A stretch of 64,000 nucleotides of DNA from Vicinamibacterales bacterium (GTDB lineage Bacteria > Acidobacteriota > Vicinamibacteria > Vicinamibacterales > UBA8438), in NCBI GenBank assembly GCA_965204175.1, contig OZ241978.1, positions 4,121,330 through 4,185,329 on the forward strand. Reading direction: 5' to 3'. Below the pieces are notes generated by a model. That model was not told where the DNA came from. It saw only the letters and a list, made by a program, of their open reading frames with translations, and made no database searches. This document shows positions 1-64,000 of this stretch, one piece after another; positions within the stretch are counted from its first letter, which is position 1; each line of letters starts with the position of its first letter. Made by a program: the position numbers and the translations under genes.

Positions 1-1991
1 CTCCGGAACGGCCGCGCCGCCGCATCGGCGACATCCACGACTGGATCAGAGGAGGCCGGCGCCCACCCGAATTGGTCGCAGCCACCGTATTCGGCGGGCG
101 CGACGAGCACATCCCCCGGCAGCAGCTCGGAGGGCGACGCGTATCCGGTTCGTGGGTCGTCCGGACCCGCCCAACGGAAGACTCGTCGTCGCAGCCCACC
201 GTCCGCCCCGTGCGCCTCCGCCTCACCGCGCTCGGGTGCATCCGAAACCGCGGCCGCTTCCTCGCGATCCAAACGCTGCAACCACGCCCGTGCAGACCAC
301 AGCGGGACGTCGAGCATCTCCGCGGCCCGCGGCGGAACCAGGGTCAGAAGCGTCTTCAGGTCGGCCTCGCCCTCCGGGGTCAAGTCGTCCGCGGTGAAGT
401 CACCGCGCCAGACGACGGAAACGTCCGAAGAGGCGCGCTCGACGCCGTGCAGAAACAGACCCACGTCCGGGTCGGTAACCGGCTGCGGCCACGTCTGCGA
501 CCACAGGTCGAGGTAGGCCGGCATCAGGACCGGCGAGTTCGCGCGAGGCGCCGCGAGTGTCTTCGGGCAACCGTGAAACTGCTTCTCGAACGCGACGATA
601 CCGAAGTCCACGTTGTCGTCTCGCGCGCTCTCCTTCAGTGCTTTCCAGGTCTCGGCCAGGCGGTCTCCGTATACTGGGTCGTCAGAGGTTCTCGCGGTGT
701 CGTCGGCCAGCGCCAGGATCGCGGCCTCGGCCGGTACGCATCGACCATCGCGGTTCAGACGGCCGAACCGTTGCCGAAGCGCGTCAAGCGACGCAGCCTG
801 CGTCACGAGCCCGTCGAGGTCGAGGTCGACACCCACTTCCAGACACTGGGTCGCGACGACGTATAGCGATTCGGCGGCCACTGTCTCGCCGAAGAGCGGC
901 AACTGGCGGCCGGCCGCCGTGGAGTCTGCGGCATGCCCCACGGTGCCGGGGATGCGAGACGCGCCGGTCCGATAGTGTGCGAGCGTGTCGACGATCCGGT
1001 CTCGACCAACGTCGCGCGAGCGGCCGATCAACAGCACGGCCCGGACACCCGCTTCTTCCTGCAGGCGGGAGAAGATGTCGCGCGCCAGTGCGACGCGGTT
1101 GACGACCACGCCAACCGCTGGCCCGGCAACGCCCGCGCCGCGGAGCCGACCTGCAATCTCGCGGGCGGCGGCGGCGAAGTCATCGGCGGCATCGGCGGGC
1201 ACCTTGCGAACGACGGTCAGCTTGGCGGGTTTGGAGGCTTCAATTCGACGCTTCAGAACCGGGTGGCGGCGATCGGCTGCCGTGAGGCCCAACGGTCGCT
1301 GCGGTTCCACGCCGGGCGTGGCCGAAAGAACCACTGTGCGGATGTCGGCGCCTCCCATTGCGCGCAGCGTATCGACCGTTTGCCGGAACGGTTCGGACAG
1401 ATGCGCTTCGTCGAGGAGAATCAGGGTGTCGTTGCCGAGCAAGCCGGCATGCACCGGCGCCATGCGGGCCGAGACGCCGTAGCCGCGAAACAGCAGCCGG
1501 GATCCAACCTGATCGACGGTTGAGCAGAGAATGGTCGGCTGCGTGGGCGTCCGCGCCCAGTCGTGCTCCAGTGGCGCGCCGCCGCGGAGCCGGCGCGCCA
1601 CCAGCGGCGGCTCGCCCTCACCTGCCAGGTGCTGCAGACGGCGCGCGACCTCAGCAAGAACTGAACGTCCATCAGATTCCGCAGCGTCGGGATTGGCAAC
1701 AGCGTTCGCGATGCTGTCGGCACGGGCGAAGGCGTCGTCCACCACCAGGCGCCTGTCGACGACCAGGGCGATCCGCACCGCGGACTTGCGAGGTTTCTCC
1801 CACCGTAGCGCCAGATGGAAGACCGCGGCGTCGAGGGCCGCCGTCTTCCCCGACCCGGTTGGCAGATCCAGCACGTCCGGCCACTCGTCGGTGTCGTCCA
1901 GGCGGGCGACCAGAGCATCCTGCCAGGGGAAGGTGCACTTACCGTGGATCGCTCGGAAGAAGTCGGCGAAGTGGTCGGCGCGCAGTTCCAT
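1..1991 (-). CDS. cas3: Type I-G CRISPR helicase Cas3 (partial; runs off the left edge)
   Basis: Manual minus-strand translation from ATG 1991: MELRADHFADFFRAIHG..FPWQ, LDLPTGSGKT (Walker A), VVDRRLVVD, STVDQVGSRLLFRGYG, LLDEAHLS, SATP, ATQCLEVGVDLD, QRFGRLNR. Absent from the ORF track, consistent with no stop inside the window. Confidence 0.93.
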   Translation of the reverse strand, partial: MELRADHFADFFRAIHGKCTFPWQDALVARLDDTDEWPDVLDLPTGSGKTAALDAAVFHLALRWEKPRKSAVRIALVVDRRLVVDDAFARADSIANAVANPDAAESDGRSVLAEVARRLQHLAGEGEPPLVARRLRGGAPLEHDWARTPTQPTILCSTVDQVGSRLLFRGYGVSARMAPVHAGLLGNDTLILLDEAHLSEPFRQTVDTLRAMGGADIRTVVLSATPGVEPQRPLGLTAADRRHPVLKRRIEASKPAKLTVVRKVPADAADDFAAAAREIAGRLRGAGVAGPAVGVVVNRVALARDIFSRLQEEAGVRAVLLIGRSRDVGRDRIVDTLAHYRTGASRIPGTVGHAADSTAAGRQLPLFGETVAAESLYVVATQCLEVGVDLDLDGLVTQAASLDALRQRFGRLNRDGRCVPAEAAILALADDTARTSDDPVYGDRLAETWKALKESARDDNVDFGIVAFEKQFHGCPKTLAAPRANSPVLMPAYLDLWSQTWPQPVTDPDVGLFLHGVERASSDVSVVWRGDFTADDLTPEGEADLKTLLTLVPPRAAEMLDVPLWSARAWLQRLDREEAAAVSDAPERGEAEAHGADGGLRRRVFRWAGPDDPRTGYASPSELLPGDVLVAPAEYGGCDQFGWAPASSDPVVDVADAAARPFR

Positions 1992-1993
1992 CG

Positions 1994-3514
1994 TCAGCGC
2001 TCCCACCCGCGGCACAGGCCCAGCCCCGTGAACCGCCCGGCGCCCAGTAGCACGGGACCCGGAACCTCACGACCGAAGTCGATCATCGCGTGGACGAGCG
2101 TGCGGGTAGCAAGCGGTTCCGGAACCCTCCAGCGCGTCCACGGCGGTGCGCCGGCTGAGGGCCGGGCCGGCGGCGCACCTTCGACCGCCGAGTGCTTGCC
2201 GACGTGCATCCGTTTCGAGTCCGGGCGCGGCAGGCCGGCGCGTTCGCAGGCGTCTGCGACGATCGCGTGCACCTCGCCGTCGCCCTTGTGCTTGAGATGC
2301 CTGTCGAGCACGATGGGAGTCACACTGGCCCAGATGCGGGCCGGCCGTAGATACGGTCGCGGAGACAGCGAGCGGACTGCGGTGACGCCCGCCGGTGCAA
2401 GCCGAAGTGGTTCGGATAGCGGTGCGCCGGCCAGGTCCAGCACGCGGCGCTCCCGTTCTGGATCGTACGGCGCCACGGCCGCGAAGGCCCTGCGGAACCC
2501 GGGAATGTCCTGAAGCACCATTCCGGCTGGCGGCAAGACGGCAAAGCCGAACACGCGGCCATCGGCATGCCGAAAGCCTGCGAATGACAGCGGGACGATC
2601 GCCAGGTGCGGGTTGGGCGACGGCGCACCGTTCGCGGTGTGCCCCGACACGACCTCGGGAATCTCTCTCTGCAACCCGGCACGCCGATAGCCCGCCATCA
2701 GCGTCCGGCGCAAGGTGCGGCAGACGAGGGCCGAGGCGCGGATGTCCGGTACGTCGCCTTCGATGGCTTCGAGCACCAGCCAGCCCGGCGGTGGTTCGCG
2801 TTCGGCCTGCGATGTTGCCTCGCGTACCGAGGCGCCGGGCAAAATGTCTGGTCGCACCGGGTTCGCACGATGCGCAGCTTCCAATTGCTCCAAGCGGCCC
2901 GGATAGATCCTCCGGTGCGCAGTCGCGGCGGGATGCCGCGGGGGTTCGGCGCCGCCTCGGAGGAAACGGCAGCGCACGAGGCTGGCCGAATGCCCGAGGT
3001 AGCCGACGTCGCGGGCGAGCGCATCCAGAATCTGGAAGATGGGGAGTTCCGGCTCTTCCGGCCAGACCAGCGCCATCAGCGGATCGTCGGGCCGGGCCGC
3101 CTGAAACCGCCGTGGCTTTCCTGGACGGTACTCCGGAAGGGTCGAGAGCGCGTCGCGCCACGGTTTCTCATGCCCGCCTTTCTTCGGGGGGCGCCGCCCG
3201 TGGTACAGAAAGTCGCGGTACCACCGCTGCCGCTCCAACGCAGTGGTGGGAGTCTGGAAGTCGTTCGGACGGACGTAACACTCTGGCGCGCTGCGTTCGG
3301 TGTACCCACTGGCATGGACGGCCGGCACCGCGGCTTCCTCGAGCCAGCGAAGCGCCTGCCGCTCCTCTGGGCGCTCGCCGCGAAAGGCCCAGGCAGCAAC
3401 CAGCGCGGAGAACACCCGGTCCGGTTGCGGCGGCCAGTCCGGCTCTTCACGCCCCGGGTCGCGCGCCGCACGGCATACGCCGGTCAAGAACTCGATTTCC
3501 AGGACGAGGCTCAT
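1994..3514 (-). CDS. csb2: Type I-G Csb2 (Cas5/Cas6-like RAMP)
   Basis: PDWPPQPDRVFSALVAA N-terminus, YLGHSASLV, WASVTP, and C-terminal G-rich loop GPVLLGAGRFTGLGLC; lies between csb1 and cas3. Confidence 0.92.
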   Translation of the reverse strand: MSLVLEIEFLTGVCRAARDPGREEPDWPPQPDRVFSALVAAWAFRGERPEERQALRWLEEAAVPAVHASGYTERSAPECYVRPNDFQTPTTALERQRWYRDFLYHGRRPPKKGGHEKPWRDALSTLPEYRPGKPRRFQAARPDDPLMALVWPEEPELPIFQILDALARDVGYLGHSASLVRCRFLRGGAEPPRHPAATAHRRIYPGRLEQLEAAHRANPVRPDILPGASVREATSQAEREPPPGWLVLEAIEGDVPDIRASALVCRTLRRTLMAGYRRAGLQREIPEVVSGHTANGAPSPNPHLAIVPLSFAGFRHADGRVFGFAVLPPAGMVLQDIPGFRRAFAAVAPYDPERERRVLDLAGAPLSEPLRLAPAGVTAVRSLSPRPYLRPARIWASVTPIVLDRHLKHKGDGEVHAIVADACERAGLPRPDSKRMHVGKHSAVEGAPPARPSAGAPPWTRWRVPEPLATRTLVHAMIDFGREVPGPVLLGAGRFTGLGLCRGWER

Positions 3515-4785
3515 CAGTCGCCGTCGTCCCCTTCCCCGCCAGCGCCCTCCAACGCCAAGTCGCGGCTGCGTCGGACAATGTCGATCAGCTTGTCCTGCGG
3601 CTTCAATGTCAGCGACTGGAACTGGAACCCCGCCGACTCGGCCTGCGCGTAGGCCTCCTCGTAGAGAGAGCGCGCCTGCCCGCGATCATGTTCGACCGTC
3701 TCGGTGGAACCGTCCGCGCGCACCAACTCTAGCGGCGCGCTCCCCTCGCACACCAGGTCGCAGCGCGACCGCAGAGCGTAGCCGTTTGCATCCTGTTCGG
3801 CCAGCGCCAGGAGGCCGAGCGCGGCAAGGAGCGCGCGTCCGGAGGCGCTACGGTCGCCGTTGCCGAAGCGCAGCCGTCGCAGTCCGGCCAACGTGACGAC
3901 AGCGCGATGCTCGATGTAGTCGCAGGTCACGCCGAGCGGCTCGACGGTGGGCGTCACGTTCCCGTGGTTGATCACCGACGGCTTGCCTGCCTTGTCTCCC
4001 TTCTTGCGAGAGAACAGGATCGGACCCTTATTGGCCCGGGCGGCTTCAGTCTCGCGCGGCGTCCAGTCCTGGTCGTTGTCGGCAGAGTGATAGATCTTGA
4101 CGTTCTTCTGAACGCCCAGCGGATCGATGCGGCTGCCCGTCCGCCGACCCGAGGTAGACGGGTCCGCGTCGCCAGTCCCCCGGTGGTCGACCGGCGTGTC
4201 GATCGCCATGATCTCGGAGACCAGCGCCCTCGGAAACTTGGCGCCCAACCCGCCGCCCTCACCCTGGCTATGCCAAGCGCCGAAGAGCAACGCCGTCGGC
4301 GACAATTCCAGCAGCGCTGTCGCATCCGCGGGCTTCGCTGCCGCGAGGCGCCGTCCCTGATCGGTCTGCATGAGAGGTTCGCCATCCAGCAGACTGTCTC
4401 GCAGGATGGCGTCGTAGACACGGTGCGGGGCCTCTAGCGATGTGATGCGCTCCAGCGGCTGAAGGCCGGCGCCGCTGAAGTCGACCGTCACGTACGGCAG
4501 ACGCAGTCCGTCACCGCCCGTAGCGGAGAGTAGGGCTTCCTCGAGACGGTTGGCTTGACTCTGCACGCTGTCGACGAGCACGCACCACGCTTCCCGACCG
4601 TCGACCCGTCGCCGTTCGAACACGTGCCGTGGCGGATCGTTCTGCCTCGCGGCGGGATAGGTCGGTGGAAAGATCTTGTCGCCCACGCCGCCGACGGGTT
4701 GGAGACGCCTCACCCGGCGAAAGGCAGCGTGGCGGGCAAGTGCATCGGTCAGCCTGGAGAGGGTCAGATCCGGAGCTGTGGTCAT
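3514..4785 (-). CDS. csb1: Type I-G Cas7 backbone Csb1
   Basis: LQPVGG..KIFPPTY, VLVDSVQSQANRLE, SLEAPHRVYDA, PTALLFGAWHS, LRSRCDL motifs. Confidence 0.93.
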   Translation of the reverse strand: MTTAPDLTLSRLTDALARHAAFRRVRRLQPVGGVGDKIFPPTYPAARQNDPPRHVFERRRVDGREAWCVLVDSVQSQANRLEEALLSATGGDGLRLPYVTVDFSGAGLQPLERITSLEAPHRVYDAILRDSLLDGEPLMQTDQGRRLAAAKPADATALLELSPTALLFGAWHSQGEGGGLGAKFPRALVSEIMAIDTPVDHRGTGDADPSTSGRRTGSRIDPLGVQKNVKIYHSADNDQDWTPRETEAARANKGPILFSRKKGDKAGKPSVINHGNVTPTVEPLGVTCDYIEHRAVVTLAGLRRLRFGNGDRSASGRALLAALGLLALAEQDANGYALRSRCDLVCEGSAPLELVRADGSTETVEHDRGQARSLYEEAYAQAESAGFQFQSLTLKPQDKLIDIVRRSRDLALEGAGGEGDDGD

Positions 4786-4955
4786 CTTCGGTCGTCCATC
4801 AGAAGAGTCGTGTCAGTTGGTCGTGATTGGCGAACTCGTCGCGCTGGGTGCCGCAGCAGGCCGCTGCAGGGGCGGTCTCGCGGTACTGTCCTCGTGCGAC
4901 GATTCTCCGGGGAGAACCGATTCCAATCTCCGTGCGGACAGGTTTACGAAGCCCA

Positions 4956-4987
4956 CTGTCAGATCCTGTCAGTACGGAGCGTCAGAT
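4956..4987. promoter_or_regulatory. Phased (CT)GTCAG direct repeats in the divergent csb1 / cas4-cas1 intergenic region; possible operator
   Basis: CTGTCAG at 4956 and 4966 (10-bp spacing), GTCAGAT at 4981. Confidence 0.35.
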
Positions 4988-5423
4988 TCCTATGCCAACT
5001 TCCGGCGTGTGTAGCCGACGGACCTGGCGCCGACGGTGACATCCTTGAACGGTCTGTGATCTCTTCGGTCGTCCCCCTGGGCGGCTACAGTGGTGAACCG
5101 CCGCGAGCGTGTGTCCTCGAAGCGCCTCGACCGCGCGGGGGGCACACGATTCGGATCCAGGCATTCAACAGTTTGAGTTCACTGCCCTGGATCGTCTTCG
5201 ACCTCCGCGTGGATCGTCTCGGATCGCGTTGTTCTGTTCGATGCCGCCCCGTGCTCGATCCACGTCCCGTGGCTGATGTCCGATCCGTAAGTTCGGTCCA
5301 AGCTGGTTGTGCCGGTAGCGTCGTGATGAGTCGGAACGATCCCCCGGCCGGAAGGTTTCGCCCTACCGCTGAGCGGCGGATCGTCCGAAACAACTCCTTG
5401 CCGCCAAACGGGAGGTAGCCGCC

Positions 5424-7133
5424 GTGCCAGCTCCGGACCTTCGCGAGCCGCCGGTTCAGCCCGTCTCCTCCGATGCGCCGCCGCTCGTGCCGGCGCGCAT
5501 GCTCAACGAGTACGTCTACTGCCCGCGGCTGGCCTACCTGGAGTGGGTCCAGGGCGAGTGGGTCGACTCCTCCGACACGGTCGAGGGTCGCCACGCGCAC
5601 CGTCGTGTCAACCGTGACGGCGGGAAGCTGCCGCCACCTGCGGAGGTGAACAAGGCGGAGAAGCTGCACGCGCGCTCGATCACCTTGTCCTCGGAGCGCC
5701 TGGGCCTGATCGCCCGGATGGACCTGATCGAGTCGGACGGCGGCAAGGTGACGCCGGTCGACTACAAGCGCGGCAAGCGCCCGCACGTCGAGCGCGGGGC
5801 CTACGATCCCGAGCGGGTGCAGCTCTGCGTGCAGGGGTTGCTCCTGCGCGAGCACGGGTACGAGTGCGACGAGGGGGTGCTCTACTTCGTCGGGAGCCGA
5901 GAACGGGTTCGCGTGGAATTCGACGACGAGCTCGTCACCGCGACCCGGCAAGCCGTGGAGGGGTTGCGAAGCGTTGCCGCCCAGGGCGTGATCCCGCCGC
6001 CTCTCGAAGACAGTCCCAAGTGCCCGCGTTGCTCGCTGGTCGAGGTCTGTCTGCCGGACGAGGTCCACCACCTCAAGAGAGCCGACGTATCGCCGCGGCC
6101 CATCGCCGTCCCCTGCACCGATGCGCTGCCGCTCTACGTCCAGGCCCGCCGGGCCAAGGTCTCCAAGTCAGGCGAGACCCTTGTCGTGACGGTGGAAGAC
6201 GCGGAATTGGCGACGGCGCGGCTCGAGGAGACATCGCAGGTCGTGGTCATGGGCAACGTCTACCTGACAACGCCCTGCCTGCACGAGCTGATGTGGCGCG
6301 GGATTCCCGTCACCTGGCACAGCTACGGCGGCTGGTTTTTCGGCCACACCATGGGCAACGGTCACAAGAACGTCGAGTTGCGGACGGCCCAGTATCGGGC
6401 GAGCTTCGATGAGCGGACGTGCCTGCGATTCGCTCGCGGATTGGTGAGCGCCAAGATCCAGAACTGCCGCACGTTGCTGCGGCGCAACTGGAAACGCGAG
6501 GAGAGCAGCAATCCCGTCCTCGTCGACCTGAAGTACGACAGCCGCCGGGCCCTTCGCGCGGAGGCGCTGCCGGAGCTGCTCGGTGTCGAGGGGACCGCCG
6601 GGGCACGTTACTTCCGCTCCTTCGCCGCGATGTTGAACGAGTCGGAATCGGACGCGGAGTTCTCGTTCGACTTCGCGACGCGCAACCGGCGTCCCCCGAA
6701 GGACCCGGTCAACGCGCTCCTGTCTTTCGCGTATACGCTGCTGGTGCGGTCCTGGACGGTCACGCTGGTCGCCGTGGGGTTCGATGCCTACCGGGGCCTC
6801 TACCATCAACCGCGCTACGGCCGCCCGGCGCTGGCGCTCGACCTGATGGAGCCGTTCCGCCCTCTGGTCGCCGATTCGGTGGTGGTCCAGGCGATCAACA
6901 ACGGTGAGGTCCGGCCGAACGATTTCAAGACGGCGGCTGGAAGCGTCAACCTGACCGAGGCCGGCAGGCGGCGGTTCATTTCCACCTTCGAGCGACGCCT
7001 GGGCCACGAGGTTGTGCACCCGCTCTTCGGCTACCGGGTCAGCTACCGCCGCCTGATGGAGATGCAAGCCCGCCTGTTCGGCCGCTTCCTTCTCGGCGAG
7101 CTTACTGAGTATCCCAATTTCACGACGCGGTGA
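5424..7133 (+). CDS. cas1: Cas4/Cas1 fusion
   Basis: Cas4 Fe-S cysteines (YCPR, PKCPRCSLVEVC) and PVDYKRG, then Cas1 motifs GVEG, RNRRPPKDPVNALLS, YHQ, LALDLMEPFRP; GGAGG RBS before GTG. Confidence 0.95.
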   Translation: MPAPDLREPPVQPVSSDAPPLVPARMLNEYVYCPRLAYLEWVQGEWVDSSDTVEGRHAHRRVNRDGGKLPPPAEVNKAEKLHARSITLSSERLGLIARMDLIESDGGKVTPVDYKRGKRPHVERGAYDPERVQLCVQGLLLREHGYECDEGVLYFVGSRERVRVEFDDELVTATRQAVEGLRSVAAQGVIPPPLEDSPKCPRCSLVEVCLPDEVHHLKRADVSPRPIAVPCTDALPLYVQARRAKVSKSGETLVVTVEDAELATARLEETSQVVVMGNVYLTTPCLHELMWRGIPVTWHSYGGWFFGHTMGNGHKNVELRTAQYRASFDERTCLRFARGLVSAKIQNCRTLLRRNWKREESSNPVLVDLKYDSRRALRAEALPELLGVEGTAGARYFRSFAAMLNESESDAEFSFDFATRNRRPPKDPVNALLSFAYTLLVRSWTVTLVAVGFDAYRGLYHQPRYGRPALALDLMEPFRPLVADSVVVQAINNGEVRPNDFKTAAGSVNLTEAGRRRFISTFERRLGHEVVHPLFGYRVSYRRLMEMQARLFGRFLLGELTEYPNFTTR

Positions 7134-7137
7134 TCCG

Positions 7138-7425
7138 ATGGAGCACTTGTACATCGTGGTCTACGACATCAGTGACCCCAAGCGGTGGCGCCGCGTCTTC
7201 AAGCTGATGCACGGATACGGCGAGTGGGTGCAGCTGTCCGTCTTCCAATGCCGCCTGAGTCGCCGCCGTCACGCCGATCTGGTTGCCCGCCTCGACGGAG
7301 CGATCGATCATGCAGAGGATCACGTCGTGCTGGTCGACATCGGCGTAGCGGACGGCGTCGAACCGCGCGTCGTGAGCCTGGGAAAGAAGTTCCAGGCCGT
7401 GCGCCGGGAGCCGGTCATCGTATGA
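7138..7425 (+). CDS. cas2: Cas2
   Basis: [29 protein letters not shown]; 95 aa, directly after cas1. Confidence 0.95.
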
Positions 7426-7526
7426 GGTTCCCCGCCACACGCGAGCGAGCGCTCAGTGCCGCCATCGTCCTGTGCGCCACGCAGGTGCAGATGTCGACAC
7501 CAACTCGCCTTCGTGATTTCAAACGG

Positions 7527-7607
7527 CGCGTAACGGGTGTATACGGCCATGCCGGGCCCGATGGCGGCCTGGGCGAGGTCGACGGGGGCGATGTTGCCGG
7601 TCTGGAG
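7527..7607 (-). repeat. Inverted repeat arm L (pairs with 15982-16062)
   Basis: 77/81 identity by manual alignment; the terminal 30 bp CCCGGCATGGCCGTATACACCCGTTACGCG are identical. Confidence 0.85.
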
Positions 7608-9932
7608 CAGGCGTAATGCCTGCGGGAGTTCAGACCGGAGCGCGGTGAGGCACTCGCGGCGGGTGATCCTCCGGGCGTCGGAGGCGCGTCGGCGGCATAC
7701 GAGGACGATGCTGGAGGCGAGGATGTTGGCATTGATGCCAATGATCTTATTTGCCAGCTCCGTTCTGACCGGCCATGTTCCCGTTACCGCGAAGCCGGAT
7801 TGGATCACGGCCTCGAGGAACGTCTCCCATCCGGTCCGTCTCGCACCCGATGCGCTTCTACTCTCCGACTGCTTGAAGGCGTAGTAGACCGTGATCGGGA
7901 ACCCGGGATGTGCCCGTTCCGCAAGTCGGTGCAGCGCTTGGGTCATACCGTCGAGGAAAAAGGCCTCCGCGGCATCCTTACCGCCATGTCGGTAGGGTGC
8001 GGCAACCAACTCCTCGGCCTTCGGAACGGCCAGAGTCGTGAACAGATCCGGGAACGCGGGTCTCAGCGAGCGACGGAGCCAAACGTAGAAGAAGTCGGAT
8101 AGGTCCGCGTAACCGATGTTGTCGTAGTACGGCGGATCCGTGGAGACGACCCGGTCGGAACTCAGCACTTGAATGCCTGCATCAGCTTGGGTGGCAGTGC
8201 CCACCGACGAGCCGTACCCGGCCGCGACGCCCTCAATGCTCTCGGCTGTCCAATCGGCAGCACCCAAGAAACTGCCCGTTCCAGTGAGAAGCGTGTTCAA
8301 CTCAGCGTAGTCCCATGTCATCGGAATGCTCTGCCGAGCAAACGTGTTTCGGGTTGAATCCCGCTCCGTGAACCACGTACAGATTGTCGAACCTCGGTCC
8401 GCGAGTTTCGACAACGCGAACGCCAAATACACCGCTACCGCGTCCGCGCAGGCCGTCGCGCCCGTGCCGCCGGCGCGCAGCGGTCGGTCGTCGTCGGGAA
8501 ATCCCGCCGCGAAAGCGTCCCGCCGGACTCGCTCGGTCGCTTCGCCCACTAGGTCCGAGAAGGTCGTCAGCGCGAGAAGCTGGCGCGAGGTGAACAAGTC
8601 GGCGAACGTGGGAAGACCGTAGTTCGGTGTCTTGAAGTCCCGCGGGTTGTTGGGCAGCGGCATGTCCGGTTGCCATGTCGCTACGAGATCCCGTGCGCTG
8701 GCCTCATGCAGCGGTGTCGGCGCCAGATAGATCCGGCCGCGGTCACCTTGCGCCACGATTGCCATCAGGCGCGCGCCCAGGCCTCCTTGCTGGCCATACG
8801 AGCGAATGTGATCGTAGGTCACGGGCACACCCGACATGAGACATCGGAACGCGCTTCGCTTGCCTGCCGTCGTGCCGAGTTTCACGGCCGCTGCGTCTGG
8901 CGGTGTACCAACCTTGACCGTGAAGCGGTAACTCCGCCCCTCGATCACCGGCTCGACGTACGCCTCCTTACCCTTCTTCGTCGACAACATGAACGTCGAC
9001 GCGAGCGGCACGTCCACATCCGCGAACGCCGGGTTCGGGCTCTTCACCGTCCGTGCCCAAAGCCACGCGATGACCGTCAGCTTGCGGCCCTCGTACGGCT
9101 TCAGATCGGGCCGGTCCCACACCATCTCCCGCGTGATCTCGACCGGCGGGTACAGATGGCCTATCCGTTTCTCCGCCTCGTCGCGCATCCACCGGCCGTA
9201 GTACCGCACGTCGTCGGCCAGCCCCCGCGCGCCTTTCCATCTCCGGGCCACGACCGTCGGCTCGTTCCGCGTCTCCGGGTTCACCGGCGGCCGGCCGGCG
9301 AATCTCGGGGGGATCTCGATCATGGCCTTGCTGATGAGCACGGCCACCGGATTCAGATCGCTGGCGTGCGCTTCGAGTCCCAGTCGCTGCGCTTCGAGCG
9401 GCAGGGAGCCGCCGCCGGCGAACGGGTCGTGGAACGCGGGGAGCGTGTGCCGGTCGAACAACTCCGCCGCGCGCGGATGATCGGCGTGCTCGGCGCAGGC
9501 CCGCCGCCAGCTCTGCCAGATCTCCGTGCGCGCTTGTTCGAGCACTGCTTCGTCGGTCGTGCTCTCCCAGAGAACCAGCTTCTCCAGAATCCTGAACAGA
9601 CGCTCACGTTCGAGCTCTGCCGCCGTGTCGGCGAGCGCTTGCCGGTCGCCGATCTCGCCTCGACGCTTCTTCAGCGCCCGCTGCGCCGCGCGTTTCTTGG
9701 CCGGGTCCGACAGCAGCACGTCGACGTACGCCGACGGATCGTCGACCATTTGGGCGAAGATCACCGCCCTCGCGGCGGCCAGCGGCCGACGCGCCCACCA
9801 CAGGTGCAAAGTCGACGGATGGCCGTGGCGGATCGACTTCTCCCGCGCCGCCGCCTTGTTGATGGCGTCGAGCGGCAGAGCCACCTCGATCAACTTCCGG
9901 CGAGTCCGGTCACGGGAGACTCCGACGATCAC
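7527..9932 (-). pseudogene. DUF1156 adenine-specific DNA methyltransferase, 3'-truncated second copy (possible alternative allele)
   Basis: [35 protein letters not shown]. Similarity to 13693-16662 stops abruptly after MAVYTRYA (7527), so ~200 C-terminal aa are missing. GTG 9932 overlaps the antitoxin stop. Confidence 0.85.
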
Positions 9933-10192
9933 GACCGCAGGTCTCTCAGCACGTCCAGCGCCGTTCCGGCGGCCGGCGACTCGAACTTCAGTTGCCGCAA
10001 CCGGGCCACGACTATACGCCGCTGATCGTCGGCGTCCCGGTCGACGAAGCGTTCCCGGTAGTCCTTCAGACTCACCAGGGCCGCGGCGGGGGTTCGCCGA
10101 CGGCACACCAGAATCGGCTCGCCGCCGCGTTCGAGCTGGTCGAGCACCTTGCCGAGGGATTGACGAAGCTCCAGGGCGTTCACGGTTTCCAT
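9929..10192 (-). CDS. Phd/YefM-family antitoxin (no adjacent toxin)
   Basis: [41 protein letters not shown]; 87 aa. Confidence 0.8.
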
Positions 10193-10202
10193 GTCTTTCG
10201 GC

Positions 10203-10231
10203 AGCATCGCGCCTGCACAGTTGAGTGTCAA
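10203..10231 (-). promoter_or_regulatory. Sigma70-like promoter for the antitoxin and truncated DUF1156
   Basis: TTGACA-17 bp-GATGCT on the minus strand, 10 nt before ATG 10192. Confidence 0.6.
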
Positions 10232-11172
10232 GCTAACGGCGTCCCCGCTTCCGGCCGCGCTGCGGGCCGGCTCGAAGACGAGTCGACAGCGATGCACGTG
10301 GTCCGCTCCGCCAGGACGGACGCCAGCGCGACCCCGACGCGTTCGGCCGCCGCTTCGGTCTCCCGGTCGCTGACGTGCGCGTAGCGCAGAGTCATCCGTG
10401 TCCCGGCATGGCCGAGCAGGCGCGAGACCACCGGCAGCGGCACGCTCTGCAGCACGGCGTAGCTCGCGAACGTGTGGCGCAGATCGTGCAGGCGCACGTC
10501 CTCGATCCCGGCCTGCCGGCGCACCTTGCGCCATAGCGAGAGTTCCGACGAGCGGGCCTTCGATGCATCGGTCAGCGAAGGAAAGACGTACGGGCTCTCT
10601 GTCCGGGGCTGGCGCGCGAGGATGTTCCGGGCTGGCGCGTTCAGGAATATGGGGCGCGGTCCCGTCTTCGTGTCCATCAGGTGAAGCGTGTCTTCACCCG
10701 CCTCGGACCAGCGCAGGTTCAGGAGTTCGCTCTTCCGGCACCCGGTCAACAGCAGCAGGCGAACGACGTCCGCCTGTTGCCGTCCCGAACCGCGCCCCCG
10801 GTGGGCATCCAGCGCCGCGTGCAGGCGCTCGATTTCCGCCTGCGACAGGAAGCGGGTGGGTTTCGGACGTGGGTTGCGCCTCACGCCGCGGGTGGGATTG
10901 GCCGAGACGTGGCCGCAGACGATGGCGTGGTTGAAAATCTGGCGCAACACGTCCAGGGTCCGGTTCGCGCCGCCAGGCGCGGACCGGCTGTAGTCGTCGA
11001 ACCACCGGTGCACGGCTGCCCGGTCGATGCGGTCGAGCGGCAGCGGCCCGAAGACGGGCAGCAGTTGCGTTCGCAGGGCGCCGGCCGTGCGCCGCCGCGT
11101 CGAGGGCTTGCAACGCTCGTGACAGGCCGTCTTCCAGGTCCCCGCCGCGAACTCCTCGAAGGTCGGGATCAC
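10228..11172 (-). CDS. Tyrosine recombinase/integrase (no obvious arm-binding domain)
   Basis: [27 protein letters not shown]: full R-K-H-R-H-Y set; GTG start overlaps the upstream stop (GTGA). Confidence 0.88.
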
Positions 11173-12116
11173 CGCCCAACCGCCAGGGCGATCCCGACGG
11201 TCTCCACCGCCTCCCGGGCCATCGCGTCCGCGAAGTGGATGTACTTCAACGTCGTCGCAGGATCGCGGTGTCCGAGCAGGCGGCCGATAGACAGGACGGT
11301 CTCCCCCCGCCGGAGGGCGAAGCTGGCATAGCTGTGGCGCAGGTCGTGCAGCCGGAGGCCGTGCAAGTCCGCCGCCGTGCACAGCCGCCGCCAGAAGCCG
11401 TACAGGGTATCCGTCGTCATGGGACCGTCTTCGTTCGACGCGGGAAGGATCCAGCGGCCGGTCCGGGGAAGGCGGTCGAGCACCGAGCGGGCCGGTAAAG
11501 ACAGCCAGACGGTCCGCGGACCGGTCTTGCCGTCGCGCAGGAAGAGATGGCCGGCGCGATAGTCCCTCCAGTGGAGCGTCCGGATCTCGCCCTGGCGGCA
11601 GCCCGTCAGCAGCAGCAGACGGACGGCCGCCGCCGGCGCCGGCGCGGCGCCCTCCCGCGCGGCCAGTGCCGCGCCGAGTCGGCGGTATTCGTCGAGGGTC
11701 AGGAATCGTTCGCGGCCCCGCCGCCGATAGCGCCGGATGCCCAGGCACGGATTGCCGCCCTCCGGCCGATACCCGTGGATCTCGGCGTGGCGCAGGATCG
11801 CCGAGAGTATCGGCAGCGACCGGTCGGCCGCGGCCGGCGTCGCGTGCAGGGAAGCGAACCAACGCTGCACGTGAGCGCGCGTGACATCGGCGATGGGACG
11901 GCCGCGGAACCCCGGCAGGATCTGATTGGCGAGATACGACCGATTGACCGCCAGGGTTCCCGGTTTCCAGACACGCGCGTAGTGGCGGAAAGCCTCTTCG
12001 GCGACCGTCTCGAAAACCGTTTCTCTGCCGGCGGCCGACGAGGCGTCAGGGTGAATGTGAACCGCAACGGTGGTCATGAGTGCTTTCTCCGGAACTTCCG
12101 GGCGACGGCGCGTCAA
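11169..12116 (-). CDS. Tyrosine recombinase/integrase (no obvious arm-binding domain)
   Basis: LTGCRQGE, DGKTG, HDLRH, LLGH, TTLKY; start uncertain (12116 or 12077). Confidence 0.88.
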   Translation of the reverse strand: MTRRRPEVPEKALMTTVAVHIHPDASSAAGRETVFETVAEEAFRHYARVWKPGTLAVNRSYLANQILPGFRGRPIADVTRAHVQRWFASLHATPAAADRSLPILSAILRHAEIHGYRPEGGNPCLGIRRYRRRGRERFLTLDEYRRLGAALAAREGAAPAPAAAVRLLLLTGCRQGEIRTLHWRDYRAGHLFLRDGKTGPRTVWLSLPARSVLDRLPRTGRWILPASNEDGPMTTDTLYGFWRRLCTAADLHGLRLHDLRHSYASFALRRGETVLSIGRLLGHRDPATTLKYIHFADAMAREAVETVGIALAVGR

Positions 12117-12158
12117 GCTGGCCGTCGATGGCAGTATCGACAGCGCGCGGCGTTACCC

Positions 12159-12186
12159 TTGCTCTCGGACGGAACCGTGATATGGT
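12159..12186 (+). promoter_or_regulatory. Promoter for vapBC, probably leaderless
   Basis: TTGCTC-16 bp-TATGGT with an extended TG, 7 nt before ATG 12194; no Shine-Dalgarno. Confidence 0.5.
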
Positions 12187-12193
12187 TTTCCAT

Positions 12194-12430
12194 ATGAAGA
12201 CGACGCTCAACATCGACGACTCGGTGATGCAGCGCCTGCGGGAAGAGGCGGCCCGCCGTGGAACGACGATGTCGGCGCTCGTCGAGGCGGGGCTCCGGCG
12301 CGTGCTGGCCGAGCCCGAGGCCGCCCGGCAACCCGAGATCCTGCCCCCACTACCGTCATGGAACGGCGGTGGGGAACTTGTCGACATCTCGGATCGCGAT
12401 GCTCTCTACAGGGCGATGGAAGAGGAATGA
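12194..12430 (+). CDS. vapB: VapB-like RHH antitoxin
   Basis: MKTTLNIDDSVMQRLREEAARRGTTMSALVEAGLR. Confidence 0.85.
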   Translation: MKTTLNIDDSVMQRLREEAARRGTTMSALVEAGLRRVLAEPEAARQPEILPPLPSWNGGGELVDISDRDALYRAMEEE

Positions 12431-12431
12431 C

Positions 12432-12872
12432 GTGCTGTTGTTCGACACCAACGTACTGCTGTACGCCGCCAACAGAGATTCGACGTTGCATCGTCCGTGC
12501 CGCCAGCGGCTCGGAGAAGCGCGTCGCGACCCGTCCCCGGCGTTTCTCACCTGGAGCGTCTGCTACGAGTTCCTGCGGGTGGCCACGCACCCTCGCGTAC
12601 TCCCGTCACCCTGGAAAGCGCGCGATGCATGTCGCTTCGTGTCGGACCTGCTCGCGTCGCCGGGATTCGATCTGCTGATTGCGACGCCGCGGCATCAGTC
12701 AGTGCTGGCGCAGACCCTGTCCGAGCTGCCCGACCTCCGCGGCAACGTGATGCACGACGTGCACACGGCGGTGCTGATGCGCGAGCACGGCATCAGCCGG
12801 ATCTGTACTCGCGACACCCACTTTCGTCGGTTTCCGTTCCTCACGGTCGTCGACCCGTTGAGCACGTCGTGA
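12432..12872 (+). CDS. vapC: VapC PIN-domain toxin
   Basis: FDTNVLLYA, CYEFLRVATHPR, GNVMHDVHTA, TRDTHF. Confidence 0.88.
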   Translation: MLLFDTNVLLYAANRDSTLHRPCRQRLGEARRDPSPAFLTWSVCYEFLRVATHPRVLPSPWKARDACRFVSDLLASPGFDLLIATPRHQSVLAQTLSELPDLRGNVMHDVHTAVLMREHGISRICTRDTHFRRFPFLTVVDPLSTS

Positions 12873-12950
12873 GACCGGCGATGCCCGCGCCCGGCGAATG
12901 ATGTATTCCGTCGCTACGGCCGCCGCTGGCGTGAAGATTGCTTCATCAAC

Positions 12951-12964
12951 GATTGCATGCAATC
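12951..12964. promoter_or_regulatory. Palindromic operator upstream of the fitA-like antitoxin
   Basis: Perfect palindrome GATTGCATGCAATC, flanked by repeated TCATCAACGA. Confidence 0.55.
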
Positions 12965-12991
12965 ATCAACGAAGGCGGCACGAGGAGGCAG

Positions 12992-13234
12992 ATGGCAAGC
13001 ATCACGATCCGCAACCTGTCGGCGGAATCGAAGATCAGGCTCAAGCGAAGCGCCGAGGAACGCGGCTGCAGCCTCGAAGCCTTGGCACGGTCGATCCTCG
13101 ATCAGGCCGCCGAGCAGGCCCCGGCTGCGAACAGATTTCCGCACAACCTGATTGCGCTCGTCGAGCCCGGTGAAGACATCGAGCCGTTCATCCGCGAACA
13201 CAGACACCCACCGGAACCGGTGGACCTGACGTGA
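12992..13234 (+). CDS. FitA-like RHH antitoxin
   Basis: MASITIRNLSAESKIRLKRSAEERGCSLEALARSIL; GAGGAGG RBS. Confidence 0.85.
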   Translation: MASITIRNLSAESKIRLKRSAEERGCSLEALARSILDQAAEQAPAANRFPHNLIALVEPGEDIEPFIREHRHPPEPVDLT

Positions 13235-13644
13235 TCCTGGTCGATACCAATGTCCTGTCGGAACTGACCAGACCGGAGCCGGCAACCCGAGTGGTCGCGT
13301 GGCTTGAAGTCAACGAGCCGGCGCTTGCGGTCCCTGCGATGGCGCTGGCCGAACTGCGGTACGGGATCGCACGGCTGCCCCAAGGCCGACGGCGATCCAG
13401 CCTGCTGCGCTTCTGGCAGACGACATGCGACCAGTTCCGAGGCCGGATCTTCTCGTTCGATCGCCGCGCCGCCGAGGTGTACGGAGACGTGGCAGCCGCC
13501 GCGGAGCGGGCGGGCCGACGACTCAACATCCAGGATGCACAGATCGCAGCGACCGCATTGGTGCACCGCATGCCCATCGCGACGCGCAATGTCAGCGACT
13601 TCGAGGCTGCCGGTGTCGCAATCGTGAATCCCTGGGACTGCTGA
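13231..13644 (+). CDS. vapC: FitB/VapC PIN-domain toxin
   Basis: MILVDTNVLSEL, AELRYG, DAQIAATA, ATRNVSDF..NPW; GTGA overlap. Confidence 0.9.
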   Translation: MILVDTNVLSELTRPEPATRVVAWLEVNEPALAVPAMALAELRYGIARLPQGRRRSSLLRFWQTTCDQFRGRIFSFDRRAAEVYGDVAAAAERAGRRLNIQDAQIAATALVHRMPIATRNVSDFEAAGVAIVNPWDC

Positions 13645-13692
13645 CGGATTCCGCCGGACAGGCACTCCTCGACCCAGTGAGGCCGAACCCGC

Positions 13693-16662
13693 ATGTGCAG
13701 GAAACTGATCGAAGTCGCGCTACCGCTGGATGCCATCAACGCGGCTGCGGCGCGGGAGAAGTCCATCCGCCACGGCCATCCGTCGACGCTGCACCTGTGG
13801 TGGGCGCGGCGGCCGCTGGCGGCGGCGCGCGCCGTGATCTTCGCGCAGATGGTCGACGACCCATCCGAGTACGTCGACGTGCTGCTGTCGGACCCGGCGA
13901 AGAAGCGGGCTGCCCAACGGGTTCTGAAGAAGCGTCGAGGGGAGACTGGCGACCGGCACGCGCTTGCCGACACGGCGGCAAAGCTCGAACGCGAGCGTCT
14001 GTTCGGGATCCTCGAAGAACTGGTCAAGTGGGAAAACACGACCAACGAGGACGTGTTGAGGAGGGCGCGCACGGAGATCTGGCAGAGTTGGCGGCGGGCC
14101 TGTGCCGAGCACGTCGATCATCCGCGCGCCGCGGAGTTGTTCGACCGGCACACGCTCCCCGCGTTTCACGATCCGTTCGCCGGCGGCGGCTCGCTGCCCC
14201 TCGAAGCCCAGCGACTGGGCCTCGAAGCACACGCCAGCGATCTGAATCCGGTGGCGGTGCTGATCAACAAGGCGATGGTCGAAATTCCGCCGAAGTTCGC
14301 CGGCCGGCCGCCGGTGAACCCAGTGGCGCGGAACGAACGGACGGTCGTTGCCCGGACGTGGCGGGGCGCGCAGGGGCTGGCCGACGACGTGCGGCACTAC
14401 GGCCGGTGGATGCGCGACGAGGCGGCGAAACGGATAGGCCATCTGTACCCGCCGGTCGAGATCACGCCGGAGATGGTGCGGGAGCGGCCCGATCTGAAGC
14501 CGTATGAAGGCCGCAAGCTGACGGTCATCGCTTGGCTTTGGGCGCGGACGGTGAAGAGTCCGAACCCGGCCTTCGCTGATGTGGACGTGCCGCTCGCATC
14601 GACGTTCATGCTGTCGACGAAACAGGGCAAGGAGGCGTACGTCGAGCCGGTGATCGAAGGGCGGGGCTACCAGTTTGAAGTGAAAGTCGGTGCGCCCCCG
14701 GATGTAGACGCCGCCAAGGCCGGGACCAAGCTGTCGCGCGGGGCGAACTTTCAGTGCCTGATGTCGGGTTCGCCGATTGCTGGCGATTACATCAAGGCCG
14801 AGGGGCAGGCGAAACGGTTGGGCGCCCGGCTGATGGCCATCGTGGCGGAAGGTGATCGTGGTCGCGTCTACTTGGCCCCGACTACAGAGCATGAAGATGC
14901 CGCCGGGATCGCGATTCCCGAATGGCATCCTGACGGTGATGTTCCGGCACGTCTGACCGGCGGAACATGTGTGCCATACGGGTTATCAACGTGGGGCGAC
15001 CTCTTCACTCGTCGCCAACTCGTCGCCCTGACGACCTTCTCCGACCTGGTAGGCGAGGCGACCGAGCGCGTCCGGCGAGACGCTGTCGCGGCGGGATTTC
15101 CCAACGACAACCGACCGCTGCGTGACGGCGCCACAGGCGCGACGGCCTGCGCGGACGCGGTAGCGGTGTATTTGGCTTGTGTGGTCTCAAAGGTCTCAAA
15201 CGTCAACTCGTCGATTGCTTCATGGATGAGCGATCGCGGTGCTTTCCGGGAGACTTTCGCCCGACAAGCCATCCCCATGGTGTGGGATTTTGCCGAGGCG
15301 AATCCGCTTGCAGATGTTGGGGGCAGTTTAGCGGCCGCCCTTACCAAAGGGGCGATGGTGATCGATGCTTTTCCTACACGGACACTTGGATGGAGTGGTC
15401 AACAAGACGCAGCAAGTCAAACAACCACGTCCGGCATGCTGGTATCTACGGATCCACCGTACTACGATAACATCGGGTACGCTGACCTCTCGGACTTCTT
15501 TTACGTCTGGCTGCGCCGGTCATTGAAGCCTGTGTTCCCAGAGCTCTTCGCCACGCTCACGGTGCCGAAGGCCGAGGAACTGGTGGCGACACCGTACCGC
15601 CACGGGAGCAAGAAGGAGGCCGAAGCGTTCTTCCTCGACGGCATGACGCAGGCGCTGCACCGGCTAGCGCAACAGGCACACCCCGGCTTCCCCATCACGG
15701 TCTACTACGCCTTCAAGCAATCCGAGGCGAGGGGGGACACTGGAACTGCCAGTACTGGTTGGGAAACGTTCCTTGATGCCGCGATCCGGTCCGGCTTCGA
15801 GATCACCGGCACTTGGCCGATGCGGACCGAGGGAGCCGGCAGAATCATCGCAAGAGACGCAAACGCCTTGGCCTCCAGCATCGTCCTCGTCTGTCGCCGC
15901 CGCCCCGCCGACGCGCCATCCGCCACCCGGCGGGAGTGCGTGACCGCCCTCCGGTCTGAAATCCCGCCCGCACTCCACCTCCTCCAGACTGGCAACATCG
16001 CCCCCGTCGACCTCGCGCAGGCCGCGATCGGCCCCGGCATGGCCGTATACACCCGTTACGCGAAGGTGCTCGACGCAGCCGGCAACCCGATGTCGGTACG
16101 CGAGGCGCTGGCGCTGATCAACCAGATTCTCGACGAGGTGCTCGCCGAGCAGGAGGGCGACTTCGACGCCGACAGCCGCTGGGCGTTGGAGTGGTTCGAT
16201 CAGTACGGCTTCCAGGCAGGCGCCTACGGCGACGCCGAAATACTCTCCAAGGCGAAGAACACCGCCGTAGCGGGAATGGTGGAGGCGGGTATCCTGAAAT
16301 CGCGGGCCGGAAAGGTGCAGCTCCTGCGACCGGCGGAGTTGCCTCCCGACTGGAATCCCGAGACGGACGTGCGGTTGACTGCGTGGGAGATGGTCCATCA
16401 CCTGATCCGTGTGCTGGAGGGAGACGGCGAAGAGGCGGCGGCGGCGCTCGTCGGCAAGCTCGGCGGCCGGGCGGAGGTCGCACGCGAGTTGTGCTACCGG
16501 CTGTATGCGCTGTGCGAGCGCCGCAAGCGCGCGGCGGAGGCCCTGGCCTACAACGGGCTCGTGCAGAGCTGGCCGGAGATCAGCCGCCTCGCCGTCGCGG
16601 GCGGCACGGAACAGGGCGGCCTGTTCGGCGACGACGCCGGGGACGTTGGAGAGGAAGCGTGA
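13693..16662 (+). CDS. DUF1156 adenine-specific DNA methyltransferase, full length
   Basis: [16 protein letters not shown] (SAM binding), STDPPYYDN (catalytic), YYAFKQ; 989 aa. Confidence 0.92.
15982..16062 (+). repeat. Inverted repeat arm R (pairs with 7527-7607)
   Basis: Same 81-bp segment inside the full-length DUF1156 gene. Confidence 0.85.
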
Positions 16663-16696
16663 CCGCCGCCGCGCGCCGCCGGCGGGGGAGCTGTCC

Positions 16697-18257
16697 ATGT
16701 CGTTGATGTCTCGGGAGCTGCACCAGGTCTGGGACGCGCTGCGCGCCAGCAAGGGGGAGCGCGACGAGGCGCTGGCGGAAGTCCGCATCCAGAAGCTGCG
16801 CGGCATTCGGGATCTCCGCTTCACGTTCGAGTATCCGGTCTGCGTCCTCGCCGGACCGAACGGCTGCGGCAAGTCGACCGTGCTGTTCGCCTGCGCCTGC
16901 GCGTACGACGTGCCCGGACGGCCGGCACGCGACTTCGCCCCGGGCACCTTGTTTCCGGACTTCACCAGCCGGCAGCAGGACGTATCGTCCGATGCGGTGC
17001 AGGAGACCGATATCGAGTTCCACTACCTGCACCGGGGCGAACGGGTCTCCATGTCCTGGAGGCGCCGCCGGTCGTGGAGACAACACTTCACCAGCCGCAA
17101 CGGCGAACGACAGCCGCAACGGCCCGTCTACTGCGCACCCTCGCCAAACCTCACCAACCCCTCCGAGGTGCGCAGCCTGCTGCGGCTCGGCCGCCGGCAG
17201 GTGCGCGCCGCGGCGTCCGACGCCGAGCTGCTGACCTTCGCCCACCGCATCCTGCCGTGGCGCTACCGCGGCCTGTCGGTCATCAGCGGACCGGAGAACG
17301 ACCTGCTGTTCGCCGAGATCGAGGACCCCGGACGGACGCGCTATTCCGAGTTCCGCATGTCCTCGGGAGAACGGCCGATCCTGCGGATCTCCAAGGAGGT
17401 CGCGCGGCTCGACGCGGCACTGGTCCTCATCGACGAGATAGACACCGGCCTGCATACCTACACGCAGCAGCAGGCGATGCTCGAACTGCAGCGCAGCGCG
17501 CTGCGCCGCAACCTGCAGATCATCGTGGCGTCGCACAGCCCGGTCATCCTCGACAGCGTGCCGGCGGAGGCCCGGATATTCCTCGATCGCGACGACGACA
17601 CCGGAGAGGTGCGCCGCGTGCCGGCCCATCGCGACCTCTTCCAGAAGGCGCTGTACGGCGCCTCGCAGGGCCAGCTCTCCATACTGTGCGAGGACGCGGT
17701 CGCCGAGGGCGTGATTCGCGGTGTGCTCGACGTGCTGAACGTCGAGCTGGAGCTGCAGCACGGCGACGTCGTCATCGGGCGCAATTCGGGGCGGGACGAG
17801 TTCCCGGGACACGTCCGCACGCTGTCGAAGTTTCGACCGGCTGTCCAACTTCATCCTGGTCCTCGACGGCGACTCGCGGGGGCTGGAGGAAGAACTGCAT
17901 GCCATTGCCCAGCGGCACGGACAAGCCGTGCACGTGTTGTTCCTGCCGGGCGACGGCCCGCCGGAGCAGTGGTTGTGGGACACCGTGCGAGAACAACCGG
18001 ACGCGTATGCGGAACGTCTCGGGCTGAGCGCGGCCGACATGGAGCGATCGATGCGCCACTTCGAGCGCCTGGTCGACGGCGCCGTGCAGCAACGGGAGGA
18101 CATGGCCAAGGTCGCCATCCGGTCCCTGGCGCACCGGCTCCAGCGCATGGTCCCGGACGTCGCCCGCATCGTCGGCCGGCACGAAGCGCGGCCGGAAGCG
18201 CTGTACGAGCTGGTGTACGGGCTGAAGAAACTGATCGAGCAGTGGCGGCGATTGTGA
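16697..18257 (+). pseudogene. ABC/AAA ATPase with TOPRIM-like C-terminus (OLD-like nuclease), frameshifted
   Basis: GPNGCGKST, MSSGE, LIDEIDTGLH, ASHS, ILCED. A frame change near 17832 continues as RLSNFILVLDGD...EQWRRL to the stop at 18257. Confidence 0.75.
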
Positions 18258-18291
18258 CGCTCGAGGACCCGCCCGGCATCGTCGCGTCAGG

Positions 18292-18474
18292 CTACTCGCG
18301 TTCGAAACCGTGGCTGTCGAACTTCAACGTCCGGCTGTTCTCGGTCACCGTTCTCACCACGTGATCCGGCGCGCTGGCGGGAATGTCCGCCTCAATGTCC
18401 AGCGTCACCGGCACGTTGGCCTCCACAAGAACCGCCAAGTGCGTGATCACCTCGTCGGCGATGCGATCGGCGTC
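18292..18474 (-). repeat. Duplicated 3' end of the DUF499 gene (direct repeat of 31905-32087)
   Basis: Ungapped 183 bp, 22 mismatches counted by hand (~88%); encodes DADRIADEVITHL...SHGFERE*. Confidence 0.92.
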
Positions 18475-19334
18475 ATGAGACCATAGCCGACCGCGGTCCT
18501 GGCGCCGAGGCCGAGAAGGTCCAGCCCGTTCAGGAGGTGCTTCCAGGTCCACTCGAACGCGCGCCGCCGTTTATCGGCCTCGCTGGCGTCGCAGAGCAAC
18601 CGCACCAGGAATCGCGCGCCGGCGGACACCGTGAGAAACGGTACGGGATTGGGAGAATCCCAGTCGACCGGTCCCTCGCTCCCCTGCTTCCTGGCGCTCG
18701 CATCGGAAGACTCCCGATCGACCCGGTTCCTGGCGATAGCGTCGTAATACCGTTTGTAGTGAGGCGTCAGGACGTCCACGTCGAGCGTCGGGGGTTCGAC
18801 CGGATACGCGTCCAGGAAACAGACCGCGCCGCGCTGGCGCCGGTCAGAGGGCTGATGGCGCCACGAATCCTCGCTCCCCAGCCAGCGCAGCCGTTCCTCC
18901 GCCCCCCCCTCGTCGAGGAACTGTGACGCCGCCCGGCAGAGGCCCTTCAGTGATGTCGCCGGCAAGTAGGGCACACCCGCCACGCGGTCGAACGTCAAGC
19001 CGTTCTCCAGCGGGTGATCCGCGCCGAGCCCTATGGCGAGCCGCGCTTCCGTCCGCACCGTTCGCTCCTCGATATCGGCGCCCGCAGGCGCGGCGCGCTG
19101 CCTGGCGCGGATGCGATCGAGCAACTCCCCGCCGGCGGCCACATGCTTGTTGTACTCGTTCACGAACGTGCGCAACGCCAGCTCGACAGGTTTCTGTACC
19201 GTTCGTCCGGGCGGATCCCAAAACCGGCCGTAGCGCTCGAACACTAGGCCGGCGTGCGCTCCTGCCGGCAGGGCTGTCGAACCGAACAAGCTCGCTATTG
19301 CCGACCGCTGGTTGACGGGCGGTAGATCAGCCAT
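18447..19334 (-). CDS. cmr6: Type III-B Cmr6 RAMP
   Basis: RLAIGLG..PLENGLTFD..GVPYLPATSLKG, FLDAYP, DVLTPHY, PNPVPFLTV, GLGARTAVGYG. Confidence 0.93.
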   Translation of the reverse strand: MADLPPVNQRSAIASLFGSTALPAGAHAGLVFERYGRFWDPPGRTVQKPVELALRTFVNEYNKHVAAGGELLDRIRARQRAAPAGADIEERTVRTEARLAIGLGADHPLENGLTFDRVAGVPYLPATSLKGLCRAASQFLDEGGAEERLRWLGSEDSWRHQPSDRRQRGAVCFLDAYPVEPPTLDVDVLTPHYKRYYDAIARNRVDRESSDASARKQGSEGPVDWDSPNPVPFLTVSAGARFLVRLLCDASEADKRRRAFEWTWKHLLNGLDLLGLGARTAVGYGLMTPIASPTR

Positions 19335-19779
19335 CGCTCCGCCCTGTTCGTTCGTTCCGTTCCCTGTCCTTCGAGGGCGCGGCGTCCAGCGCTGCGGCGA
19401 GGATCTTCGCTTGGTCGAGAAGCGCCACCGCCTCCGCCTGGACGGCACGGTAGCTTGCGTTGTCTGCTTCGAGACACCAGTCGAGCAGTTGGTGGTCGAC
19501 GTTCGGTTCCTGCCGATCGCGTTCCAGATCCAACAGGGACATCGTCGGGCAGTCGTCGTGCGTGAGCCACTCGATGAGGAGCGTCCGCACCGTCCTGGCG
19601 GCCGCCTCCTTCTCGTCCTTCATCATCAGCGCCAAGGTGGTCGAGAGACCCAGATTGCGCACCTGGACCGGCCGCCGCTTCAGGTCCTGGGCCAGCACCT
19701 TCTTGTCCGTGCTGGCGCTGAGCCGCTGGAAAGCGAACCGCGCCCGACGACGAGACAGGCTGGCGAGGCTAGCGGACAT
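19327..19779 (-). CDS. cmr5: Type III-B Cmr5 small subunit
   Basis: Helical 150-aa protein with RARFAF, PVQVRNLGL, YRAVQAEAVALL; lies between cmr4 and cmr6. Confidence 0.8.
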   Translation of the reverse strand: MSASLASLSRRRARFAFQRLSASTDKKVLAQDLKRRPVQVRNLGLSTTLALMMKDEKEAAARTVRTLLIEWLTHDDCPTMSLLDLERDRQEPNVDHQLLDWCLEADNASYRAVQAEAVALLDQAKILAAALDAAPSKDRERNERTGRSDG

Positions 19780-20827
19780 CGTTCAGGCCCTCCTGGGTCG
19801 CCGCATCCCAGAACGTCCACCAGCACTGGCCGGCGCCGATGGTCTCGTTGCCGCCGAGCTGGATGCGCTGCAGGTGCGCAGCGTGCGCTGTGCCCAGGTA
19901 ACCGGTCGGGGTGCGCTCGCGGTCCGGCCATGCGCGGTCCAGATCCGGCGCGCCGACGAAAGCGTAGAGCAGCGTATCCGGGGGCAGCGCTTCCTCGTAC
20001 CACAGGTTGCCGCTGTATTCGCGGTCGTTCGATTCGTCCTTCCATGTGTCGGTCGTCTTGCCCGGCGTCAACTGCGTGCGCGCCGCGACCGGCAGCGTGC
20101 GGTGCGCCAGATCGAGCAGATCCTCGTCGGGGACGACGACCAGGGCGGACGGCATCTCGTGGCGTCCCAGCGCTTCGTCAGGCGCGAGCAGCCCGACGAG
20201 CTGGTTGGCGAGCGCGCCGACCATCGCCTGCTCGACGACCTGCAAGGCGTCGTAGCAGAGATCTTCGAGCACGAGCGGCCGGCCGGCCAGACTCCGGTCG
20301 GCCACCATCGCTTGGCGTTCGCGCCCGTCTCCGCCAGCGACCCCGGCCTCGCCGTCGCCGATACCGCGCGGGTTCGGACACACCCAGTTGGCGGGTAGGA
20401 CACCCTCGACGTCGAAGGCGCGGAGCTCACGTTCCAGGCGGCGGAGCACCAGCGGGCTCGTCGCGTAGAGAAAGGGCCGCTGGAGCGAGCGCACAGGGAG
20501 CGCCAGGAGCCTAGCGTCGGTGAACAGCAGGTTGCCCGCCCTCAGCTCCGTACCCTTGTTCCCCTCTTCGCCCCGTGCTTCCGCATTGCCGTCGTCCGGC
20601 GGCCCGCCCGGTTGCGGCGGTTCCGAACCGAAGAGGTCGACGACGCGCTCCTTGGCGTATTTCTCGACCACGTCGCGCGCCACCCCCTTCAGGCCGGTAC
20701 CCGGAACGAACGGCAGCCCAGTATGCGACTCGCGCGCCACGGGGAGGTCCACCGCGCCCGCGGTCTGACCCGTGCCGCAGTGCAGGGGTGAGATCGTGTA
20801 GATGCCGTACAGCCTGACGTGCTTCAT
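19769..20827 (-). CDS. cmr4: Type III-B Cmr4 RAMP (target RNase)
   Basis: SPLHCGTG, VDLPVARE (catalytic Asp present), PGTGLKG, DARLLALPVRS, LWYEEALP, QLGGNETIGAG. Confidence 0.95.
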   Translation of the reverse strand: MKHVRLYGIYTISPLHCGTGQTAGAVDLPVARESHTGLPFVPGTGLKGVARDVVEKYAKERVVDLFGSEPPQPGGPPDDGNAEARGEEGNKGTELRAGNLLFTDARLLALPVRSLQRPFLYATSPLVLRRLERELRAFDVEGVLPANWVCPNPRGIGDGEAGVAGGDGRERQAMVADRSLAGRPLVLEDLCYDALQVVEQAMVGALANQLVGLLAPDEALGRHEMPSALVVVPDEDLLDLAHRTLPVAARTQLTPGKTTDTWKDESNDREYSGNLWYEEALPPDTLLYAFVGAPDLDRAWPDRERTPTGYLGTAHAAHLQRIQLGGNETIGAGQCWWTFWDAATQEGLNDVR

Positions 20828-20832
20828 GCCGT

Positions 20833-22146
20833 TCACTCCTGCCGGACCGCAGCAAAGGCACTTCGGCACCGGCCGCACGGTCCGATGCCGACGAACGTCC
20901 GGCCGAACCCGAACGCAGCATCCGCTTCGGCGTCCGGGTCGTTCCACGGATCGGCCAGCGGGTACCCGCCGTGCAGCGTCCGCAGGACGCGCGCGCGGTC
21001 GGCCGGCTGGCCTCCCTCGATGTCGAGGAGCCACACGCTGCCGGCCGGTACGAGCATGCGGTTCGCTCGCGAGGCGCCGGAGGCCATGCTGAACCCGCCG
21101 TGCAGCTCCGGCTGGCCAACGAAGGCCGCGCGCACGCGAACGTCGACGACGCCGCCGACCGGGATGAGCCGTGGCCGGTCCTGATCGGCGGGGAGGTAGA
21201 CCGGGCTGGCGAGAAACAACCAGACCCGTGCCTTCCCCTCGGACTCCTCGCCAGCAAGACCCGTCAGCCATTCGCCCGGACGCTCGAGTGCCTGCCAGTC
21301 CCGGCTTTTCTCGGGGGCGGGAGCGAGCTGGACCGGCCGCGCCCGGCGACCGGCGTGCGCGATTCCGCTACGCAGCCTGTCGGGTTGCAGGCCGGCGGGG
21401 ACGCGATCGACGTCGAGACTGCTCCACATACCCGACCGTTCCCGGAAGCGCAGCCGTTCCATCGTGTAAAGCATGCGGTCCCGCGCTGTGCCCGTCTTAT
21501 CGTCGATCGCCACGCCGACCTGCCGTTCCCGCCGCACGAACGGGGGCAGATCGTCGGCATGGCCGTCGGGCGACCAAGCGCCCTGCCCGGTCAGTGCCCA
21601 TCGGAGGTTGCTCGCGTCGATCCACCCCCGCATCGGCGTCGGAGCGTCCGCGTCAGGGGGCGGCCCGACGACAACGGCGTGGTTGCGGTCCTCCCACGCT
21701 GCGATTCTGTCGTCGGCGAGGTCCCAGCCCGAGTCGCTGACCCCGTCGATGAGGACCTGCGCCGGGACGGGCGGTCCGTCGGCGCGATCGGACCGCCGGA
21801 AGAGAAACCGCGGGACGGGGAACCACGCCTGCAGGCGAGGCTCGTCGTCCTCGTCCCGCTCCTCGACCGGCAGCGGAGGACCGAGCCGCCAACCGGCCGG
21901 CAGGGCAACGGGCGATCCGACCAGCGCCTCGCGCTCGCGTCGGGCGGGCGGGCTCCGGTCGGCCAAGCGGTGGTCGAGGTTCGGGCGCGCCGCCTTGAGC
22001 AGGTGCGTCCGCACGATCCCCTGGAGAGTCCATGGGCTCGGGGGAAAGGTGCTCGACGCGTGATGGGCCTCGCCGGCAAGGAGAGACCGCGGGGGGCCGA
22101 AGAAGAGCGGCTCCAGCGGACGCAGCCAGAACTCCGTACGGGGCAT
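20833..22146 (-). CDS. cmr3: Type III-B Cmr3 (Cas5-like)
   Basis: LRPLEPLFF, FPPSPWTLQG, QVGVAID, VPAGSVW, AFGFG. Confidence 0.88.
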   Translation of the reverse strand: MPRTEFWLRPLEPLFFGPPRSLLAGEAHHASSTFPPSPWTLQGIVRTHLLKAARPNLDHRLADRSPPARREREALVGSPVALPAGWRLGPPLPVEERDEDDEPRLQAWFPVPRFLFRRSDRADGPPVPAQVLIDGVSDSGWDLADDRIAAWEDRNHAVVVGPPPDADAPTPMRGWIDASNLRWALTGQGAWSPDGHADDLPPFVRRERQVGVAIDDKTGTARDRMLYTMERLRFRERSGMWSSLDVDRVPAGLQPDRLRSGIAHAGRRARPVQLAPAPEKSRDWQALERPGEWLTGLAGEESEGKARVWLFLASPVYLPADQDRPRLIPVGGVVDVRVRAAFVGQPELHGGFSMASGASRANRMLVPAGSVWLLDIEGGQPADRARVLRTLHGGYPLADPWNDPDAEADAAFGFGRTFVGIGPCGRCRSAFAAVRQE

Positions 22147-25100
22147 CAGCGATCTTCTCCCGATCCGGCCAACGCGCGACAGAAGAGCAGCCCGTCCACG
22201 GCGCGCTCCGGCGTCGGCTTGCGCCCGGTGCCGGCCGCGCCTTCGGCGTGCAGGCGGAACCCCTGCAACCACATTTCGGCTACCGCATCGCCAAGGGACC
22301 GTAACGAACCGCTTGCGAGCACGGTGGCCAGCAGACCACGGAGGAACGTTGCTGACGGAACCTGCGCCCGACCTGCCTGCGGCTGACGCCCCGGCTCCGA
22401 CTCGGCGAGCGCAAGATCGGTCAGGTCCCGCAGCCTGTACGGCAGACGGCCGGGCAGCGCGCCCCGCCGGAAACCGTCGACCACCTCGATAATCCGCTGC
22501 TGGACCGCCGCCGGGCCGCCGCCAGTACACCAGGGCATCGCGAACTCGCTCTTCGCCCCGCCCCGCGCGAAGTGTCCGACCGCCACCGCGCCGCCGCCGC
22601 ACCGACGCTTGGCGACCTCGTCGAGCAGATGCCGCGCGTGGTCGATCAACAGGCGCAGGTCGGTCTTGAAGTGCGCATAGGCGATACCGGCCGAGAGGCT
22701 CTGATTGCGACCGAGCATCGGGTAGAAGCGCCCTTGGAGGGCGTCCACCGCGCCGGGTTCGCCGACGCCGGACGCGTCCGATTGCACGTTCGGATCGCAG
22801 TGGGGTTCGATCCAACGGATCGGCCACGCGATATGCTCCTCGCCGAGGGCCTTCATCGGTACGACGAAGCGCCGCCGCGCCTCCGACTGCAGCACCAGGG
22901 CGCTACCGACCGGCGGTGCCCAGTCGTGCCTCCGCCACGACCACGGTTGCTCGCGGGGCCGGGTATCGACGACCCAGGGCGCGCTGAAGAGTTGTTGCAG
23001 CCGGGCGGCCAGCCGTAGCGCGTCCGCGCCCGGGGCGATGGCCAGCACATCGTCGCCGCCAGCGTAGACGAGTCGCCCGCCGTACTCGCGCTCGACCACC
23101 CAGGGGACGATGGTGTTGGCAAAGACCGCCAGCGCGCGGGTGATGAACGCGTGCACAGACGGTCCCATGTGGCGCTTCAGGCCGAGCAGCCGCGGCCAGC
23201 CCGCGTCGATGGCCCACCGGAGTCCTCCGCCCGGCTCCGCCTTTTGCAGCTGGCTGGTGACATTCGGGTGGAGGACGTCGGCCCACGCAGCACCGATGCG
23301 CTGGGGATCGCCCAGGATGAGACGACCGAGCAGGTCGGCGTCCAGAACCACCACGGCGACCCGCGGATCGGGCGGCCGCCCATCGTGGGCCTTGCAGAAG
23401 GCCTTGTGGAGTTCGCCTGCTGCGCTGCGGACCCGCTCCAGCTTGGTCTTTTGTCGTGCGCGTTTCGCTGCCTCCCCGGCGCCGCCGGCCGAAGTGGTCG
23501 CCCTCAGGCGGCGAATCTCGGCGTCGAGGGTATGTGGCATCCCGTACTGCGCGTCGTAATTCAGCAGATCGGGGTTGGATCCCGGACTTCGAACCGCTAG
23601 CGCAAGGCGCGCCAGGGCGCGCGGAAAATTCGTCCGGTCGAGGTCCGTGGCGTCGAGTGCCGCGAGTAGGTCCGCGCCCTTGCGTGATTCGACCGCCCAA
23701 GCGAAGTACTCTTGCAAGGCCACCACCGATGTGCTCGGAAACGGCACGCGCAGCTTGCCGGCGTCCGTTTCTTCCCTCCAGTTCTGTCCGAACAGAACCG
23801 GCCCGAGCCCGGCTTCGTCGTCGTCGTTCGCATTGCTCGACGCGACGACCAGGAACCGCTTGACGGAGCAGATCGCGCAGAGTCGCTCCGCTCCGGTCTC
23901 GTCCGGATCGAGGTCGCGGGACCGCCAGAACTTCCGCGCCTCCGCACGCGTCCTGTCAATGTCCTGTTCATCCGGTCGATGAGAGAGCGCCTGCCTCTGG
24001 CCGCAAGTCGTGCACTTCTCGCCAGGTTCGGGATGGCTGATCCAGTTCCGGCTCTGGTTGCGCAGCCGGTGCCTAGTGCGCAGGACGTGATGGACGATAG
24101 GGTAGTCGAAGCCTCGTTCGTCCTGGAGGTACTTCACATTTACAGCGCCGAACACCTCGCGCGCCTGCTCGTAGTGTCCGGCAATCCTGGCTGACAACCA
24201 CGGCGCAACGCGCGCGCGGCGGCGCGCGATGCGATCCTGATCGGCATCAACCCGATCGCTCGACGGGTGCGGCGCCTGCGCAGGCAACGACTCCCGGCGG
24301 CGCAGACTCTCGGCCTCATTGACCCTTTCTCCCAAGTCGTGCGGACGATCCCACTTCACGGCGGACCAAGCGAGTTGCGGACCCTGCGCGATCTGCCGCT
24401 CCCACTGTGCCCTCCACACCGCCGGATCCGGTGGCTCCTCCCCGCGGCGGCCGGTCTCCATCATCCAACGTTCGACTAGGCTGCACAGCCCGCGCCATCG
24501 GGCGTCCATGGACTCGCGGCTCTCCTCGGCCATCACCCGCAGATGCCGCAGGTGCGAGTCGCCGGGCGCGCCGCGTTCCGGTCCCTGCGGCGCGAGGACG
24601 ACGAACGTATCTGGAATCAGCGCCGCCTGGGTGCAGGGGTCGGTAACGGCGGCGGGCAAGGCGTTCTCGCGATGCCGGCGCATCCAGGCGTCTATGCGGG
24701 CGTTGCCGCGCAGGTCCGGGTAGAGAATGCAATCGGGCCCGTAGCGCTTGATGAACGGCGTCATCGCGGCGAACGCCAGCTCCGAAATGAGGAACGACGA
24801 CATCCAGAGGTCGCGGAACGTGCGGCTCTCACGAATGAACGCCTGGACCGGCGCCACGCTCACGGACAGCAGCCAGGGATGCCGGGCGCCATCCTGGAAG
24901 CCGAGAAACGCCAGCGCGCTGGTCACGCGGAGGTGCTCCCAGATGGAATGGTCCGGACAGCGCGAGTCGGCGGGCAGCAGATCCCAGAGCGGGGTGCCGA
25001 ACCGCGATCCTTCCGGCATCGATAGGTTGTCGCGCCACGCACGCCACGTCCACCAGAACGTTCGTTCGAGCGCGTCCGCACCAGCAAACCGAGCCGGTGG

Positions 25101-25517
25101 CGCTTCGTTGTCGGGAGAGTCGAGCGCCTCCAGTGCTTTCAGCTCGGCCGCAACCTGCCCCTCCGTCACCTCGTGCGGTTTCGCCTCCGCAGCGTCCGGC
25201 ACGGGAAGCTGTACGGGGACGTCGCCCATCAACGGATGGGTCACGAGGGGGCGTTTGGTGAAGTCGCACTTGAGCACGCTGCCCCTGGCGCCCCGCGGCT
25301 GGTTCAGGACCGGTCTGTCTGCGCCGCTGGCCGCGAAGTCGGCAGGCTTGTAGTACCACTGCCCTATCGGTTCGTCGAGTATCCGTTCGATCAGCTCGAC
25401 CAGCGTCCTGGCCGCCTTCCGGTGTCCGCCCGTACCCGCCTTCAGCACGAATGGCTTGTGGGGTGGATCGTGCAGGGCTAGGCGTAGCTTGGCCTCCCAG
25501 AATGCCTTGGTGTTCAC
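22146..25517 (-). CDS. cas10: Type III-B Cas10/Cmr2
   Basis: LHDPPHK, DSRCPDHSIWEH, PVQAFIRESRTFRDLW, EKCTTCG / LCAICSVKR zinc site, intact LVYAGGDD, SAGIAYAH. Confidence 0.95.
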   Translation of the reverse strand: MNTKAFWEAKLRLALHDPPHKPFVLKAGTGGHRKAARTLVELIERILDEPIGQWYYKPADFAASGADRPVLNQPRGARGSVLKCDFTKRPLVTHPLMGDVPVQLPVPDAAEAKPHEVTEGQVAAELKALEALDSPDNEAPPARFAGADALERTFWWTWRAWRDNLSMPEGSRFGTPLWDLLPADSRCPDHSIWEHLRVTSALAFLGFQDGARHPWLLSVSVAPVQAFIRESRTFRDLWMSSFLISELAFAAMTPFIKRYGPDCILYPDLRGNARIDAWMRRHRENALPAAVTDPCTQAALIPDTFVVLAPQGPERGAPGDSHLRHLRVMAEESRESMDARWRGLCSLVERWMMETGRRGEEPPDPAVWRAQWERQIAQGPQLAWSAVKWDRPHDLGERVNEAESLRRRESLPAQAPHPSSDRVDADQDRIARRRARVAPWLSARIAGHYEQAREVFGAVNVKYLQDERGFDYPIVHHVLRTRHRLRNQSRNWISHPEPGEKCTTCGQRQALSHRPDEQDIDRTRAEARKFWRSRDLDPDETGAERLCAICSVKRFLVVASSNANDDDEAGLGPVLFGQNWREETDAGKLRVPFPSTSVVALQEYFAWAVESRKGADLLAALDATDLDRTNFPRALARLALAVRSPGSNPDLLNYDAQYGMPHTLDAEIRRLRATTSAGGAGEAAKRARQKTKLERVRSAAGELHKAFCKAHDGRPPDPRVAVVVLDADLLGRLILGDPQRIGAAWADVLHPNVTSQLQKAEPGGGLRWAIDAGWPRLLGLKRHMGPSVHAFITRALAVFANTIVPWVVEREYGGRLVYAGGDDVLAIAPGADALRLAARLQQLFSAPWVVDTRPREQPWSWRRHDWAPPVGSALVLQSEARRRFVVPMKALGEEHIAWPIRWIEPHCDPNVQSDASGVGEPGAVDALQGRFYPMLGRNQSLSAGIAYAHFKTDLRLLIDHARHLLDEVAKRRCGGGAVAVGHFARGGAKSEFAMPWCTGGGPAAVQQRIIEVVDGFRRGALPGRLPYRLRDLTDLALAESEPGRQPQAGRAQVPSATFLRGLLATVLASGSLRSLGDAVAEMWLQGFRLHAEGAAGTGRKPTPERAVDGLLFCRALAGSGEDR

Positions 25518-26725
25518 GGCGCGCTCCAGCGGCGCTCAACGGCGTCCATAAAGTCGTCGATGGCTAGGTTCGACGGCGGAGCAAGTGGTCGCCCGCCCCG
25601 GCCGGCGAGCACGGCGGACGTGCTGCCGGACCCCGCCGCCGGCACCGGGCCGTCGAGACGGAAGCACGCGGGGTGCAGCCGGTTCCCGATGCGCAGAACG
25701 CGGACGAAGAGGGGGCTCGCGTGACGGTCGCTCGTGTACCCGCCGGCCCGCGTCCCGCGAACCGCCTGGAACTGGGCGCTCCTACGCACGCCCTGGAACC
25801 GGAACGTGATCGGGAGGCCGAACGATGCCCGCTCGGGAGCACGCAGCGGTCGCTGGCCGGCCAGCGACGCCTTGACGTCGGCGTAGTCCGGCGGGCGGCG
25901 GATCCGGAAGTCCTGGAGCGCGCGCCCCACTTCGTTCAGGGCGTCGGCCCAAGCGTGCGGACGGTTCGCGGGGAATCCCCCCTGATGCAGCGCGAAGCGG
26001 AATGTCGACGACGCCGAACCCTGGCCGACGTGCGGGTTCAGCCGCGGCGCGGGCCGGGCCTCTCCCGCCTTCTTCCCGTCGTCCGGCGGCCACCCGGGCC
26101 AGCGGTCCGATTGCAGCGTCTTCAGCGCGCGGTCCAAGGCCGAGCGCCCTTCGGCCGCATCCTGGCAACCGGACAGCAACGGCAGATCCGCAGTCTCCGG
26201 CCACGCATCCTGCGGCCCCCACCGCTCGAGCGTGAAGCTGCCGAACCCGCGCCGGCTCCGACTCCCGGCGCCGCCGAGGTGCATGAGCAGCCACAGGCTG
26301 CCGAGCAGTGCGCGCCGGTACTCCGCTCCCGGTATATGCCTCGGGTGGATGAGCCGCATGGTGAACTCGGCCGGCGGCGCGATCGCCTTCCGCTTCGGGA
26401 CATCCATGTTGGCCAGGTAGCGGATGCCGTTCTTCGTCCCGCGTCCACGCCCTTCGTCGAACCGATTGACCAGCGCGCGGTCCCATGACCAGGACCGTAG
26501 TTGCCCGTTCGCGTCCACGCGCAGGAGAAAGGAGGACTGCCCGTGGTTCACCCCGGTACCGCCGAACACCGCCGGTTCGTGGCGAAGGAAATCCGCATCG
26601 AAGGCGCGGTACCAGAACCGGAGAAGCCCCTTGAAGCTGGATGCGCGCAGCTCTGGCACTCTCGGGTCGGCGCCGGCGAGATAGACCGGCGTCACTGCTC
26701 GCACGGTCAGCTCAAGCTTCCCCAT
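25514..26725 (-). CDS. cmr1: Type III-B Cmr1 RAMP
   Basis: VTPVYLAGA, ELRASSFKGLLRFWYRA, GGAGSRSRRGFG, FGLPI, RHASPL. Confidence 0.93.
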   Translation of the reverse strand: MGKLELTVRAVTPVYLAGADPRVPELRASSFKGLLRFWYRAFDADFLRHEPAVFGGTGVNHGQSSFLLRVDANGQLRSWSWDRALVNRFDEGRGRGTKNGIRYLANMDVPKRKAIAPPAEFTMRLIHPRHIPGAEYRRALLGSLWLLMHLGGAGSRSRRGFGSFTLERWGPQDAWPETADLPLLSGCQDAAEGRSALDRALKTLQSDRWPGWPPDDGKKAGEARPAPRLNPHVGQGSASSTFRFALHQGGFPANRPHAWADALNEVGRALQDFRIRRPPDYADVKASLAGQRPLRAPERASFGLPITFRFQGVRRSAQFQAVRGTRAGGYTSDRHASPLFVRVLRIGNRLHPACFRLDGPVPAAGSGSTSAVLAGRGGRPLAPPSNLAIDDFMDAVERRWSAP

Positions 26726-29687
26726 CCACGGTCTCCGTGAGCTGGTCCTGCAGCCACTTTCGAAAGTCCTCCCGCTCGCCGTGCCCGTCGTCCGGCGCCT
26801 GGTCGCTCCCCGGCGCGTCCAGCGCAGGCTGCGGATCGACGTCGTATATCTGGAAGGCCGGCCCCGTTCCCTTCCGCCACCCCGTGAAACGGTACAGCAG
26901 CATGCGGTGGCCTGCTACCGGCGGCAGCACATCGAGCAGCCGATTGGAGAGATCCTCATGATGGCTGGACAGGAACACTTGGCGTGCCGAGGCTGACGCC
27001 TCGCCGTCCCCGTAAGCCATCTGGCGCCAGAAGATCGTATCGCGGGACAGATTCGCCAGGTCGTAGGTTGCCGACAGATCGTCCATGAGGAACACGCGGT
27101 GCCCCAACTGCGGCTCCAGCAGCCGGTTCTCGGCTATCACCAGCGCCACACCCACCTGCGTGCGTTGTCCGAACGACAGCACGCGCCGTTCGCGACCGTC
27201 GTCGGTCCGTATCGTGAAGCTCCGGCGGCGACCGGATGCGTTCGCGCCGCCCTCCTCGGACTCGTCAGCCTGCAGGGCGACGCGCAACGGGCTGCCCACC
27301 GGCGCGAGCCGCGAGAGGACCCCGTTGGCGAGCCCCTCAACCTCCTTGCGGAGCGGGTCGGACACCCGGGCCGCGCCCTCGATGCCCGCGATGATCCGGT
27401 CCACGCTCGCGGCCAGAACCGCGAGCGGTTCAAGCTTATCCTGCGCCTGAGCGGCCAGCTCCTTGCGCCGGCGTGTCTCTCGCACCTCCTGCCAAGCGTC
27501 CCGCAACGCGGCGGCTGCGTCCCGCAGATCAGCACGCATCGCCATCAACGTCCCGGCGCGCTCGGAGTTGCGAGCCCGTCGCAGTTCGACCTCCAACGCA
27601 TTGCGGCGCGCTCGCCGGTGGTCGCGCTCCTCCAGGGCCGCCCGGCGAAGGTGGAGATAACCGCGGAGTTCCTCGGCGCACTTGGCTGCATCTTCTGGAA
27701 GAACGCGCCGAAGTTCCGCGGTGAGCATGGCGAGTGACGCAGGCCGCGCTTCCGCGGCTGCGCGCCAAGCAGGAACGTGGCCGCAGAGCGCCTCCAGAAT
27801 TGCGGCCAGATCCGGCTCACCCTCGTCCGCATCGAACGCCTTCACGTCCTCGTCGAGCTGCGGGTAGCGGTCGTCGATCGCGGCCAGTTCGTTCTTGCAC
27901 TCCTCGATCTCCGCCTCGATCTTCTCCAACGTCTTGCGCGCCGCCTCTCCCGCGGGCGGCGAACGCCGGAGCTCCTCGTGGCGCAACGCCTCGAGAACGT
28001 CGGGCAAACTGCGAGGCAGCTTCTCGGCGGGTGCCGATTCACCCCGCATAGCCAGCAACTGATGGACAAAATCGGACAGCATGCCCTCGTCACCGGACTT
28101 CGGAAACGACGGCCAGCGGTCCGGCTCCGCGAGCACGGCGTACTGCCCGGCAAGCTCACGGTAGTGGGGTTGGAGCGGCTCCAACGCAACGTCGAGCTGC
28201 CGCTGCGGCATCACGAGGTTAGGCTCCATCGCCTCCTCCCGGATTCGACGGTTGCAGTTGGACAAGTGCTTCTTGGCTGCCCTGACGCCATCGAGGAGCT
28301 CGCTGACGACAGGGTGGAGCGGGTCCAGCCAGTCGCGCAATGTGGTGCCGGTGGTCGTTTCGTCGAACAGTTCGTCGAGCCGATCCGGATACACCGCCGT
28401 CCGGCGGGACAGCAACTCCTCCGTGCGGTGGACGGTGTCGCTCGAGAGCGGCTGTTCTCCAAACCGCTGCTGGAACTCCCGCGTCAGCGGGCGAACCACG
28501 GCCGCGCCGGTTTCGCCGTTCACGGACCACGTAATCTCTGGCGGCTTCCAACCGTGGTCGTCGCGCTCGCGGCGACCGGCGCAGGTCACGGTCACGGTCC
28601 GAGGTTGAGACGCGGGGTCGGTGGGCTCGACTCGCAGTGCGCCCGCCAACTCGAAAGTGTCCCCGTCGCCGTGGAACAGGTGCTGCGGATCGCCGCGGAA
28701 GTGGTGGTAGCCCGTGAGCAGCAGATCGAGCGCCTCGATTAGGGTCGTCTTGCCGAGTCCATTGGGACCGGCCAGCAGAACGAGGTCGGCATCGAGATCG
28801 ATCTCGAACGGCTCGCCCTGCTGCGATCCGAAGCCGCGGAAGTTCCGGATTCGGAGCTTCCGGATCCGCGCGATGGTCCCCGGATGTGCAATCGTCCGGG
28901 AGTACGTTTCGGCGGCGATGCTATCGTCGTCGCCCGGACTGGGTCCAGGGCTGTTCCACGGAAGGCGCGCGTCGATTGTGCGCAGCTTCGCGTTCAGCCA
29001 CTCGACGAAACGGCGCACGAGCGGATTCTCGTGCGCGTCGCCCGAATAGTCGGACTCGACCACCGCCTGCATCTCGTCGAACAATCCGCACAGTTCGTCT
29101 TTTCCGGCGTGCTCCCTCGCGGCCGCGAGGACTTCGGACGCCTTCCGCGGCTCCGGGGACTCGGTCCGGCTCCACGCATCTGGCGCTGGCGCCAGCAGGT
29201 CGAGACATCGCCGGCAGTACTCCTGGTGGTCCGTTTCCACGAACAGCAGGAACTCGCCGCGGTGCCAGTCCTGGTCGCCCCCCCAGTCGCGGACCACCTG
29301 CACCCAGGGAGGCTCGTCGTTGCCGGAGTCGGAACGAGCGTGATCGCCCGTGTGGGAACACGTGTCAAGGAGCACGATCCCCACCACCGGCCGCAACAGT
29401 CCGTACTCGGCGGCCAGTTGAGCGACGAAGCGGAGGAGCGTTCGCAACTCCTCCTTGCAGGTCCCGCGCGCCTGCGTCGGCGTCAACGCCGACGGTCGCC
29501 GGGGCCGCACCGTGACGCACAACGCCGCCACGGACAGGTGAACGCGGGTGACGCCCCAGTCGAGACACCAGACCGGGTACCACGGGTCCGTACTGGTTGC
29601 GCGGTCATTCGCGTCGTCCTCGGGCTTCCGCAGAACGAGTCCCAGGTCGAAGTCATCGAGCCGGTCGGCGAGGTCTGCGGCCATCAC
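26712..29687 (-). CDS. SMC/Rad50-like coiled-coil ABC ATPase with a ~260-aa N-terminal extra domain
   Basis: IRNFRGF, GPNGLGKTT (Walker A), long helical middle, LSFGQ signature, FLMDD (Walker B), LSSHH (H-loop). Confidence 0.85.
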   Translation of the reverse strand: MMAADLADRLDDFDLGLVLRKPEDDANDRATSTDPWYPVWCLDWGVTRVHLSVAALCVTVRPRRPSALTPTQARGTCKEELRTLLRFVAQLAAEYGLLRPVVGIVLLDTCSHTGDHARSDSGNDEPPWVQVVRDWGGDQDWHRGEFLLFVETDHQEYCRRCLDLLAPAPDAWSRTESPEPRKASEVLAAAREHAGKDELCGLFDEMQAVVESDYSGDAHENPLVRRFVEWLNAKLRTIDARLPWNSPGPSPGDDDSIAAETYSRTIAHPGTIARIRKLRIRNFRGFGSQQGEPFEIDLDADLVLLAGPNGLGKTTLIEALDLLLTGYHHFRGDPQHLFHGDGDTFELAGALRVEPTDPASQPRTVTVTCAGRRERDDHGWKPPEITWSVNGETGAAVVRPLTREFQQRFGEQPLSSDTVHRTEELLSRRTAVYPDRLDELFDETTTGTTLRDWLDPLHPVVSELLDGVRAAKKHLSNCNRRIREEAMEPNLVMPQRQLDVALEPLQPHYRELAGQYAVLAEPDRWPSFPKSGDEGMLSDFVHQLLAMRGESAPAEKLPRSLPDVLEALRHEELRRSPPAGEAARKTLEKIEAEIEECKNELAAIDDRYPQLDEDVKAFDADEGEPDLAAILEALCGHVPAWRAAAEARPASLAMLTAELRRVLPEDAAKCAEELRGYLHLRRAALEERDHRRARRNALEVELRRARNSERAGTLMAMRADLRDAAAALRDAWQEVRETRRRKELAAQAQDKLEPLAVLAASVDRIIAGIEGAARVSDPLRKEVEGLANGVLSRLAPVGSPLRVALQADESEEGGANASGRRRSFTIRTDDGRERRVLSFGQRTQVGVALVIAENRLLEPQLGHRVFLMDDLSATYDLANLSRDTIFWRQMAYGDGEASASARQVFLSSHHEDLSNRLLDVLPPVAGHRMLLYRFTGWRKGTGPAFQIYDVDPQPALDAPGSDQAPDDGHGEREDFRKWLQDQLTETVDGEA

Positions 29688-31900
29688 GTTCTCGCGCCGC
29701 CGTACGTCGCGCGCAGGGTGAGCCGTGCGCGGGTGCGCGGCAGGAGCCGCGCCGCAGTGCAGCGTATTGCCCGCACCGTCCTGGCCACCGCCCGCCGCCC
29801 GTCGCGGTTCGCTTGTCCACTGGCGGGCAGGTCGACTTCAAGGGCGGGGAGCCGAACAAACCTGCCCGTGCGCAGTCGACGCGGCCGGTTCTCTGCATCA
29901 AGGCCGGCCCGCTCCCGTTCCCAGCGCCCTACGCGCACGCTCCCCTCGGCGAGGCGGCTCGTCACCGCGAGCTGATAGCAGAGGGTGGTCCGCGGGTCCA
30001 CGTCGTCCTCGGAGACGCATCGCGGCGGATTCGGAGCCCCCTGCTCCACGAGCATCATGTCGAATGGTGCGGGCACGCCTGCCGTTTCCGTGTGGGTCCT
30101 CACGCGCACGTTCAGTCCCACGCCACCAGGGTCCGGCCAGACGCGGGGCTCGCGATCGGCGTGGACTCTCTCTCCCGCTCCTCGGCCGTTGCTTTGGGTC
30201 GCGCTCGGGCCGGAGTCAACGTCGTCGTTCGACAGGCCCGGAACGAGCGCCATTAGCACGTACAGGCTCGAGAGCACCAGCAATGACGCGTCACGCAGCG
30301 GCAGATACCAGTCGTATCCTCGACAATCGCCCGCCGGCGCGCACGGGTTCCGGCCCCGGATGGCCTCGATCCACGTCCAGAGCCGCAACGGACCGGCCCC
30401 GATGTCGGCGTAAGGCCAGTCGCCCGACCTCTTCGGAAGCGCAACTGGGCGGAAGAGCGCGACGAAGCGACCGAACGCGCCCTCGGACGGTGCGGAGCAC
30501 ACGTTCCCGGAGCCGACGGAACGCGGGTACAGCCAGCGCCGCAGGCGCATCGCTTCCCGGGCGGGCGCAGTCCCGCGCAATGCCAGCCAGGCGGAGAACG
30601 GGAACGGCGGCCCACTGTAGCGCTCGACCAGCCCGCGCAGGGCCACGAGGTAGACCCCGAACCAGAAGCGGTCAGCGTCGAGACCGCCGCCGGTCATCCG
30701 GCCGATTCCCGCGCCGTCGGAGTCCGGCCGAGTGGACATCAGTCTCGGGTCGGGAAACCGGTCGGCATGGAGCGCCGTGACGACCTGCTTCAGTCCCACC
30801 CGCAAGCCGGATATCTCATCCGTGTAGTACGAGCGGAGGAGCTGGTACTGATGAAACGTGGGCGACTCCTCGTACACGTGTACGAACGGCGCGTGCGACT
30901 CCCTGCGCGCCTCGGTCGGAAACGCCTGAAACTCGCTCGCGAGCGCCAGCACGGCGTGTCGGATCTGCGGCTCCGCACTGCCGAAACCGGAGAACAGCAA
31001 CGTGCGGCTGCGGGCGCGATCGCGAAACAGGTCCGCCGCCCAGTGGTTGTCCCGAAACCCCTGAAGCTGGCGGTCCGTCAGCGCGATACGGTCCGCTTCG
31101 GCAACCGCGTCGCGCTCGTAGGCCGCAGCACAGCCGTTGATCTTATACAGACGCAACACCGGGCGCCGCCGCCCGCGTCCGCGCCGCCGGCACGCGCCCC
31201 AGCGCCGGTACTCGTCGATCTGCCGGATCACGCGGCACGGGCCACCGTCGCCGTCGTCAAGCTGGTCGAGCCGCGCCGCCAGCCGCGGGCCGAACGAGCG
31301 CGCCAACGCCTGTTCGATGCACGTATCCCAGTTGGTTGTCACAATCTCGTCGATGACACCCTCCCGGCACAGATACGCCAAGTAGCGGTGGGCCGGCCGC
31401 GGGACGAGCGTCGTGAAGCGCTCGATCCGCAGCACCCTGCAGACGGACTGCGGATCGCTGAGCCACGTACAGACTTCGGCCAGCCTGTCGAGCGACGCGT
31501 TGCCGTGGGACAGTTTCTTGTCGTCAGACAGTTTCTCGACGAAGTCGCCTTCCGTTGAGCAGTGGAGATTCGGAACGTGGAGGAGCCTTGCGGCCCGCTT
31601 CGCCGTGTCCGGACTCGACTTGCACCGTGCCCACAACCAGTTCGCCAACGACCGCTTCAGACTGCCCGTCCGCGGGCTGAACTCCGACGGATCCGGGCGC
31701 TCCGGCTCGCAGCCGACGCGATGCCCGGACTCGCAGGTGCGGGCGGGCGGCGAACCGTCACCTGACGGCGCTTTGCACTCATTGCTGGTTCCGGCGCCGA
31801 GAAACGGGACGAGGGCGCCGTCGAGCAGGCGCGTCAGGATCGCGTCGAGATAACGATCGACCTGCGCCTGAGTCCCCGTTGGCTCACCCAGATGACTCAC
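29684..31900 (-). CDS. SIR2-like domain protein with an unrecognised C-terminal half
   Basis: VPFLGAGTS, AHRYLA, VTTNWDTCIE, LYKINGC, LLFSGFG. Confidence 0.82.
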   Translation of the reverse strand: MSHLGEPTGTQAQVDRYLDAILTRLLDGALVPFLGAGTSNECKAPSGDGSPPARTCESGHRVGCEPERPDPSEFSPRTGSLKRSLANWLWARCKSSPDTAKRAARLLHVPNLHCSTEGDFVEKLSDDKKLSHGNASLDRLAEVCTWLSDPQSVCRVLRIERFTTLVPRPAHRYLAYLCREGVIDEIVTTNWDTCIEQALARSFGPRLAARLDQLDDGDGGPCRVIRQIDEYRRWGACRRRGRGRRRPVLRLYKINGCAAAYERDAVAEADRIALTDRQLQGFRDNHWAADLFRDRARSRTLLFSGFGSAEPQIRHAVLALASEFQAFPTEARRESHAPFVHVYEESPTFHQYQLLRSYYTDEISGLRVGLKQVVTALHADRFPDPRLMSTRPDSDGAGIGRMTGGGLDADRFWFGVYLVALRGLVERYSGPPFPFSAWLALRGTAPAREAMRLRRWLYPRSVGSGNVCSAPSEGAFGRFVALFRPVALPKRSGDWPYADIGAGPLRLWTWIEAIRGRNPCAPAGDCRGYDWYLPLRDASLLVLSSLYVLMALVPGLSNDDVDSGPSATQSNGRGAGERVHADREPRVWPDPGGVGLNVRVRTHTETAGVPAPFDMMLVEQGAPNPPRCVSEDDVDPRTTLCYQLAVTSRLAEGSVRVGRWERERAGLDAENRPRRLRTGRFVRLPALEVDLPASGQANRDGRRAVARTVRAIRCTAARLLPRTRARLTLRATYGGART

Positions 31901-31904
31901 GGTC

Positions 31905-35279
<3,375 letters not shown>

Positions 35280-35315
35280 GCTCTTCGTTTCCTCGCTTCT
35301 GCGCCATGGCCGCCG

Positions 35316-35917
35316 TCATGTACTGTCCTCGTCCTGTCCTGTCGCGAGCTCGCCGGCGACGGCTTCGACACCGGCCAGGAAGATCCGGAAACTGGTCGAC
35401 CGATTGCGTTCGCGCGTCAGATGCTGTGCCATCCGTCTGGCACCGGATACCTTCTGGAACTCGGGTACGAGGTCCTCAAGCTCCTGGTACGGGCGGACCA
35501 CTGCATCGGAGTGGGGATTCGTGCTCGTCGTGCCAGATCCCGTAGCGCCTCGCGGCCGAAAGCCTCCGCGAGGGCCTCCGGTTCACCGAGATACCACGCT
35601 TCCAGTTCCTGGCACGCCAGACGGATCAGAGTGTCGGGCCGGCGAGCTGCTTCGCAGAGCCCGCGCAGGGCTTCTTTCCGTGCACGGCGGTCCCCTCCGT
35701 CGTTGTCCCGAACAACTGCGAACCGCACGCCGGGCTCTCGCCACGCACGGAGCTTGCGCGGGATGCTGCGTTCGAGATTGAGGAAGCTCATGGCGTCGAA
35801 GAGCGTCGACTTGCCCGACCCGTTCGCGCCGACAACGGTCGCCATGGACGGCAGGTCCGTCAACTCGGCGTTGCGAAACACGCGGTAGTTCCGCAGAAAT
35901 ATCGATTCAATCCGCAT
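35316..35917 (-). pseudogene. Deletion-fused remnant of an AAA ATPase and DUF4276-like gene pair
   Basis: MRIESIFLRNYRVF..GANGSGKSTLFD joins directly to LERSIPRKL..RDND..QELEAWYLG; frameshift near 35520; ends NRSTSF. Confidence 0.75.
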
Positions 35918-35997
35918 CCGGTCGCTCCGGGACCCAAGTGTACTTGCCGTCGCGCTCCATGCGTGACGGGAGTTGGCTCCGGTCGTCAGACACACGC

Positions 35998-39576
<3,579 letters not shown>

Positions 39577-39911
39577 CGTCGCAAACGGTATCAGGCCAAA
39601 CGACATACGCGCCAGGAACGCCGCCGTTCTATCAATGGCCGCCATTCACCCTCCACGACCGATCGCGGCTGCTCGGCGACCCTCATCTGCGAAACCGCGT
39701 CCAGAAGGAGAACGTAGGCGCGGAGAGGCGCGCACGACCTTGCCGGCCACGACCTCGCGTCTGCTCGGCGACGGGCATCCTGCGGCGCCCGCCGTTACGA
39801 AGGGCTGCTTCATCACGTGATGTTCCATCGAGTGTCGTCCGTGCCGACGGTTCCGGGTGCCAAGCCGCTCGGATCTCAGCGCGGCGAACGGGCAGTTTGC
39901 CCCTCCGAGCG

Positions 39912-40463
39912 GAACTGGGGTCAACGATCCGCAGGACTGGGGTCCAAGGGGCTCTGTGAACTGGGGTCATGCGACGTGGCACTGTTTTCGACGGTGCAAT
40001 GCAACGTTGCACCGATCCGTCGGATCCAGCCTTCCCGCAGGGAAAAATACTGGGTGAGCGACCCCGGAACCGGGGTCGCTCACCCCTCTGATCTCCGATC
40101 TCTGTGCGCCGGCGAAACAGTGCCATGAAGCGTCCTTCTTGCAGACAACATGACAACGTTTTTGCGTGCGTTTCTCGGACTCTCGGGAGTTGCTGATCGG
40201 ATTGGTCCCCGGAGCGTTTTCCGTCTGTAGGAACCTGCTTGCAACCTGCTTCGTTTCAGGTGTTTAGCACGTCTGCCGTGGCTGCGTTCGGTCCTTGGTC
40301 CCCCAGGCTCACGGGTGGATGTTCGTGGTTCTCCGAGGGGCTTTCGGCGCCGAACTGAGGCCGTGGTTCACCGTGCACTACTCTTGCGTCCTGCGCGGGC
40401 CGGATTCGGCGCTTGCACTGCGGATACCGGGCCCACCAACGAACGCGATCTTGACCCCAGTTC
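39912..40463. repeat. GAACTGGGGTCA repeat cluster, perfect hairpin and one inverted copy
   Basis: Copies at 39912, 39934 (variant) and 39958; inverted copy at 40452-40463; 16-bp-arm palindrome at 40052-40085. Confidence 0.75.
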
Positions 40464-40583
40464 GGTTTTCGGGGTTTTCGGCGGGGCTCGGATTTTTCGC
40501 GATCAGTGCACTGTTTTCGGCGCACCGTGCACTGTTTTTGCGCGTTCGGGCCGGTCCTGGCCGTGGTCCGGCTGGAGGTTCTC

Positions 40584-41140
40584 ATGCAGATGAAGCGCGT
40601 GGTCGTGTTCCTGCCGTCGGCGGTCGTCAAGGCCTGCGACGCGTTGGCTGACCGCTATGGTTCCAACCGTTTCGAGGTCGTGCGCCTGGCGGTTGCCGAG
40701 GGCATGCCGGCCGCCGTGGAGGCGCTGGAATGGTTCCGGGACCTGCGGCTGGTGAAGGCGGCCGGCGCCGGCGCTTCGCGGCTGTGGCGCGTCCGGGGGA
40801 CGCGGAAGCGTCCGGGGCGGGGCCGTCCGCGCAAGGTGCTGGATCCGGACCGGGCGGTTTCCGTGTTGCTGGACTACGGGCGCGCTGCGCGTGCGGCGCA
40901 GCCCCAGATGCCCGAAGCGGACCTCGATGCGGCTCTTCGCCTGCACGCCCAGGTGCTCGGCGTGGCGCCCGATGACATCGACGACGTCGTGGCCCACGCG
41001 CTCGCCCGGGTGTTCGGCAAGCCGCGCAGGTCGAAGCGGTTGCGGACCCGTCGCAGCCGCCGGAGAGGCTGGCGTATGCGTGCGCGGGGAGGACCCTGTC
41101 CAGCTGGGGGGTGCTCCCGGCGCACGCGGAGAGGAGGTGA
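40584..41140 (+). CDS. RHH-like DNA-binding protein (probable frameshift near 41020)
   Basis: GGAGG RBS; MKRVVVFLPSAVVKACDALADRYGSNRFEVVRLAV; AT-hook-like RGRPRK. Confidence 0.5.
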
Positions 41141-41144
41141 TTCG

Positions 41145-41459
41145 ATGCCGTTGACTCCCGTCTGGGAACCGGACGCCGAAGCGTTGGATCGGACACTCAA
41201 GCTGCGGGTCTCGACGCGTCAGCTCGAGCAGCTCGACCTGGCGGTGGCCGAGTTCAACATGGCCCGCTCGTGGGTTCTTCGCGAGTGCGTTGCGCTCGGC
41301 TTCCCTCTGTTCGTCGAGCAGGTGCGCCAGCGGCGCCGCGCGGGGCTGGTTCCGCGCGGGGAGTATCAGAATCCAGATGTGGCCGGTCCGCGGCGTGGCC
41401 CTCGCTCGGATGGCCGGCGTGCCGATCGGTGGGTCAATGCTCCGGTTCGACGCGGTTGA
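41145..41459 (+). CDS. RHH/CopG-like DNA-binding protein
   Basis: Strong GAGGAGGTGA RBS; TLKLRVSTRQLEQLDLAVAEFNMARSWVLRECV. Confidence 0.55.
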   Translation: MPLTPVWEPDAEALDRTLKLRVSTRQLEQLDLAVAEFNMARSWVLRECVALGFPLFVEQVRQRRRAGLVPRGEYQNPDVAGPRRGPRSDGRRADRWVNAPVRRG

Positions 41460-42402
41460 GGAAGGCGGTGGGAGGTTGTCGGATCCGGCCGGATCGGGTT
41501 GCCGGTACCGAGAGGCGTACTTCTCTGTGCCGCACGGGCTATTAGACGCAGTAGAGGCGCGTCTGGTTCCCGGCCGGCGAAACATTTTTCGCCTGTTCCG
41601 GATTCCCTTCCGGGGCAGCCGGCAGCCGTGAGCTCGGTGCGGTCGCCCGAGCAGCGTATTGCCTGGTGGCCCGGGGCTGTTGCTCTCGGTGCGTGCGGAC
41701 GGGGCGTCGGCCCGGATTTCGATGGATGCGCGCCGCCGTGTGCGCGCTCGCCGGCGTTGACGGCACGCCGCTGGGTGCGCCCCTTTGAGGCGGGTATCCG
41801 GTTGCGTGCCTCCTCGCTCCCGAGAGGCGTTCAGTGCAGTGCGGGCAACCTCGGGCGGCTGTGTGCGGAGGAGGTCGTCCTGCTCGGTGCGGTCGCCGCG
41901 CTGACCGGCGTGGTGCTTGATGCCGCTCCTCAAGGACGTTGGCGTCGACGATGGCCTCGGCGGTCACCAGGTCGTGATGGCTGAAGGATCGCGCTCCCCT
42001 CGATGCAGACTGGTGGCCGTCAGGATCATGCCGGGCAGCCTCCGGCTGTGTGGCCCGCGGTTCCTGCTCGGCGCCTAGTGGGCCTTGCGTTCTGCTCGGT
42101 GCAGGGGTCACTGAGGCACCGGCCGCGCGCTGCGGGTCGACGCGGTCACGGTCGATGCGGGCACGCATGTGCGCGAGGGCGATTGACGAGGCCGTCGTCG
42201 ATGACCATGCCGAGCGCCTCGGCGAGGGCGTCCGGTTTCCTGCTGTGTCGTTCCGCGACAGCTCGCGCTGCTGCCTTGCCGACATCTCGACTGGCTCGGC
42301 CACGCTGCTCGGTGCGCCGCATAGCCAGGTCGTCTGGCGGTCGGCGTCGTCCTCCACTTCGTGGAGACCTTCTGGGGGGCTGGCTCTTGTGCTCAGTGCC
42401 GG

Positions 42403-42620
42403 GTCGACCAAGTCCTGCCAGATGGCCATGGCGTTGCGGCCGCGGCCGAGCGCGGCGACGATCAGCTCGCGGTCGGGCTCACACGCGCTGACTTGCGGCG
42501 CTCGACCGGACCGTTGCGCGGAGACGGGTGCGGCGTCGATGCCCTTGCCGGCCGCCGTGGCCGGCGAAGAGTCGGTGGACACCTCCGGCGAGGCCGTCAG
42601 TCCGGAGGCTTGCGAAGGAG
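42403..42620 (-). mobile_element. IS21-family IstA transposase fragment
   Basis: GRAPQVSACEPDRELIVAALGRGRNAMAIWQDLVD resembles an IstA N-terminal region; no DDE domain follows. Confidence 0.6.
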
Positions 42621-42734
42621 GCCGCGACTCGCGCCGGGCGGCTCCGGCGCAGCGCGCGGCGGCATCGGCCGCAACCCGGCCCGGCGGCCGTGCGAAAGGA
42701 GGTATCTTGATGCGCACCGGCTCAAGAAGGGGAA

Positions 42735-44407
42735 GTGCGAGCGGCGAACGAGATCTTCACCCTGCTGCCCGAGGGGCACGACTTGGCAGTGATAATCGAG
42801 GCCCTCGCCGGCCGGAACGGCGTGAGCGACGAGGCCCGCGGCGAACTGTCCACCCGCATCCCGCAAGCTGCGCATCAAGGGGTTCCGCGACGCCAACCGC
42901 GCGCCGCACGACCGGCTGGTCGAGACGATCGTCGACGCGATCGCCGAAGGCGACCATCGGCTCGCCGCCGCCATTCTCGCCACCTGGATGCAGACCCGTT
43001 CGGCGTTGCGGGAAAGGGCCGCCGCGCACCTGCGGGGACGCGGCATCGATGTCGTCGACGCGCCGCCGGTGCGGTTCACCAGTTGCTAGGACACCGACGA
43101 GTGGCTGCTCGAACGCAACCGGATGCTTCGGGACGGCGATGGCGCCCATGCGCACCGCGACGACGCCGCGCTGATGCTGAGTCTGGTGTCCGGCCGGTTT
43201 CCCGGTCCCCCGCCGGTCGAATCCGAGCTATTCAAGACCTGGATCGACACGCTGTGGGATCTGCCCGCGTCAGCGCCCGAATGGCCCGCCGACGCGGCCA
43301 ACCTGGGCAAGTGGATCCGCTACATCCTGCGAGAGAAGGAACGCGAGATCATCGAAGGTGTCGTTCACAAGATCGCCGACCAGTGGAACGGGATCGAGAA
43401 CGAGTTCAACGACGACCTGCACTACCTGGGGATCGGCACGCTGACGTTGCAGACCCCGCTTGGCGGACCGGAGTTTCTGATCGGAACGCTCGAGTTCCTG
43501 ACCGCGCTACGGGTCCAGCTGGAGGCTTACCGGCCGTTGCGGCCGCAGGCGGCCTCCCGCCGGGAAGAACTCGAACGGTCTGAAGCGCGCCGGGCGGCAG
43601 AGGATGGGATCCTGAAGCTGACGGCCGAGTGGCGGGAGCGCATGGCGCGCGCCAGGCAGGCGCGGGAGGCGGCGACAGCGGCACACGGAGCCGAGCCCGC
43701 TGTCGAGGCGGAAGAGCCGCCTACCGGGAAGCAGGCCGACACAGACCCGGCGGCCATCGAGTCGCTGACCGCTGAACGCGACCGGCTGCAGGCCGAACTG
43801 CGCACGCTGCGCGAGGAGAACGGCCGGCTCCGCAGCAGCAACGAGGAGTTGAACGCCGAGAGCGGGCGACGGGACGACGAGACCAGGAAGCTGAACGATC
43901 TGATCGTGCGCAGCCGCAGGACCGAAGAGCAGTGGCGGCAGGCCTACGTCGAGAGCAGGAAGGGTCGCCGGCCCGACGACACGCCCGTCAGCATCGACAG
44001 CGTCGGCGAGGCCGTGGCGCTGGCGCGCGAGGCCTTCCCCGACCGGTTGCTGATCAAGCTCAACTCGCGCTCAAACGAGAACACGCCGTTCACCAATCCT
44101 GCGGAGGTGTACGACGCGCTCGCCTGGCTCGCCACCGCGCACTGCGACGGAAACGACGATCGCATAGGAGAAGCCTGCTCCGGGTGGACGTGCAAGACGA
44201 GCCAGCGCGAGGAATCGATCGCGAAGTACCGCGAATGGTACGAGACGCTGGCCGACGGGAAGACCTGGTACCTCGGCGCCCACATCGGCAAGGGAACCAG
44301 TCGCGACCCGCGGCACACCATCCGGATCGGCTTCGCGCGCGACAGAGGAAGGCAACCGCGTGGTCGTCGGTTTCATCGGCCTGCACCAGCGAAACCGGCA
44401 GTCATGA
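42735..44407 (+). pseudogene. Disrupted coiled-coil protein with a possible RelE-like C-terminal domain
   Basis: Frameshift near 42870, in-frame TAG at 43087, frameshift near 44340; C-terminus HIGKGTSRDPRHTIRIGF/..RVVVGFIGLHQ. Confidence 0.55.
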
Positions 44408-44963
44408 AGAACAGGCAGGAAGCTGCGGGAGCAGAGTGGACCGCCGGAAGCAGCCCGGGTGGGTGGACGGCGCGCGTCGAGCGCGATTGTCGCCGCCGTG
44501 GCGGTCCGCCGTGTGGTGGTGCAGCTCGCGCTGGATGCTCGGCCGCGCACTTTGCCCGCCGGACCGACGGCGCCGGGACGTCGCCCCGCACGCGCGACGC
44601 GTTCTCCCGCGGCTGGATCGAGGACGCTGTCCCAGGATCGCCTCCGGGTCCGGTTGCGATGGTGTGGAGAGAGGACGACCGCCGGGACGCACAACGCAGC
44701 GGCGGCGCGGCGCCGGGCTGGCGAGGGGTCGGCTGTCGGCGGTCCGGCCGGATGGCCGGCTACACTACCGGCATGGGTGCGCGAACCGGGAGGTGGCCGG
44801 CGCGGCGGCGCGCGACTGGACCACCTGCCGCTTGCTGGCGGCACGACTGCGGCTGGAGACTGCCCGGTCGGCAGCGCAGCCTGCCGACCCCGGGCAGGGC
44901 GGGTCCGGCGAGAGCTTCGCGGCCTGATGCGAGTGCAGGGCCCGGCCCTGCAAGGCCGGGCCG

Positions 44964-45239
44964 TTGATGCAGGCTGGCGAGCCGGACACCGGGATGCGAC
45001 GCGACGACACGCTGCCGTCTGTCGAGACGACGATGCAGTTCCTCGCCCTGTGCGAGCGGTACGGTTCGGAAGAGTCGGCGGTGGCCGCTGTCGTGCGGGG
45101 CCGGCGCACGGGCGTACCGGGGTTGCCCTGCCGCGATGACTGGCCGGCGTGGAACGCGGTCGAGATGCGTGCGGCGGTCGACTACCTCATGCAGGCGGGG
45201 GGCGCCGCGACGACCGAATCCGGCGCGTTGAGTCGGTAG
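44964..45239 (+). CDS. Hypothetical protein
   Basis: Plausible composition; co-directional with the next small gene. Confidence 0.35.
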   Translation: MMQAGEPDTGMRRDDTLPSVETTMQFLALCERYGSEESAVAAVVRGRRTGVPGLPCRDDWPAWNAVEMRAAVDYLMQAGGAATTESGALSR

Positions 45240-45328
45240 CGGGTCTCGCCGGGCCGCCGTCGGCGGACGTTCGTGCATTTCGGCGGCCGGCGCGATGCGG
45301 CGGCGGGTCGTCCTGGAGGAGCATCACG

Positions 45329-45583
45329 ATGTCGAGCAGCGGAATCCTGGATACCCTGCGCAACGAGGAGCGCTCGCTCAAGAGCCAGCTCGTCGCCATC
45401 CAGCGCGCCATCGAGGCGATTGAAGGAACTGCCGCGCCGACCGCGCGGCGCGGCAGCAGGAAGGCGGTCAAGGCGGTCGGGAGGCGCAAACGCACGATGA
45501 CCGAGGAGCAGCGCCGGGCCGTGGCCGAGCGGATGCGGAAGTACTGGGCTGCACGACGGGCGGAAAAGGCCGAGGGGAACTGA
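45329..45583 (+). CDS. Small basic coiled-coil protein (possibly nucleoid-associated)
   Basis: GGAGGA RBS; N-terminal coiled coil; RRKRTMTEEQRRAVAERMRKYWAARR tail. Confidence 0.7.
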   Translation: MSSSGILDTLRNEERSLKSQLVAIQRAIEAIEGTAAPTARRGSRKAVKAVGRRKRTMTEEQRRAVAERMRKYWAARRAEKAEGN

Positions 45584-45785
45584 CCGCAGCAGTGACGCGA
45601 ACGCGCGCTTCCGGTCGCATCCTACCCGCGGTGGCGGGCTTCGTGTTGGCGGGTCCGGGTCGCGGGATCGTCCAAGGTTGTGCGGGGGACTGCCCGATGG
45701 CCGTCAGGGGGACGGACCGGGCGCTTGGTCCTCGGGACAGCGAGCATGCGACGGCGTTGTCCGCGCCGGCGGTTGCGTTTCGGCG

Positions 45786-46163
45786 CTACCAGCGCAGGCA
45801 GGGGTCGGAGAGTGGGGACAGGTCGTCGAGCAGCGGTGTGCTCCGGACGGCGTCCTCGGCCGGGGGGGCGTCGGCTGCGTCCTCGATGCTCTCGAGCAGC
45901 CCGACCACGGCGGTTTCGGCGGGGTTGAGCGCGTGGTTGAGCAGCCACTGGCGCCGCACGTGGCAGGCGTAGCAGCGCTCGTGCGCGGGCCAGACGAGGC
46001 GACCGCAGGTCCCGGCGTCGAGCGGCAGGTCGACGCCGGCGCACAGCCTCTTGTCGCGGTTGGCGGCCCGGTGGCGGCGCATGACCTCGCGGTTGGCGAT
46101 GCGGCGGCGCAGGCGGCGCAGCCACTGGCGCTGTTCGGGGCGGAGCAGGTCGGCGAGAGGCAT
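45786..46163 (-). CDS. Hypothetical protein with a Cys-rich motif
   Basis: AGGAGG RBS; C..C..RCYACH followed by an acidic tail. Confidence 0.45.
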   Translation of the reverse strand: MPLADLLRPEQRQWLRRLRRRIANREVMRRHRAANRDKRLCAGVDLPLDAGTCGRLVWPAHERCYACHVRRQWLLNHALNPAETAVVGLLESIEDAADAPPAEDAVRSTPLLDDLSPLSDPCLRW

Positions 46164-47016
46164 CAGGTCGTCCTCCTGGAGAAAGGGAGTGGCCCCGGAG
46201 CGGGGCCGGGTGGAACGGGCCGGCAGGCCCAATGGACGTTGCGGACGCGGGAGGGTCGTAGACCAGCGGCGTGGCGGCGGGGGGCAGAATGCAGAGGCGT
46301 TGCCTTGACCGCCCGCCCTGGCCGTGTTCGGTCTCCGTCCGCGCTACCCGATTGTCGCCCGCTACCGCTCCCTCTCCCGGGTCCGTGGTCTTGCGCGCCG
46401 ACTCGGGGAGGCGCGCCGGCCCGGCAGCGGCGTCGGCGTGGTGTTGTTGGTGGTGGCTACCGTCGTCGCAGCGCAGGGCGGGCGGTCACGGGTGCTGGAT
46501 GCGATCTGCCACGATGAGTTGTTGACTGCGCTTGGTCGCGATCAGTCTCACCGCACCCACGGCCGCGCATTGGGTTCGGAAACAGGTCGATTGATGGTGG
46601 CGCCTGGTTGCACCAGGCGGATCCGCCCGGACGGACGGTGTCCCGGCTGGCATGGAGCAGACTTTCGCCCCTCGAAACCTCTGGACCGTGTCCAATGGAA
46701 GACAGTGTTCTGGAAACGAAAGAGCAAGTAGAAACTGCACCATAAATGGTGCATCGGGCGGCCGTCAATATATTGACACACTGCAAATGTTGACTTTTAA
46801 CTTCTCTTGTCCATCTACAGGATTGCGTCCATGGAAGCAATCCATAGTATTGGATCGCCAAGTAGAAAAGCGAAATAAAGGCGAACACATAGCACTTGCA
46901 CGTGTCAGTGCGTGCCCGCGTTTTCGCCTCTTCGCAGCAGCCGTCCCCGACCTGCTTCCGGGGAGGTCCCGCCGACGCTTGCGCGCGGCCCGGTCGGTTA
47001 CGCTCGCCGGCGTGCG

Positions 47017-47098
47017 ATGGCTGACCTCGTAATCGTCGAATCGCCCGGAAAGACGGGCAAGATCAACCAGCTCCTCGGGGCGGGCTACGTCGTTCGTG
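47017..47098 (+). pseudogene. DNA topoisomerase IA N-terminal (TOPRIM) fragment
   Basis: MADLVIVESPGKTGKINQLLGAGYVVR, after which similarity is lost. Confidence 0.7.
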
Positions 47099-47690
47099 GC
47101 CGTCGCCAGGCCGCCCGCTGGCACGCGAGCGACGGGCCTCGCCGTCGCCGGGCAGCTTCTGCCCGCGCCCGCGGGTACGGCGACCGCCTGGGAGGCGCCG
47201 CTGGAGATCGTGGCGACGCCGGCGCGGATCTCGCTCAAGGACGACGGTGACCGAACGCTGGCAAACCCGTTGGGCCGGGAACGGACGTCCGGAAAGGCGG
47301 CCATGTGACCGCCTTTCCGGCGCCGCCCGGCTCGCATCCGGTTCGGGCCGCGCGGAAGCATGCCAATCCCGCGGTCACTCGAGGCCGTCCCCGGTAAGCC
47401 TCTTTCGTTGTAAGTGACTGAAGCGCAATGAGAAGAGCTTCGTAACGCGGCTGCCGCACTGCTGCCGGCCAGCCGACTCCGGAAGGCCATCGATGAACTG
47501 GCCACGCCGACGCGCGTATGCTCGTACCGCATCGCTCGATCTTTCTCAGCCGACACGGCATCGACAGGCGGCATGCTCGGCCGACATCCCGTCCGCCCGG
47601 CCCCGACACTTCCCAGACGGACACGTCATGCCACCGATCCTTGACGGTCGCCCCTCGTCGACACGATCGTCGGTGGTCTACACTGGAACC

Positions 47691-48659
47691 ATGGTCGAGC
47701 TTCAATCCGATGCTCTCGTCTTCCGGTTTCCCGAGGTTCATCCGCAGGCTGTCGGCCGGGTGAGCTTCCAGCGTACCTTGCGGATCCCCGACGACAACCG
47801 GGATCACCCCTTGCCGCCGGGTTTCGGCAACTTCCCGCTCCTGCGCGTCGATGACTACGCGGAGGCTGTGCCGGCGGACTGGCGCTCTCATGGCGGCGTC
47901 TTCCTCCCCATGTACCAGGCCGAGGCCATGTGGCTCTGCTTCGGGGGCGACTATCCGATGGCAGTGCAGGTCGCGGCCGGCAAGATCGATGCCCTTACGG
48001 GTGATCAGTGGGCTCCGAGACTGACGGGCGAGCCTCAGAACTACCTGGTGGTTCCAGAGCAGCCGTGGCTCGATGGCTTCTGCGTGTCGAAGGGTCTTGT
48101 GCGTCAGTTCGTCGCCATGCCGCTCGGCGACGGGTATACGGCGGAGGAACAGCTGAGTGGTACTGGCGAGCACGGGGGGCTGCAGCTTGCCGTTCAGCCG
48201 CTCAAGGCTGAGCGGTACGAGCGCGTCTCGCGCGCCAGCAGTGAGTTTGCCGTCGCGTGTCCTGCCCCACAGAGTTCGATGGGATTGGCTCCGGGCGGTC
48301 TCATGCGGCAGCAGATCTACGAGGACGAGTACGGTCTGGATGCCTGGGAGCCCTCCGCGCGCTCGCGCTGTTTCGTGCACATCCTCAACAGTGTGGACTT
48401 TCTCCGCGTGACCGGCGCGGAACCGCCGACCGAGCCGCCCACCGCGCGGGCGTACACCGACGCCGGCATGCCGTGGTTCGAGTACTACGCGGCGGACCGG
48501 ACGGCGCTGGCCGGCGCACGCAAGCTCGCGGGTCTGGACAGTGTCGCCTCTGCGCGCCTGAAACGGGGTGACGGCATTCTCGCCGGCAACGAACCGATTC
48601 CCACACCCCAGGTGATTCACCTGGGCAGTCGCTCTGGCGTGCGCGAGGGACAGTTCTGA
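47691..48659 (+). CDS. Conserved hypothetical protein (FQRTLRIPDD motif)
   Basis: FQRTLRIPDD..LPPGFGNFPL, PMYQAEAMW, QNYLVVPEQPWLDG, VRQFVAMPLG, GMPWFEYY; natural protein composition. Confidence 0.8.
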   Translation: MVELQSDALVFRFPEVHPQAVGRVSFQRTLRIPDDNRDHPLPPGFGNFPLLRVDDYAEAVPADWRSHGGVFLPMYQAEAMWLCFGGDYPMAVQVAAGKIDALTGDQWAPRLTGEPQNYLVVPEQPWLDGFCVSKGLVRQFVAMPLGDGYTAEEQLSGTGEHGGLQLAVQPLKAERYERVSRASSEFAVACPAPQSSMGLAPGGLMRQQIYEDEYGLDAWEPSARSRCFVHILNSVDFLRVTGAEPPTEPPTARAYTDAGMPWFEYYAADRTALAGARKLAGLDSVASARLKRGDGILAGNEPIPTPQVIHLGSRSGVREGQF

Positions 48660-49189
48660 TCGTCGGGCTGCCAGAACGGACCGGCATGACCGCTGTAGCG
48701 TCCAGGCTCACTGTCGCGCCAGCGGGCGAGCCGGCACAGGACACAGTGTCCCAGCCGTTTCCGCTGTCGATCCGGTCAGCGCCGTCGCGACGTGACCGGC
48801 ATCGGGACCAACACCGCCGTGCGACGTTGTGGCACAGGCAGGCCGACCAACAACGAAGTGCGCGGTTGCTGAGTAGCCGGGTCTGCGGCATCGCCTGCAT
48901 CCCTGGCCCGATGGCTGCGTCAACATCGGCTGCCGCGCCGACCCCGAGCACGCCCGGGCGCGGCACGCTCGAGACGGCCCCTCGGCCGTCGTCGAAGCCC
49001 GCCGCCGGCCGCGCGCCGTAACCTGCCTGACGCCGCCCGCCGCCGCCGGCCGCCCCCCTTTCCAACTGCCTGGCAAGAGCCCGTCGCGCCCGAGTTCCCA
49101 AATTTCCGAATTGCCACCCGCGCGGGCACCGTGCCGACCGTCGCCGGTGATGAAGCCCACGCCTCGCCGATGGACGCGGTCTGGATGAT

Positions 49190-49395
49190 CGCGTCGAGGT
49201 CCGCCGCGGCGATCCCAACCAAATGGCCGCGGTCGCCGATGCGCTCGAGTTCGCCGGAGGACCGGCCCACCGACGCGCAGATCGAGGCCGTGCTCGACAA
49301 GTTCAAGCAAACGGCTTGGGCCGGGCTCCAGCCAGACCGGTACGCGTCGACGGCCATGTAGCACCGCGAGGGCGGCGGCGGCGTTCACGTCGACG
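49190..49395 (+). pseudogene. Relaxase/mobilisation nuclease fragment
   Basis: RGDPNQMAAVADALEF / PEDRPTDAQIEAVLDKFKQTAWAGLQPDRY..*HREGGGGVHV; frameshift and stop. Confidence 0.65.
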
Positions 49396-49399
49396 ACGA

Positions 49400-50250
49400 A
49401 GAGGACGAATCGTCGCCTGACACCGGACGCGTCTTTTCGGAAGCGGGCAACGACCTCGCCTCGCTACCGCTCGACGCGCTGCTCGGAAGCGCCGCGACGT
49501 CGCGTGCCATCGTCTCGTGGTACTGCAACACCGACTTGCTCGGCGTCGACGCCACGTTCGAATCGTCCGTGCGGCGATCGACCGCGGCGGACGAGCAGCT
49601 GGCGGTCGGTCTGACCAATGTCGTCTTCGACCGGGATCTGTCGGTGCGCGACGTGTCGGTGCGTCAGGAGTTGGTGTTTTCCTGTTGCGGCGGAGCACAT
49701 CCTCGACATCGGGATCGAGTTGCACCGGCTTGCCTACGGCGCCGGCCTTTCCATTACCGGCGACCGCAACGAGACCGTCGCCAACCCGTCCAGCGTCCGC
49801 GGAAGGACCGGACTTCCCGATACCCTCGACTCGTCGCTCGGCGGCACGCGCGGCGGAACCTGGATTCAGGACCGCTACACCGTCCAGTCCGCGACTGTCG
49901 ATCGAGCCGGGGCTGCGGCTCGACTGGAGCACGGTCAACGGCGACGCCGTCCTGTCGCCCCGTTTCGCGGCCACGCTCGCGCTTGGCTGGGAGAGCCGTT
50001 TGCGCGTCGCCGGCGGGCTCGCCCGAGCGCGCGTCGCGGCAGGGGTACATGCAGAGCCTCGGCTACGAGAGGCTCATCCAGTCGGAACTACTTCTTCGAC
50101 CTGTCGTCGAGTGTCGTCGCTACTCTGCGCCACGAGCGTGCCACGCACCTGGTCACCGGATTCGAGAAGGACCTCGGCGCCGACACACTGTTCCGCGTGG
50201 AGGGCTACTACAAGACGTTCGCGGATCTCATGGTCGGCGGTCTCGAAAAC
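49400..50250 (+). pseudogene. TonB-dependent receptor internal fragment
   Basis: Frameshifted beta-barrel-like segments: LSIEPGLRLDWS..LSPRF, HLVTGFEKDLG..FRVEGYYK. Confidence 0.55.
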
Positions 50251-50275
50251 CGAGGCGATCGGGCAAGGTGCTCGT

Positions 50276-51877
50276 TCACACTGGCCGACGAGCGGTGTCT
50301 TGTTCGGCCACATGCGCGGCAAATCCGGAGCCGGCTCTTTCGTAGATGTTGAAGACGACCGACGCGCCAGCCCGCATGAGCGGCTCGATCTCATCGTGGA
50401 ACCTGGCCGTGGCGGCGACCCGGCCCCTGAACGAAGCGGCCCTGAGCTGGTCGAGCACGGCGAGACTTGCAGTCAGGTTCGGCAGCGCCAACATGACGAG
50501 GTCGACGGTGTTCGTGTCCTGAACGCGATCCCAGAAGTCCGAATCGCTCGGGTCGCCGAGCAGCACGTTGAGCCCCGCCGACTGGTGGTTCCCTACCGTC
50601 TTCGGATCGATGTCCACGCCGACGACCGTTTCGCCGTACCGCCGATGCATCGCTTCGTAGGCCCCGGCGCCGATGCGGCCCATACCCAGAATGAGGGTAG
50701 TCGCCCCCCTGGTGTCGAGCAGCCGGTCATCGGCGAGACGCTCTCTTCGCTCCAGACGGCGCCACGTCGCCCGATATCCCGTGTAGATCCGATCGGCGAC
50801 CGAATCGACGCCCGCGGCGACGCCGCAGGAGAGGGAAAGCGCGACCGCGATGACGCTCAACCAGAGGCTGTCGATCCAGCCGTTGGCGACGCCGACGGCG
50901 GCGACGATGAGACCGAACTCGCTGAAGTTGGTCAGGTTCAACGACGCCAGCAGCGATGTTCGAGCTCGCAGCTTGAATCCCGCCAGCAGACCCAGGAAGA
51001 GAGCCGACTTGAGGAACACCAACGGCGTGACGGCCGCGCCGATGAGAACCACCTCGGTCGTCAACGGCCCCGACACTCCGATGGAGAGGAAGAAGCCGAC
51101 CAGGAACAAGTCCTTGAAGCCGAGCATGGTCTTTGTCAACTCGTCGGCCCTGTCGTGGCTGCCGATCAGCACGCCGAGGACGAGAGCGCCCAGGTCGCCC
51201 TTCAGGCCCACCAGCTCGAATGCTTCCGCTCCACCGAGGGCGAGCAGGAAGCCGTAGAGGACGAGGAGCTCGCCATGCCCGACGCGCTCCAGGACCAGGG
51301 TCAGCAGCGGCCGCAGCGGAATGAGAAGCAGCAACAGCAGTGCTCGGACGGTAGGCCACTCGCCGGCCGCGAGAGCCAGAAAGACGACGGCGGCCACGTC
51401 CTGCACAATCAGGATCCCCACCGCGATGCGGCCGTGCAGCGATGCCGTCTCGCCTCTTTCTTCGAGCACCTTGACGACGAACACGGTGCTGGAAAAGCTC
51501 AGCGCGAAGGCGATCAGCAGGGCCCGGGGGAAGTCGATACCGGTCAGGAAGGAGGCGCCAAGAAGGGCCAGCACATGGATGGCCGTTCCGAGCACCAGAA
51601 CGACAATCGACATGTGCACGCTGGCAACGGCCCAGACCTGCGGGCGCGCGATGGTCCTCAGGTCGAGCTTCAGGCCCACGAGGAACAGCAACAGCGTGAT
51701 GCCGAGGTCCGACAGCTTGTCCAGCATCTCCCCGCTGACGGTTCCATGCAGGTTGAGCAGAAAGCCCGCGGCGAGGAAGCCGACCAGCGGCGGCAGCCCG
51801 ATGGACCTGGACGACCAGCCCAGCACGAATGCCAAGGCGATCCAGGCTACGTCTTGCACGGCGATGGCGATGTCCAT
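50276..51877 (-). CDS. CPA2 cation:proton antiporter with a TrkA-N domain (Kef-like)
   Basis: LPPLVGFL, SFSSTV, LIVQD, FFLSIG, SEFG, ILGMGRIG. Confidence 0.9.
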   Translation of the reverse strand: MDIAIAVQDVAWIALAFVLGWSSRSIGLPPLVGFLAAGFLLNLHGTVSGEMLDKLSDLGITLLLFLVGLKLDLRTIARPQVWAVASVHMSIVVLVLGTAIHVLALLGASFLTGIDFPRALLIAFALSFSSTVFVVKVLEERGETASLHGRIAVGILIVQDVAAVVFLALAAGEWPTVRALLLLLLIPLRPLLTLVLERVGHGELLVLYGFLLALGGAEAFELVGLKGDLGALVLGVLIGSHDRADELTKTMLGFKDLFLVGFFLSIGVSGPLTTEVVLIGAAVTPLVFLKSALFLGLLAGFKLRARTSLLASLNLTNFSEFGLIVAAVGVANGWIDSLWLSVIAVALSLSCGVAAGVDSVADRIYTGYRATWRRLERRERLADDRLLDTRGATTLILGMGRIGAGAYEAMHRRYGETVVGVDIDPKTVGNHQSAGLNVLLGDPSDSDFWDRVQDTNTVDLVMLALPNLTASLAVLDQLRAASFRGRVAATARFHDEIEPLMRAGASVVFNIYERAGSGFAAHVAEQDTARRPV

Positions 51878-52135
51878 GGTGCTCTGATTCGGGTTGTTTG
51901 CGGGGGAGGGCGAAATCCCACGCCACGCTCAAGCACGTCGTCCGCCGTCGGCAAGGCCGCTGGGCATCGTGGTCTGCGCAGCCGTTTGCGGCCGCGACGC
52001 CACGAAACAGGGCGACGACGACCACGAGGGCTCGCGACGCACGGTGCTGACCGCAACGGGGGACGCTCAGCTTCTTCTTTTCCAGTCGAGGCCGCCCCAC
52101 CCCTATCGGCCAAAGGGCGAGAACGGCCCGTGGTC

Positions 52136-55100
52136 TCAGGAGCCGGCTCCCGCAACCCTGGCCGCGCTCCTGCCGGGCGCCTGCGCCGGGGGCGCCGGCA
52201 CGGCCGCCGGCTCGTGGCCGCCGAAGACTCGCCGCATCGTCCGGCCGGCGTCGTCGAGGATCATGTACGCCGTTGGCACGAGCACGAGCGTGATCGCGGT
52301 CGCAAACAGCACCCCGAACCCGAGCGAGACCGCCATCGGCACCATGAAGGCGGCATCGAGGCTCCTGTTCCACATCAGCGGCGCAAGGCCGAAGAAGGTG
52401 GTGAGCGACGTGAGCAGGATCGGCCGGAAGCGGTGGGCGCCGGCCTCGCGCACCGCGAGCGTCAGGCCGGCCGTCTCGAAGTCCCGCCGGTCGGCCGGAA
52501 CTCCTCCGGCCTGCCGCACCAGGCGCCCGACGCCGGCGTGCGCGCTCCGCGCCCGGTTGATGAAGTCGACCATGATCAGGCTGTCGTTGACCACCACGCC
52601 GGTCAGCGCGACCAGCCCGAACATCGACATGATCGACACGTTCAGCCCCAGGAAGACATGTCCCCAGACCGCGCCGACGAGCCCGAACGGGATGGCGCTC
52701 ATGATGATCAGCGGCTGCACGTAGGACCGCAGCGGCACCGCCAGCAGCGCGAAGATCATCAGCAGCGCGAGCGTGAAGCCGCGCTGCAGCCCGCCGAGGG
52801 CGTCACGCTGCTCGGCCATCGCTCCCTCGAACGTGTAGAACACGCCGGGGTGACCGGACAGCACTTCGGGAAGGATGCGCGCGTTCAGGTCGGCGATGAC
52901 GGCGTCGGCCGATGTCGCGCCCGGATCGATCGAGGCGGTGACGTTGACCGTCCGGTTGCGGTCCACGCGCCGGATCGACGCGAACCCGCGTCCAGGCTCG
53001 ACGACCGCGACCTGGCTGAAGGGCACCTGGCCGCCGTCCGGGGTCCGGATGCGCATGTTCTCGAGGTCGCCGAGCGAGCGGCGCTCGTCGCGCGGATAGC
53101 GGACCATGACGCGTACGTCGTCGCGGCCCCGCTGGATGCGCTGGGCCTCCTCGCCGTAGAACGCCTGGCGTACCTGGCGCCCAAGGCTCTCGAGGGTGAG
53201 GCCGACGGTTTCGGCGGCCGGCTTGATGCCGAGCTTCATCTCCTGCTTGCCGGCGCGGAACGAGTCGGTCACCTCGTAGACGCCGGCGTAGCCTCGGAGG
53301 CGCTGCTTGACCTCCTCCGCCGCGCCCCGCAGAACGTCGACGTCCGGGCCGGCGAGCTGCACGTCGACATCGCTGCCCGCGCTCAAGCTGCCCAGCGCGA
53401 AGTCGACCTCGACGGCTTCCGGGATCGGCGCGGTCGCCTCGCGCCACAGCAGGCCGAGCTGCTCGCTGCCGTAGGCGCGCGCTTCCGAGGGCAGCAGCTC
53501 TATCGCCACCTCGCCCGTGTTCGGCGACGTGAAGCTGCCGACCGCGGGACCCGTGGGGCCACCGCCCCGCGCCGCCATCGGCCTGTCGCCGACCGCCGCC
53601 AGCACGTGTCGGAAGTAGTCCCGGCCGGTCTCCTCGAGCAGACGCCGGCGTAGCCGTGCCGCCCCCGCCTCGAGCTTCGCGACCGCCGCCGCCGTGGCCT
53701 CGACCGGCGCGCCCTGCGGCATCGTCACCGAGGCCGATATGACGTTGGCCTCGATCGAGGGCATGAAGCGGAAGCCGGGACGTCCCGCCAGCACCATCCC
53801 GATGGTGACGACCATCACCCCCACGCCCACCGACGCGGTCACGTACCGCCACCGCAGCGCCGTCTCCAGCAGGGGGCTGTAGACGCGATGCGCGAGATGC
53901 GTCAGCCCGTTCGCGAAGACCCGCTGGAAGCGCCGCCACGGTCCCGGTCGGACCCGCTTCGGGATGTGCGACAGGTGGGCCGGCAGGATGTTCAACGACT
54001 CGAGCAGCGAGAACAGCAGGCACGCGATGACCACCAGCGGAATCACCCGGAACACCTTGCCAAGAGTCCCGGGCACGAACAGCAGCGGACTGAACGCGGC
54101 CACCGTCGTCAGGACCGCGAACGTGACCGGCTTCGCGATCTCGTACGCCCCCTCGATCGCCCCGCGCATCCCGTCGCCGTGCTCCTCCTGGTGCCGGTAG
54201 ATGTTCTCGCCCACGATGATGGCGTCGTCGACCACGATGCCCAGCACCAGGACGAAGCCGAACAGCGACAGCACGTTGACCGAGACGTCGACGCCCGGCA
54301 TCAGCGCGATGGCCCCGAAGAACGAGATCGGGATGCCGAGGCTCACCCAGAACGCCAGGCGCAGCTCCAGGAACAGCGCCAGCACCAGGAACACCAGCGC
54401 GAACCCCGCAACGCCGTTGCGCAGCATCAGAGAGAGCTGGTTGTTCAGCGACTCGGCGTCGTTCTGCCACACCGTAAGGGTCACACCCTCGGGCAGGCGC
54501 CCCCGGGCCCGCTCGACGTACGCCGTGGCGAGCGCGGCGATCTCGACCGCGCTCTGGTCCCCCGTGCGGAAGACCGAGACCAGCATCGTCGGCTCGAAGT
54601 CGAAACGGGCGTACTGGTCCGTCTCCTCGAAGCCGTCGACCACGGTCGCCACGTCGCCCAGCCGCAGGCGGCTGCCGTCGGGCCGTGTCCACAGGATCAG
54701 GTCCTCGAACTCGGCCCCGCGGTACGCCTGTCCGATGGTCCGCAGCAGGATCTCGCCCCCCTCGGTCCGCACCGACCCGCCCGGCAGGTCCAGCGACGAG
54801 CGGCGCACCGCGTCGGCCACCTGGTCGAACGTCAATGCGTGGCGCCGCAGGGCGTTCTCCGAAACCTCGATCGAGATCTCGTAAGGAGGCGCGCTCACGA
54901 TGTCGACCTGCGTGATCCCGGGGATCGCCGTCAGCTCGTCGCGGACCCGCTCGGTGACCTGCTTCAGCGTGAACGGGTCCATGTCCCCGGAAACCGCGAT
55001 GTCGACCACCTGCAGCCGGTTCGTCAGCTCCCGGACGATCGGTTTCTCGGTGTCGACCGGGAAGGTGGTGATGGCGTCGACGTTGTTCTTCACCTCGTCG

Positions 55101-55417
55101 ACGACGCGGCGGGCGTCGGCCCCCAGGTCCAGCTCGATCGTCACCGAACCCGCCCCCTCATACGCCGTCGAGCGGATCTGCTTGATGCCGTCGATGCCCT
55201 CGATCGCCTCCTCGATACGAACGTTCACCGCCGACTCGACCTCCTCGGGGGCGGCGCCGAGATACGGAACCTCGACGCTGATCCGGTCGAGCTCCATCTC
55301 CGGGAACACTTCTTCGTTGGCGCTCGTCGCCGCGAGGAGTCCGCTGGCCACGATGAACACCATCATCAGGTTGGCGGCGACCCCGTTTCGCGCGAACCAC
55401 TCGATCATGGCGTGCAC
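52136..55417 (-). CDS. RND efflux permease (AcrB/AcrD/AcrF family)
   Basis: WFARNGVAANL, GIVVDDAIIVGENI, GVVVNDSLI, RFRPILLTSLTT; GGGGAGG RBS before GTG 55417. Confidence 0.93.
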   Translation of the reverse strand: MHAMIEWFARNGVAANLMMVFIVASGLLAATSANEEVFPEMELDRISVEVPYLGAAPEEVESAVNVRIEEAIEGIDGIKQIRSTAYEGAGSVTIELDLGADARRVVDEVKNNVDAITTFPVDTEKPIVRELTNRLQVVDIAVSGDMDPFTLKQVTERVRDELTAIPGITQVDIVSAPPYEISIEVSENALRRHALTFDQVADAVRRSSLDLPGGSVRTEGGEILLRTIGQAYRGAEFEDLILWTRPDGSRLRLGDVATVVDGFEETDQYARFDFEPTMLVSVFRTGDQSAVEIAALATAYVERARGRLPEGVTLTVWQNDAESLNNQLSLMLRNGVAGFALVFLVLALFLELRLAFWVSLGIPISFFGAIALMPGVDVSVNVLSLFGFVLVLGIVVDDAIIVGENIYRHQEEHGDGMRGAIEGAYEIAKPVTFAVLTTVAAFSPLLFVPGTLGKVFRVIPLVVIACLLFSLLESLNILPAHLSHIPKRVRPGPWRRFQRVFANGLTHLAHRVYSPLLETALRWRYVTASVGVGVMVVTIGMVLAGRPGFRFMPSIEANVISASVTMPQGAPVEATAAAVAKLEAGAARLRRRLLEETGRDYFRHVLAAVGDRPMAARGGGPTGPAVGSFTSPNTGEVAIELLPSEARAYGSEQLGLLWREATAPIPEAVEVDFALGSLSAGSDVDVQLAGPDVDVLRGAAEEVKQRLRGYAGVYEVTDSFRAGKQEMKLGIKPAAETVGLTLESLGRQVRQAFYGEEAQRIQRGRDDVRVMVRYPRDERRSLGDLENMRIRTPDGGQVPFSQVAVVEPGRGFASIRRVDRNRTVNVTASIDPGATSADAVIADLNARILPEVLSGHPGVFYTFEGAMAEQRDALGGLQRGFTLALLMIFALLAVPLRSYVQPLIIMSAIPFGLVGAVWGHVFLGLNVSIMSMFGLVALTGVVVNDSLIMVDFINRARSAHAGVGRLVRQAGGVPADRRDFETAGLTLAVREAGAHRFRPILLTSLTTFFGLAPLMWNRSLDAAFMVPMAVSLGFGVLFATAITLVLVPTAYMILDDAGRTMRRVFGGHEPAAVPAPPAQAPGRSAARVAGAGS

Positions 55418-55919
55418 GGTCGCCTCCCCGCCTCGCGGGCCGCCCCGAGCACAGGCGGCAGGCAGTTCCGCGGGTCCCGGACCTCGTTCCGGTCGGCGCG
55501 CGCTGCTTCGGCCCGCGTCCCGAACCGCGTCAGTTGCCGGCCGCGGCATTCACTGGATCCTGCCGAATGGCGTTCAAGCGGCTCTACAGCAAACGCCGGC
55601 ATGCGGGGAGGGCGCACGATCTGCGCCTGGCAGGCGGAAGTCCGGCATGTCGCTCGGACGGTAAGCATCGCAGGTCGCGTCGCAGACGCCGGTGCGCGAC
55701 GGCTCCTGCAGATCATGGTAGCAACGCTCGTCCCCGCCTGAAGTCCGCCGGCCGCCCTTTGTGGACTCTCGCGACAATCCAGCCACCCGCGCTTTACCCT
55801 CGCTCCAGCGTTCTGAGCGGACTCGGGCGACGGCCAGCGTTGTTGCGCTGCGGCGACCCAACCGCACCGCTCAGAGCTTCGAAGTCGACCTGGACCTGCT
55901 CGAGGACCCACGAGGTGAA

Positions 55920-56726
55920 CGTGAGAGGCTCGCGCCTCCTCGAATTGCAGCCGCAGGCGGCGGGCCACGCAGCGGGTGAGGGCCAGCCACGGGAACTCGT
56001 CCAGCAACGTGGGGCTCAGGAAACCCGGTCCGCCGCCGCCAGGCATGTCATGCCTTCCCGCAGCCACATCTGGGAATACGCCGACCCGCTCCATCATCTC
56101 GCCGAGAAAACGGCGGTCGCCCGTCTCGCCGGCATGGCGCCATGCCGGAATCATGTGGCCGCGTCGCGCCAGGGCCTCCGCAATCCCCCGGTGGAGGCGC
56201 TTCCTGCGGACGGGATCCTGAGCCGCGAGCCGGCGGATGCAATGCTCCTTCAGCAGCGGGTGCAGACGCCACACGGCACCCTTCGGATCTACCGGCACCA
56301 GGAGTCCGTCGAGAGCCGTGAGCGCCTCGACTCGCAAGCGCGTGTCGGTCGATTCGAGGACCTCGTCCACCAGTTCCGTGTCGACCAGTCGGAGACGGCC
56401 AGATCGAGCAGCAGCGCGCGGTCCCGGTCCGGCAGGCCGCGCAGCAAGCGCGCGTCGAGAGAGTCCCGGGTGAGCGCCTTGCCCCGCTCGATGCTCGTGG
56501 CCGTGCCGGCGGACCGCATGCTCCGATCGATGCGCAGCACCACGGGCCACCCGGCCGTGCGGTCGGCGATGTCGTTCAGTTCCCGTCGCATCAGGTCGCC
56601 GCCGAAGAACCGGGCGACCTCCCGTTTCGAGAAGCGGAGTTGTTCGGTGAGAGCGCCGAGCAGCATGGCGCCGAGCACCTGCCAGTGGAGTTTGAGATAC
56701 CAGATGCGATCCTGGTTGATGTCCAT
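55920..56726 (-). pseudogene. Chimeric remnant: symporter-like N-terminus joined to MalT-like regulator fragments
   Basis: KLHWQVLGAMLLG, then LRFSKREVARFF..RTAGWPV, and in another frame WRLHPLL..LHRGIAEAL. Confidence 0.55.
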
Positions 56727-56825
56727 CGGTCCTTGATTCTCCCACGGGGTTCCGCCTCCCGGAGGCATCGCCGGCATCGCCGCAAGCCGCTGGTCCGGCG
56801 AAGGTCCTGTTTCGACGTCTGCTCT

Positions 56826-57674
56826 CTATGGTCGTGTCGACCGCCGTGCGACCGGCGACCCCGAGAGGCTTTGCTCGGTGCCGTCTCCGGCGATTCCGGC
56901 AAGCAGGGCGCTCTGCTCGCGCTGGGCATCCGTGCGGCCAGGGTGGCGCAGGAACGGTATGCCCTTCAGATACAGACGGGCGGCCTCGGCGTGAATCGCC
57001 GCGACCGTCTTCATGGTGACGAGGGGATAGCGCAGCAGCGAACCCGTGAGGTTGCGGGTGGTGAGCGGCAGTCGCCGACCCCAGAGTTGCGCGTCGAGTA
57101 CCCTCCGGCCCTTCTCGTGCTGCACGATGCCCACGCTCAGGCGCTCGCCGACCGGGGGCAGCGTGAAGTCGTAGACGCAGTCCATCCCGAGGAACGGGGA
57201 GACGTGCATCGCCTTGGCGGCGCGAAATCGTGCCGTCACCCTCCCGGAATCGTTCGGCCGGCGGTCGAGCAGATAGAGGTGTCGCTCGCCGAACGTGTTG
57301 TTCACCTCGGCGACGACCGCGGCGAGAGTCCCCTCGCCGTCGTGGCAGTAGTACAGGCTGATCGGGTTGAAGACGTAGCCGAGGACGCGCAACTGGGTCA
57401 GCAACCGGATGCTGCCGCCGCCGAGATGAATCCCGTGCCGTGCGAGCAGCCGCCGCACCTTGCCGGCGGTGGCCCCCGGTCGGCCGTCGAGGTGGTCGCG
57501 GTCGAAGAACGACCACAGGTTCCAGCGGTTGACCGAGAATGTCCGTACCGTTCGGTCGATCGGATCGAGCGCGTCGAGATCCAGATACGCGAGGAGGAGA
57601 CGATAGCGGAAGTCGTGCACGCGGGGACGGTGCCGCCGGTGCCGGACCCAACCGGCGTAGAGACAGGAAGTCAC
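56826..57674 (-). CDS. DUF1365 protein
   Basis: LYAGWVRHRR, GYVFNPISLYY, AEVNNTFGERH, KAMHVSPF. Confidence 0.92.
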   Translation of the reverse strand: MTSCLYAGWVRHRRHRPRVHDFRYRLLLAYLDLDALDPIDRTVRTFSVNRWNLWSFFDRDHLDGRPGATAGKVRRLLARHGIHLGGGSIRLLTQLRVLGYVFNPISLYYCHDGEGTLAAVVAEVNNTFGERHLYLLDRRPNDSGRVTARFRAAKAMHVSPFLGMDCVYDFTLPPVGERLSVGIVQHEKGRRVLDAQLWGRRLPLTTRNLTGSLLRYPLVTMKTVAAIHAEAARLYLKGIPFLRHPGRTDAQREQSALLAGIAGDGTEQSLSGSPVARRSTRP

Positions 57675-58936
57675 GCGGCCTCCTGTCGGCGATCGATGGC
57701 CTCACCCACCTCCACGCCGGCGCGCAGGCCGTCTTCATGAAACCCGTTGCCGAGATACGCGCCGCAGTAGAAGGTGCGGCGCCGGCCGTTCATTGCCCGC
57801 AAGGCCTTCCGCGCTCCCAGACCGGCCGTCGAGTAGACCGGGTGCTCGTAGACGTGTCGCGCGAGGACGCGGGCTGCGTCGATGCGGTCCTCGTCGTTCA
57901 GCGTGACGAGATAGTCCGTACCGTCCGGCAGGCGCTGCAGTCGGTTCATGTGGTACGTCATCCGCAACGGCGCGCGACGATCGCCGCAATCCTCCACGTG
58001 CGTGTTCCAGGACGCCCACGCCGCGGCGGCGCGGGGAAGGACGCGGCTGTCGGTATGCAGGGTCGCGACATTGCGGCGGTAGGGAATGGCGCCGAGCGCC
58101 TCGCGTTCCTCGTCGTCGGGTTGCTCGATGAGGGCCAGCGCCTGGTCCGCGTGCGTCGCGACCACCGCCTCGTCGTAGCGTTCCCAGCCCATGTCCCGCG
58201 TATGGACCTCGACGCCGCCGCCGTCGCGTCGCAGCCGGTCGACCGCAGCGTGCAGCCGCACGCGGTCCTCGAACGGGCGGATCAGCGCCTCCACGTAGCG
58301 CCGGCTGCCGCCGGTCACCGTGCGCCAAGGCGGCTGTCCGCGTACCTGGAGCAGACCGTGGTTGTCGAAGAAGTCGATCAGGAACGCCAGCGGGAGGCGG
58401 ACGGCGTCGCAAGCCGCCGCCGACCAGATGGCGCTCGACATCGGGAGCAGGTAGTGACGGAAGAAGTCGGGTCCAAAGCGACCCTGTGCCTGCAGGTCCC
58501 CGATGGTGGCGTTCTCGTCGATGAGCGAGGCCGCGCCCTGCCGGGCCCACGCGTTGAAGCGCAGGACATCGGTTGCAATGCGGTACAGGGTCGGCCTGAA
58601 GACCTGGGACGGATGGGCGAACAGGCCGGCAAGCCCGCGGCTGCTGTACTCGATGCCGCAGCGGCGACAGCTCACCGAGAACGACATGTCGCCGGGTTGC
58701 GACGCGACGCCGAGCTCCCGCAGGAGTGTCGTGAAGCCGGGATACGTCCGCTCGTTGAAGACGATGAAGCCCGTGTCGACGCCGATGCCGCCGGGCAAGG
58801 CGACCGTGCGTGCGTGTCCGCCGGGCGCGCCCGCGGCCTCGTACACCGTGATGGCGTGTCGCGGGTGCAACGTCCGCGCCGCGATCAAGCCCGAGATGCC
58901 GCTGCCGACGATGGCTACTCGCCTGCGCCTGCCCAT
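57671..58936 (-). CDS. FAD-dependent oxidoreductase (COG2907-type)
   Basis: VAIVGSGISG, DTGFIVFNERTYP, WASWN, YEHP, GNGFHEDG. Confidence 0.92.
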   Translation of the reverse strand: MGRRRRVAIVGSGISGLIAARTLHPRHAITVYEAAGAPGGHARTVALPGGIGVDTGFIVFNERTYPGFTTLLRELGVASQPGDMSFSVSCRRCGIEYSSRGLAGLFAHPSQVFRPTLYRIATDVLRFNAWARQGAASLIDENATIGDLQAQGRFGPDFFRHYLLPMSSAIWSAAACDAVRLPLAFLIDFFDNHGLLQVRGQPPWRTVTGGSRRYVEALIRPFEDRVRLHAAVDRLRRDGGGVEVHTRDMGWERYDEAVVATHADQALALIEQPDDEEREALGAIPYRRNVATLHTDSRVLPRAAAAWASWNTHVEDCGDRRAPLRMTYHMNRLQRLPDGTDYLVTLNDEDRIDAARVLARHVYEHPVYSTAGLGARKALRAMNGRRRTFYCGAYLGNGFHEDGLRAGVEVGEAIDRRQEAA

Positions 58937-59084
58937 CGCTTCTTCTCAGTATGTCCCGCCGGAAGTTTTGCCTGAGCGTCGGTTTTTCCTCTGCGGCAAA
59001 TGGGGCGCCGGCCTCGACGTCCGGAAGGCAAGCGGTCACGTCCGTCTCGGTGCCCGCAACGGAATGCCGCCGTAGAATCGAAGT

Positions 59085-60350
59085 ATGTCCCTGCCGGGTC
59101 CCTCTGTTGGACAGTGTTGCTCGCAGGTCGGTCGCGTCAGGACGCCGTACACCCCCGGCGGCCTGCCGTGGAGGGTTGAGCGGGTGCTGCGCGGCTTCAC
59201 CGAAGGGTGCCTGGAGCTGGTGGTTGGGGAGGCGCGCCACGCGTTCGGCGTTCCCGGCGCGCCGCTCGCCGCGCGGGTGGAGATACACGACCCGCGGGTC
59301 TGGCCGGCCGTTGTGTTCGGCGGGACCATCGGGGCCGCCGAAGCCTATGCCGAAGGGTGGTGGTCCGCCGACGATCTCACGGAGCTGATCCGCCTCATGG
59401 CTCGTAACGAGCGTGCTGCGGCCGACTTGGACGGGTGGCTGTCGCGCGCGGCGCTGGCGGTTCACACCTTGCTCCACCGACTGCGCGCCAACCGGCGGCG
59501 ACAGAGTCGCCGGAACGTCCTGGCGCACTACGACCTCGGCAACGACTTCTTCGCCCATTTCCTCGATCCGAGCATGACGTATTCCTGCGCGATTTTCCCG
59601 AGTCGCACCAGCAGCCTGGAAGAGGCCTCGCGCCACAAGCTCGATGTGATCTGCCGCCGCCTGCACCTGTCGCCCGCCGACGATCTGCTGGAGATTGGAA
59701 CCGGCTGGGGCAGCCTTGCGCTGCATGCCGCGGCCCGCTACGGCTGCCGCGTCACGACGACGACGATCTCGGCCGAGCAGTACCGCCACGCCCGCGCCGC
59801 GGTCGCCGACGCCGGTCTCGACGGACGCGTGACGGTGCTGGATGCCGACTATCGCGATCTGCCGCGCGTGTTGCCGAAGCGGTTCGACAAGCTGGTGTCC
59901 GTGGAGATGATCGAGGCGGTCGGAGAGCGATTCATGAATCGGTACCTGCAGGTGTGCGACGCGCTGGTGAAACCGCGCGGCCACATGCTGCTGCAGGCGA
60001 TCGTCATCGCGGACGAGCGCTACGAGGCCTACCGCCGCTCGGTCGACGTCATCCAGCGTCATATCTTCCCGGGCGGCTTCCTGCCGTGCCTCGCGGACCT
60101 GCGGGCGAGGCTCGCGCGGGCGACTTCATTCCGGATCGAGAGCCTGCACGACATCACCGAGCACTATCCCCGGACCCTGCGGTGTTGGCAGGAGCGTTTG
60201 GCCGCCAATCGGGAACGGCTGGAGGCGCTGGGTTACTCCCGGCGGCTGCTGCGGCTGTGGGACTATTACTTCTCCTACTGCGAAGGGGGTTTTCTGGAGC
60301 GATCCGTCGGCGCCGTGCAGCTCTTGCTGAACCGCGAGACAGCGGCATGA
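59085..60350 (+). CDS. cfa: Cyclopropane-fatty-acyl-phospholipid synthase family methyltransferase
   Basis: HYDLGNDFF, MTYSCA, LEIGTGWG, EMIEAVG, IFPGG, YCEGGF. Confidence 0.9.
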   Translation: MSLPGPSVGQCCSQVGRVRTPYTPGGLPWRVERVLRGFTEGCLELVVGEARHAFGVPGAPLAARVEIHDPRVWPAVVFGGTIGAAEAYAEGWWSADDLTELIRLMARNERAAADLDGWLSRAALAVHTLLHRLRANRRRQSRRNVLAHYDLGNDFFAHFLDPSMTYSCAIFPSRTSSLEEASRHKLDVICRRLHLSPADDLLEIGTGWGSLALHAAARYGCRVTTTTISAEQYRHARAAVADAGLDGRVTVLDADYRDLPRVLPKRFDKLVSVEMIEAVGERFMNRYLQVCDALVKPRGHMLLQAIVIADERYEAYRRSVDVIQRHIFPGGFLPCLADLRARLARATSFRIESLHDITEHYPRTLRCWQERLAANRERLEALGYSRRLLRLWDYYFSYCEGGFLERSVGAVQLLLNRETAA

Positions 60351-61396
60351 CTCTGGCCGCGCTGGCGGAACGAGGCTGGTTGCCCGACTGGCTGATCAGG
60401 TTCGGCATTCGCTCGCTGCTGCGCGAGCGGCTGGCCCGGGAGAGCGGGCGCGCCCGGGACGCCGGCGAGCGACCCCTCGACGCACAGCGCCTGCAGATGC
60501 GGGAGGCGCCGATAGCCGTGGAGCCGGCGGCTGCGAACGACCAGCACTACGAGACGCCGGTCGAGTTCTTCCGCCTCGTGCTCGGTCCCCGGCTCAAGTA
60601 CAGCGCGGGTCTGTGGCCGGACGGGGTGACGACGCTGGCCGGCGCCGAGGATGCGATGCTGGAGGTGACGGCGGCGCGGGCGGAGATCGACGACGGCATG
60701 CGGGTGCTGGACCTCGGTTGCGGGTGGGGCGCGCTCTCTCTGTGGGTGGCCGAGCGGTATCCGCGCGCCCATGTCACGGCCGTGTCGAACGCCGCGGGTC
60801 AGGCACGACACATCGCCGCCGAGCGCGACCGGCTCGGGCTCGACAACCTGCAGGTGGTAACGGCAGACATGAACCGGTTTCGACCCGACGGGGCGTTCGA
60901 CCGGATCGTGTCGGTCGAGATGTTCGAGCACATGCGCAACTACGAGCGCCTGCTCGGCCGCATCGCAACGTGGCTGCAGCCGCAGGGCGCGCTGTTCGTT
61001 CACGTCTTCTGCCATCGCCGCTACAGCTACTTCTTCGAGGCCGACGGCGGCAAGGACTGGATGGCCCGGCACTTCTTCACTGGTGGCATGATGCCATCCG
61101 TGGATCTGCTGCCCGGTTGTGCGGGCTCGCTGCGGGTAGAGCGCCGTTGGGAGATAGGCGGCTGCGACTACGAGCGGACTCTGCTCGCGTGGCTCGCCAA
61201 CCTCGATGCCCGACGCACCGAGGCGGCGGAAGTGCTGGGCGCGGGCGCCGCACCCGGCTCGGGCCGCATTCGAGTCGGTCGATGGCGACTGTTCTTCCTC
61301 GCCTGCGCGGAGCTGTTCGGATACCGCGCCGGCCGCGAGTGGTTCGTGGCTCACTACCTGCTGCGCCACGGGAGCCGCGCGGTGCGACGCACATGA
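60347..61396 (+). CDS. Cfa-like SAM-dependent methyltransferase
   Basis: ANDQHYE, LKYS, LDLGCGWG, VEMFEHMRNY, FFTGG; ATGA overlap. Confidence 0.9.
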   Translation: MTLAALAERGWLPDWLIRFGIRSLLRERLARESGRARDAGERPLDAQRLQMREAPIAVEPAAANDQHYETPVEFFRLVLGPRLKYSAGLWPDGVTTLAGAEDAMLEVTAARAEIDDGMRVLDLGCGWGALSLWVAERYPRAHVTAVSNAAGQARHIAAERDRLGLDNLQVVTADMNRFRPDGAFDRIVSVEMFEHMRNYERLLGRIATWLQPQGALFVHVFCHRRYSYFFEADGGKDWMARHFFTGGMMPSVDLLPGCAGSLRVERRWEIGGCDYERTLLAWLANLDARRTEAAEVLGAGAAPGSGRIRVGRWRLFFLACAELFGYRAGREWFVAHYLLRHGSRAVRRT

Positions 61397-62178
61397 TCGG
61401 AAGCGCCCTCGCCGGCCTGGTCACGCTCCTCGCCCTGATGTCGGCGGTCTGGGTGTTCAGCGTCGTGCGGCGCGACGTGAGCGTGGTCGACATCTGGTGG
61501 AGTCTCGCGATTCTCGCCGCCGCGTGCGTCTATGCGAGCGGCGCCGACCAGTTGACCCCGCGCCGCGTTGCAGTGCTGACCGCAGTGGCGCTCTGGGCGA
61601 TACGCCTGTCGGCCTATCTGGCCTGGCGGGGATGGGGAGCGGGAGAGGACAGGCGCTACCGCGCGATGCGCGCCCGTCGTCCCCGTTTCCGGTGGTCCAG
61701 CCTGTTCGTCGTCTTCTGGCTGCAGGCGACGCTGGCCTGGGTGATCTCGCTGCCGCTGCTGGTCGGGATGCAGGGCGACGAGCCGGTCGCGCCCGGGCTG
61801 CTCGACGCGGTCGGCGCCGTCCTGTTCGTAGTCGGCCTCGGTTTCGAAACGGTCGGCGACTGGCAGATGTCCCGGTTCCAGGCGGAGCCCGGAACCGGGG
61901 GGCGCGTCTGCGACCGGGGCCTGTGGCGCTACACCCGGCATCCGAACTACTTCGGCGAAGCGGTCCTGTGGTGGGGCCTGTGGTGCCTCGCGGGTGCCCG
62001 TTCCGGGGAACTCTGGACGAGCGTCAGCCCGTTGCTGCTCACTTGGCTTCTGGTTCGCGTCTCGGGCGTACGTCTTCTGGAAGCCGATCTCCTGCAGGGG
62101 AAGCCCGGGTACAGCGAATACGTGGCCCGCACCTCGGCCTTCGTGCCGCTGCCGCCCAGGGGGACTCGTGATCGCTAG
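61393..62178 (+). CDS. DUF1295 membrane protein (steroid 5-alpha reductase-like)
   Basis: SVVDIWW, EDRRY, GLWRYTRHPNYFGE. Confidence 0.9.
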   Translation: MIGSALAGLVTLLALMSAVWVFSVVRRDVSVVDIWWSLAILAAACVYASGADQLTPRRVAVLTAVALWAIRLSAYLAWRGWGAGEDRRYRAMRARRPRFRWSSLFVVFWLQATLAWVISLPLLVGMQGDEPVAPGLLDAVGAVLFVVGLGFETVGDWQMSRFQAEPGTGGRVCDRGLWRYTRHPNYFGEAVLWWGLWCLAGARSGELWTSVSPLLLTWLLVRVSGVRLLEADLLQGKPGYSEYVARTSAFVPLPPRGTRDR

Positions 62179-62304
62179 TGTCGTGCCTGAGAACGGTGGC
62201 GGTTCCCTGGTTCGCCGCGACCACGGGGCTTCAAGATTTCGTAGACGCAATTGTCGGGCAGGACGGTGTCGGTGCGAAATCCGTTCGCGTGAGCCCGTGG
62301 CGCG

Positions 62305-63810
62305 TCAGTGCTCGGCCAGGTTCCGGAACTTCTCGGGCGGCAGGCCCAGGTGCACCGCGCTCAGCAGGCCCCCGTCGGCGTGATCGAGGATGTGGCAGTG
62401 GAAGATCCAGGTGCCCGGACGGTCCTCGAAGCGCACCGCCAGGCGCACCGTCCGCTCGTGCGGGATGTCCACCGTGTCCTTCCACTCCAGAGGCCGCACC
62501 GGTTCGCCGGCCTCGTCGAGCACCATGAAGAAGAAGCCGTGCAGATGCAACGGGTGCGACCAGGCAGTGGAGTTGGTCACGGTCCAGACCTGCGTCTCGC
62601 CCAGGCTCGCCAGGATCGGTTTCGCCTTCCAGAAGGGCACGTGATTGATCCCGTAGGCGAAGATCCGATCGTACGGATCCTCCTGCAGGGTCAACTCCAG
62701 GTCGATTGCCGTCGCGCCCTCGAGGTCGTAAGGTTCGATAGCGCGGCTCGTACTGGGCAGCGGGTCTCCCGCGTAGGCCGGCTCGTCCGCGAAGCGGATC
62801 GTCAACAGGCTCTCGAAGTCGCGCCCGAAGATGCTTCCGTAGCCGCGGTCGTGCAGCAGCGAGCGGACTAGGCCCTCGCTGCCCCGCTCGCCGGCCGGAG
62901 CCACCAGGACATCGGCCCGCTCGCCGGCGCCGAGCACGATGAAGTCGTGGTCCTCGGAGTACTCGGTCAGCCCGCCGTCGCCGCCGATCTTGCGGAAGAC
63001 GTTCCCCTCGCCGAGGTCGAGCTTGAAGTAGCGGCTCTTGGCCGCATTCACGATTCGCCAGCGCTGCGGGGCGCCGGCCCGCGCCATCAGCTCGGGCAGT
63101 CGGCGGCCGTTGACGAGCACCTGGTTGCCCTCGCGGCCGAACAGCATCCCGACCGTGCCGCCGGTGTCGGCGGGCAGCAACTCGCCGTCCCCGGCGACGT
63201 CGATGTCGCTGAGGACGAGCACGAGATCGTCGGCTATGCCGACCGTTTCCGTCGGATCCTCCACCAGGAAGGCGCCGTAGAGCCCGAAGCCGACCTGTGC
63301 GGCCGACATCACGTGGGGGTGATACCAGTAGATGCCGGCGTCCGGCACCACGAAGTCGTAGGTGAAGGTCTCTCCGGGCCGGACCGGGTCCTGCGAGTAG
63401 CCGGGCACGCCGTCCATGTCGATCGGGATCCGGAGTCCGTGCCAGTGGATGGTGCTCGGCCGCGGCAGGTTGTTCGTGAAGTGCACGATGAGCCGGTCCC
63501 CGACCTTCACCCGAATCGTGGGGCCCGGAATCGTGCCGTTGTAGGTCCAGGCGTCCACCTTCAGCCCGGGTGCGATCTCGACCGTTGCCACCCGGGCCTC
63601 GAAGTCCACCTCGACGATGTCGGGGTCGGGATTGCGGTCGGTCGCCTCCGCGATCCGGATGCCGGCGTCCCATTGCGGCGGCTGCAGGGACTGCGCGCCG
63701 GCCGCATCCGGGTCCAGCAGCGCCAGCGCCGACAGCACGACGAGCATGGCGGAGGCTGTCGTCCGGAACGGACCCGACAGGTTCGTTTCGCCAAATCGGC
63801 GTCTGCGCAT
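62305..63810 (-). CDS. Multicopper oxidase
   Basis: HWHG, WYHPH, HPLHLHG, HCHILDH copper ligands; start 63810 or 63747. Confidence 0.93.
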   Translation of the reverse strand: MRRRRFGETNLSGPFRTTASAMLVVLSALALLDPDAAGAQSLQPPQWDAGIRIAEATDRNPDPDIVEVDFEARVATVEIAPGLKVDAWTYNGTIPGPTIRVKVGDRLIVHFTNNLPRPSTIHWHGLRIPIDMDGVPGYSQDPVRPGETFTYDFVVPDAGIYWYHPHVMSAAQVGFGLYGAFLVEDPTETVGIADDLVLVLSDIDVAGDGELLPADTGGTVGMLFGREGNQVLVNGRRLPELMARAGAPQRWRIVNAAKSRYFKLDLGEGNVFRKIGGDGGLTEYSEDHDFIVLGAGERADVLVAPAGERGSEGLVRSLLHDRGYGSIFGRDFESLLTIRFADEPAYAGDPLPSTSRAIEPYDLEGATAIDLELTLQEDPYDRIFAYGINHVPFWKAKPILASLGETQVWTVTNSTAWSHPLHLHGFFFMVLDEAGEPVRPLEWKDTVDIPHERTVRLAVRFEDRPGTWIFHCHILDHADGGLLSAVHLGLPPEKFRNLAEH

Positions 63811-64000
63811 CGTTCGTGGATCGTAGCATCGCTCGGTTGCCGCCTTGTGCCGTACCAGTCGCGGGGCGTGCGCGTCCTGCTCCCTTCGGTTACGGGGTCC
63901 GCGGCAACGTCGATGCTGCTGGAGTCGGCCGGCCGATCATGGATGGTGAGGGAAGGAGACAGCGAGGCTTGCAGGGGCCGACGCGCGCCGTCAGGGGCGA

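Follow-up and report, generated by a model that had tools for sequence, protein, structure and literature searches.

Switching by DNA inversion is known for defence methylases of other families, and for the DUF1156/HmaB family our literature search found no paper on an invertible methylase switch. Programmed inversions have been described in BREX type 1 pglX of Lacticaseibacillus rhamnosus (Milman et al. 2023; PMC9881135). As is proposed for the locus reported here, a large single-chain defence N6-methyltransferase is described there as altered by inversion between inverted repeats. Further parallels are a recombinase gene located within the invertible region, differences among variants in a variable region related to specificity, and one-inversion variants without a C-terminus. 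The main text of that article does not mention DUF1156 or Hma, and its supplements may list further loci. A second point of comparison is provided by the hsdS invertons of type I restriction-modification systems, for example pneumococcal SpnIII/PsrA and those of Bacteroides fragilis (PMC7672463, PMC7096588, PMC7641763). There, too, inversion associated with a tyrosine recombinase, between inverted repeats that lie in conserved coding sequence, is reported to swap target-recognition parts, and this changes methylation specificity within a clone.

Type-1 DUF499-centred BREX-related (Hma) systems are described as containing HmaA, HmaB and HmaC, with other defence genes embedded between the hma genes (PMC8565338, PMC11232893, PMC12839542). 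Both features recur in the window, that is, the whole 64,000-nucleotide stretch of DNA that we analyzed, and on gene content the locus can be assigned to the Hma system. HmaA, an SNF2 helicase (35998..39645, minus strand), and HmaC, a DUF499 ATPase (31905..35279, minus strand), are each matched by PADLOC at E=0, and hmaB is convergent with hmaA-hmaC, 15 kb away. Downstream of hmaB lies an ABC/PtuA-like ATPase (PADLOC HEC-04; 16700..18364, plus strand), and a PtuA-like ATPase is linked to the HmaB C-terminus in five related loci (L018, L022, L024, L025, and L032). Published Hma systems have a single hmaB, whereas two N-terminal modules are present here. HmaB-type methyltransferases have been placed close to those of BREX type 3 (PMC12839542), and phage integrase genes reported near 19.1% of hmaA homologues were read as signs of mobility, not as invertases (PMC11232893). 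Methylation by HmaB is itself an unproven activity; in the Halomonas work, T4 infectivity was unchanged by HmaB over-expression (PMC11232893).

A candidate invertible cassette within hmaB

We consider it probable that the segment 7527-16062 is a programmed invertible cassette within hmaB of this anti-phage system. An earlier note on this DNA proposed that inversion joins either N-terminal allele to the C-terminus, probably changing methylation specificity. This core idea is supported, at the level of sequence, by the in-frame junction, the conserved layout and breakpoint, the occurrence of both orientations, the concerted evolution of the arms, purifying selection, and the concentration of allele differences in hypervariable patches. 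We propose that two tyrosine recombinases, IntA and IntB, would exchange strands, probably as a pair, at 30-nt cores at the ends of the arms. The flip would fuse allele alpha or beta in frame to the C-terminus and leave the other copy with a junk tail, and the two states may methylate different DNA motifs. If so, the cell would swap which DNA sequence its defence marks as self, and what the Hma system treats as self would be reset.

Two DUF1156 genes (ORFs 7320-10106, minus strand, and 13693-16662, plus strand) diverge from a pair of tyrosine recombinase genes, as the earlier note had described; each ORF matches PF06634 (E 3e-27) and PADLOC HmaB (E=0), and PF00589 is matched by the recombinases. 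The inverted match had been given as the last 81 bp, but it extends over the whole left copy, 7527-9901 against 13697-16062, in six segments (72-89%), and the proteins are 76% identical over residues 3-791. The final 139 nt are 88% complementary and the final 30 nt identical. This exact inverted repeat, already recognized in the earlier note, comprises the left core (7527..7556, minus strand), which closes the left arm and is the putative crossover site, and the right core (16033..16062, plus strand), which encodes ten residues and at whose last base the homology of the copies stops sharply. In the whole 6.76-Mb genome these are the sole two occurrences of the core, even with up to 3 mismatches allowed, and no occurrence is expected in shuffles. 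The hmaB copies share 18 other exact matches of 20-41 nt, and among these the 30-nt identity does not stand out; it is set apart by lying precisely where homology ends. A 4-bp dyad (CGTA...TACG), previously pointed out, can be seen in the sequence; neither a convincing dyad nor a defined site for the recombinases was found. The left copy had been said to end after MAVYTRYA, and homology does end there, but the minus-strand ORF continues through 69 further, unrelated codons before its stop at 7320. This tail (7320..7526, minus strand) is read through from the truncated copy and is antisense to the 3' end of cas2.

The cassette measures 8,536 bp and holds two operons that diverge, one on the minus strand (IntB > IntA > Phd > hmaB-N(alpha)) and one on the plus strand (two VapBC-like pairs > hmaB-N(beta)). 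Allele alpha (left; 7527..9932, minus strand; ~802 codons; PADLOC HmaB E=0, PF06634) is the truncated, silent copy in the present assembly, and its GTG start and the stop codon of Phd overlap in GTGA. Allele beta (right; 13693..16062, plus strand) is joined to the fixed 3' part of hmaB (16063..16662, plus strand), a single-copy sequence outside the invertible segment that encodes the C-terminal 199 residues. Inverting 7527-16062 in silico turns the left allele into a seamless ORF of 1001 aa with its GTG start, an unchanged stop at 16662 and a junction that reads like that of the right copy; the right allele becomes an ORF of 858 aa including the unrelated tail. The anticipated in-frame joining of either N-terminal allele to the single C-terminus is borne out in silico. 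The term "shufflon-like" overstated the case, there being only two sites and two states, with no multi-segment shuffling of the kind seen in the Rci shufflon.

IntA, a Xer-like tyrosine recombinase (10228..~11199, minus strand, start approximate; PF00589, PF22022, PF14659), and IntB (11169..12116, minus strand, likely ATG at 12077; PF00589) are ~39% identical. The residues that we take to be catalytic in IntA, following the tyrosine recombinase motif R..K..HxxR..H..Y, are invariant in all six IntA orthologues, and the putative catalytic residues of IntB in all eight of its orthologues. The best solved relative of IntA is a XerC-like protein (4a8e). A Phd/YefM-type antitoxin (9929..10207, minus strand; PF02604 E 1e-10, TIGR01552) lies between IntA and the left hmaB, and no toxin partner was identified for it. 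The plus-strand operon carries a VapBC-like pair of ribbon-helix-helix antitoxin and PIN protein (12194..12872, ATG at 12194), in which PF01850 is above its cut-off and the antitoxin matches RHH models (DUF6364, FitA-like_RHH, RHH_1) only below curated cut-offs, followed by a FitA-like RHH and PIN pair (12938..13644, plus strand; PF22513 E 8e-12, PF01850 E 3e-16).

The N-terminal module of HmaB (residues 1-791) contains DUF1156, SAM motif I, a ~400-residue insert with hypervariable patches, and the catalytic DPPY; the target-recognition (TRD) insert of these methyltransferases is described as sitting after core strand 2 (PMC12839542). Of 783 aligned positions, 188 distinguish the alleles, and these cluster between motif I and DPPY (residues 401-440, 501-520, and 541-580). 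Positions that differ have a mean family entropy of 1.76 bits versus 0.47 at identical ones (Mann-Whitney p 8e-61), and the discrete variable segments quoted in the earlier note occur in the two translations. Since the alleles differ mainly in the hypervariable patches of the family, methylation would be expected at different DNA motifs in the two states. No stop interrupts the truncated copy across 790 aligned codons, and it is under purifying selection, with dN/dS of 0.22 at dS 0.82 between left and right copies and 0.17-0.29 in all 15 pairs computed. In the C-terminal part we found no clear fold match; residues 820-970 are the best-predicted stretch (pLDDT ~78-92) of a poor AF2 model of HmaB.

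Recurrence among relatives and alternative explanations

The same layout, a truncated HmaB ending at residue 789-797, IntA and IntB, and a full HmaB, recurs in four other genomes (G001, G014, G184, and G220). In G002 it is present as far as the contigs reach, the full copy being cut at a contig end, and a Vicinamibacteria MAG (L061) has a variant with its breakpoint near residue 897. With respect to the fixed C-terminus, the cassette is found in both orientations: IntB>IntA points the same way as the truncated copy in the present genome (G000), G014, G220, and L061, whereas in G001 and G184 it points the same way as the full copy. In particular, a 4.7-kb stretch of the cassette is 91% identical between G000 and G001 and is flipped relative to the C-terminus/ATPase flank. 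These two loci have unrelated left flanks and only 77.6% identity in the right flank. They are not positional orthologues, and the flipped cassette of G001 could reflect transfer and not inversion in situ. Evolution of the arms is concerted. In five of five complete pairs, synonymous variants are common to both arms within a genome and differ between genomes, and over the last 180 nt arm identity is 26.0-29.4 of 30 per bin within genomes against 21.8-25.7 between them.

A mobile module with IntB-IntA and toxin-antitoxin genes might instead have duplicated and inverted part of hmaB once, leaving a static relic in which the truncated copy is a pseudogene in waiting. Related IntB-IntA pairs (55-65% identity) do occur without HmaB in Alphaproteobacteria MAGs, sometimes as several diverged copies per genome, adjoining transposase and defence genes. 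Moreover, the layout is rare: it was found in 3 of 65 DUF1156-bearing genomes of the phylum sample, a tally that includes the unpublished genome G087, and in none of 80 metagenome HmaB loci, 32 of them with at least 6 kb upstream. In some relatives the locus seems to have decayed or become locked. The full copy of G001 is frameshifted near residue 550 and its IntA interrupted by ~3.4 kb, the truncated copy of G014 is frameshifted near residue 75, the loci of G013 and G005 are rearranged, G001 also holds a solitary truncated copy (L023), and G000 itself carries a deleted relic at 5.399 Mb. None of the Logan contigs listed has a recombinant junction; they stop at the ends of the 30-nt repeat because a k=31 graph must break there. 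Nevertheless, we regard such a frozen duplication as unlikely given that layout and breakpoint are maintained in genomes whose HmaB and Int proteins share only 65-75% identity, that both orientations exist, that the truncated copy is intact and constrained, and that the arms are homogenized within genomes. Furthermore, Hma-linked IntA forms one clade (support 100/99) and Hma-linked IntB another (99/98).

We give little credence to the possibility that the truncated copy is a silent donor, with variation arising by RecA-dependent recombination or non-reciprocal gene conversion between long diverged inverted repeats and the recombinases serving another purpose. Synonymous divergence is mosaic (pS 0.14-0.27 at residues 201-300 and 451-500 versus 0.6-0.85 elsewhere), homogenization spans ~180 nt and not just a short site, and because identity over 30 nt is not unusual within a pair with so many exact matches, either process could explain the homogenized arms. 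However, homology ends within a few bases of one shared codon in five genomes, the flip in G001 and G184 takes in the entire cassette, recombinases that diverge together are kept as a pair in all eight loci with the layout, and the longest perfect matches are on the short side for RecA to act on efficiently. It is very improbable that there is no switching and that the 791-residue product is an extra orphan methylase of second specificity expressed alongside the other: the truncated ORF keeps all recognizable methyltransferase motifs, has a translationally coupled start of its own and evolves under purifying selection, and in G184 it is probably transcribed because hmaA follows 188 nt later on the same strand, but the two orientations would go unexplained and the C-terminal 199 residues look needed, as the many invariant columns among 71 full-length family members suggest. 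We favor programmed inversion, which would be ongoing and site-specific, with IntA and IntB as its likely catalysts and a change of specificity as its presumed outcome.

Comparison with known invertible systems

XerC/XerD-type recombinases are paired, and IntA and IntB resemble them as two paralogous recombinases side by side that are conserved as a pair; against the XerC, XerD, and XerA models they reach at most 72 bits, far below the cut-offs of 220-335. In the Rci shufflon the sfx sites are asymmetric, and the present arms are similar in that conservation is confined to one side of the putative crossover, an arrangement that would favor inversion.

The locus differs from pglX in protein family and defence system. 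In pglX, as described, nested inversions with promoterless partial copies swap an internal region between a constant 5' part and a constant 3' end, with one recombinase (PMC9881135). In hmaB a single pair of sites would serve to exchange the whole 5' 80%, which has a start and presumably a promoter of its own, next to one fixed 3' end, and two recombinases are conserved. Class 1 DISARM drmMI and Cj0031-like type IIG enzymes likewise are reported to undergo programmed inversion of a defence methyltransferase with fused recognition and catalysis, and their families differ from HmaB (PMC9881135). In the hsdS invertons, in contrast, inversion is described as acting on a small subunit devoted to specificity, with silent half-genes and several pairs of repeats, and usually with a single recombinase (PMC7672463, PMC7096588, PMC7641763), whereas here it would act directly on the catalytic methyltransferase, which has two complete modules and could adopt two states.

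Two diverging hmaB modules around a recombinase pair

Comparison across genomes gives what we regard as strong support for a programmed two-state inversion switch of the putative Hma methyltransferase at this locus, a reading that we consider probable. In the source genome, a single contig of 6.76 Mb, two hmaB ORFs run in opposite directions, the left at 7320-10106 on the minus strand and the right at 13693-16662 on the plus strand. Each matches PF06634 (DUF1156, E about 3e-27), and both match the PADLOC HmaB profile PDLC00660 from end to end (E=0, 1536 and 1254 bits); the NCBIfam model DUF1156_antiphage reaches only 109 bits against a cut-off of 1000. Between them, on the minus strand, lie IntA (10228-~11199) and IntB (11169-12116), with PF00589 matches at E 8e-20 and 6e-18 for the two proteins. 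The arrangement in the earlier note, two DUF1156 genes pointing away from each other around two tyrosine recombinases, is therefore confirmed. The segment also encodes a Phd-type antitoxin (9929-10207, minus), whose stop overlaps the GTG start of the left hmaB as GTGA, and two RHH/PIN toxin-antitoxin pairs on the plus strand (12194-12872 and 12938-13644). From the gene order on both strands, we read the cassette as two putative divergent operons, each with an hmaB N-terminal module as its last gene. A promoter scan of 7000-18600 returned 0 sigma-70-like sites against 0.9 expected, a result that is uninformative for a GC-rich genome.

The two copies match in inverted orientation (left 7527-9901, right 13697-16062) in six collinear segments at 72-89%, and their proteins are 76% identical over residues 3-790. 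The earlier note had described a short inverted match, of which the identity of the last 30 nt stands, but the inverted homology in fact spans the entire left copy. Likewise, the homology ends abruptly where that note had placed the end of the left copy, directly after ...GGCATGGCCGTATACACCCGTTACGCG, but the left frame stays open for another 69 unrelated codons, lying antisense to cas2, before its stop at 7320. The right copy has 199 further codons and stops at 16662.

With up to 3 mismatches allowed, the 30-nt core (7527-7556 and 16033-16062) has exactly two copies in the window and no others elsewhere in the genome, against 0 expected in shuffles, and no further core-like site was found in 7000-17000 at up to 9 mismatches. 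Because the two genes also share 18 other exact matches of 20-41 nt, the 30-nt identity is by itself unremarkable; its place at the homology boundary is the notable feature. As in an inverton, inverted repeats within coding sequence bound the segment, the alternative products are in frame, and site-specific recombinase genes (two with PF00589) lie inside. Inverting 7527-16062 in silico fuses the left allele with the single 3' end in a 1001-aa ORF and leaves the right allele as an 858-aa ORF that includes the unrelated tail, which bears out the proposal that inversion would join either allele in frame to the C-terminus.

Recurrence, orientation and the repeat arms

In a comparison set of the source genome and 40 relatives, the layout of truncated HmaB, IntA and IntB, and full HmaB with an ATPase was also found in G001, G002 and G014, with the left copy ending at residue 790-797 in each; G013 and G005 carry rearranged versions. 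Among 401 genomes drawn evenly from the phylum, 65 have a DUF1156 match (the unpublished genome G087 counted in), and in 3 of these 65 two divergent DUF1156 N-termini lie within 5 kb, namely the source genome, G184 and G220. The latter two belong to other families, with HmaB and Int proteins only 64-72% identical to those of the source genome, and show the same layout, the truncated copy ending at residue 789-790. A scan of genome contigs with the IntA alignment found an HmaB pair at 1 of 80 loci among the matches listed (L061, in a Vicinamibacteria MAG), where hmaB homology extends further, to about residue 897. Neither a second copy nor an IntA/IntB relative (identity 50% or above) was seen at any of 80 metagenome HmaB loci, of which 32 included the N-terminus and 6 kb or more of upstream sequence, and a scan of metagenome contigs for the exact 30-nt core gave 0 matches. 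The layout is rare across the HmaB family at large.

Other copies of the module were seen beside these loci. The MAG with L061 has a second divergent hmaB pair around IntA/IntB (L195, G428:C2:1-20000; 2643-7847 and 14796-20000), in which both copies are full length and the inverted repeat spans 5.2 kb or more at 97%, taking in the 3' ends and downstream genes; this pair reflects a recent large inverted duplication or else an assembly artefact. The source genome itself holds a second, decayed copy of the module outside the window (G000:C1:5397334-5401007; L025 7188-11683). This relic at 5.399 Mb comprises a PtuA-like ATPase (92% identical), an HmaB cut down to residues 2-54 fused to 812-988, an IntA fragment (96.5% nucleotide identity over 144 nt, 98% amino acid identity over 48 residues) and a FitA/PIN pair with 97% nucleotide identity to 12932-13686. 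In G001, a solitary hmaB N-terminal module (L023, G001:C1:3460000-3476000, at 5983-8415) breaks four residues past the usual point (...FTRYTKVLD), with no partner copy or recombinase within 6 kb.

The earlier note had left a second orientation to be sought in relatives, and it is present. The genes for IntB and then IntA always precede one of the hmaB modules and point the same way; we name this module alpha (the other being beta). Alpha is the truncated copy in the source genome, G014, G220 and L061, and the copy joined to the C-terminus in G001 and G184; G220 and G184 each supply an undamaged example of their respective state. Both orientations are thus found among related genomes, with conserved end points, as in an inverton. 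The source genome and G001 have 4.7 kb of cassette in common at 91% identity (the recombinases, the toxin-antitoxin genes and the first 1.48 kb of the source genome's right copy), and relative to the C-terminus/ATPase flank this stretch is inverted in G001, at loci that are not positional orthologues, the left flanks being unrelated and the right flank only 77.6% identical. In G002, where the assembly is broken within the repeats, a single 55-nt node reaching 10 nt past the core connects to both arm variants; this fits a mixed population or a shared 10-nt flank alike.

Logan contigs of four sequencing runs (X21-X24), aligned to 6000-18000, stop at the two edges of the 30-nt repeat (7556 and 16062); these ends carry no information on inversion because a k=31 graph must break there. 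The recombinant junction is absent among the matches listed for these runs, whose contigs break at the repeat. A joint of 10305 to 12947 on opposite strands in these contigs is accounted for by the paralogous relic at 5.399 Mb. One X23 contig (depth 15.8, shorter side 37 letters) connects 8441 with 16059 on opposite strands; the first position falls in a 41-nt exact match between the copies (8422-8462 and 15136-15176) and the second in the right core. This joint may come from a related organism in the run, and we did not use it as evidence.

The arms carry a further signal. In all five complete pairs (G000, G001, G014, G184 and G220), the arms of one genome share synonymous variants in their last 30-36 nt, and these variants differ between genomes. 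Counted back from the breakpoint in 30-nt bins, mean arm identity within genomes is 29.4, 28.2, 28.2, 27.2, 26.0 and 26.4 of 30, compared with 25.7, 25.7, 24.0, 21.8, 22.3 and 24.6 of 30 between genomes, G000-G001 comparisons excluded. Arms homogenised in this way would also be produced by conversion of RecA type. The point where identity stops varies by only a few bases around one codon in all five genomes: after TACGCG in G000, TACGCGAAGGT in G001, TACGC in G014, TACGGG in G184 and CGCTA in G220. The arms undergo concerted evolution near the putative crossover point, as expected if recombination occurs there repeatedly. Integration of an element into hmaB, with the arms as attL and attR, was rejected, since the duplicated parts are inverted and not direct.

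The alleles and the recombinases

We aligned the left and right copies with 71 family members (73-85% identity). The motifs FAGGG (residues 162-166, right-copy numbering) and DPPY (587-590) are invariant in all 71, and we take them to be SAM motif I (FxGxG) and catalytic motif IV of an N6-adenine methyltransferase, respectively; PF02086 scores 19.7-20.7 bits in the hmaB copies, under its cut-off of 22. The two alleles differ at 188 of 783 aligned positions, and mean column entropy in the family is 1.76 bits at these positions and 0.47 at identical ones (p 8e-61). The differences cluster at residues 401-440, 501-520 and 541-580, between FAGGG and DPPY, and we infer that these hypervariable patches would read DNA. 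The patches coincide with the placement of the target recognition domain (TRD) in PMC12839542, where, in the part available, the DUF1156 protein is presented as an N6-adenine methyltransferase whose TRD is inserted after core strand 2. An AF2 model of the 989-aa HmaB, for which 71 close homologues were used, was of poor quality (mean pLDDT 53.4, pTM 0.29), and the patches could not be mapped on it. A fold search with this model gave weak matches only (best Z 6.0); residues 588-740 weakly resemble Rossmann-fold methyltransferases such as Trm14 (Z 5.9, rmsd 3.3, 71 aligned), and the C-terminal domain gave no clear fold match.

Both alleles look functional from their coding sequences. The truncated left copy has no stop across 790 codons, and the two copies show dS 0.82, dN 0.18 and dN/dS 0.22 (own Nei-Gojobori script), the ratio falling inside the 0.17-0.29 range of all 15 pairs computed, full-length orthologues included. 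Damage in two relatives counts against this view: G001 carries a frameshift near residue 550 of the full copy and an IntA split by about 3.4 kb, and G014 a frameshift near residue 75 of the truncated copy.

Tyrosine recombinases share the catalytic motif R..K..HxxR..H/W..Y. Residues R155, K178, H238, R241, H264 and Y273 of IntA are invariant in 6/6 orthologues, and R174, K197, H257, R260, H283 and Y292 of IntB in 8/8; we take these to be the catalytic residues. The two proteins are about 39% identical and appear Xer-like, the best solved relative being an XerC-like protein (4a8e); the XerA model scores at best 71.7 bits, below its cut-off of 220, and the XerC and XerD models 61-64 bits, below cut-offs of about 330. 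The 8 Hma-linked IntA group in a single clade (support 100/99) in a tree of 69 IntA/IntB-like sequences, and the 8 Hma-linked IntB in another (99/98); both clades are nested among Alphaproteobacteria pairs without HmaB nearby. Since each recombinase has a single Hma-linked clade, the pair entered hmaB once and co-diverged with it; the wider family is not Hma-specific. One Alphaproteobacteria MAG (L036, L037 and L042) has several diverged IntB-IntA pairs, no HmaB, and a Mu-like transposase, a Toprim protein and cas3 adjoining these pairs.

The Hma locus and a candidate specificity switch

The window holds a complete Hma system split by embedded defence genes, because HmaB, HmaC (DUF499 ATPase, 31905-35279, minus) and HmaA (SNF2 helicase, 35998-39645, minus), the latter two each with PADLOC E=0, are all present with defence genes between them. 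hmaA and hmaC lie 15-20 kb from hmaB on the opposite strand. Between lie a PtuA-like ATPase downstream of hmaB, which matches the PADLOC "Hma-embedded candidate" HEC-04, a type III-B Cmr operon (Cmr1, Cmr2/Cas10, Cmr3 and RAMPs, ~18447-26725), a 991-aa ATPase with an LmuB/SMC-like N-terminal P-loop (26712-29687) and, within 16700-31900, a 738-aa ORF without clear family. In G002, HmaC (97% identical) directly follows the ATPase, without the 13 kb of embedded genes. Other defence genes embedded within Hma loci are described in the available parts of PMC8565338 and PMC11232893. A type I-U/I-G cas operon (cas3, GSU0054, GSU0053, a cas4-cas1 fusion and cas2, 3-7425) flanks the cassette on the left, with cas2 ending at 7425, 100 nt ahead of the left arm. 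The 64-kb window shows no CRISPR array: every 20-mer is present at most twice, and TRF gives no result. An array would be expected beside the cas operon, at the position that the cassette occupies.

In G184 (L033, 9414-15468), the truncated hmaB is followed after 188 nt by hmaA on the same strand; on the other strand, the full hmaB precedes hmaC by about 1.8 kb. This places the cassette between hmaA and hmaC, with its two internal operons reading into both.

A more elaborate model, which we consider unlikely, would make the cassette a self-contained, promoter-bearing flip module. IntA and IntB would form an obligate heteromeric pair, each reading one side of an asymmetric site, and the entire catalytic-plus-recognition module would be exchanged, beyond a swap of recognition domains. 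The flip would also rewire which internal operon reads into the flanking Hma genes, and the recombinases would be co-transcribed with one allele only, so that the two states would differ in motif, recombinase dosage and effector level. Such a dosage difference, if true, would be a built-in bias in switching rate. The truncated product, in turn, may be an active orphan methylase protecting the genome during a specificity change.

The simpler two-state switch is of interest in its own right. Hma systems, renamed Type-1 DUF499-centred BREX-related systems in the available part of PMC12839542 and reported from 26 phyla in that of PMC8565338, are widespread candidate anti-phage systems with a methyltransferase for which no activity or motif has been demonstrated. 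A natural two-state switch would be a direct handle on HmaB methylation, on the patches that set specificity and on mark-dependent restriction by HmaA/HmaC. Integrases occur near 19.1% of hma loci according to the accessible text of PMC11232893, and our findings suggest that some of these are invertases and not signs of mobility.

We found no published account of inversion in DUF1156 methyltransferases. PMC11232893 and PMC12839542, in the parts available, treat DUF1156 and describe no inversion; the survey of gene-altering inversions in PMC9881135 has PglX, DrmMI-like, Cj0031-like and HsdS proteins as targets, Hma not being among them in the text and tables available; and the papers listed for phase-variable methyltransferases concern type I and type III systems. 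An inversion switch of the Hma methyltransferase is thus a known kind of mechanism with no prior report found for HmaB, and programmed specificity switching would extend to a fourth class of defence methylase. The shufflon-like character proposed in the earlier note did not hold: an Rci-type shufflon has several segments, multiple sites and one Rci, whereas here there are two core copies genome-wide and two recombinases. The geometry is also unusual in that a 5' module that contains the catalytic domain and has a start of its own would be swapped, with a conserved recombinase pair.

What the first reader, a model, noticed from the sequence alone, without database searches (positions are those of the whole stretch)
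18447..31900. Type III-B Cmr operon coupled to a SIR2-like protein and an SMC/Rad50-like ATPase, with no CARF effector
Seen: SIR2-like (738 aa), SMC-like ABC ATPase (991 aa), cmr1, cas10, cmr3, cmr4, cmr5 and cmr6 form one minus-strand chain with overlapping or abutting codons (29684/29687, 26712/26725, 25514/25517, 22146). Cas10 keeps GGDD and Cmr4 keeps its catalytic Asp. I recognise no Csm6/Csx1/Can/NucC/CorA/SAVED gene in the window. Known: type III Cas10 makes cyclic oligoadenylate or SAM-AMP for a partner effector, and effector+SMC pairs define Lamassu/ABC three-component systems, whose effectors include SIR2. Inference: this may be a hybrid system in which the SIR2/SMC pair is the Cmr output, or a co-expressed guard module. 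I know no description of this combination.
Basis: partly seen in the sequence, partly recalled or inferred. Interest (0 to 1): 0.88.

Follow-up and report, generated by a model that had tools for sequence, protein, structure and literature searches.

The report
Cmr CRISPR operon with Lamassu-like module
A type III-B CRISPR (Cmr) operon carries, where such operons usually keep a signal-activated helper protein, a three-part SIR2 / adaptor / SMC-like ATPase module of the Lamassu kind, and the two have been inherited together in very distant bacteria, which suggests a CRISPR output arm not described so far.

Summary
Window 18447-31900 (minus strand) is one tight chain: SIR2-like gene, SMC/Rad50-like ABC ATPase, cmr1, cas10, cmr3, cmr4, cmr5, cmr6.

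- The first ~270 residues of the "SMC" protein are a fused middle component that is a separate ~215-290 aa gene elsewhere. The module therefore has the three-part Lamassu layout.
- The SIR2 family has Asn where the catalytic His should be.
- Hma defence genes flank the operon, and type I-G cas genes lie 11 kb away.

In the SIR2 tree one clade of 25 rows holds all 9 Cmr-linked rows and no Cmr-free one. Its sister clade of 30 rows holds 8 Cmr-free loci, several beside restriction-modification genes. The same layout is on Azospirillum lipoferum 4B plasmid AZO_p2. SIR2, SMC, Cmr1 and Cas10 co-diverge. One Cas10 inside this Cas10 clade has a CHAT-SAVED protein at the same slot instead. I found no CARF or SAVED in the genome with the families tested.

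Best reading (0.45): the module is the ancillary effector arm of this Cmr lineage. How it is triggered is not visible in sequence. I found no description in the searched papers.

The parts
29684..31900 (-). SIR2-like effector gene (738 aa, LmuA-like layout). SIR2_2 domain at residues ~20-360, then a ~370-aa C-terminal domain with no known family. Motifs: VPFLGAG, TTNWD (N190, D192), and 'YKINGC' with Asn255 at the catalytic-His column.
   Evidence: All 41 members of alignment A1 match PF13289 and no other Pfam family.
28878..29687 (-). Middle-component domain (about residues 1-270 of the 991-aa protein), here fused to the ATPase. It is a separate ~215-290 aa gene in most relatives. Conserved motif GDQDWHRGxF.
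   Evidence: No Pfam or PDB sequence match. The boundary is approximate.
26712..28877 (-). SMC/Rad50-like ABC ATPase part (LmuB-like). Walker A GPNGLGKT, a ~450-aa insert that I take to be a coiled coil, signature LSFGQ, Walker B ending in DD, and SHHED. No CxxC hook.
25514..26725 (-). cmr1 (403 aa)
   Evidence: TIGR01894 above its cut-off.
22146..25517 (-). cas10/cmr2 (1123 aa). N-terminal HD dyad (H16, D17) and DHSIWEH, two Cys pairs (CTTCG, CAICS), palm-1 LDAD, GGDD.
   Evidence: It is the only Cas10 in the genome.
20833..22146 (-). cmr3 (437 aa)
19769..20827 (-). cmr4 (352 aa; ATG at 20827), with 'AVDLPV'
19327..19779 (-). cmr5 (150 aa)
18447..19334 (-). cmr6 (295 aa; ATG at 19334)
31905..35279 (-). 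Context, not part of the conserved unit: hmaC (DUF499 ATPase) with an extra N-terminal HEPN_Swt1 domain. It ends 4 nt before the SIR2 start.
   Evidence: PADLOC HmaC 1100 bits over residues 165-1122. Not found next to the module in any other locus.
35998..39645 (-). Context: hmaA (SNF2 helicase with a NOV_C domain)
   Evidence: PADLOC HmaA 1680 bits.
13693..16662 (+). Context: hmaB (DUF1156 adenine methyltransferase), convergent with the operon
   Evidence: PADLOC HmaB 1536 bits.
1994..7133 (.). Likely supplier of crRNA processing and adaptation in trans: type I-G (formerly I-U) cas genes. Cas_GSU0054 at 1994-3514 (-), Cas_GSU0053 at 3514-4785 (-), Cas4-Cas1 fusion at 5424-7133 (+). No array follows them here.
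   Evidence: An 87%-identical copy of window 5362-7462 lies at genome 1086106-1088210, next to the array of about 97 repeats.

Best explanation
This is a distinct lineage of type III-B (Cmr) CRISPR-Cas interference operons. The place usually taken by a CARF or SAVED ancillary effector, directly upstream of cmr1, is filled by a Lamassu-like three-part module:
- a SIR2-family effector with a long C-terminal docking domain (LmuA-like);
- a ~250-aa middle component (LmuC-like in position, here fused to the ATPase);
- a Rad50/SMC-like ABC ATPase (LmuB-like).

Proposed working, with each step marked as shown or inferred:
1. crRNAs come in trans from the genome's two arrays, whose repeats end in ATTGAAGC. 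The arrays and their repeat ends are shown. That this ending serves as the Cmr 5' tag, and that the type I-G genes process the RNA, is inferred.
2. The Cmr complex binds a matching transcript. Cmr4 cuts it, and the Cas10 HD and cyclase sites switch on. The motifs are shown intact. The activities are inferred from what is known of the family.
3. Activated Cmr then releases or activates the SIR2 effector from its SMC/middle scaffold, giving an abortive-infection or growth-arrest arm. This step is inferred.

I favour the Cas10 nucleotide product, or direct contact with the complex, as the trigger. The chemistry of the SIR2 domain is open, because its catalytic His is replaced by Asn.
For: 1. Conserved synteny over deep divergence. 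SIR2, middle, SMC, cmr1, cas10, cmr3 and cmr4 lie in this order on one strand in L001 (an Acidobacteria MAG), L006, L008, L009, L011 and L012/L014 (identical records). L039 has cmr1 and then its contig ends. The fully annotated Azospirillum lipoferum 4B plasmid has SIR2, a hypothetical gene, an AAA ATPase, cmr1, cas10, cmr3, cmr4, cmr5 and cmr6, next to cas6, cas2, cas1 and a CRISPR array. Protein identity to the window outside L001 is only 29-37% for SIR2, 25-32% for SMC and 38-42% for Cas10.

2. In L011 the module lies between cas6 and cmr1. L026 has an RT-Cas6-Cas1 fusion and an array just upstream.

3. SIR2 tree of 59 rows. One clade of 25 rows (SH-aLRT 94) holds all 9 Cmr-linked rows, 16 rows whose contigs are too short to tell, and no Cmr-free row. 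Four of those 16 (L015, L020, L026, L036) have CRISPR arrays. The sister clade of 30 rows holds 8 Cmr-free rows and no Cmr-linked row.

4. Co-divergence. Pairwise-identity matrices over 8 linked loci correlate at r = 0.93 for SMC against Cas10 and r = 0.81 for SIR2 against Cas10. The known partners Cmr1 and Cas10 give r = 0.86. All three values are with the close pair member L001 removed.

5. Slot swap. The Cas10 of G345 (43% identical) nests inside the module-linked Cas10 clade, which has support 100; it is sister to L011 with support 95. Directly upstream of its cmr1 it has a 773-aa protein with a SAVED domain and a weaker CHAT match, and no SIR2 or SMC. The SAVED evidence is PDB Cap4 E 1.9e-25 and PF18145 E 3.5e-27. 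A SAVED-Cas10 fusion (P0105, 37% identical) belongs to the same Cas10 subfamily. This Cas10 lineage therefore signals to SAVED-type receptors elsewhere.

6. The Cas10 cyclase motif is kept. GGDD is present in 7 of 8 linked Cas10 proteins (GGDE in L014), and the palm-1 D-x-D and the HD motifs in all 8.

7. I found no other receptor. PF09651, PF09455, PF09659, PF09670 and PF18145 gave no hit in the 99.5%-complete genome. PF18145 also gave none in G401 or on the Azospirillum plasmid, while the positive control G345 was detected.
Against: - No CARF, SAVED or other nucleotide-sensor similarity was found in SIR2, the middle component or SMC.
- The Cmr-linked proteins have no extra domain and almost no discriminating residues compared with the stand-alone clade. 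The only differences are an 8-11 column segment and five SMC columns.
- Cas10 has no large lineage-specific insertion.
- The stand-alone sister clade shows that the module is a complete, autonomous system without Cmr.
- Co-inheritance within one operon produces co-divergence by itself, so point 4 does not prove an interaction.
- L021, which I left out of the tree because its SIR2 is split into two ORFs, has a broken SIR2, a 392-aa ORF and only a 180-aa fragment matching the SMC profile. No cmr gene was detected in the ~9 kb that follow.
- For three of the five families (PF09651, PF09659, PF18145) the control genomes gave no hit either, so those negatives are weak. NucC, CorA and Can/Card1 were not searched.
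- The His-to-Asn change means the expected NADase output may not exist.
Confidence: 0.45

Rival explanations
1. Independent passenger. The SIR2/middle/SMC genes are an autonomous Lamassu-like anti-phage system that was captured once by a Cmr operon and has since travelled and been transcribed with it. It senses invader DNA by itself, and Cmr neither activates nor needs it. The benefit is only joint transfer and joint expression.
For: - The sister clade is stand-alone and sits among restriction-modification or other defence genes: inside a type I R-M operon in L041, next to methylase and helicase genes in L055 and L028, and beside an ABC-3C CTD6 gene in L066.
- ATPase motifs are invariant in both clades.
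- No clade-specific domain or residue set exists.
- No sensor domain was found.
- In the window the operon itself sits inside another defence system (Hma), as is usual for defence islands.
Against: - Defence-island neighbours normally shuffle. Here order, strand and abutting codons persist down to ~30% protein identity in at least 9 distinct loci from different phyla.
- The module lies between cas6 and cmr1 in L011.
- No Cmr-free member of the linked clade was seen (0 of 25 rows).
- A bona fide signal-sensing effector occupies the same slot in a nested Cas10 lineage.
- The cyclase motif is retained with no other receptor found.
Confidence: 0.3
2. DNA-damage relay. The coupling is functional but indirect. 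The activated Cas10 HD nuclease nicks the transcribed invader DNA. The resulting DNA ends are what the Rad50/SMC-like sensor recognises, as published for Lamassu. This releases the SIR2 effector. No nucleotide signal or protein contact is needed.
For: - HD-type motifs (HDPP and DH..W.H) are intact in all 8 linked Cas10 proteins.
[quoted passage not shown] I read the abstract, outline and section 5 of 10.1101/2025.04.02.646746.
- This reading explains why the linked module needs no new domain.
Against: - Any Lamassu-like system anywhere in the genome could do this, so it does not explain the strict operon linkage or the slot swap with CHAT-SAVED.
- It leaves the conserved GGDD without a user.
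- That these motifs form an active HD nuclease is my recall, not a test.
Confidence: 0.2

Closest known systems
Lamassu / ABC-3C systems with a Sir2 effector (LmuA-LmuC-LmuB, 'long' type)
   Same: - Gene order is effector, small middle gene, then SMC-like ATPase.
- The effector has an N-terminal enzymatic domain plus a long C-terminal domain.
- The ATPase is ~700-775 aa, with Walker A Gx4GK[ST] and a Walker B ending in DD, as reported for long LmuB. Sir2 is a listed Lamassu effector.
Sources; papers read (passages; section 5).
   Different: - No CxxC zinc hook in 21 of 22 ATPases, whereas long LmuB is reported always to have one.
- The SIR2 protein matches no PADLOC LmuA model at E <= 0.001.
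- The middle component matches no Pfam family, ABC-3C middle-component families included, and no PDB chain.
- LmuB models match mainly the Walker A head, and the MADS3 model matches as many members.
- The catalytic His of SIR2 is Asn.
- One clade is built into Cmr operons.
Type III-B (Cmr) CRISPR-Cas with CARF or SAVED ancillary effectors (for example SAVED-CHAT, Csx1/Csm6)
   Same: A full cmr1, cas10, cmr3, cmr4, cmr5, cmr6 set with GGDD and HD motifs. The accessory genes are co-oriented and abut the interference genes. A nested relative carries a protein with a SAVED domain and a weak CHAT match at the same position.
   Different: The accessory module has no CARF or SAVED domain. It has three parts and includes an ATP-driven SMC-like protein. 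Its closest relatives work without any CRISPR system.
Cas_RecF and DUF499 ATPase accessory genes of type III modules (Shah et al. 2018, PMC6546367)
   Same: SMC/RecF-type ABC ATPases and DUF499 ATPases were listed there as non-CARF genes enriched next to type III cassettes (passages read). In the window a DUF499 gene also abuts the operon.
   Different: Cas_RecF is ~330 aa, crenarchaeal and paired with small unknown proteins. SIR2 is not mentioned in that paper's main text. Here the ATPase is ~720 aa with a long insert and is paired with SIR2. The DUF499 gene here belongs to a complete Hma system and is not conserved next to the module elsewhere.
SIR2 NADase defence effectors (ThsA, DSR, SIR2-HerA, KomC)
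   Same: SIR2_2 fold family, a GAG dinucleotide-binding motif and a TTNYD-type Asn/Asp motif.
   Different: The His of the 'K-x-H-G' strand is Asn in all 41 aligned members, and Ala in L047. Distant outgroup members keep His. A PDB title, 'KomC(H146N), a SIR2-domain NADase', shows that this exact substitution has been engineered. That it inactivates the enzyme is my inference.

Membership tests
Type III-B CRISPR-Cas (Cmr) interference module | Cas10/Cmr2 large subunit with Cmr2_N and palm domains | tested here: met
   PF12469 E 1.3e-26, PF22335 E 4.6e-18, TIGR02577 at 143 bits against a cut-off of 79.4.
Type III-B CRISPR-Cas (Cmr) interference module | Cmr1, Cmr3, Cmr4, Cmr5 and Cmr6 subunits in one operon | tested here: met
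   Cmr3 passes Pfam (107 bits against 21) but is below the NCBIfam cut-off (69.6 against 100.4).
Type III-B CRISPR-Cas (Cmr) interference module | Cyclase GGDD motif and HD nuclease motifs in Cas10 | tested here: met
   GGDD at 820-823; HD at 16-17; DHSIWEH at 189-195. These are conserved in the 16 Cas10 proteins compared, with GGDE in L014. The assignment of the N-terminal motifs to an HD nuclease is recalled.
Type III-B CRISPR-Cas (Cmr) interference module | CRISPR array and Cas6-type processing available | tested here: inconclusive
   There is no array in the window. The genome has two arrays (about 97 and 6 repeats) whose repeats end in ATTGAAGC. Arrays beside relatives end in ATTGAAAC or ATTGAGAC. 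PF10040 Cas6 was not found in the genome. Processing by the type I-G genes is inferred.
Lamassu (LmuA/LmuB/LmuC) | LmuB: SMC/Rad50-like ABC ATPase with Walker A, a long insert, a signature motif and Walker B | tested here: met
   G37, N39, G40, G42, K43, S568, G570, Q571, D599, D600, H639, H640 and E641 are invariant in 22 sequences. The best PDB matches are SMC1 and Rad50 heads. PADLOC LmuB models match 21 of 22 members, best E 3.9e-25.
Lamassu (LmuA/LmuB/LmuC) | CxxC zinc hook, reported in all long LmuB | tested here: not met
   None in 21 of 22 ATPases. L016 has CPVC, but next to the signature motif and not in the middle of the insert. The criterion is from section 5 of 10.1101/2025.04.02.646746.
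Lamassu (LmuA/LmuB/LmuC) | LmuC: small gene between effector and ATPase | tested here: inconclusive
   A ~215-290 aa gene, or a fused domain, sits at that position in most loci. The family has 290 representatives. No sequence match to any Pfam family or PDB chain was found. A fold comparison was not possible because structure prediction was off.
Lamassu (LmuA/LmuB/LmuC) | LmuA: N-terminal effector domain plus a C-terminal domain, recognised by LmuA models | tested here: inconclusive
   The layout fits: SIR2_2 at the N-terminus and ~370 aa with no family behind it. No PADLOC LmuA model matched at E <= 0.001. DefenseFinder models were not available.
SIR2 NAD+ hydrolase effectors | Catalytic His in the K-x-H-G strand, together with the Asn of TTNYD | tested here: not met
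   Asn190 and Asp192 are present, but the His column reads Asn255 in 41 of 41 members. The outgroup members L072, L073 and L074 read KIHGC or KVHGC in the same column.
cOA-activated CARF/SAVED effectors | A CARF or SAVED sensor domain | tested here: not met
   There are no such Pfam hits in the three module proteins or their 41, 25 and 22 relatives. hhalign against the G345 CHAT-SAVED protein gave probabilities below 1%.
Hma system (flanking genes only) | HmaA helicase, HmaB methylase and HmaC ATPase | tested here: met
   PADLOC full-length matches of 1680, 1536 and 1100 bits.

The most novel reading that the evidence does not exclude
The Cas10 product, a cyclic oligoadenylate or another conjugate, or the activated Cmr complex itself directly gates a Rad50/SMC-like ATPase scaffold that holds a non-canonical (His-to-Asn) SIR2 enzyme. 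That would be the first type III ancillary effector without a CARF or SAVED sensor, the first Lamassu-type system switched by an RNA-guided signal instead of by DNA, and a SIR2 domain with chemistry other than His-dependent NAD+ hydrolysis.
Probability: 0.3. Interest if true: 0.9.

Novelty: new variant of a known kind. Interest (0 to 1): 0.74.

Why it matters
Type III CRISPR systems are understood to reach their helper proteins through CARF or SAVED sensors of Cas10-made nucleotides. Lamassu systems are understood to be autonomous sensors of foreign DNA. Here the two are joined in one operon that has stayed together from Acidobacteriota to an Azospirillum plasmid.

If the coupling is functional, there are two possibilities. 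Either a new kind of receptor for type III signals exists, or RNA-guided recognition is relayed through DNA damage to an SMC-type sensor. In both cases the result bears on many type III loci that have a conserved cyclase but no known effector. One published survey reports 133 such loci among HD-lacking Cas10 alone (PMC11229360, passages read). That survey examined only HD-lacking Cas10 for new effectors, which may be why this lineage was not flagged.

The locus is present in a cultured, non-pathogenic bacterium, Azospirillum lipoferum 4B, so the question can be tested directly. The stand-alone sister clade is itself a sizeable family (at least 239 middle-component clusters at E <= 1e-10). Its SIR2 protein matched no PADLOC LmuA model in my scan.

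Tried and rejected
- **Complex prediction** on the SIR2 C-terminal domain (residues 365-738, alignment A1) against the middle component (A2) returned 'no answer' with a score of 0.00. This is no evidence either way.
- **ESM Atlas.** The two window fragments are not held and the reading machine was closed. The stored homologue P0026 gave only SIR2_2 clusters.
- **RNA evidence.** No RNA holder was listed for window 24000-33000. Laying four contig-only runs showed no transcript information.
- **Promoter and terminator scan** of 18000-37900 found no more sites than shuffled sequence gives.
- **tRNA and Rfam scans** of the window found nothing.
- **Rosetta-stone search.** The middle-component profile was run against 1.84 billion representatives. 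All 7 long hits among the 150 listed are middle-SMC fusions, and none is fused to a Cas protein.
- **CHAT proteins near the module** in Azospirillum and L015 share only the CHAT region with the G345 CHAT-SAVED protein and match no PDB chain. I do not count them as cOA sensors.
- **Clade-specific features** in SIR2, middle component, SMC and Cas10 were sought, and nothing substantial was found.
- **Considered and rejected: HmaC (HEPN-DUF499) as part of the conserved unit.** My HmaC profile hit no locus other than the window's own.
- **Considered and rejected: the module as a generic island neighbour.** This is contradicted.
- **Papers.**
  - Krishnan et al. 2020 (ABC-3C) is not held, so I could not check whether it mentions a CRISPR link.
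  - Supplements of Shah 2018, Shmakov 2018 and Hoikkala 2024 are closed. They may list SIR2 or ABC ATPase neighbours that the main texts do not mention.
- **Not searched in the genome:** NucC, CorA and Can/Card1 families.

Full report
**1. What is in the window**

The genome is a single 6.76-Mb contig with 69% G+C, and the window is positions 4121330-4185329. On the minus strand of the window lies an unbroken chain of genes. Family searches and start-codon inspection define them as follows:
- SIR2_2-domain protein, 29684-31900, 738 aa
- SMC/RecF/Rad50-like ABC ATPase, 26712-29687, 991 aa
- cmr1, 25514-26725
- cas10/cmr2, 22146-25517
- cmr3, 20833-22146
- cmr4, 19769-20827
- cmr5, 19327-19779
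- cmr6, 18447-19334

Neighbouring genes overlap by 1-14 nt or are 5 nt apart. Cas10 carries an N-terminal HD dyad, DHSIWEH, two Cys pairs, a palm-1 D-x-D and GGDD.

**2. Surroundings**

The chain continues upstream. A DUF499 ATPase gene with an extra N-terminal HEPN_Swt1 domain ends 4 nt before the SIR2 start, and an SNF2 helicase gene precedes it. A DUF1156 methyltransferase gene lies convergent on the other side. PADLOC names these three HmaC, HmaA and HmaB with full-length scores of 1100-1680 bits. A PtuA/HEC-04-like ATPase gene (16697-18364, plus strand) lies between hmaB and cmr6.

Further left are an integrase gene (10228-11862) and a second DUF1156 gene (7320-10106), of which a 1.5-kb stretch is 82% identical in DNA to hmaB. 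Beyond these lie type I-G (formerly I-U) cas genes: Cas_GSU0054, Cas_GSU0053 and a Cas4-Cas1 fusion.

The window holds no CRISPR array. The genome has two:
- About 97 repeats at 1088382-1095540. This array lies beside an 87%-identical copy of the window's stretch 5362-7462, which carries the cas4-cas1 gene.
- Six repeats at 3549990-3550400.

Both repeats end in ATTGAAGC. Arrays next to related operons end in ATTGAAAC or ATTGAGAC. That this ending is the 8-nt crRNA tag used by Cmr complexes is my recall. The window's Cas10 is the only one in the genome.

**3. The 'SMC' protein is two components**

Homologues of the SIR2 protein were collected in three ways:
- 44 proteins at E <= 0.001 in the large protein search.
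- 1 locus in genome contigs.
- 72 loci in metagenome contigs, confirmed out of 302 stretches that matched a pattern.

Local profiles found an SMC-like gene downstream of SIR2 in 52 of the 75 loci then held. In most of these a separate ~215-290 aa gene lies between SIR2 and a ~700-775 aa ATPase. The N-terminal ~270 residues of the window's 991-aa protein align with that gene, sharing the motif GDQDWHRGxF.

A profile of this middle component finds 290 representatives at E <= 0.001 among 1.84 billion proteins. Of the 150 listed, 7 are long, and all 7 are middle-ATPase fusions.

The layout is that of type II Lamassu, also called ABC-3C: effector, then small gene, then SMC-like ATPase. Published Lamassu effectors include Sir2 (passages; section 5 of 10.1101/2025.04.02.646746).

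**4. How far Lamassu membership goes**

The ATPase fits in these respects:
- Walker A is invariant.
- The signature motif is S-x-G-Q.
- Walker B ends in DD, as reported for 'long' LmuB.
- The best PDB matches are SMC1 and Rad50 heads.
- PADLOC LmuB models match 21 of 22 members.

Other features do not fit or cannot be judged:
- 21 of 22 ATPases lack the CxxC zinc hook that long LmuB is reported always to have.
- The SIR2 protein matches no PADLOC LmuA model.
- The middle component matches no Pfam family and no PDB chain.

I therefore call the module Lamassu-like and do not file it as a member.

**5. The SIR2 domain is unusual**

All 41 aligned family members keep the GAG motif and the TTNYD-type Asn and Asp. 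They read 'YKINGC', with invariant Asn255, in the strand where SIR2 enzymes carry the catalytic His. When the most distant module-linked relatives (L072, L073, L074) are aligned, they read KIHGC or KVHGC in exactly that column, and L047 reads Ala.

The family shows many other invariant residues, so the domain is under constraint. A His-dependent NADase should nevertheless not be assumed.

**6. Is the link to Cmr more than neighbourhood?**

*Synteny.* Cmr genes follow the ATPase directly in L001, L006, L008, L009, L011, L012/L014 (identical records) and L039, whose contig ends after cmr1. The annotated plasmid AZO_p2 of Azospirillum lipoferum 4B has the full set: SIR2 family protein, hypothetical protein (217 aa), AAA family ATPase, cmr1, cas10, cmr3, cmr4, cmr5, cmr6. 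It also carries cas6, cas2, cas1 and a six-repeat array upstream. In L011 cas6 directly precedes SIR2.

*SIR2 tree.* A quick IQ-TREE run on 59 rows (the careful search did not finish) splits the core family in two.
- The first clade has 25 rows (SH-aLRT 94). It holds all 9 Cmr-linked rows, 16 rows whose contigs are too short to tell, and no Cmr-free row.
- The second clade has 30 rows (SH-aLRT 87). It holds 8 Cmr-free rows, 22 undetermined rows and no Cmr-linked row.

Four of the 16 undetermined rows of the first clade carry CRISPR arrays, and L026 also has an RT-Cas6-Cas1 fusion. Cmr-free loci of the second clade lie inside or beside restriction-modification genes or another ABC-3C system.

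*Rows left out of the tree.* These were SIR2 ORFs under 450 aa, among them L031 and L021, and the window's own duplicate L002. L031 has an array. L021 has a broken SIR2, only a fragment matching the SMC profile, and no cmr gene nearby.

*Co-divergence.* Across 8 linked loci the pairwise identities of SIR2, SMC, Cmr1 and Cas10 are strongly correlated. With L001 removed, SMC against Cas10 gives r = 0.93, compared with 0.86 for the known partners Cmr1 and Cas10. This shows inheritance as one unit. It does not prove contact.

**7. The Cas10 lineage and the slot swap**

Cas10 relatives fall into a sharply separated subfamily. There are 62 clusters with at least 32% identity, at least 87% coverage and at least 346 bits; the next hit has 214 bits. 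Among plasmids only the Azospirillum Cas10 is a full-length relative, and cyanobacterial III-B Cas10 proteins match at about 25% over the first third.

In 401 genomes sampled from the window's phylum, 2 have a SIR2 relative and 15 have a Cas10 match. The best match is G345, at 43% identity. Its contig shows cmr1 and cas10 preceded not by SIR2 or SMC but by a 773-aa protein. That protein has a SAVED domain (Cap4 E 1.9e-25; PF18145 E 3.5e-27) and a weak CHAT match.

In a Cas10 tree of 17 rows, G345 nests inside the module-linked clade, which has support 100. It is sister to L011 with support 95. One cluster of the subfamily (P0105) is a SAVED-Cas10 fusion.

So the position upstream of cmr1 is an exchangeable effector slot in this lineage, and the lineage signals to SAVED receptors elsewhere.

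**8. Other receptors in the genome**

PF09651, PF09455, PF09659, PF09670 and PF18145 gave no hit in the 99.5%-complete genome. For PF18145 the positive control G345 was detected in the same call in which G000 and G401 (the genome of L001) were negative. The Azospirillum plasmid was also negative. For PF09651 and PF09659 no control genome gave a hit, so those negatives are weak. NucC, CorA and Can/Card1 were not searched.

**9. What argues against a direct link**

- No sensor domain is detectable.
- The Cmr-linked SIR2, middle and SMC proteins have no extra domain and almost no discriminating residues against the stand-alone clade.
- Cas10 has no large lineage-specific insertion.
- The stand-alone clade shows that the module can work without Cmr.

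**10. Verdict**

My probabilities are:
- 0.45: the module is the ancillary effector arm of this Cmr lineage, triggered by activated Cas10 through its nucleotide product or by contact.
- 0.30: an autonomous Lamassu-like passenger.
- 0.20: an indirect relay in which DNA ends made by the HD nuclease are sensed by the SMC-like ATPase.
- The remaining 0.05 is for readings I have not thought of.

**11. Novelty**

I found no description of a SIR2/SMC or Lamassu module in type III operons. The searches were:
- Searches of the held library.
- The main text of the Shmakov 2018 preprint.
- Shah 2018, which lists Cas_RecF and DUF499 ATPases but not SIR2.
- Hoikkala 2024, which looked for new effectors only in loci whose Cas10 lacks an HD domain.

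Supplements were closed, and the ABC-3C paper of Krishnan et al. 2020 is not held. Earlier mention there cannot be excluded. I rate the finding a new variant of known kinds. It is of clear interest to type III and Lamassu specialists, and it can be tested in a cultured Azospirillum strain.

Noticed in passing
window 1994-7462: Type I-G (formerly I-U) cas genes (Cas_GSU0054, Cas_GSU0053, Cas4-Cas1 fusion) with no CRISPR array after them. An 87%-identical copy of 5362-7462 lies at genome 1086106-1088210, directly before the array of about 97 repeats. In the window the homology stops at 7462, where a DUF1156 gene and an integrase gene begin. The island may therefore have replaced or displaced an array.
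   Followed up: partly
window 7320-11862: A second DUF1156 methyltransferase gene (928-aa ORF, minus strand), of which a 1.5-kb stretch is 82% identical in DNA to hmaB. A tyrosine integrase gene (10228-11862) lies next to it. This looks like a duplication or recombination scar at the edge of the defence island.
   Followed up: no
window 13693-16662 and 31905-39645: A complete Hma system (HmaA, HmaB, HmaC) is split into two convergent halves by about 15 kb that hold the Cmr/SIR2/SMC operon and a PtuA/HEC-04-like ATPase gene (16697-18364). HmaC carries an extra N-terminal HEPN_Swt1 domain (residues 11-124) outside the span of the PADLOC HmaC model.
   Followed up: partly
L081 (NC_016586.1) 2522-11089; L015 6096-9826; L020: Several module-linked loci also carry a large CHAT-domain protein. 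Azospirillum has one of 869 aa, plus a TIGR03986 RAMP gene. L015 has one of 738 aa next to a metallophosphatase gene, and L020 has ORFs of matching size and order (739 and 530 aa) that I did not scan. No SAVED region was detected in the Azospirillum or L015 protein.
   Followed up: partly
P0105 (protein): A 1484-aa protein of the same Cas10 subfamily. Its precomputed Pfam list includes SAVED, and its Cas10 part spans residues 293-1429. It is an apparent SAVED-Cas10 fusion, or a gene-calling read-through.
   Followed up: partly
window 18409-31961: A sponge-metagenome run (coded X5) holds one 13.7-kb contig about 91% identical over the whole cmr6-to-SIR2 operon. Separate short contigs match hmaC. 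The Hma genes match many more contigs in all four runs than the operon does.
   Followed up: no
window 40001-42000, and 40503-60062 more widely: There is a strong AT-skew dip (-0.27) at 40-42 kb and a 21-nt tandem repeat at 40494-40542. Six long ORFs have no Pfam match: 40503-41933, 41542-42717, 43123-44967, 49517-53653, 55405-57738 and 57735-60062.
   Followed up: no
genome 4093437-4093725 and 3305437-3305557 (outside the window): My crude repeat finder flagged periodic repeats here that are not CRISPR arrays. They look like coding repeats with periods of about 72 and 30-60 nt.
   Followed up: no
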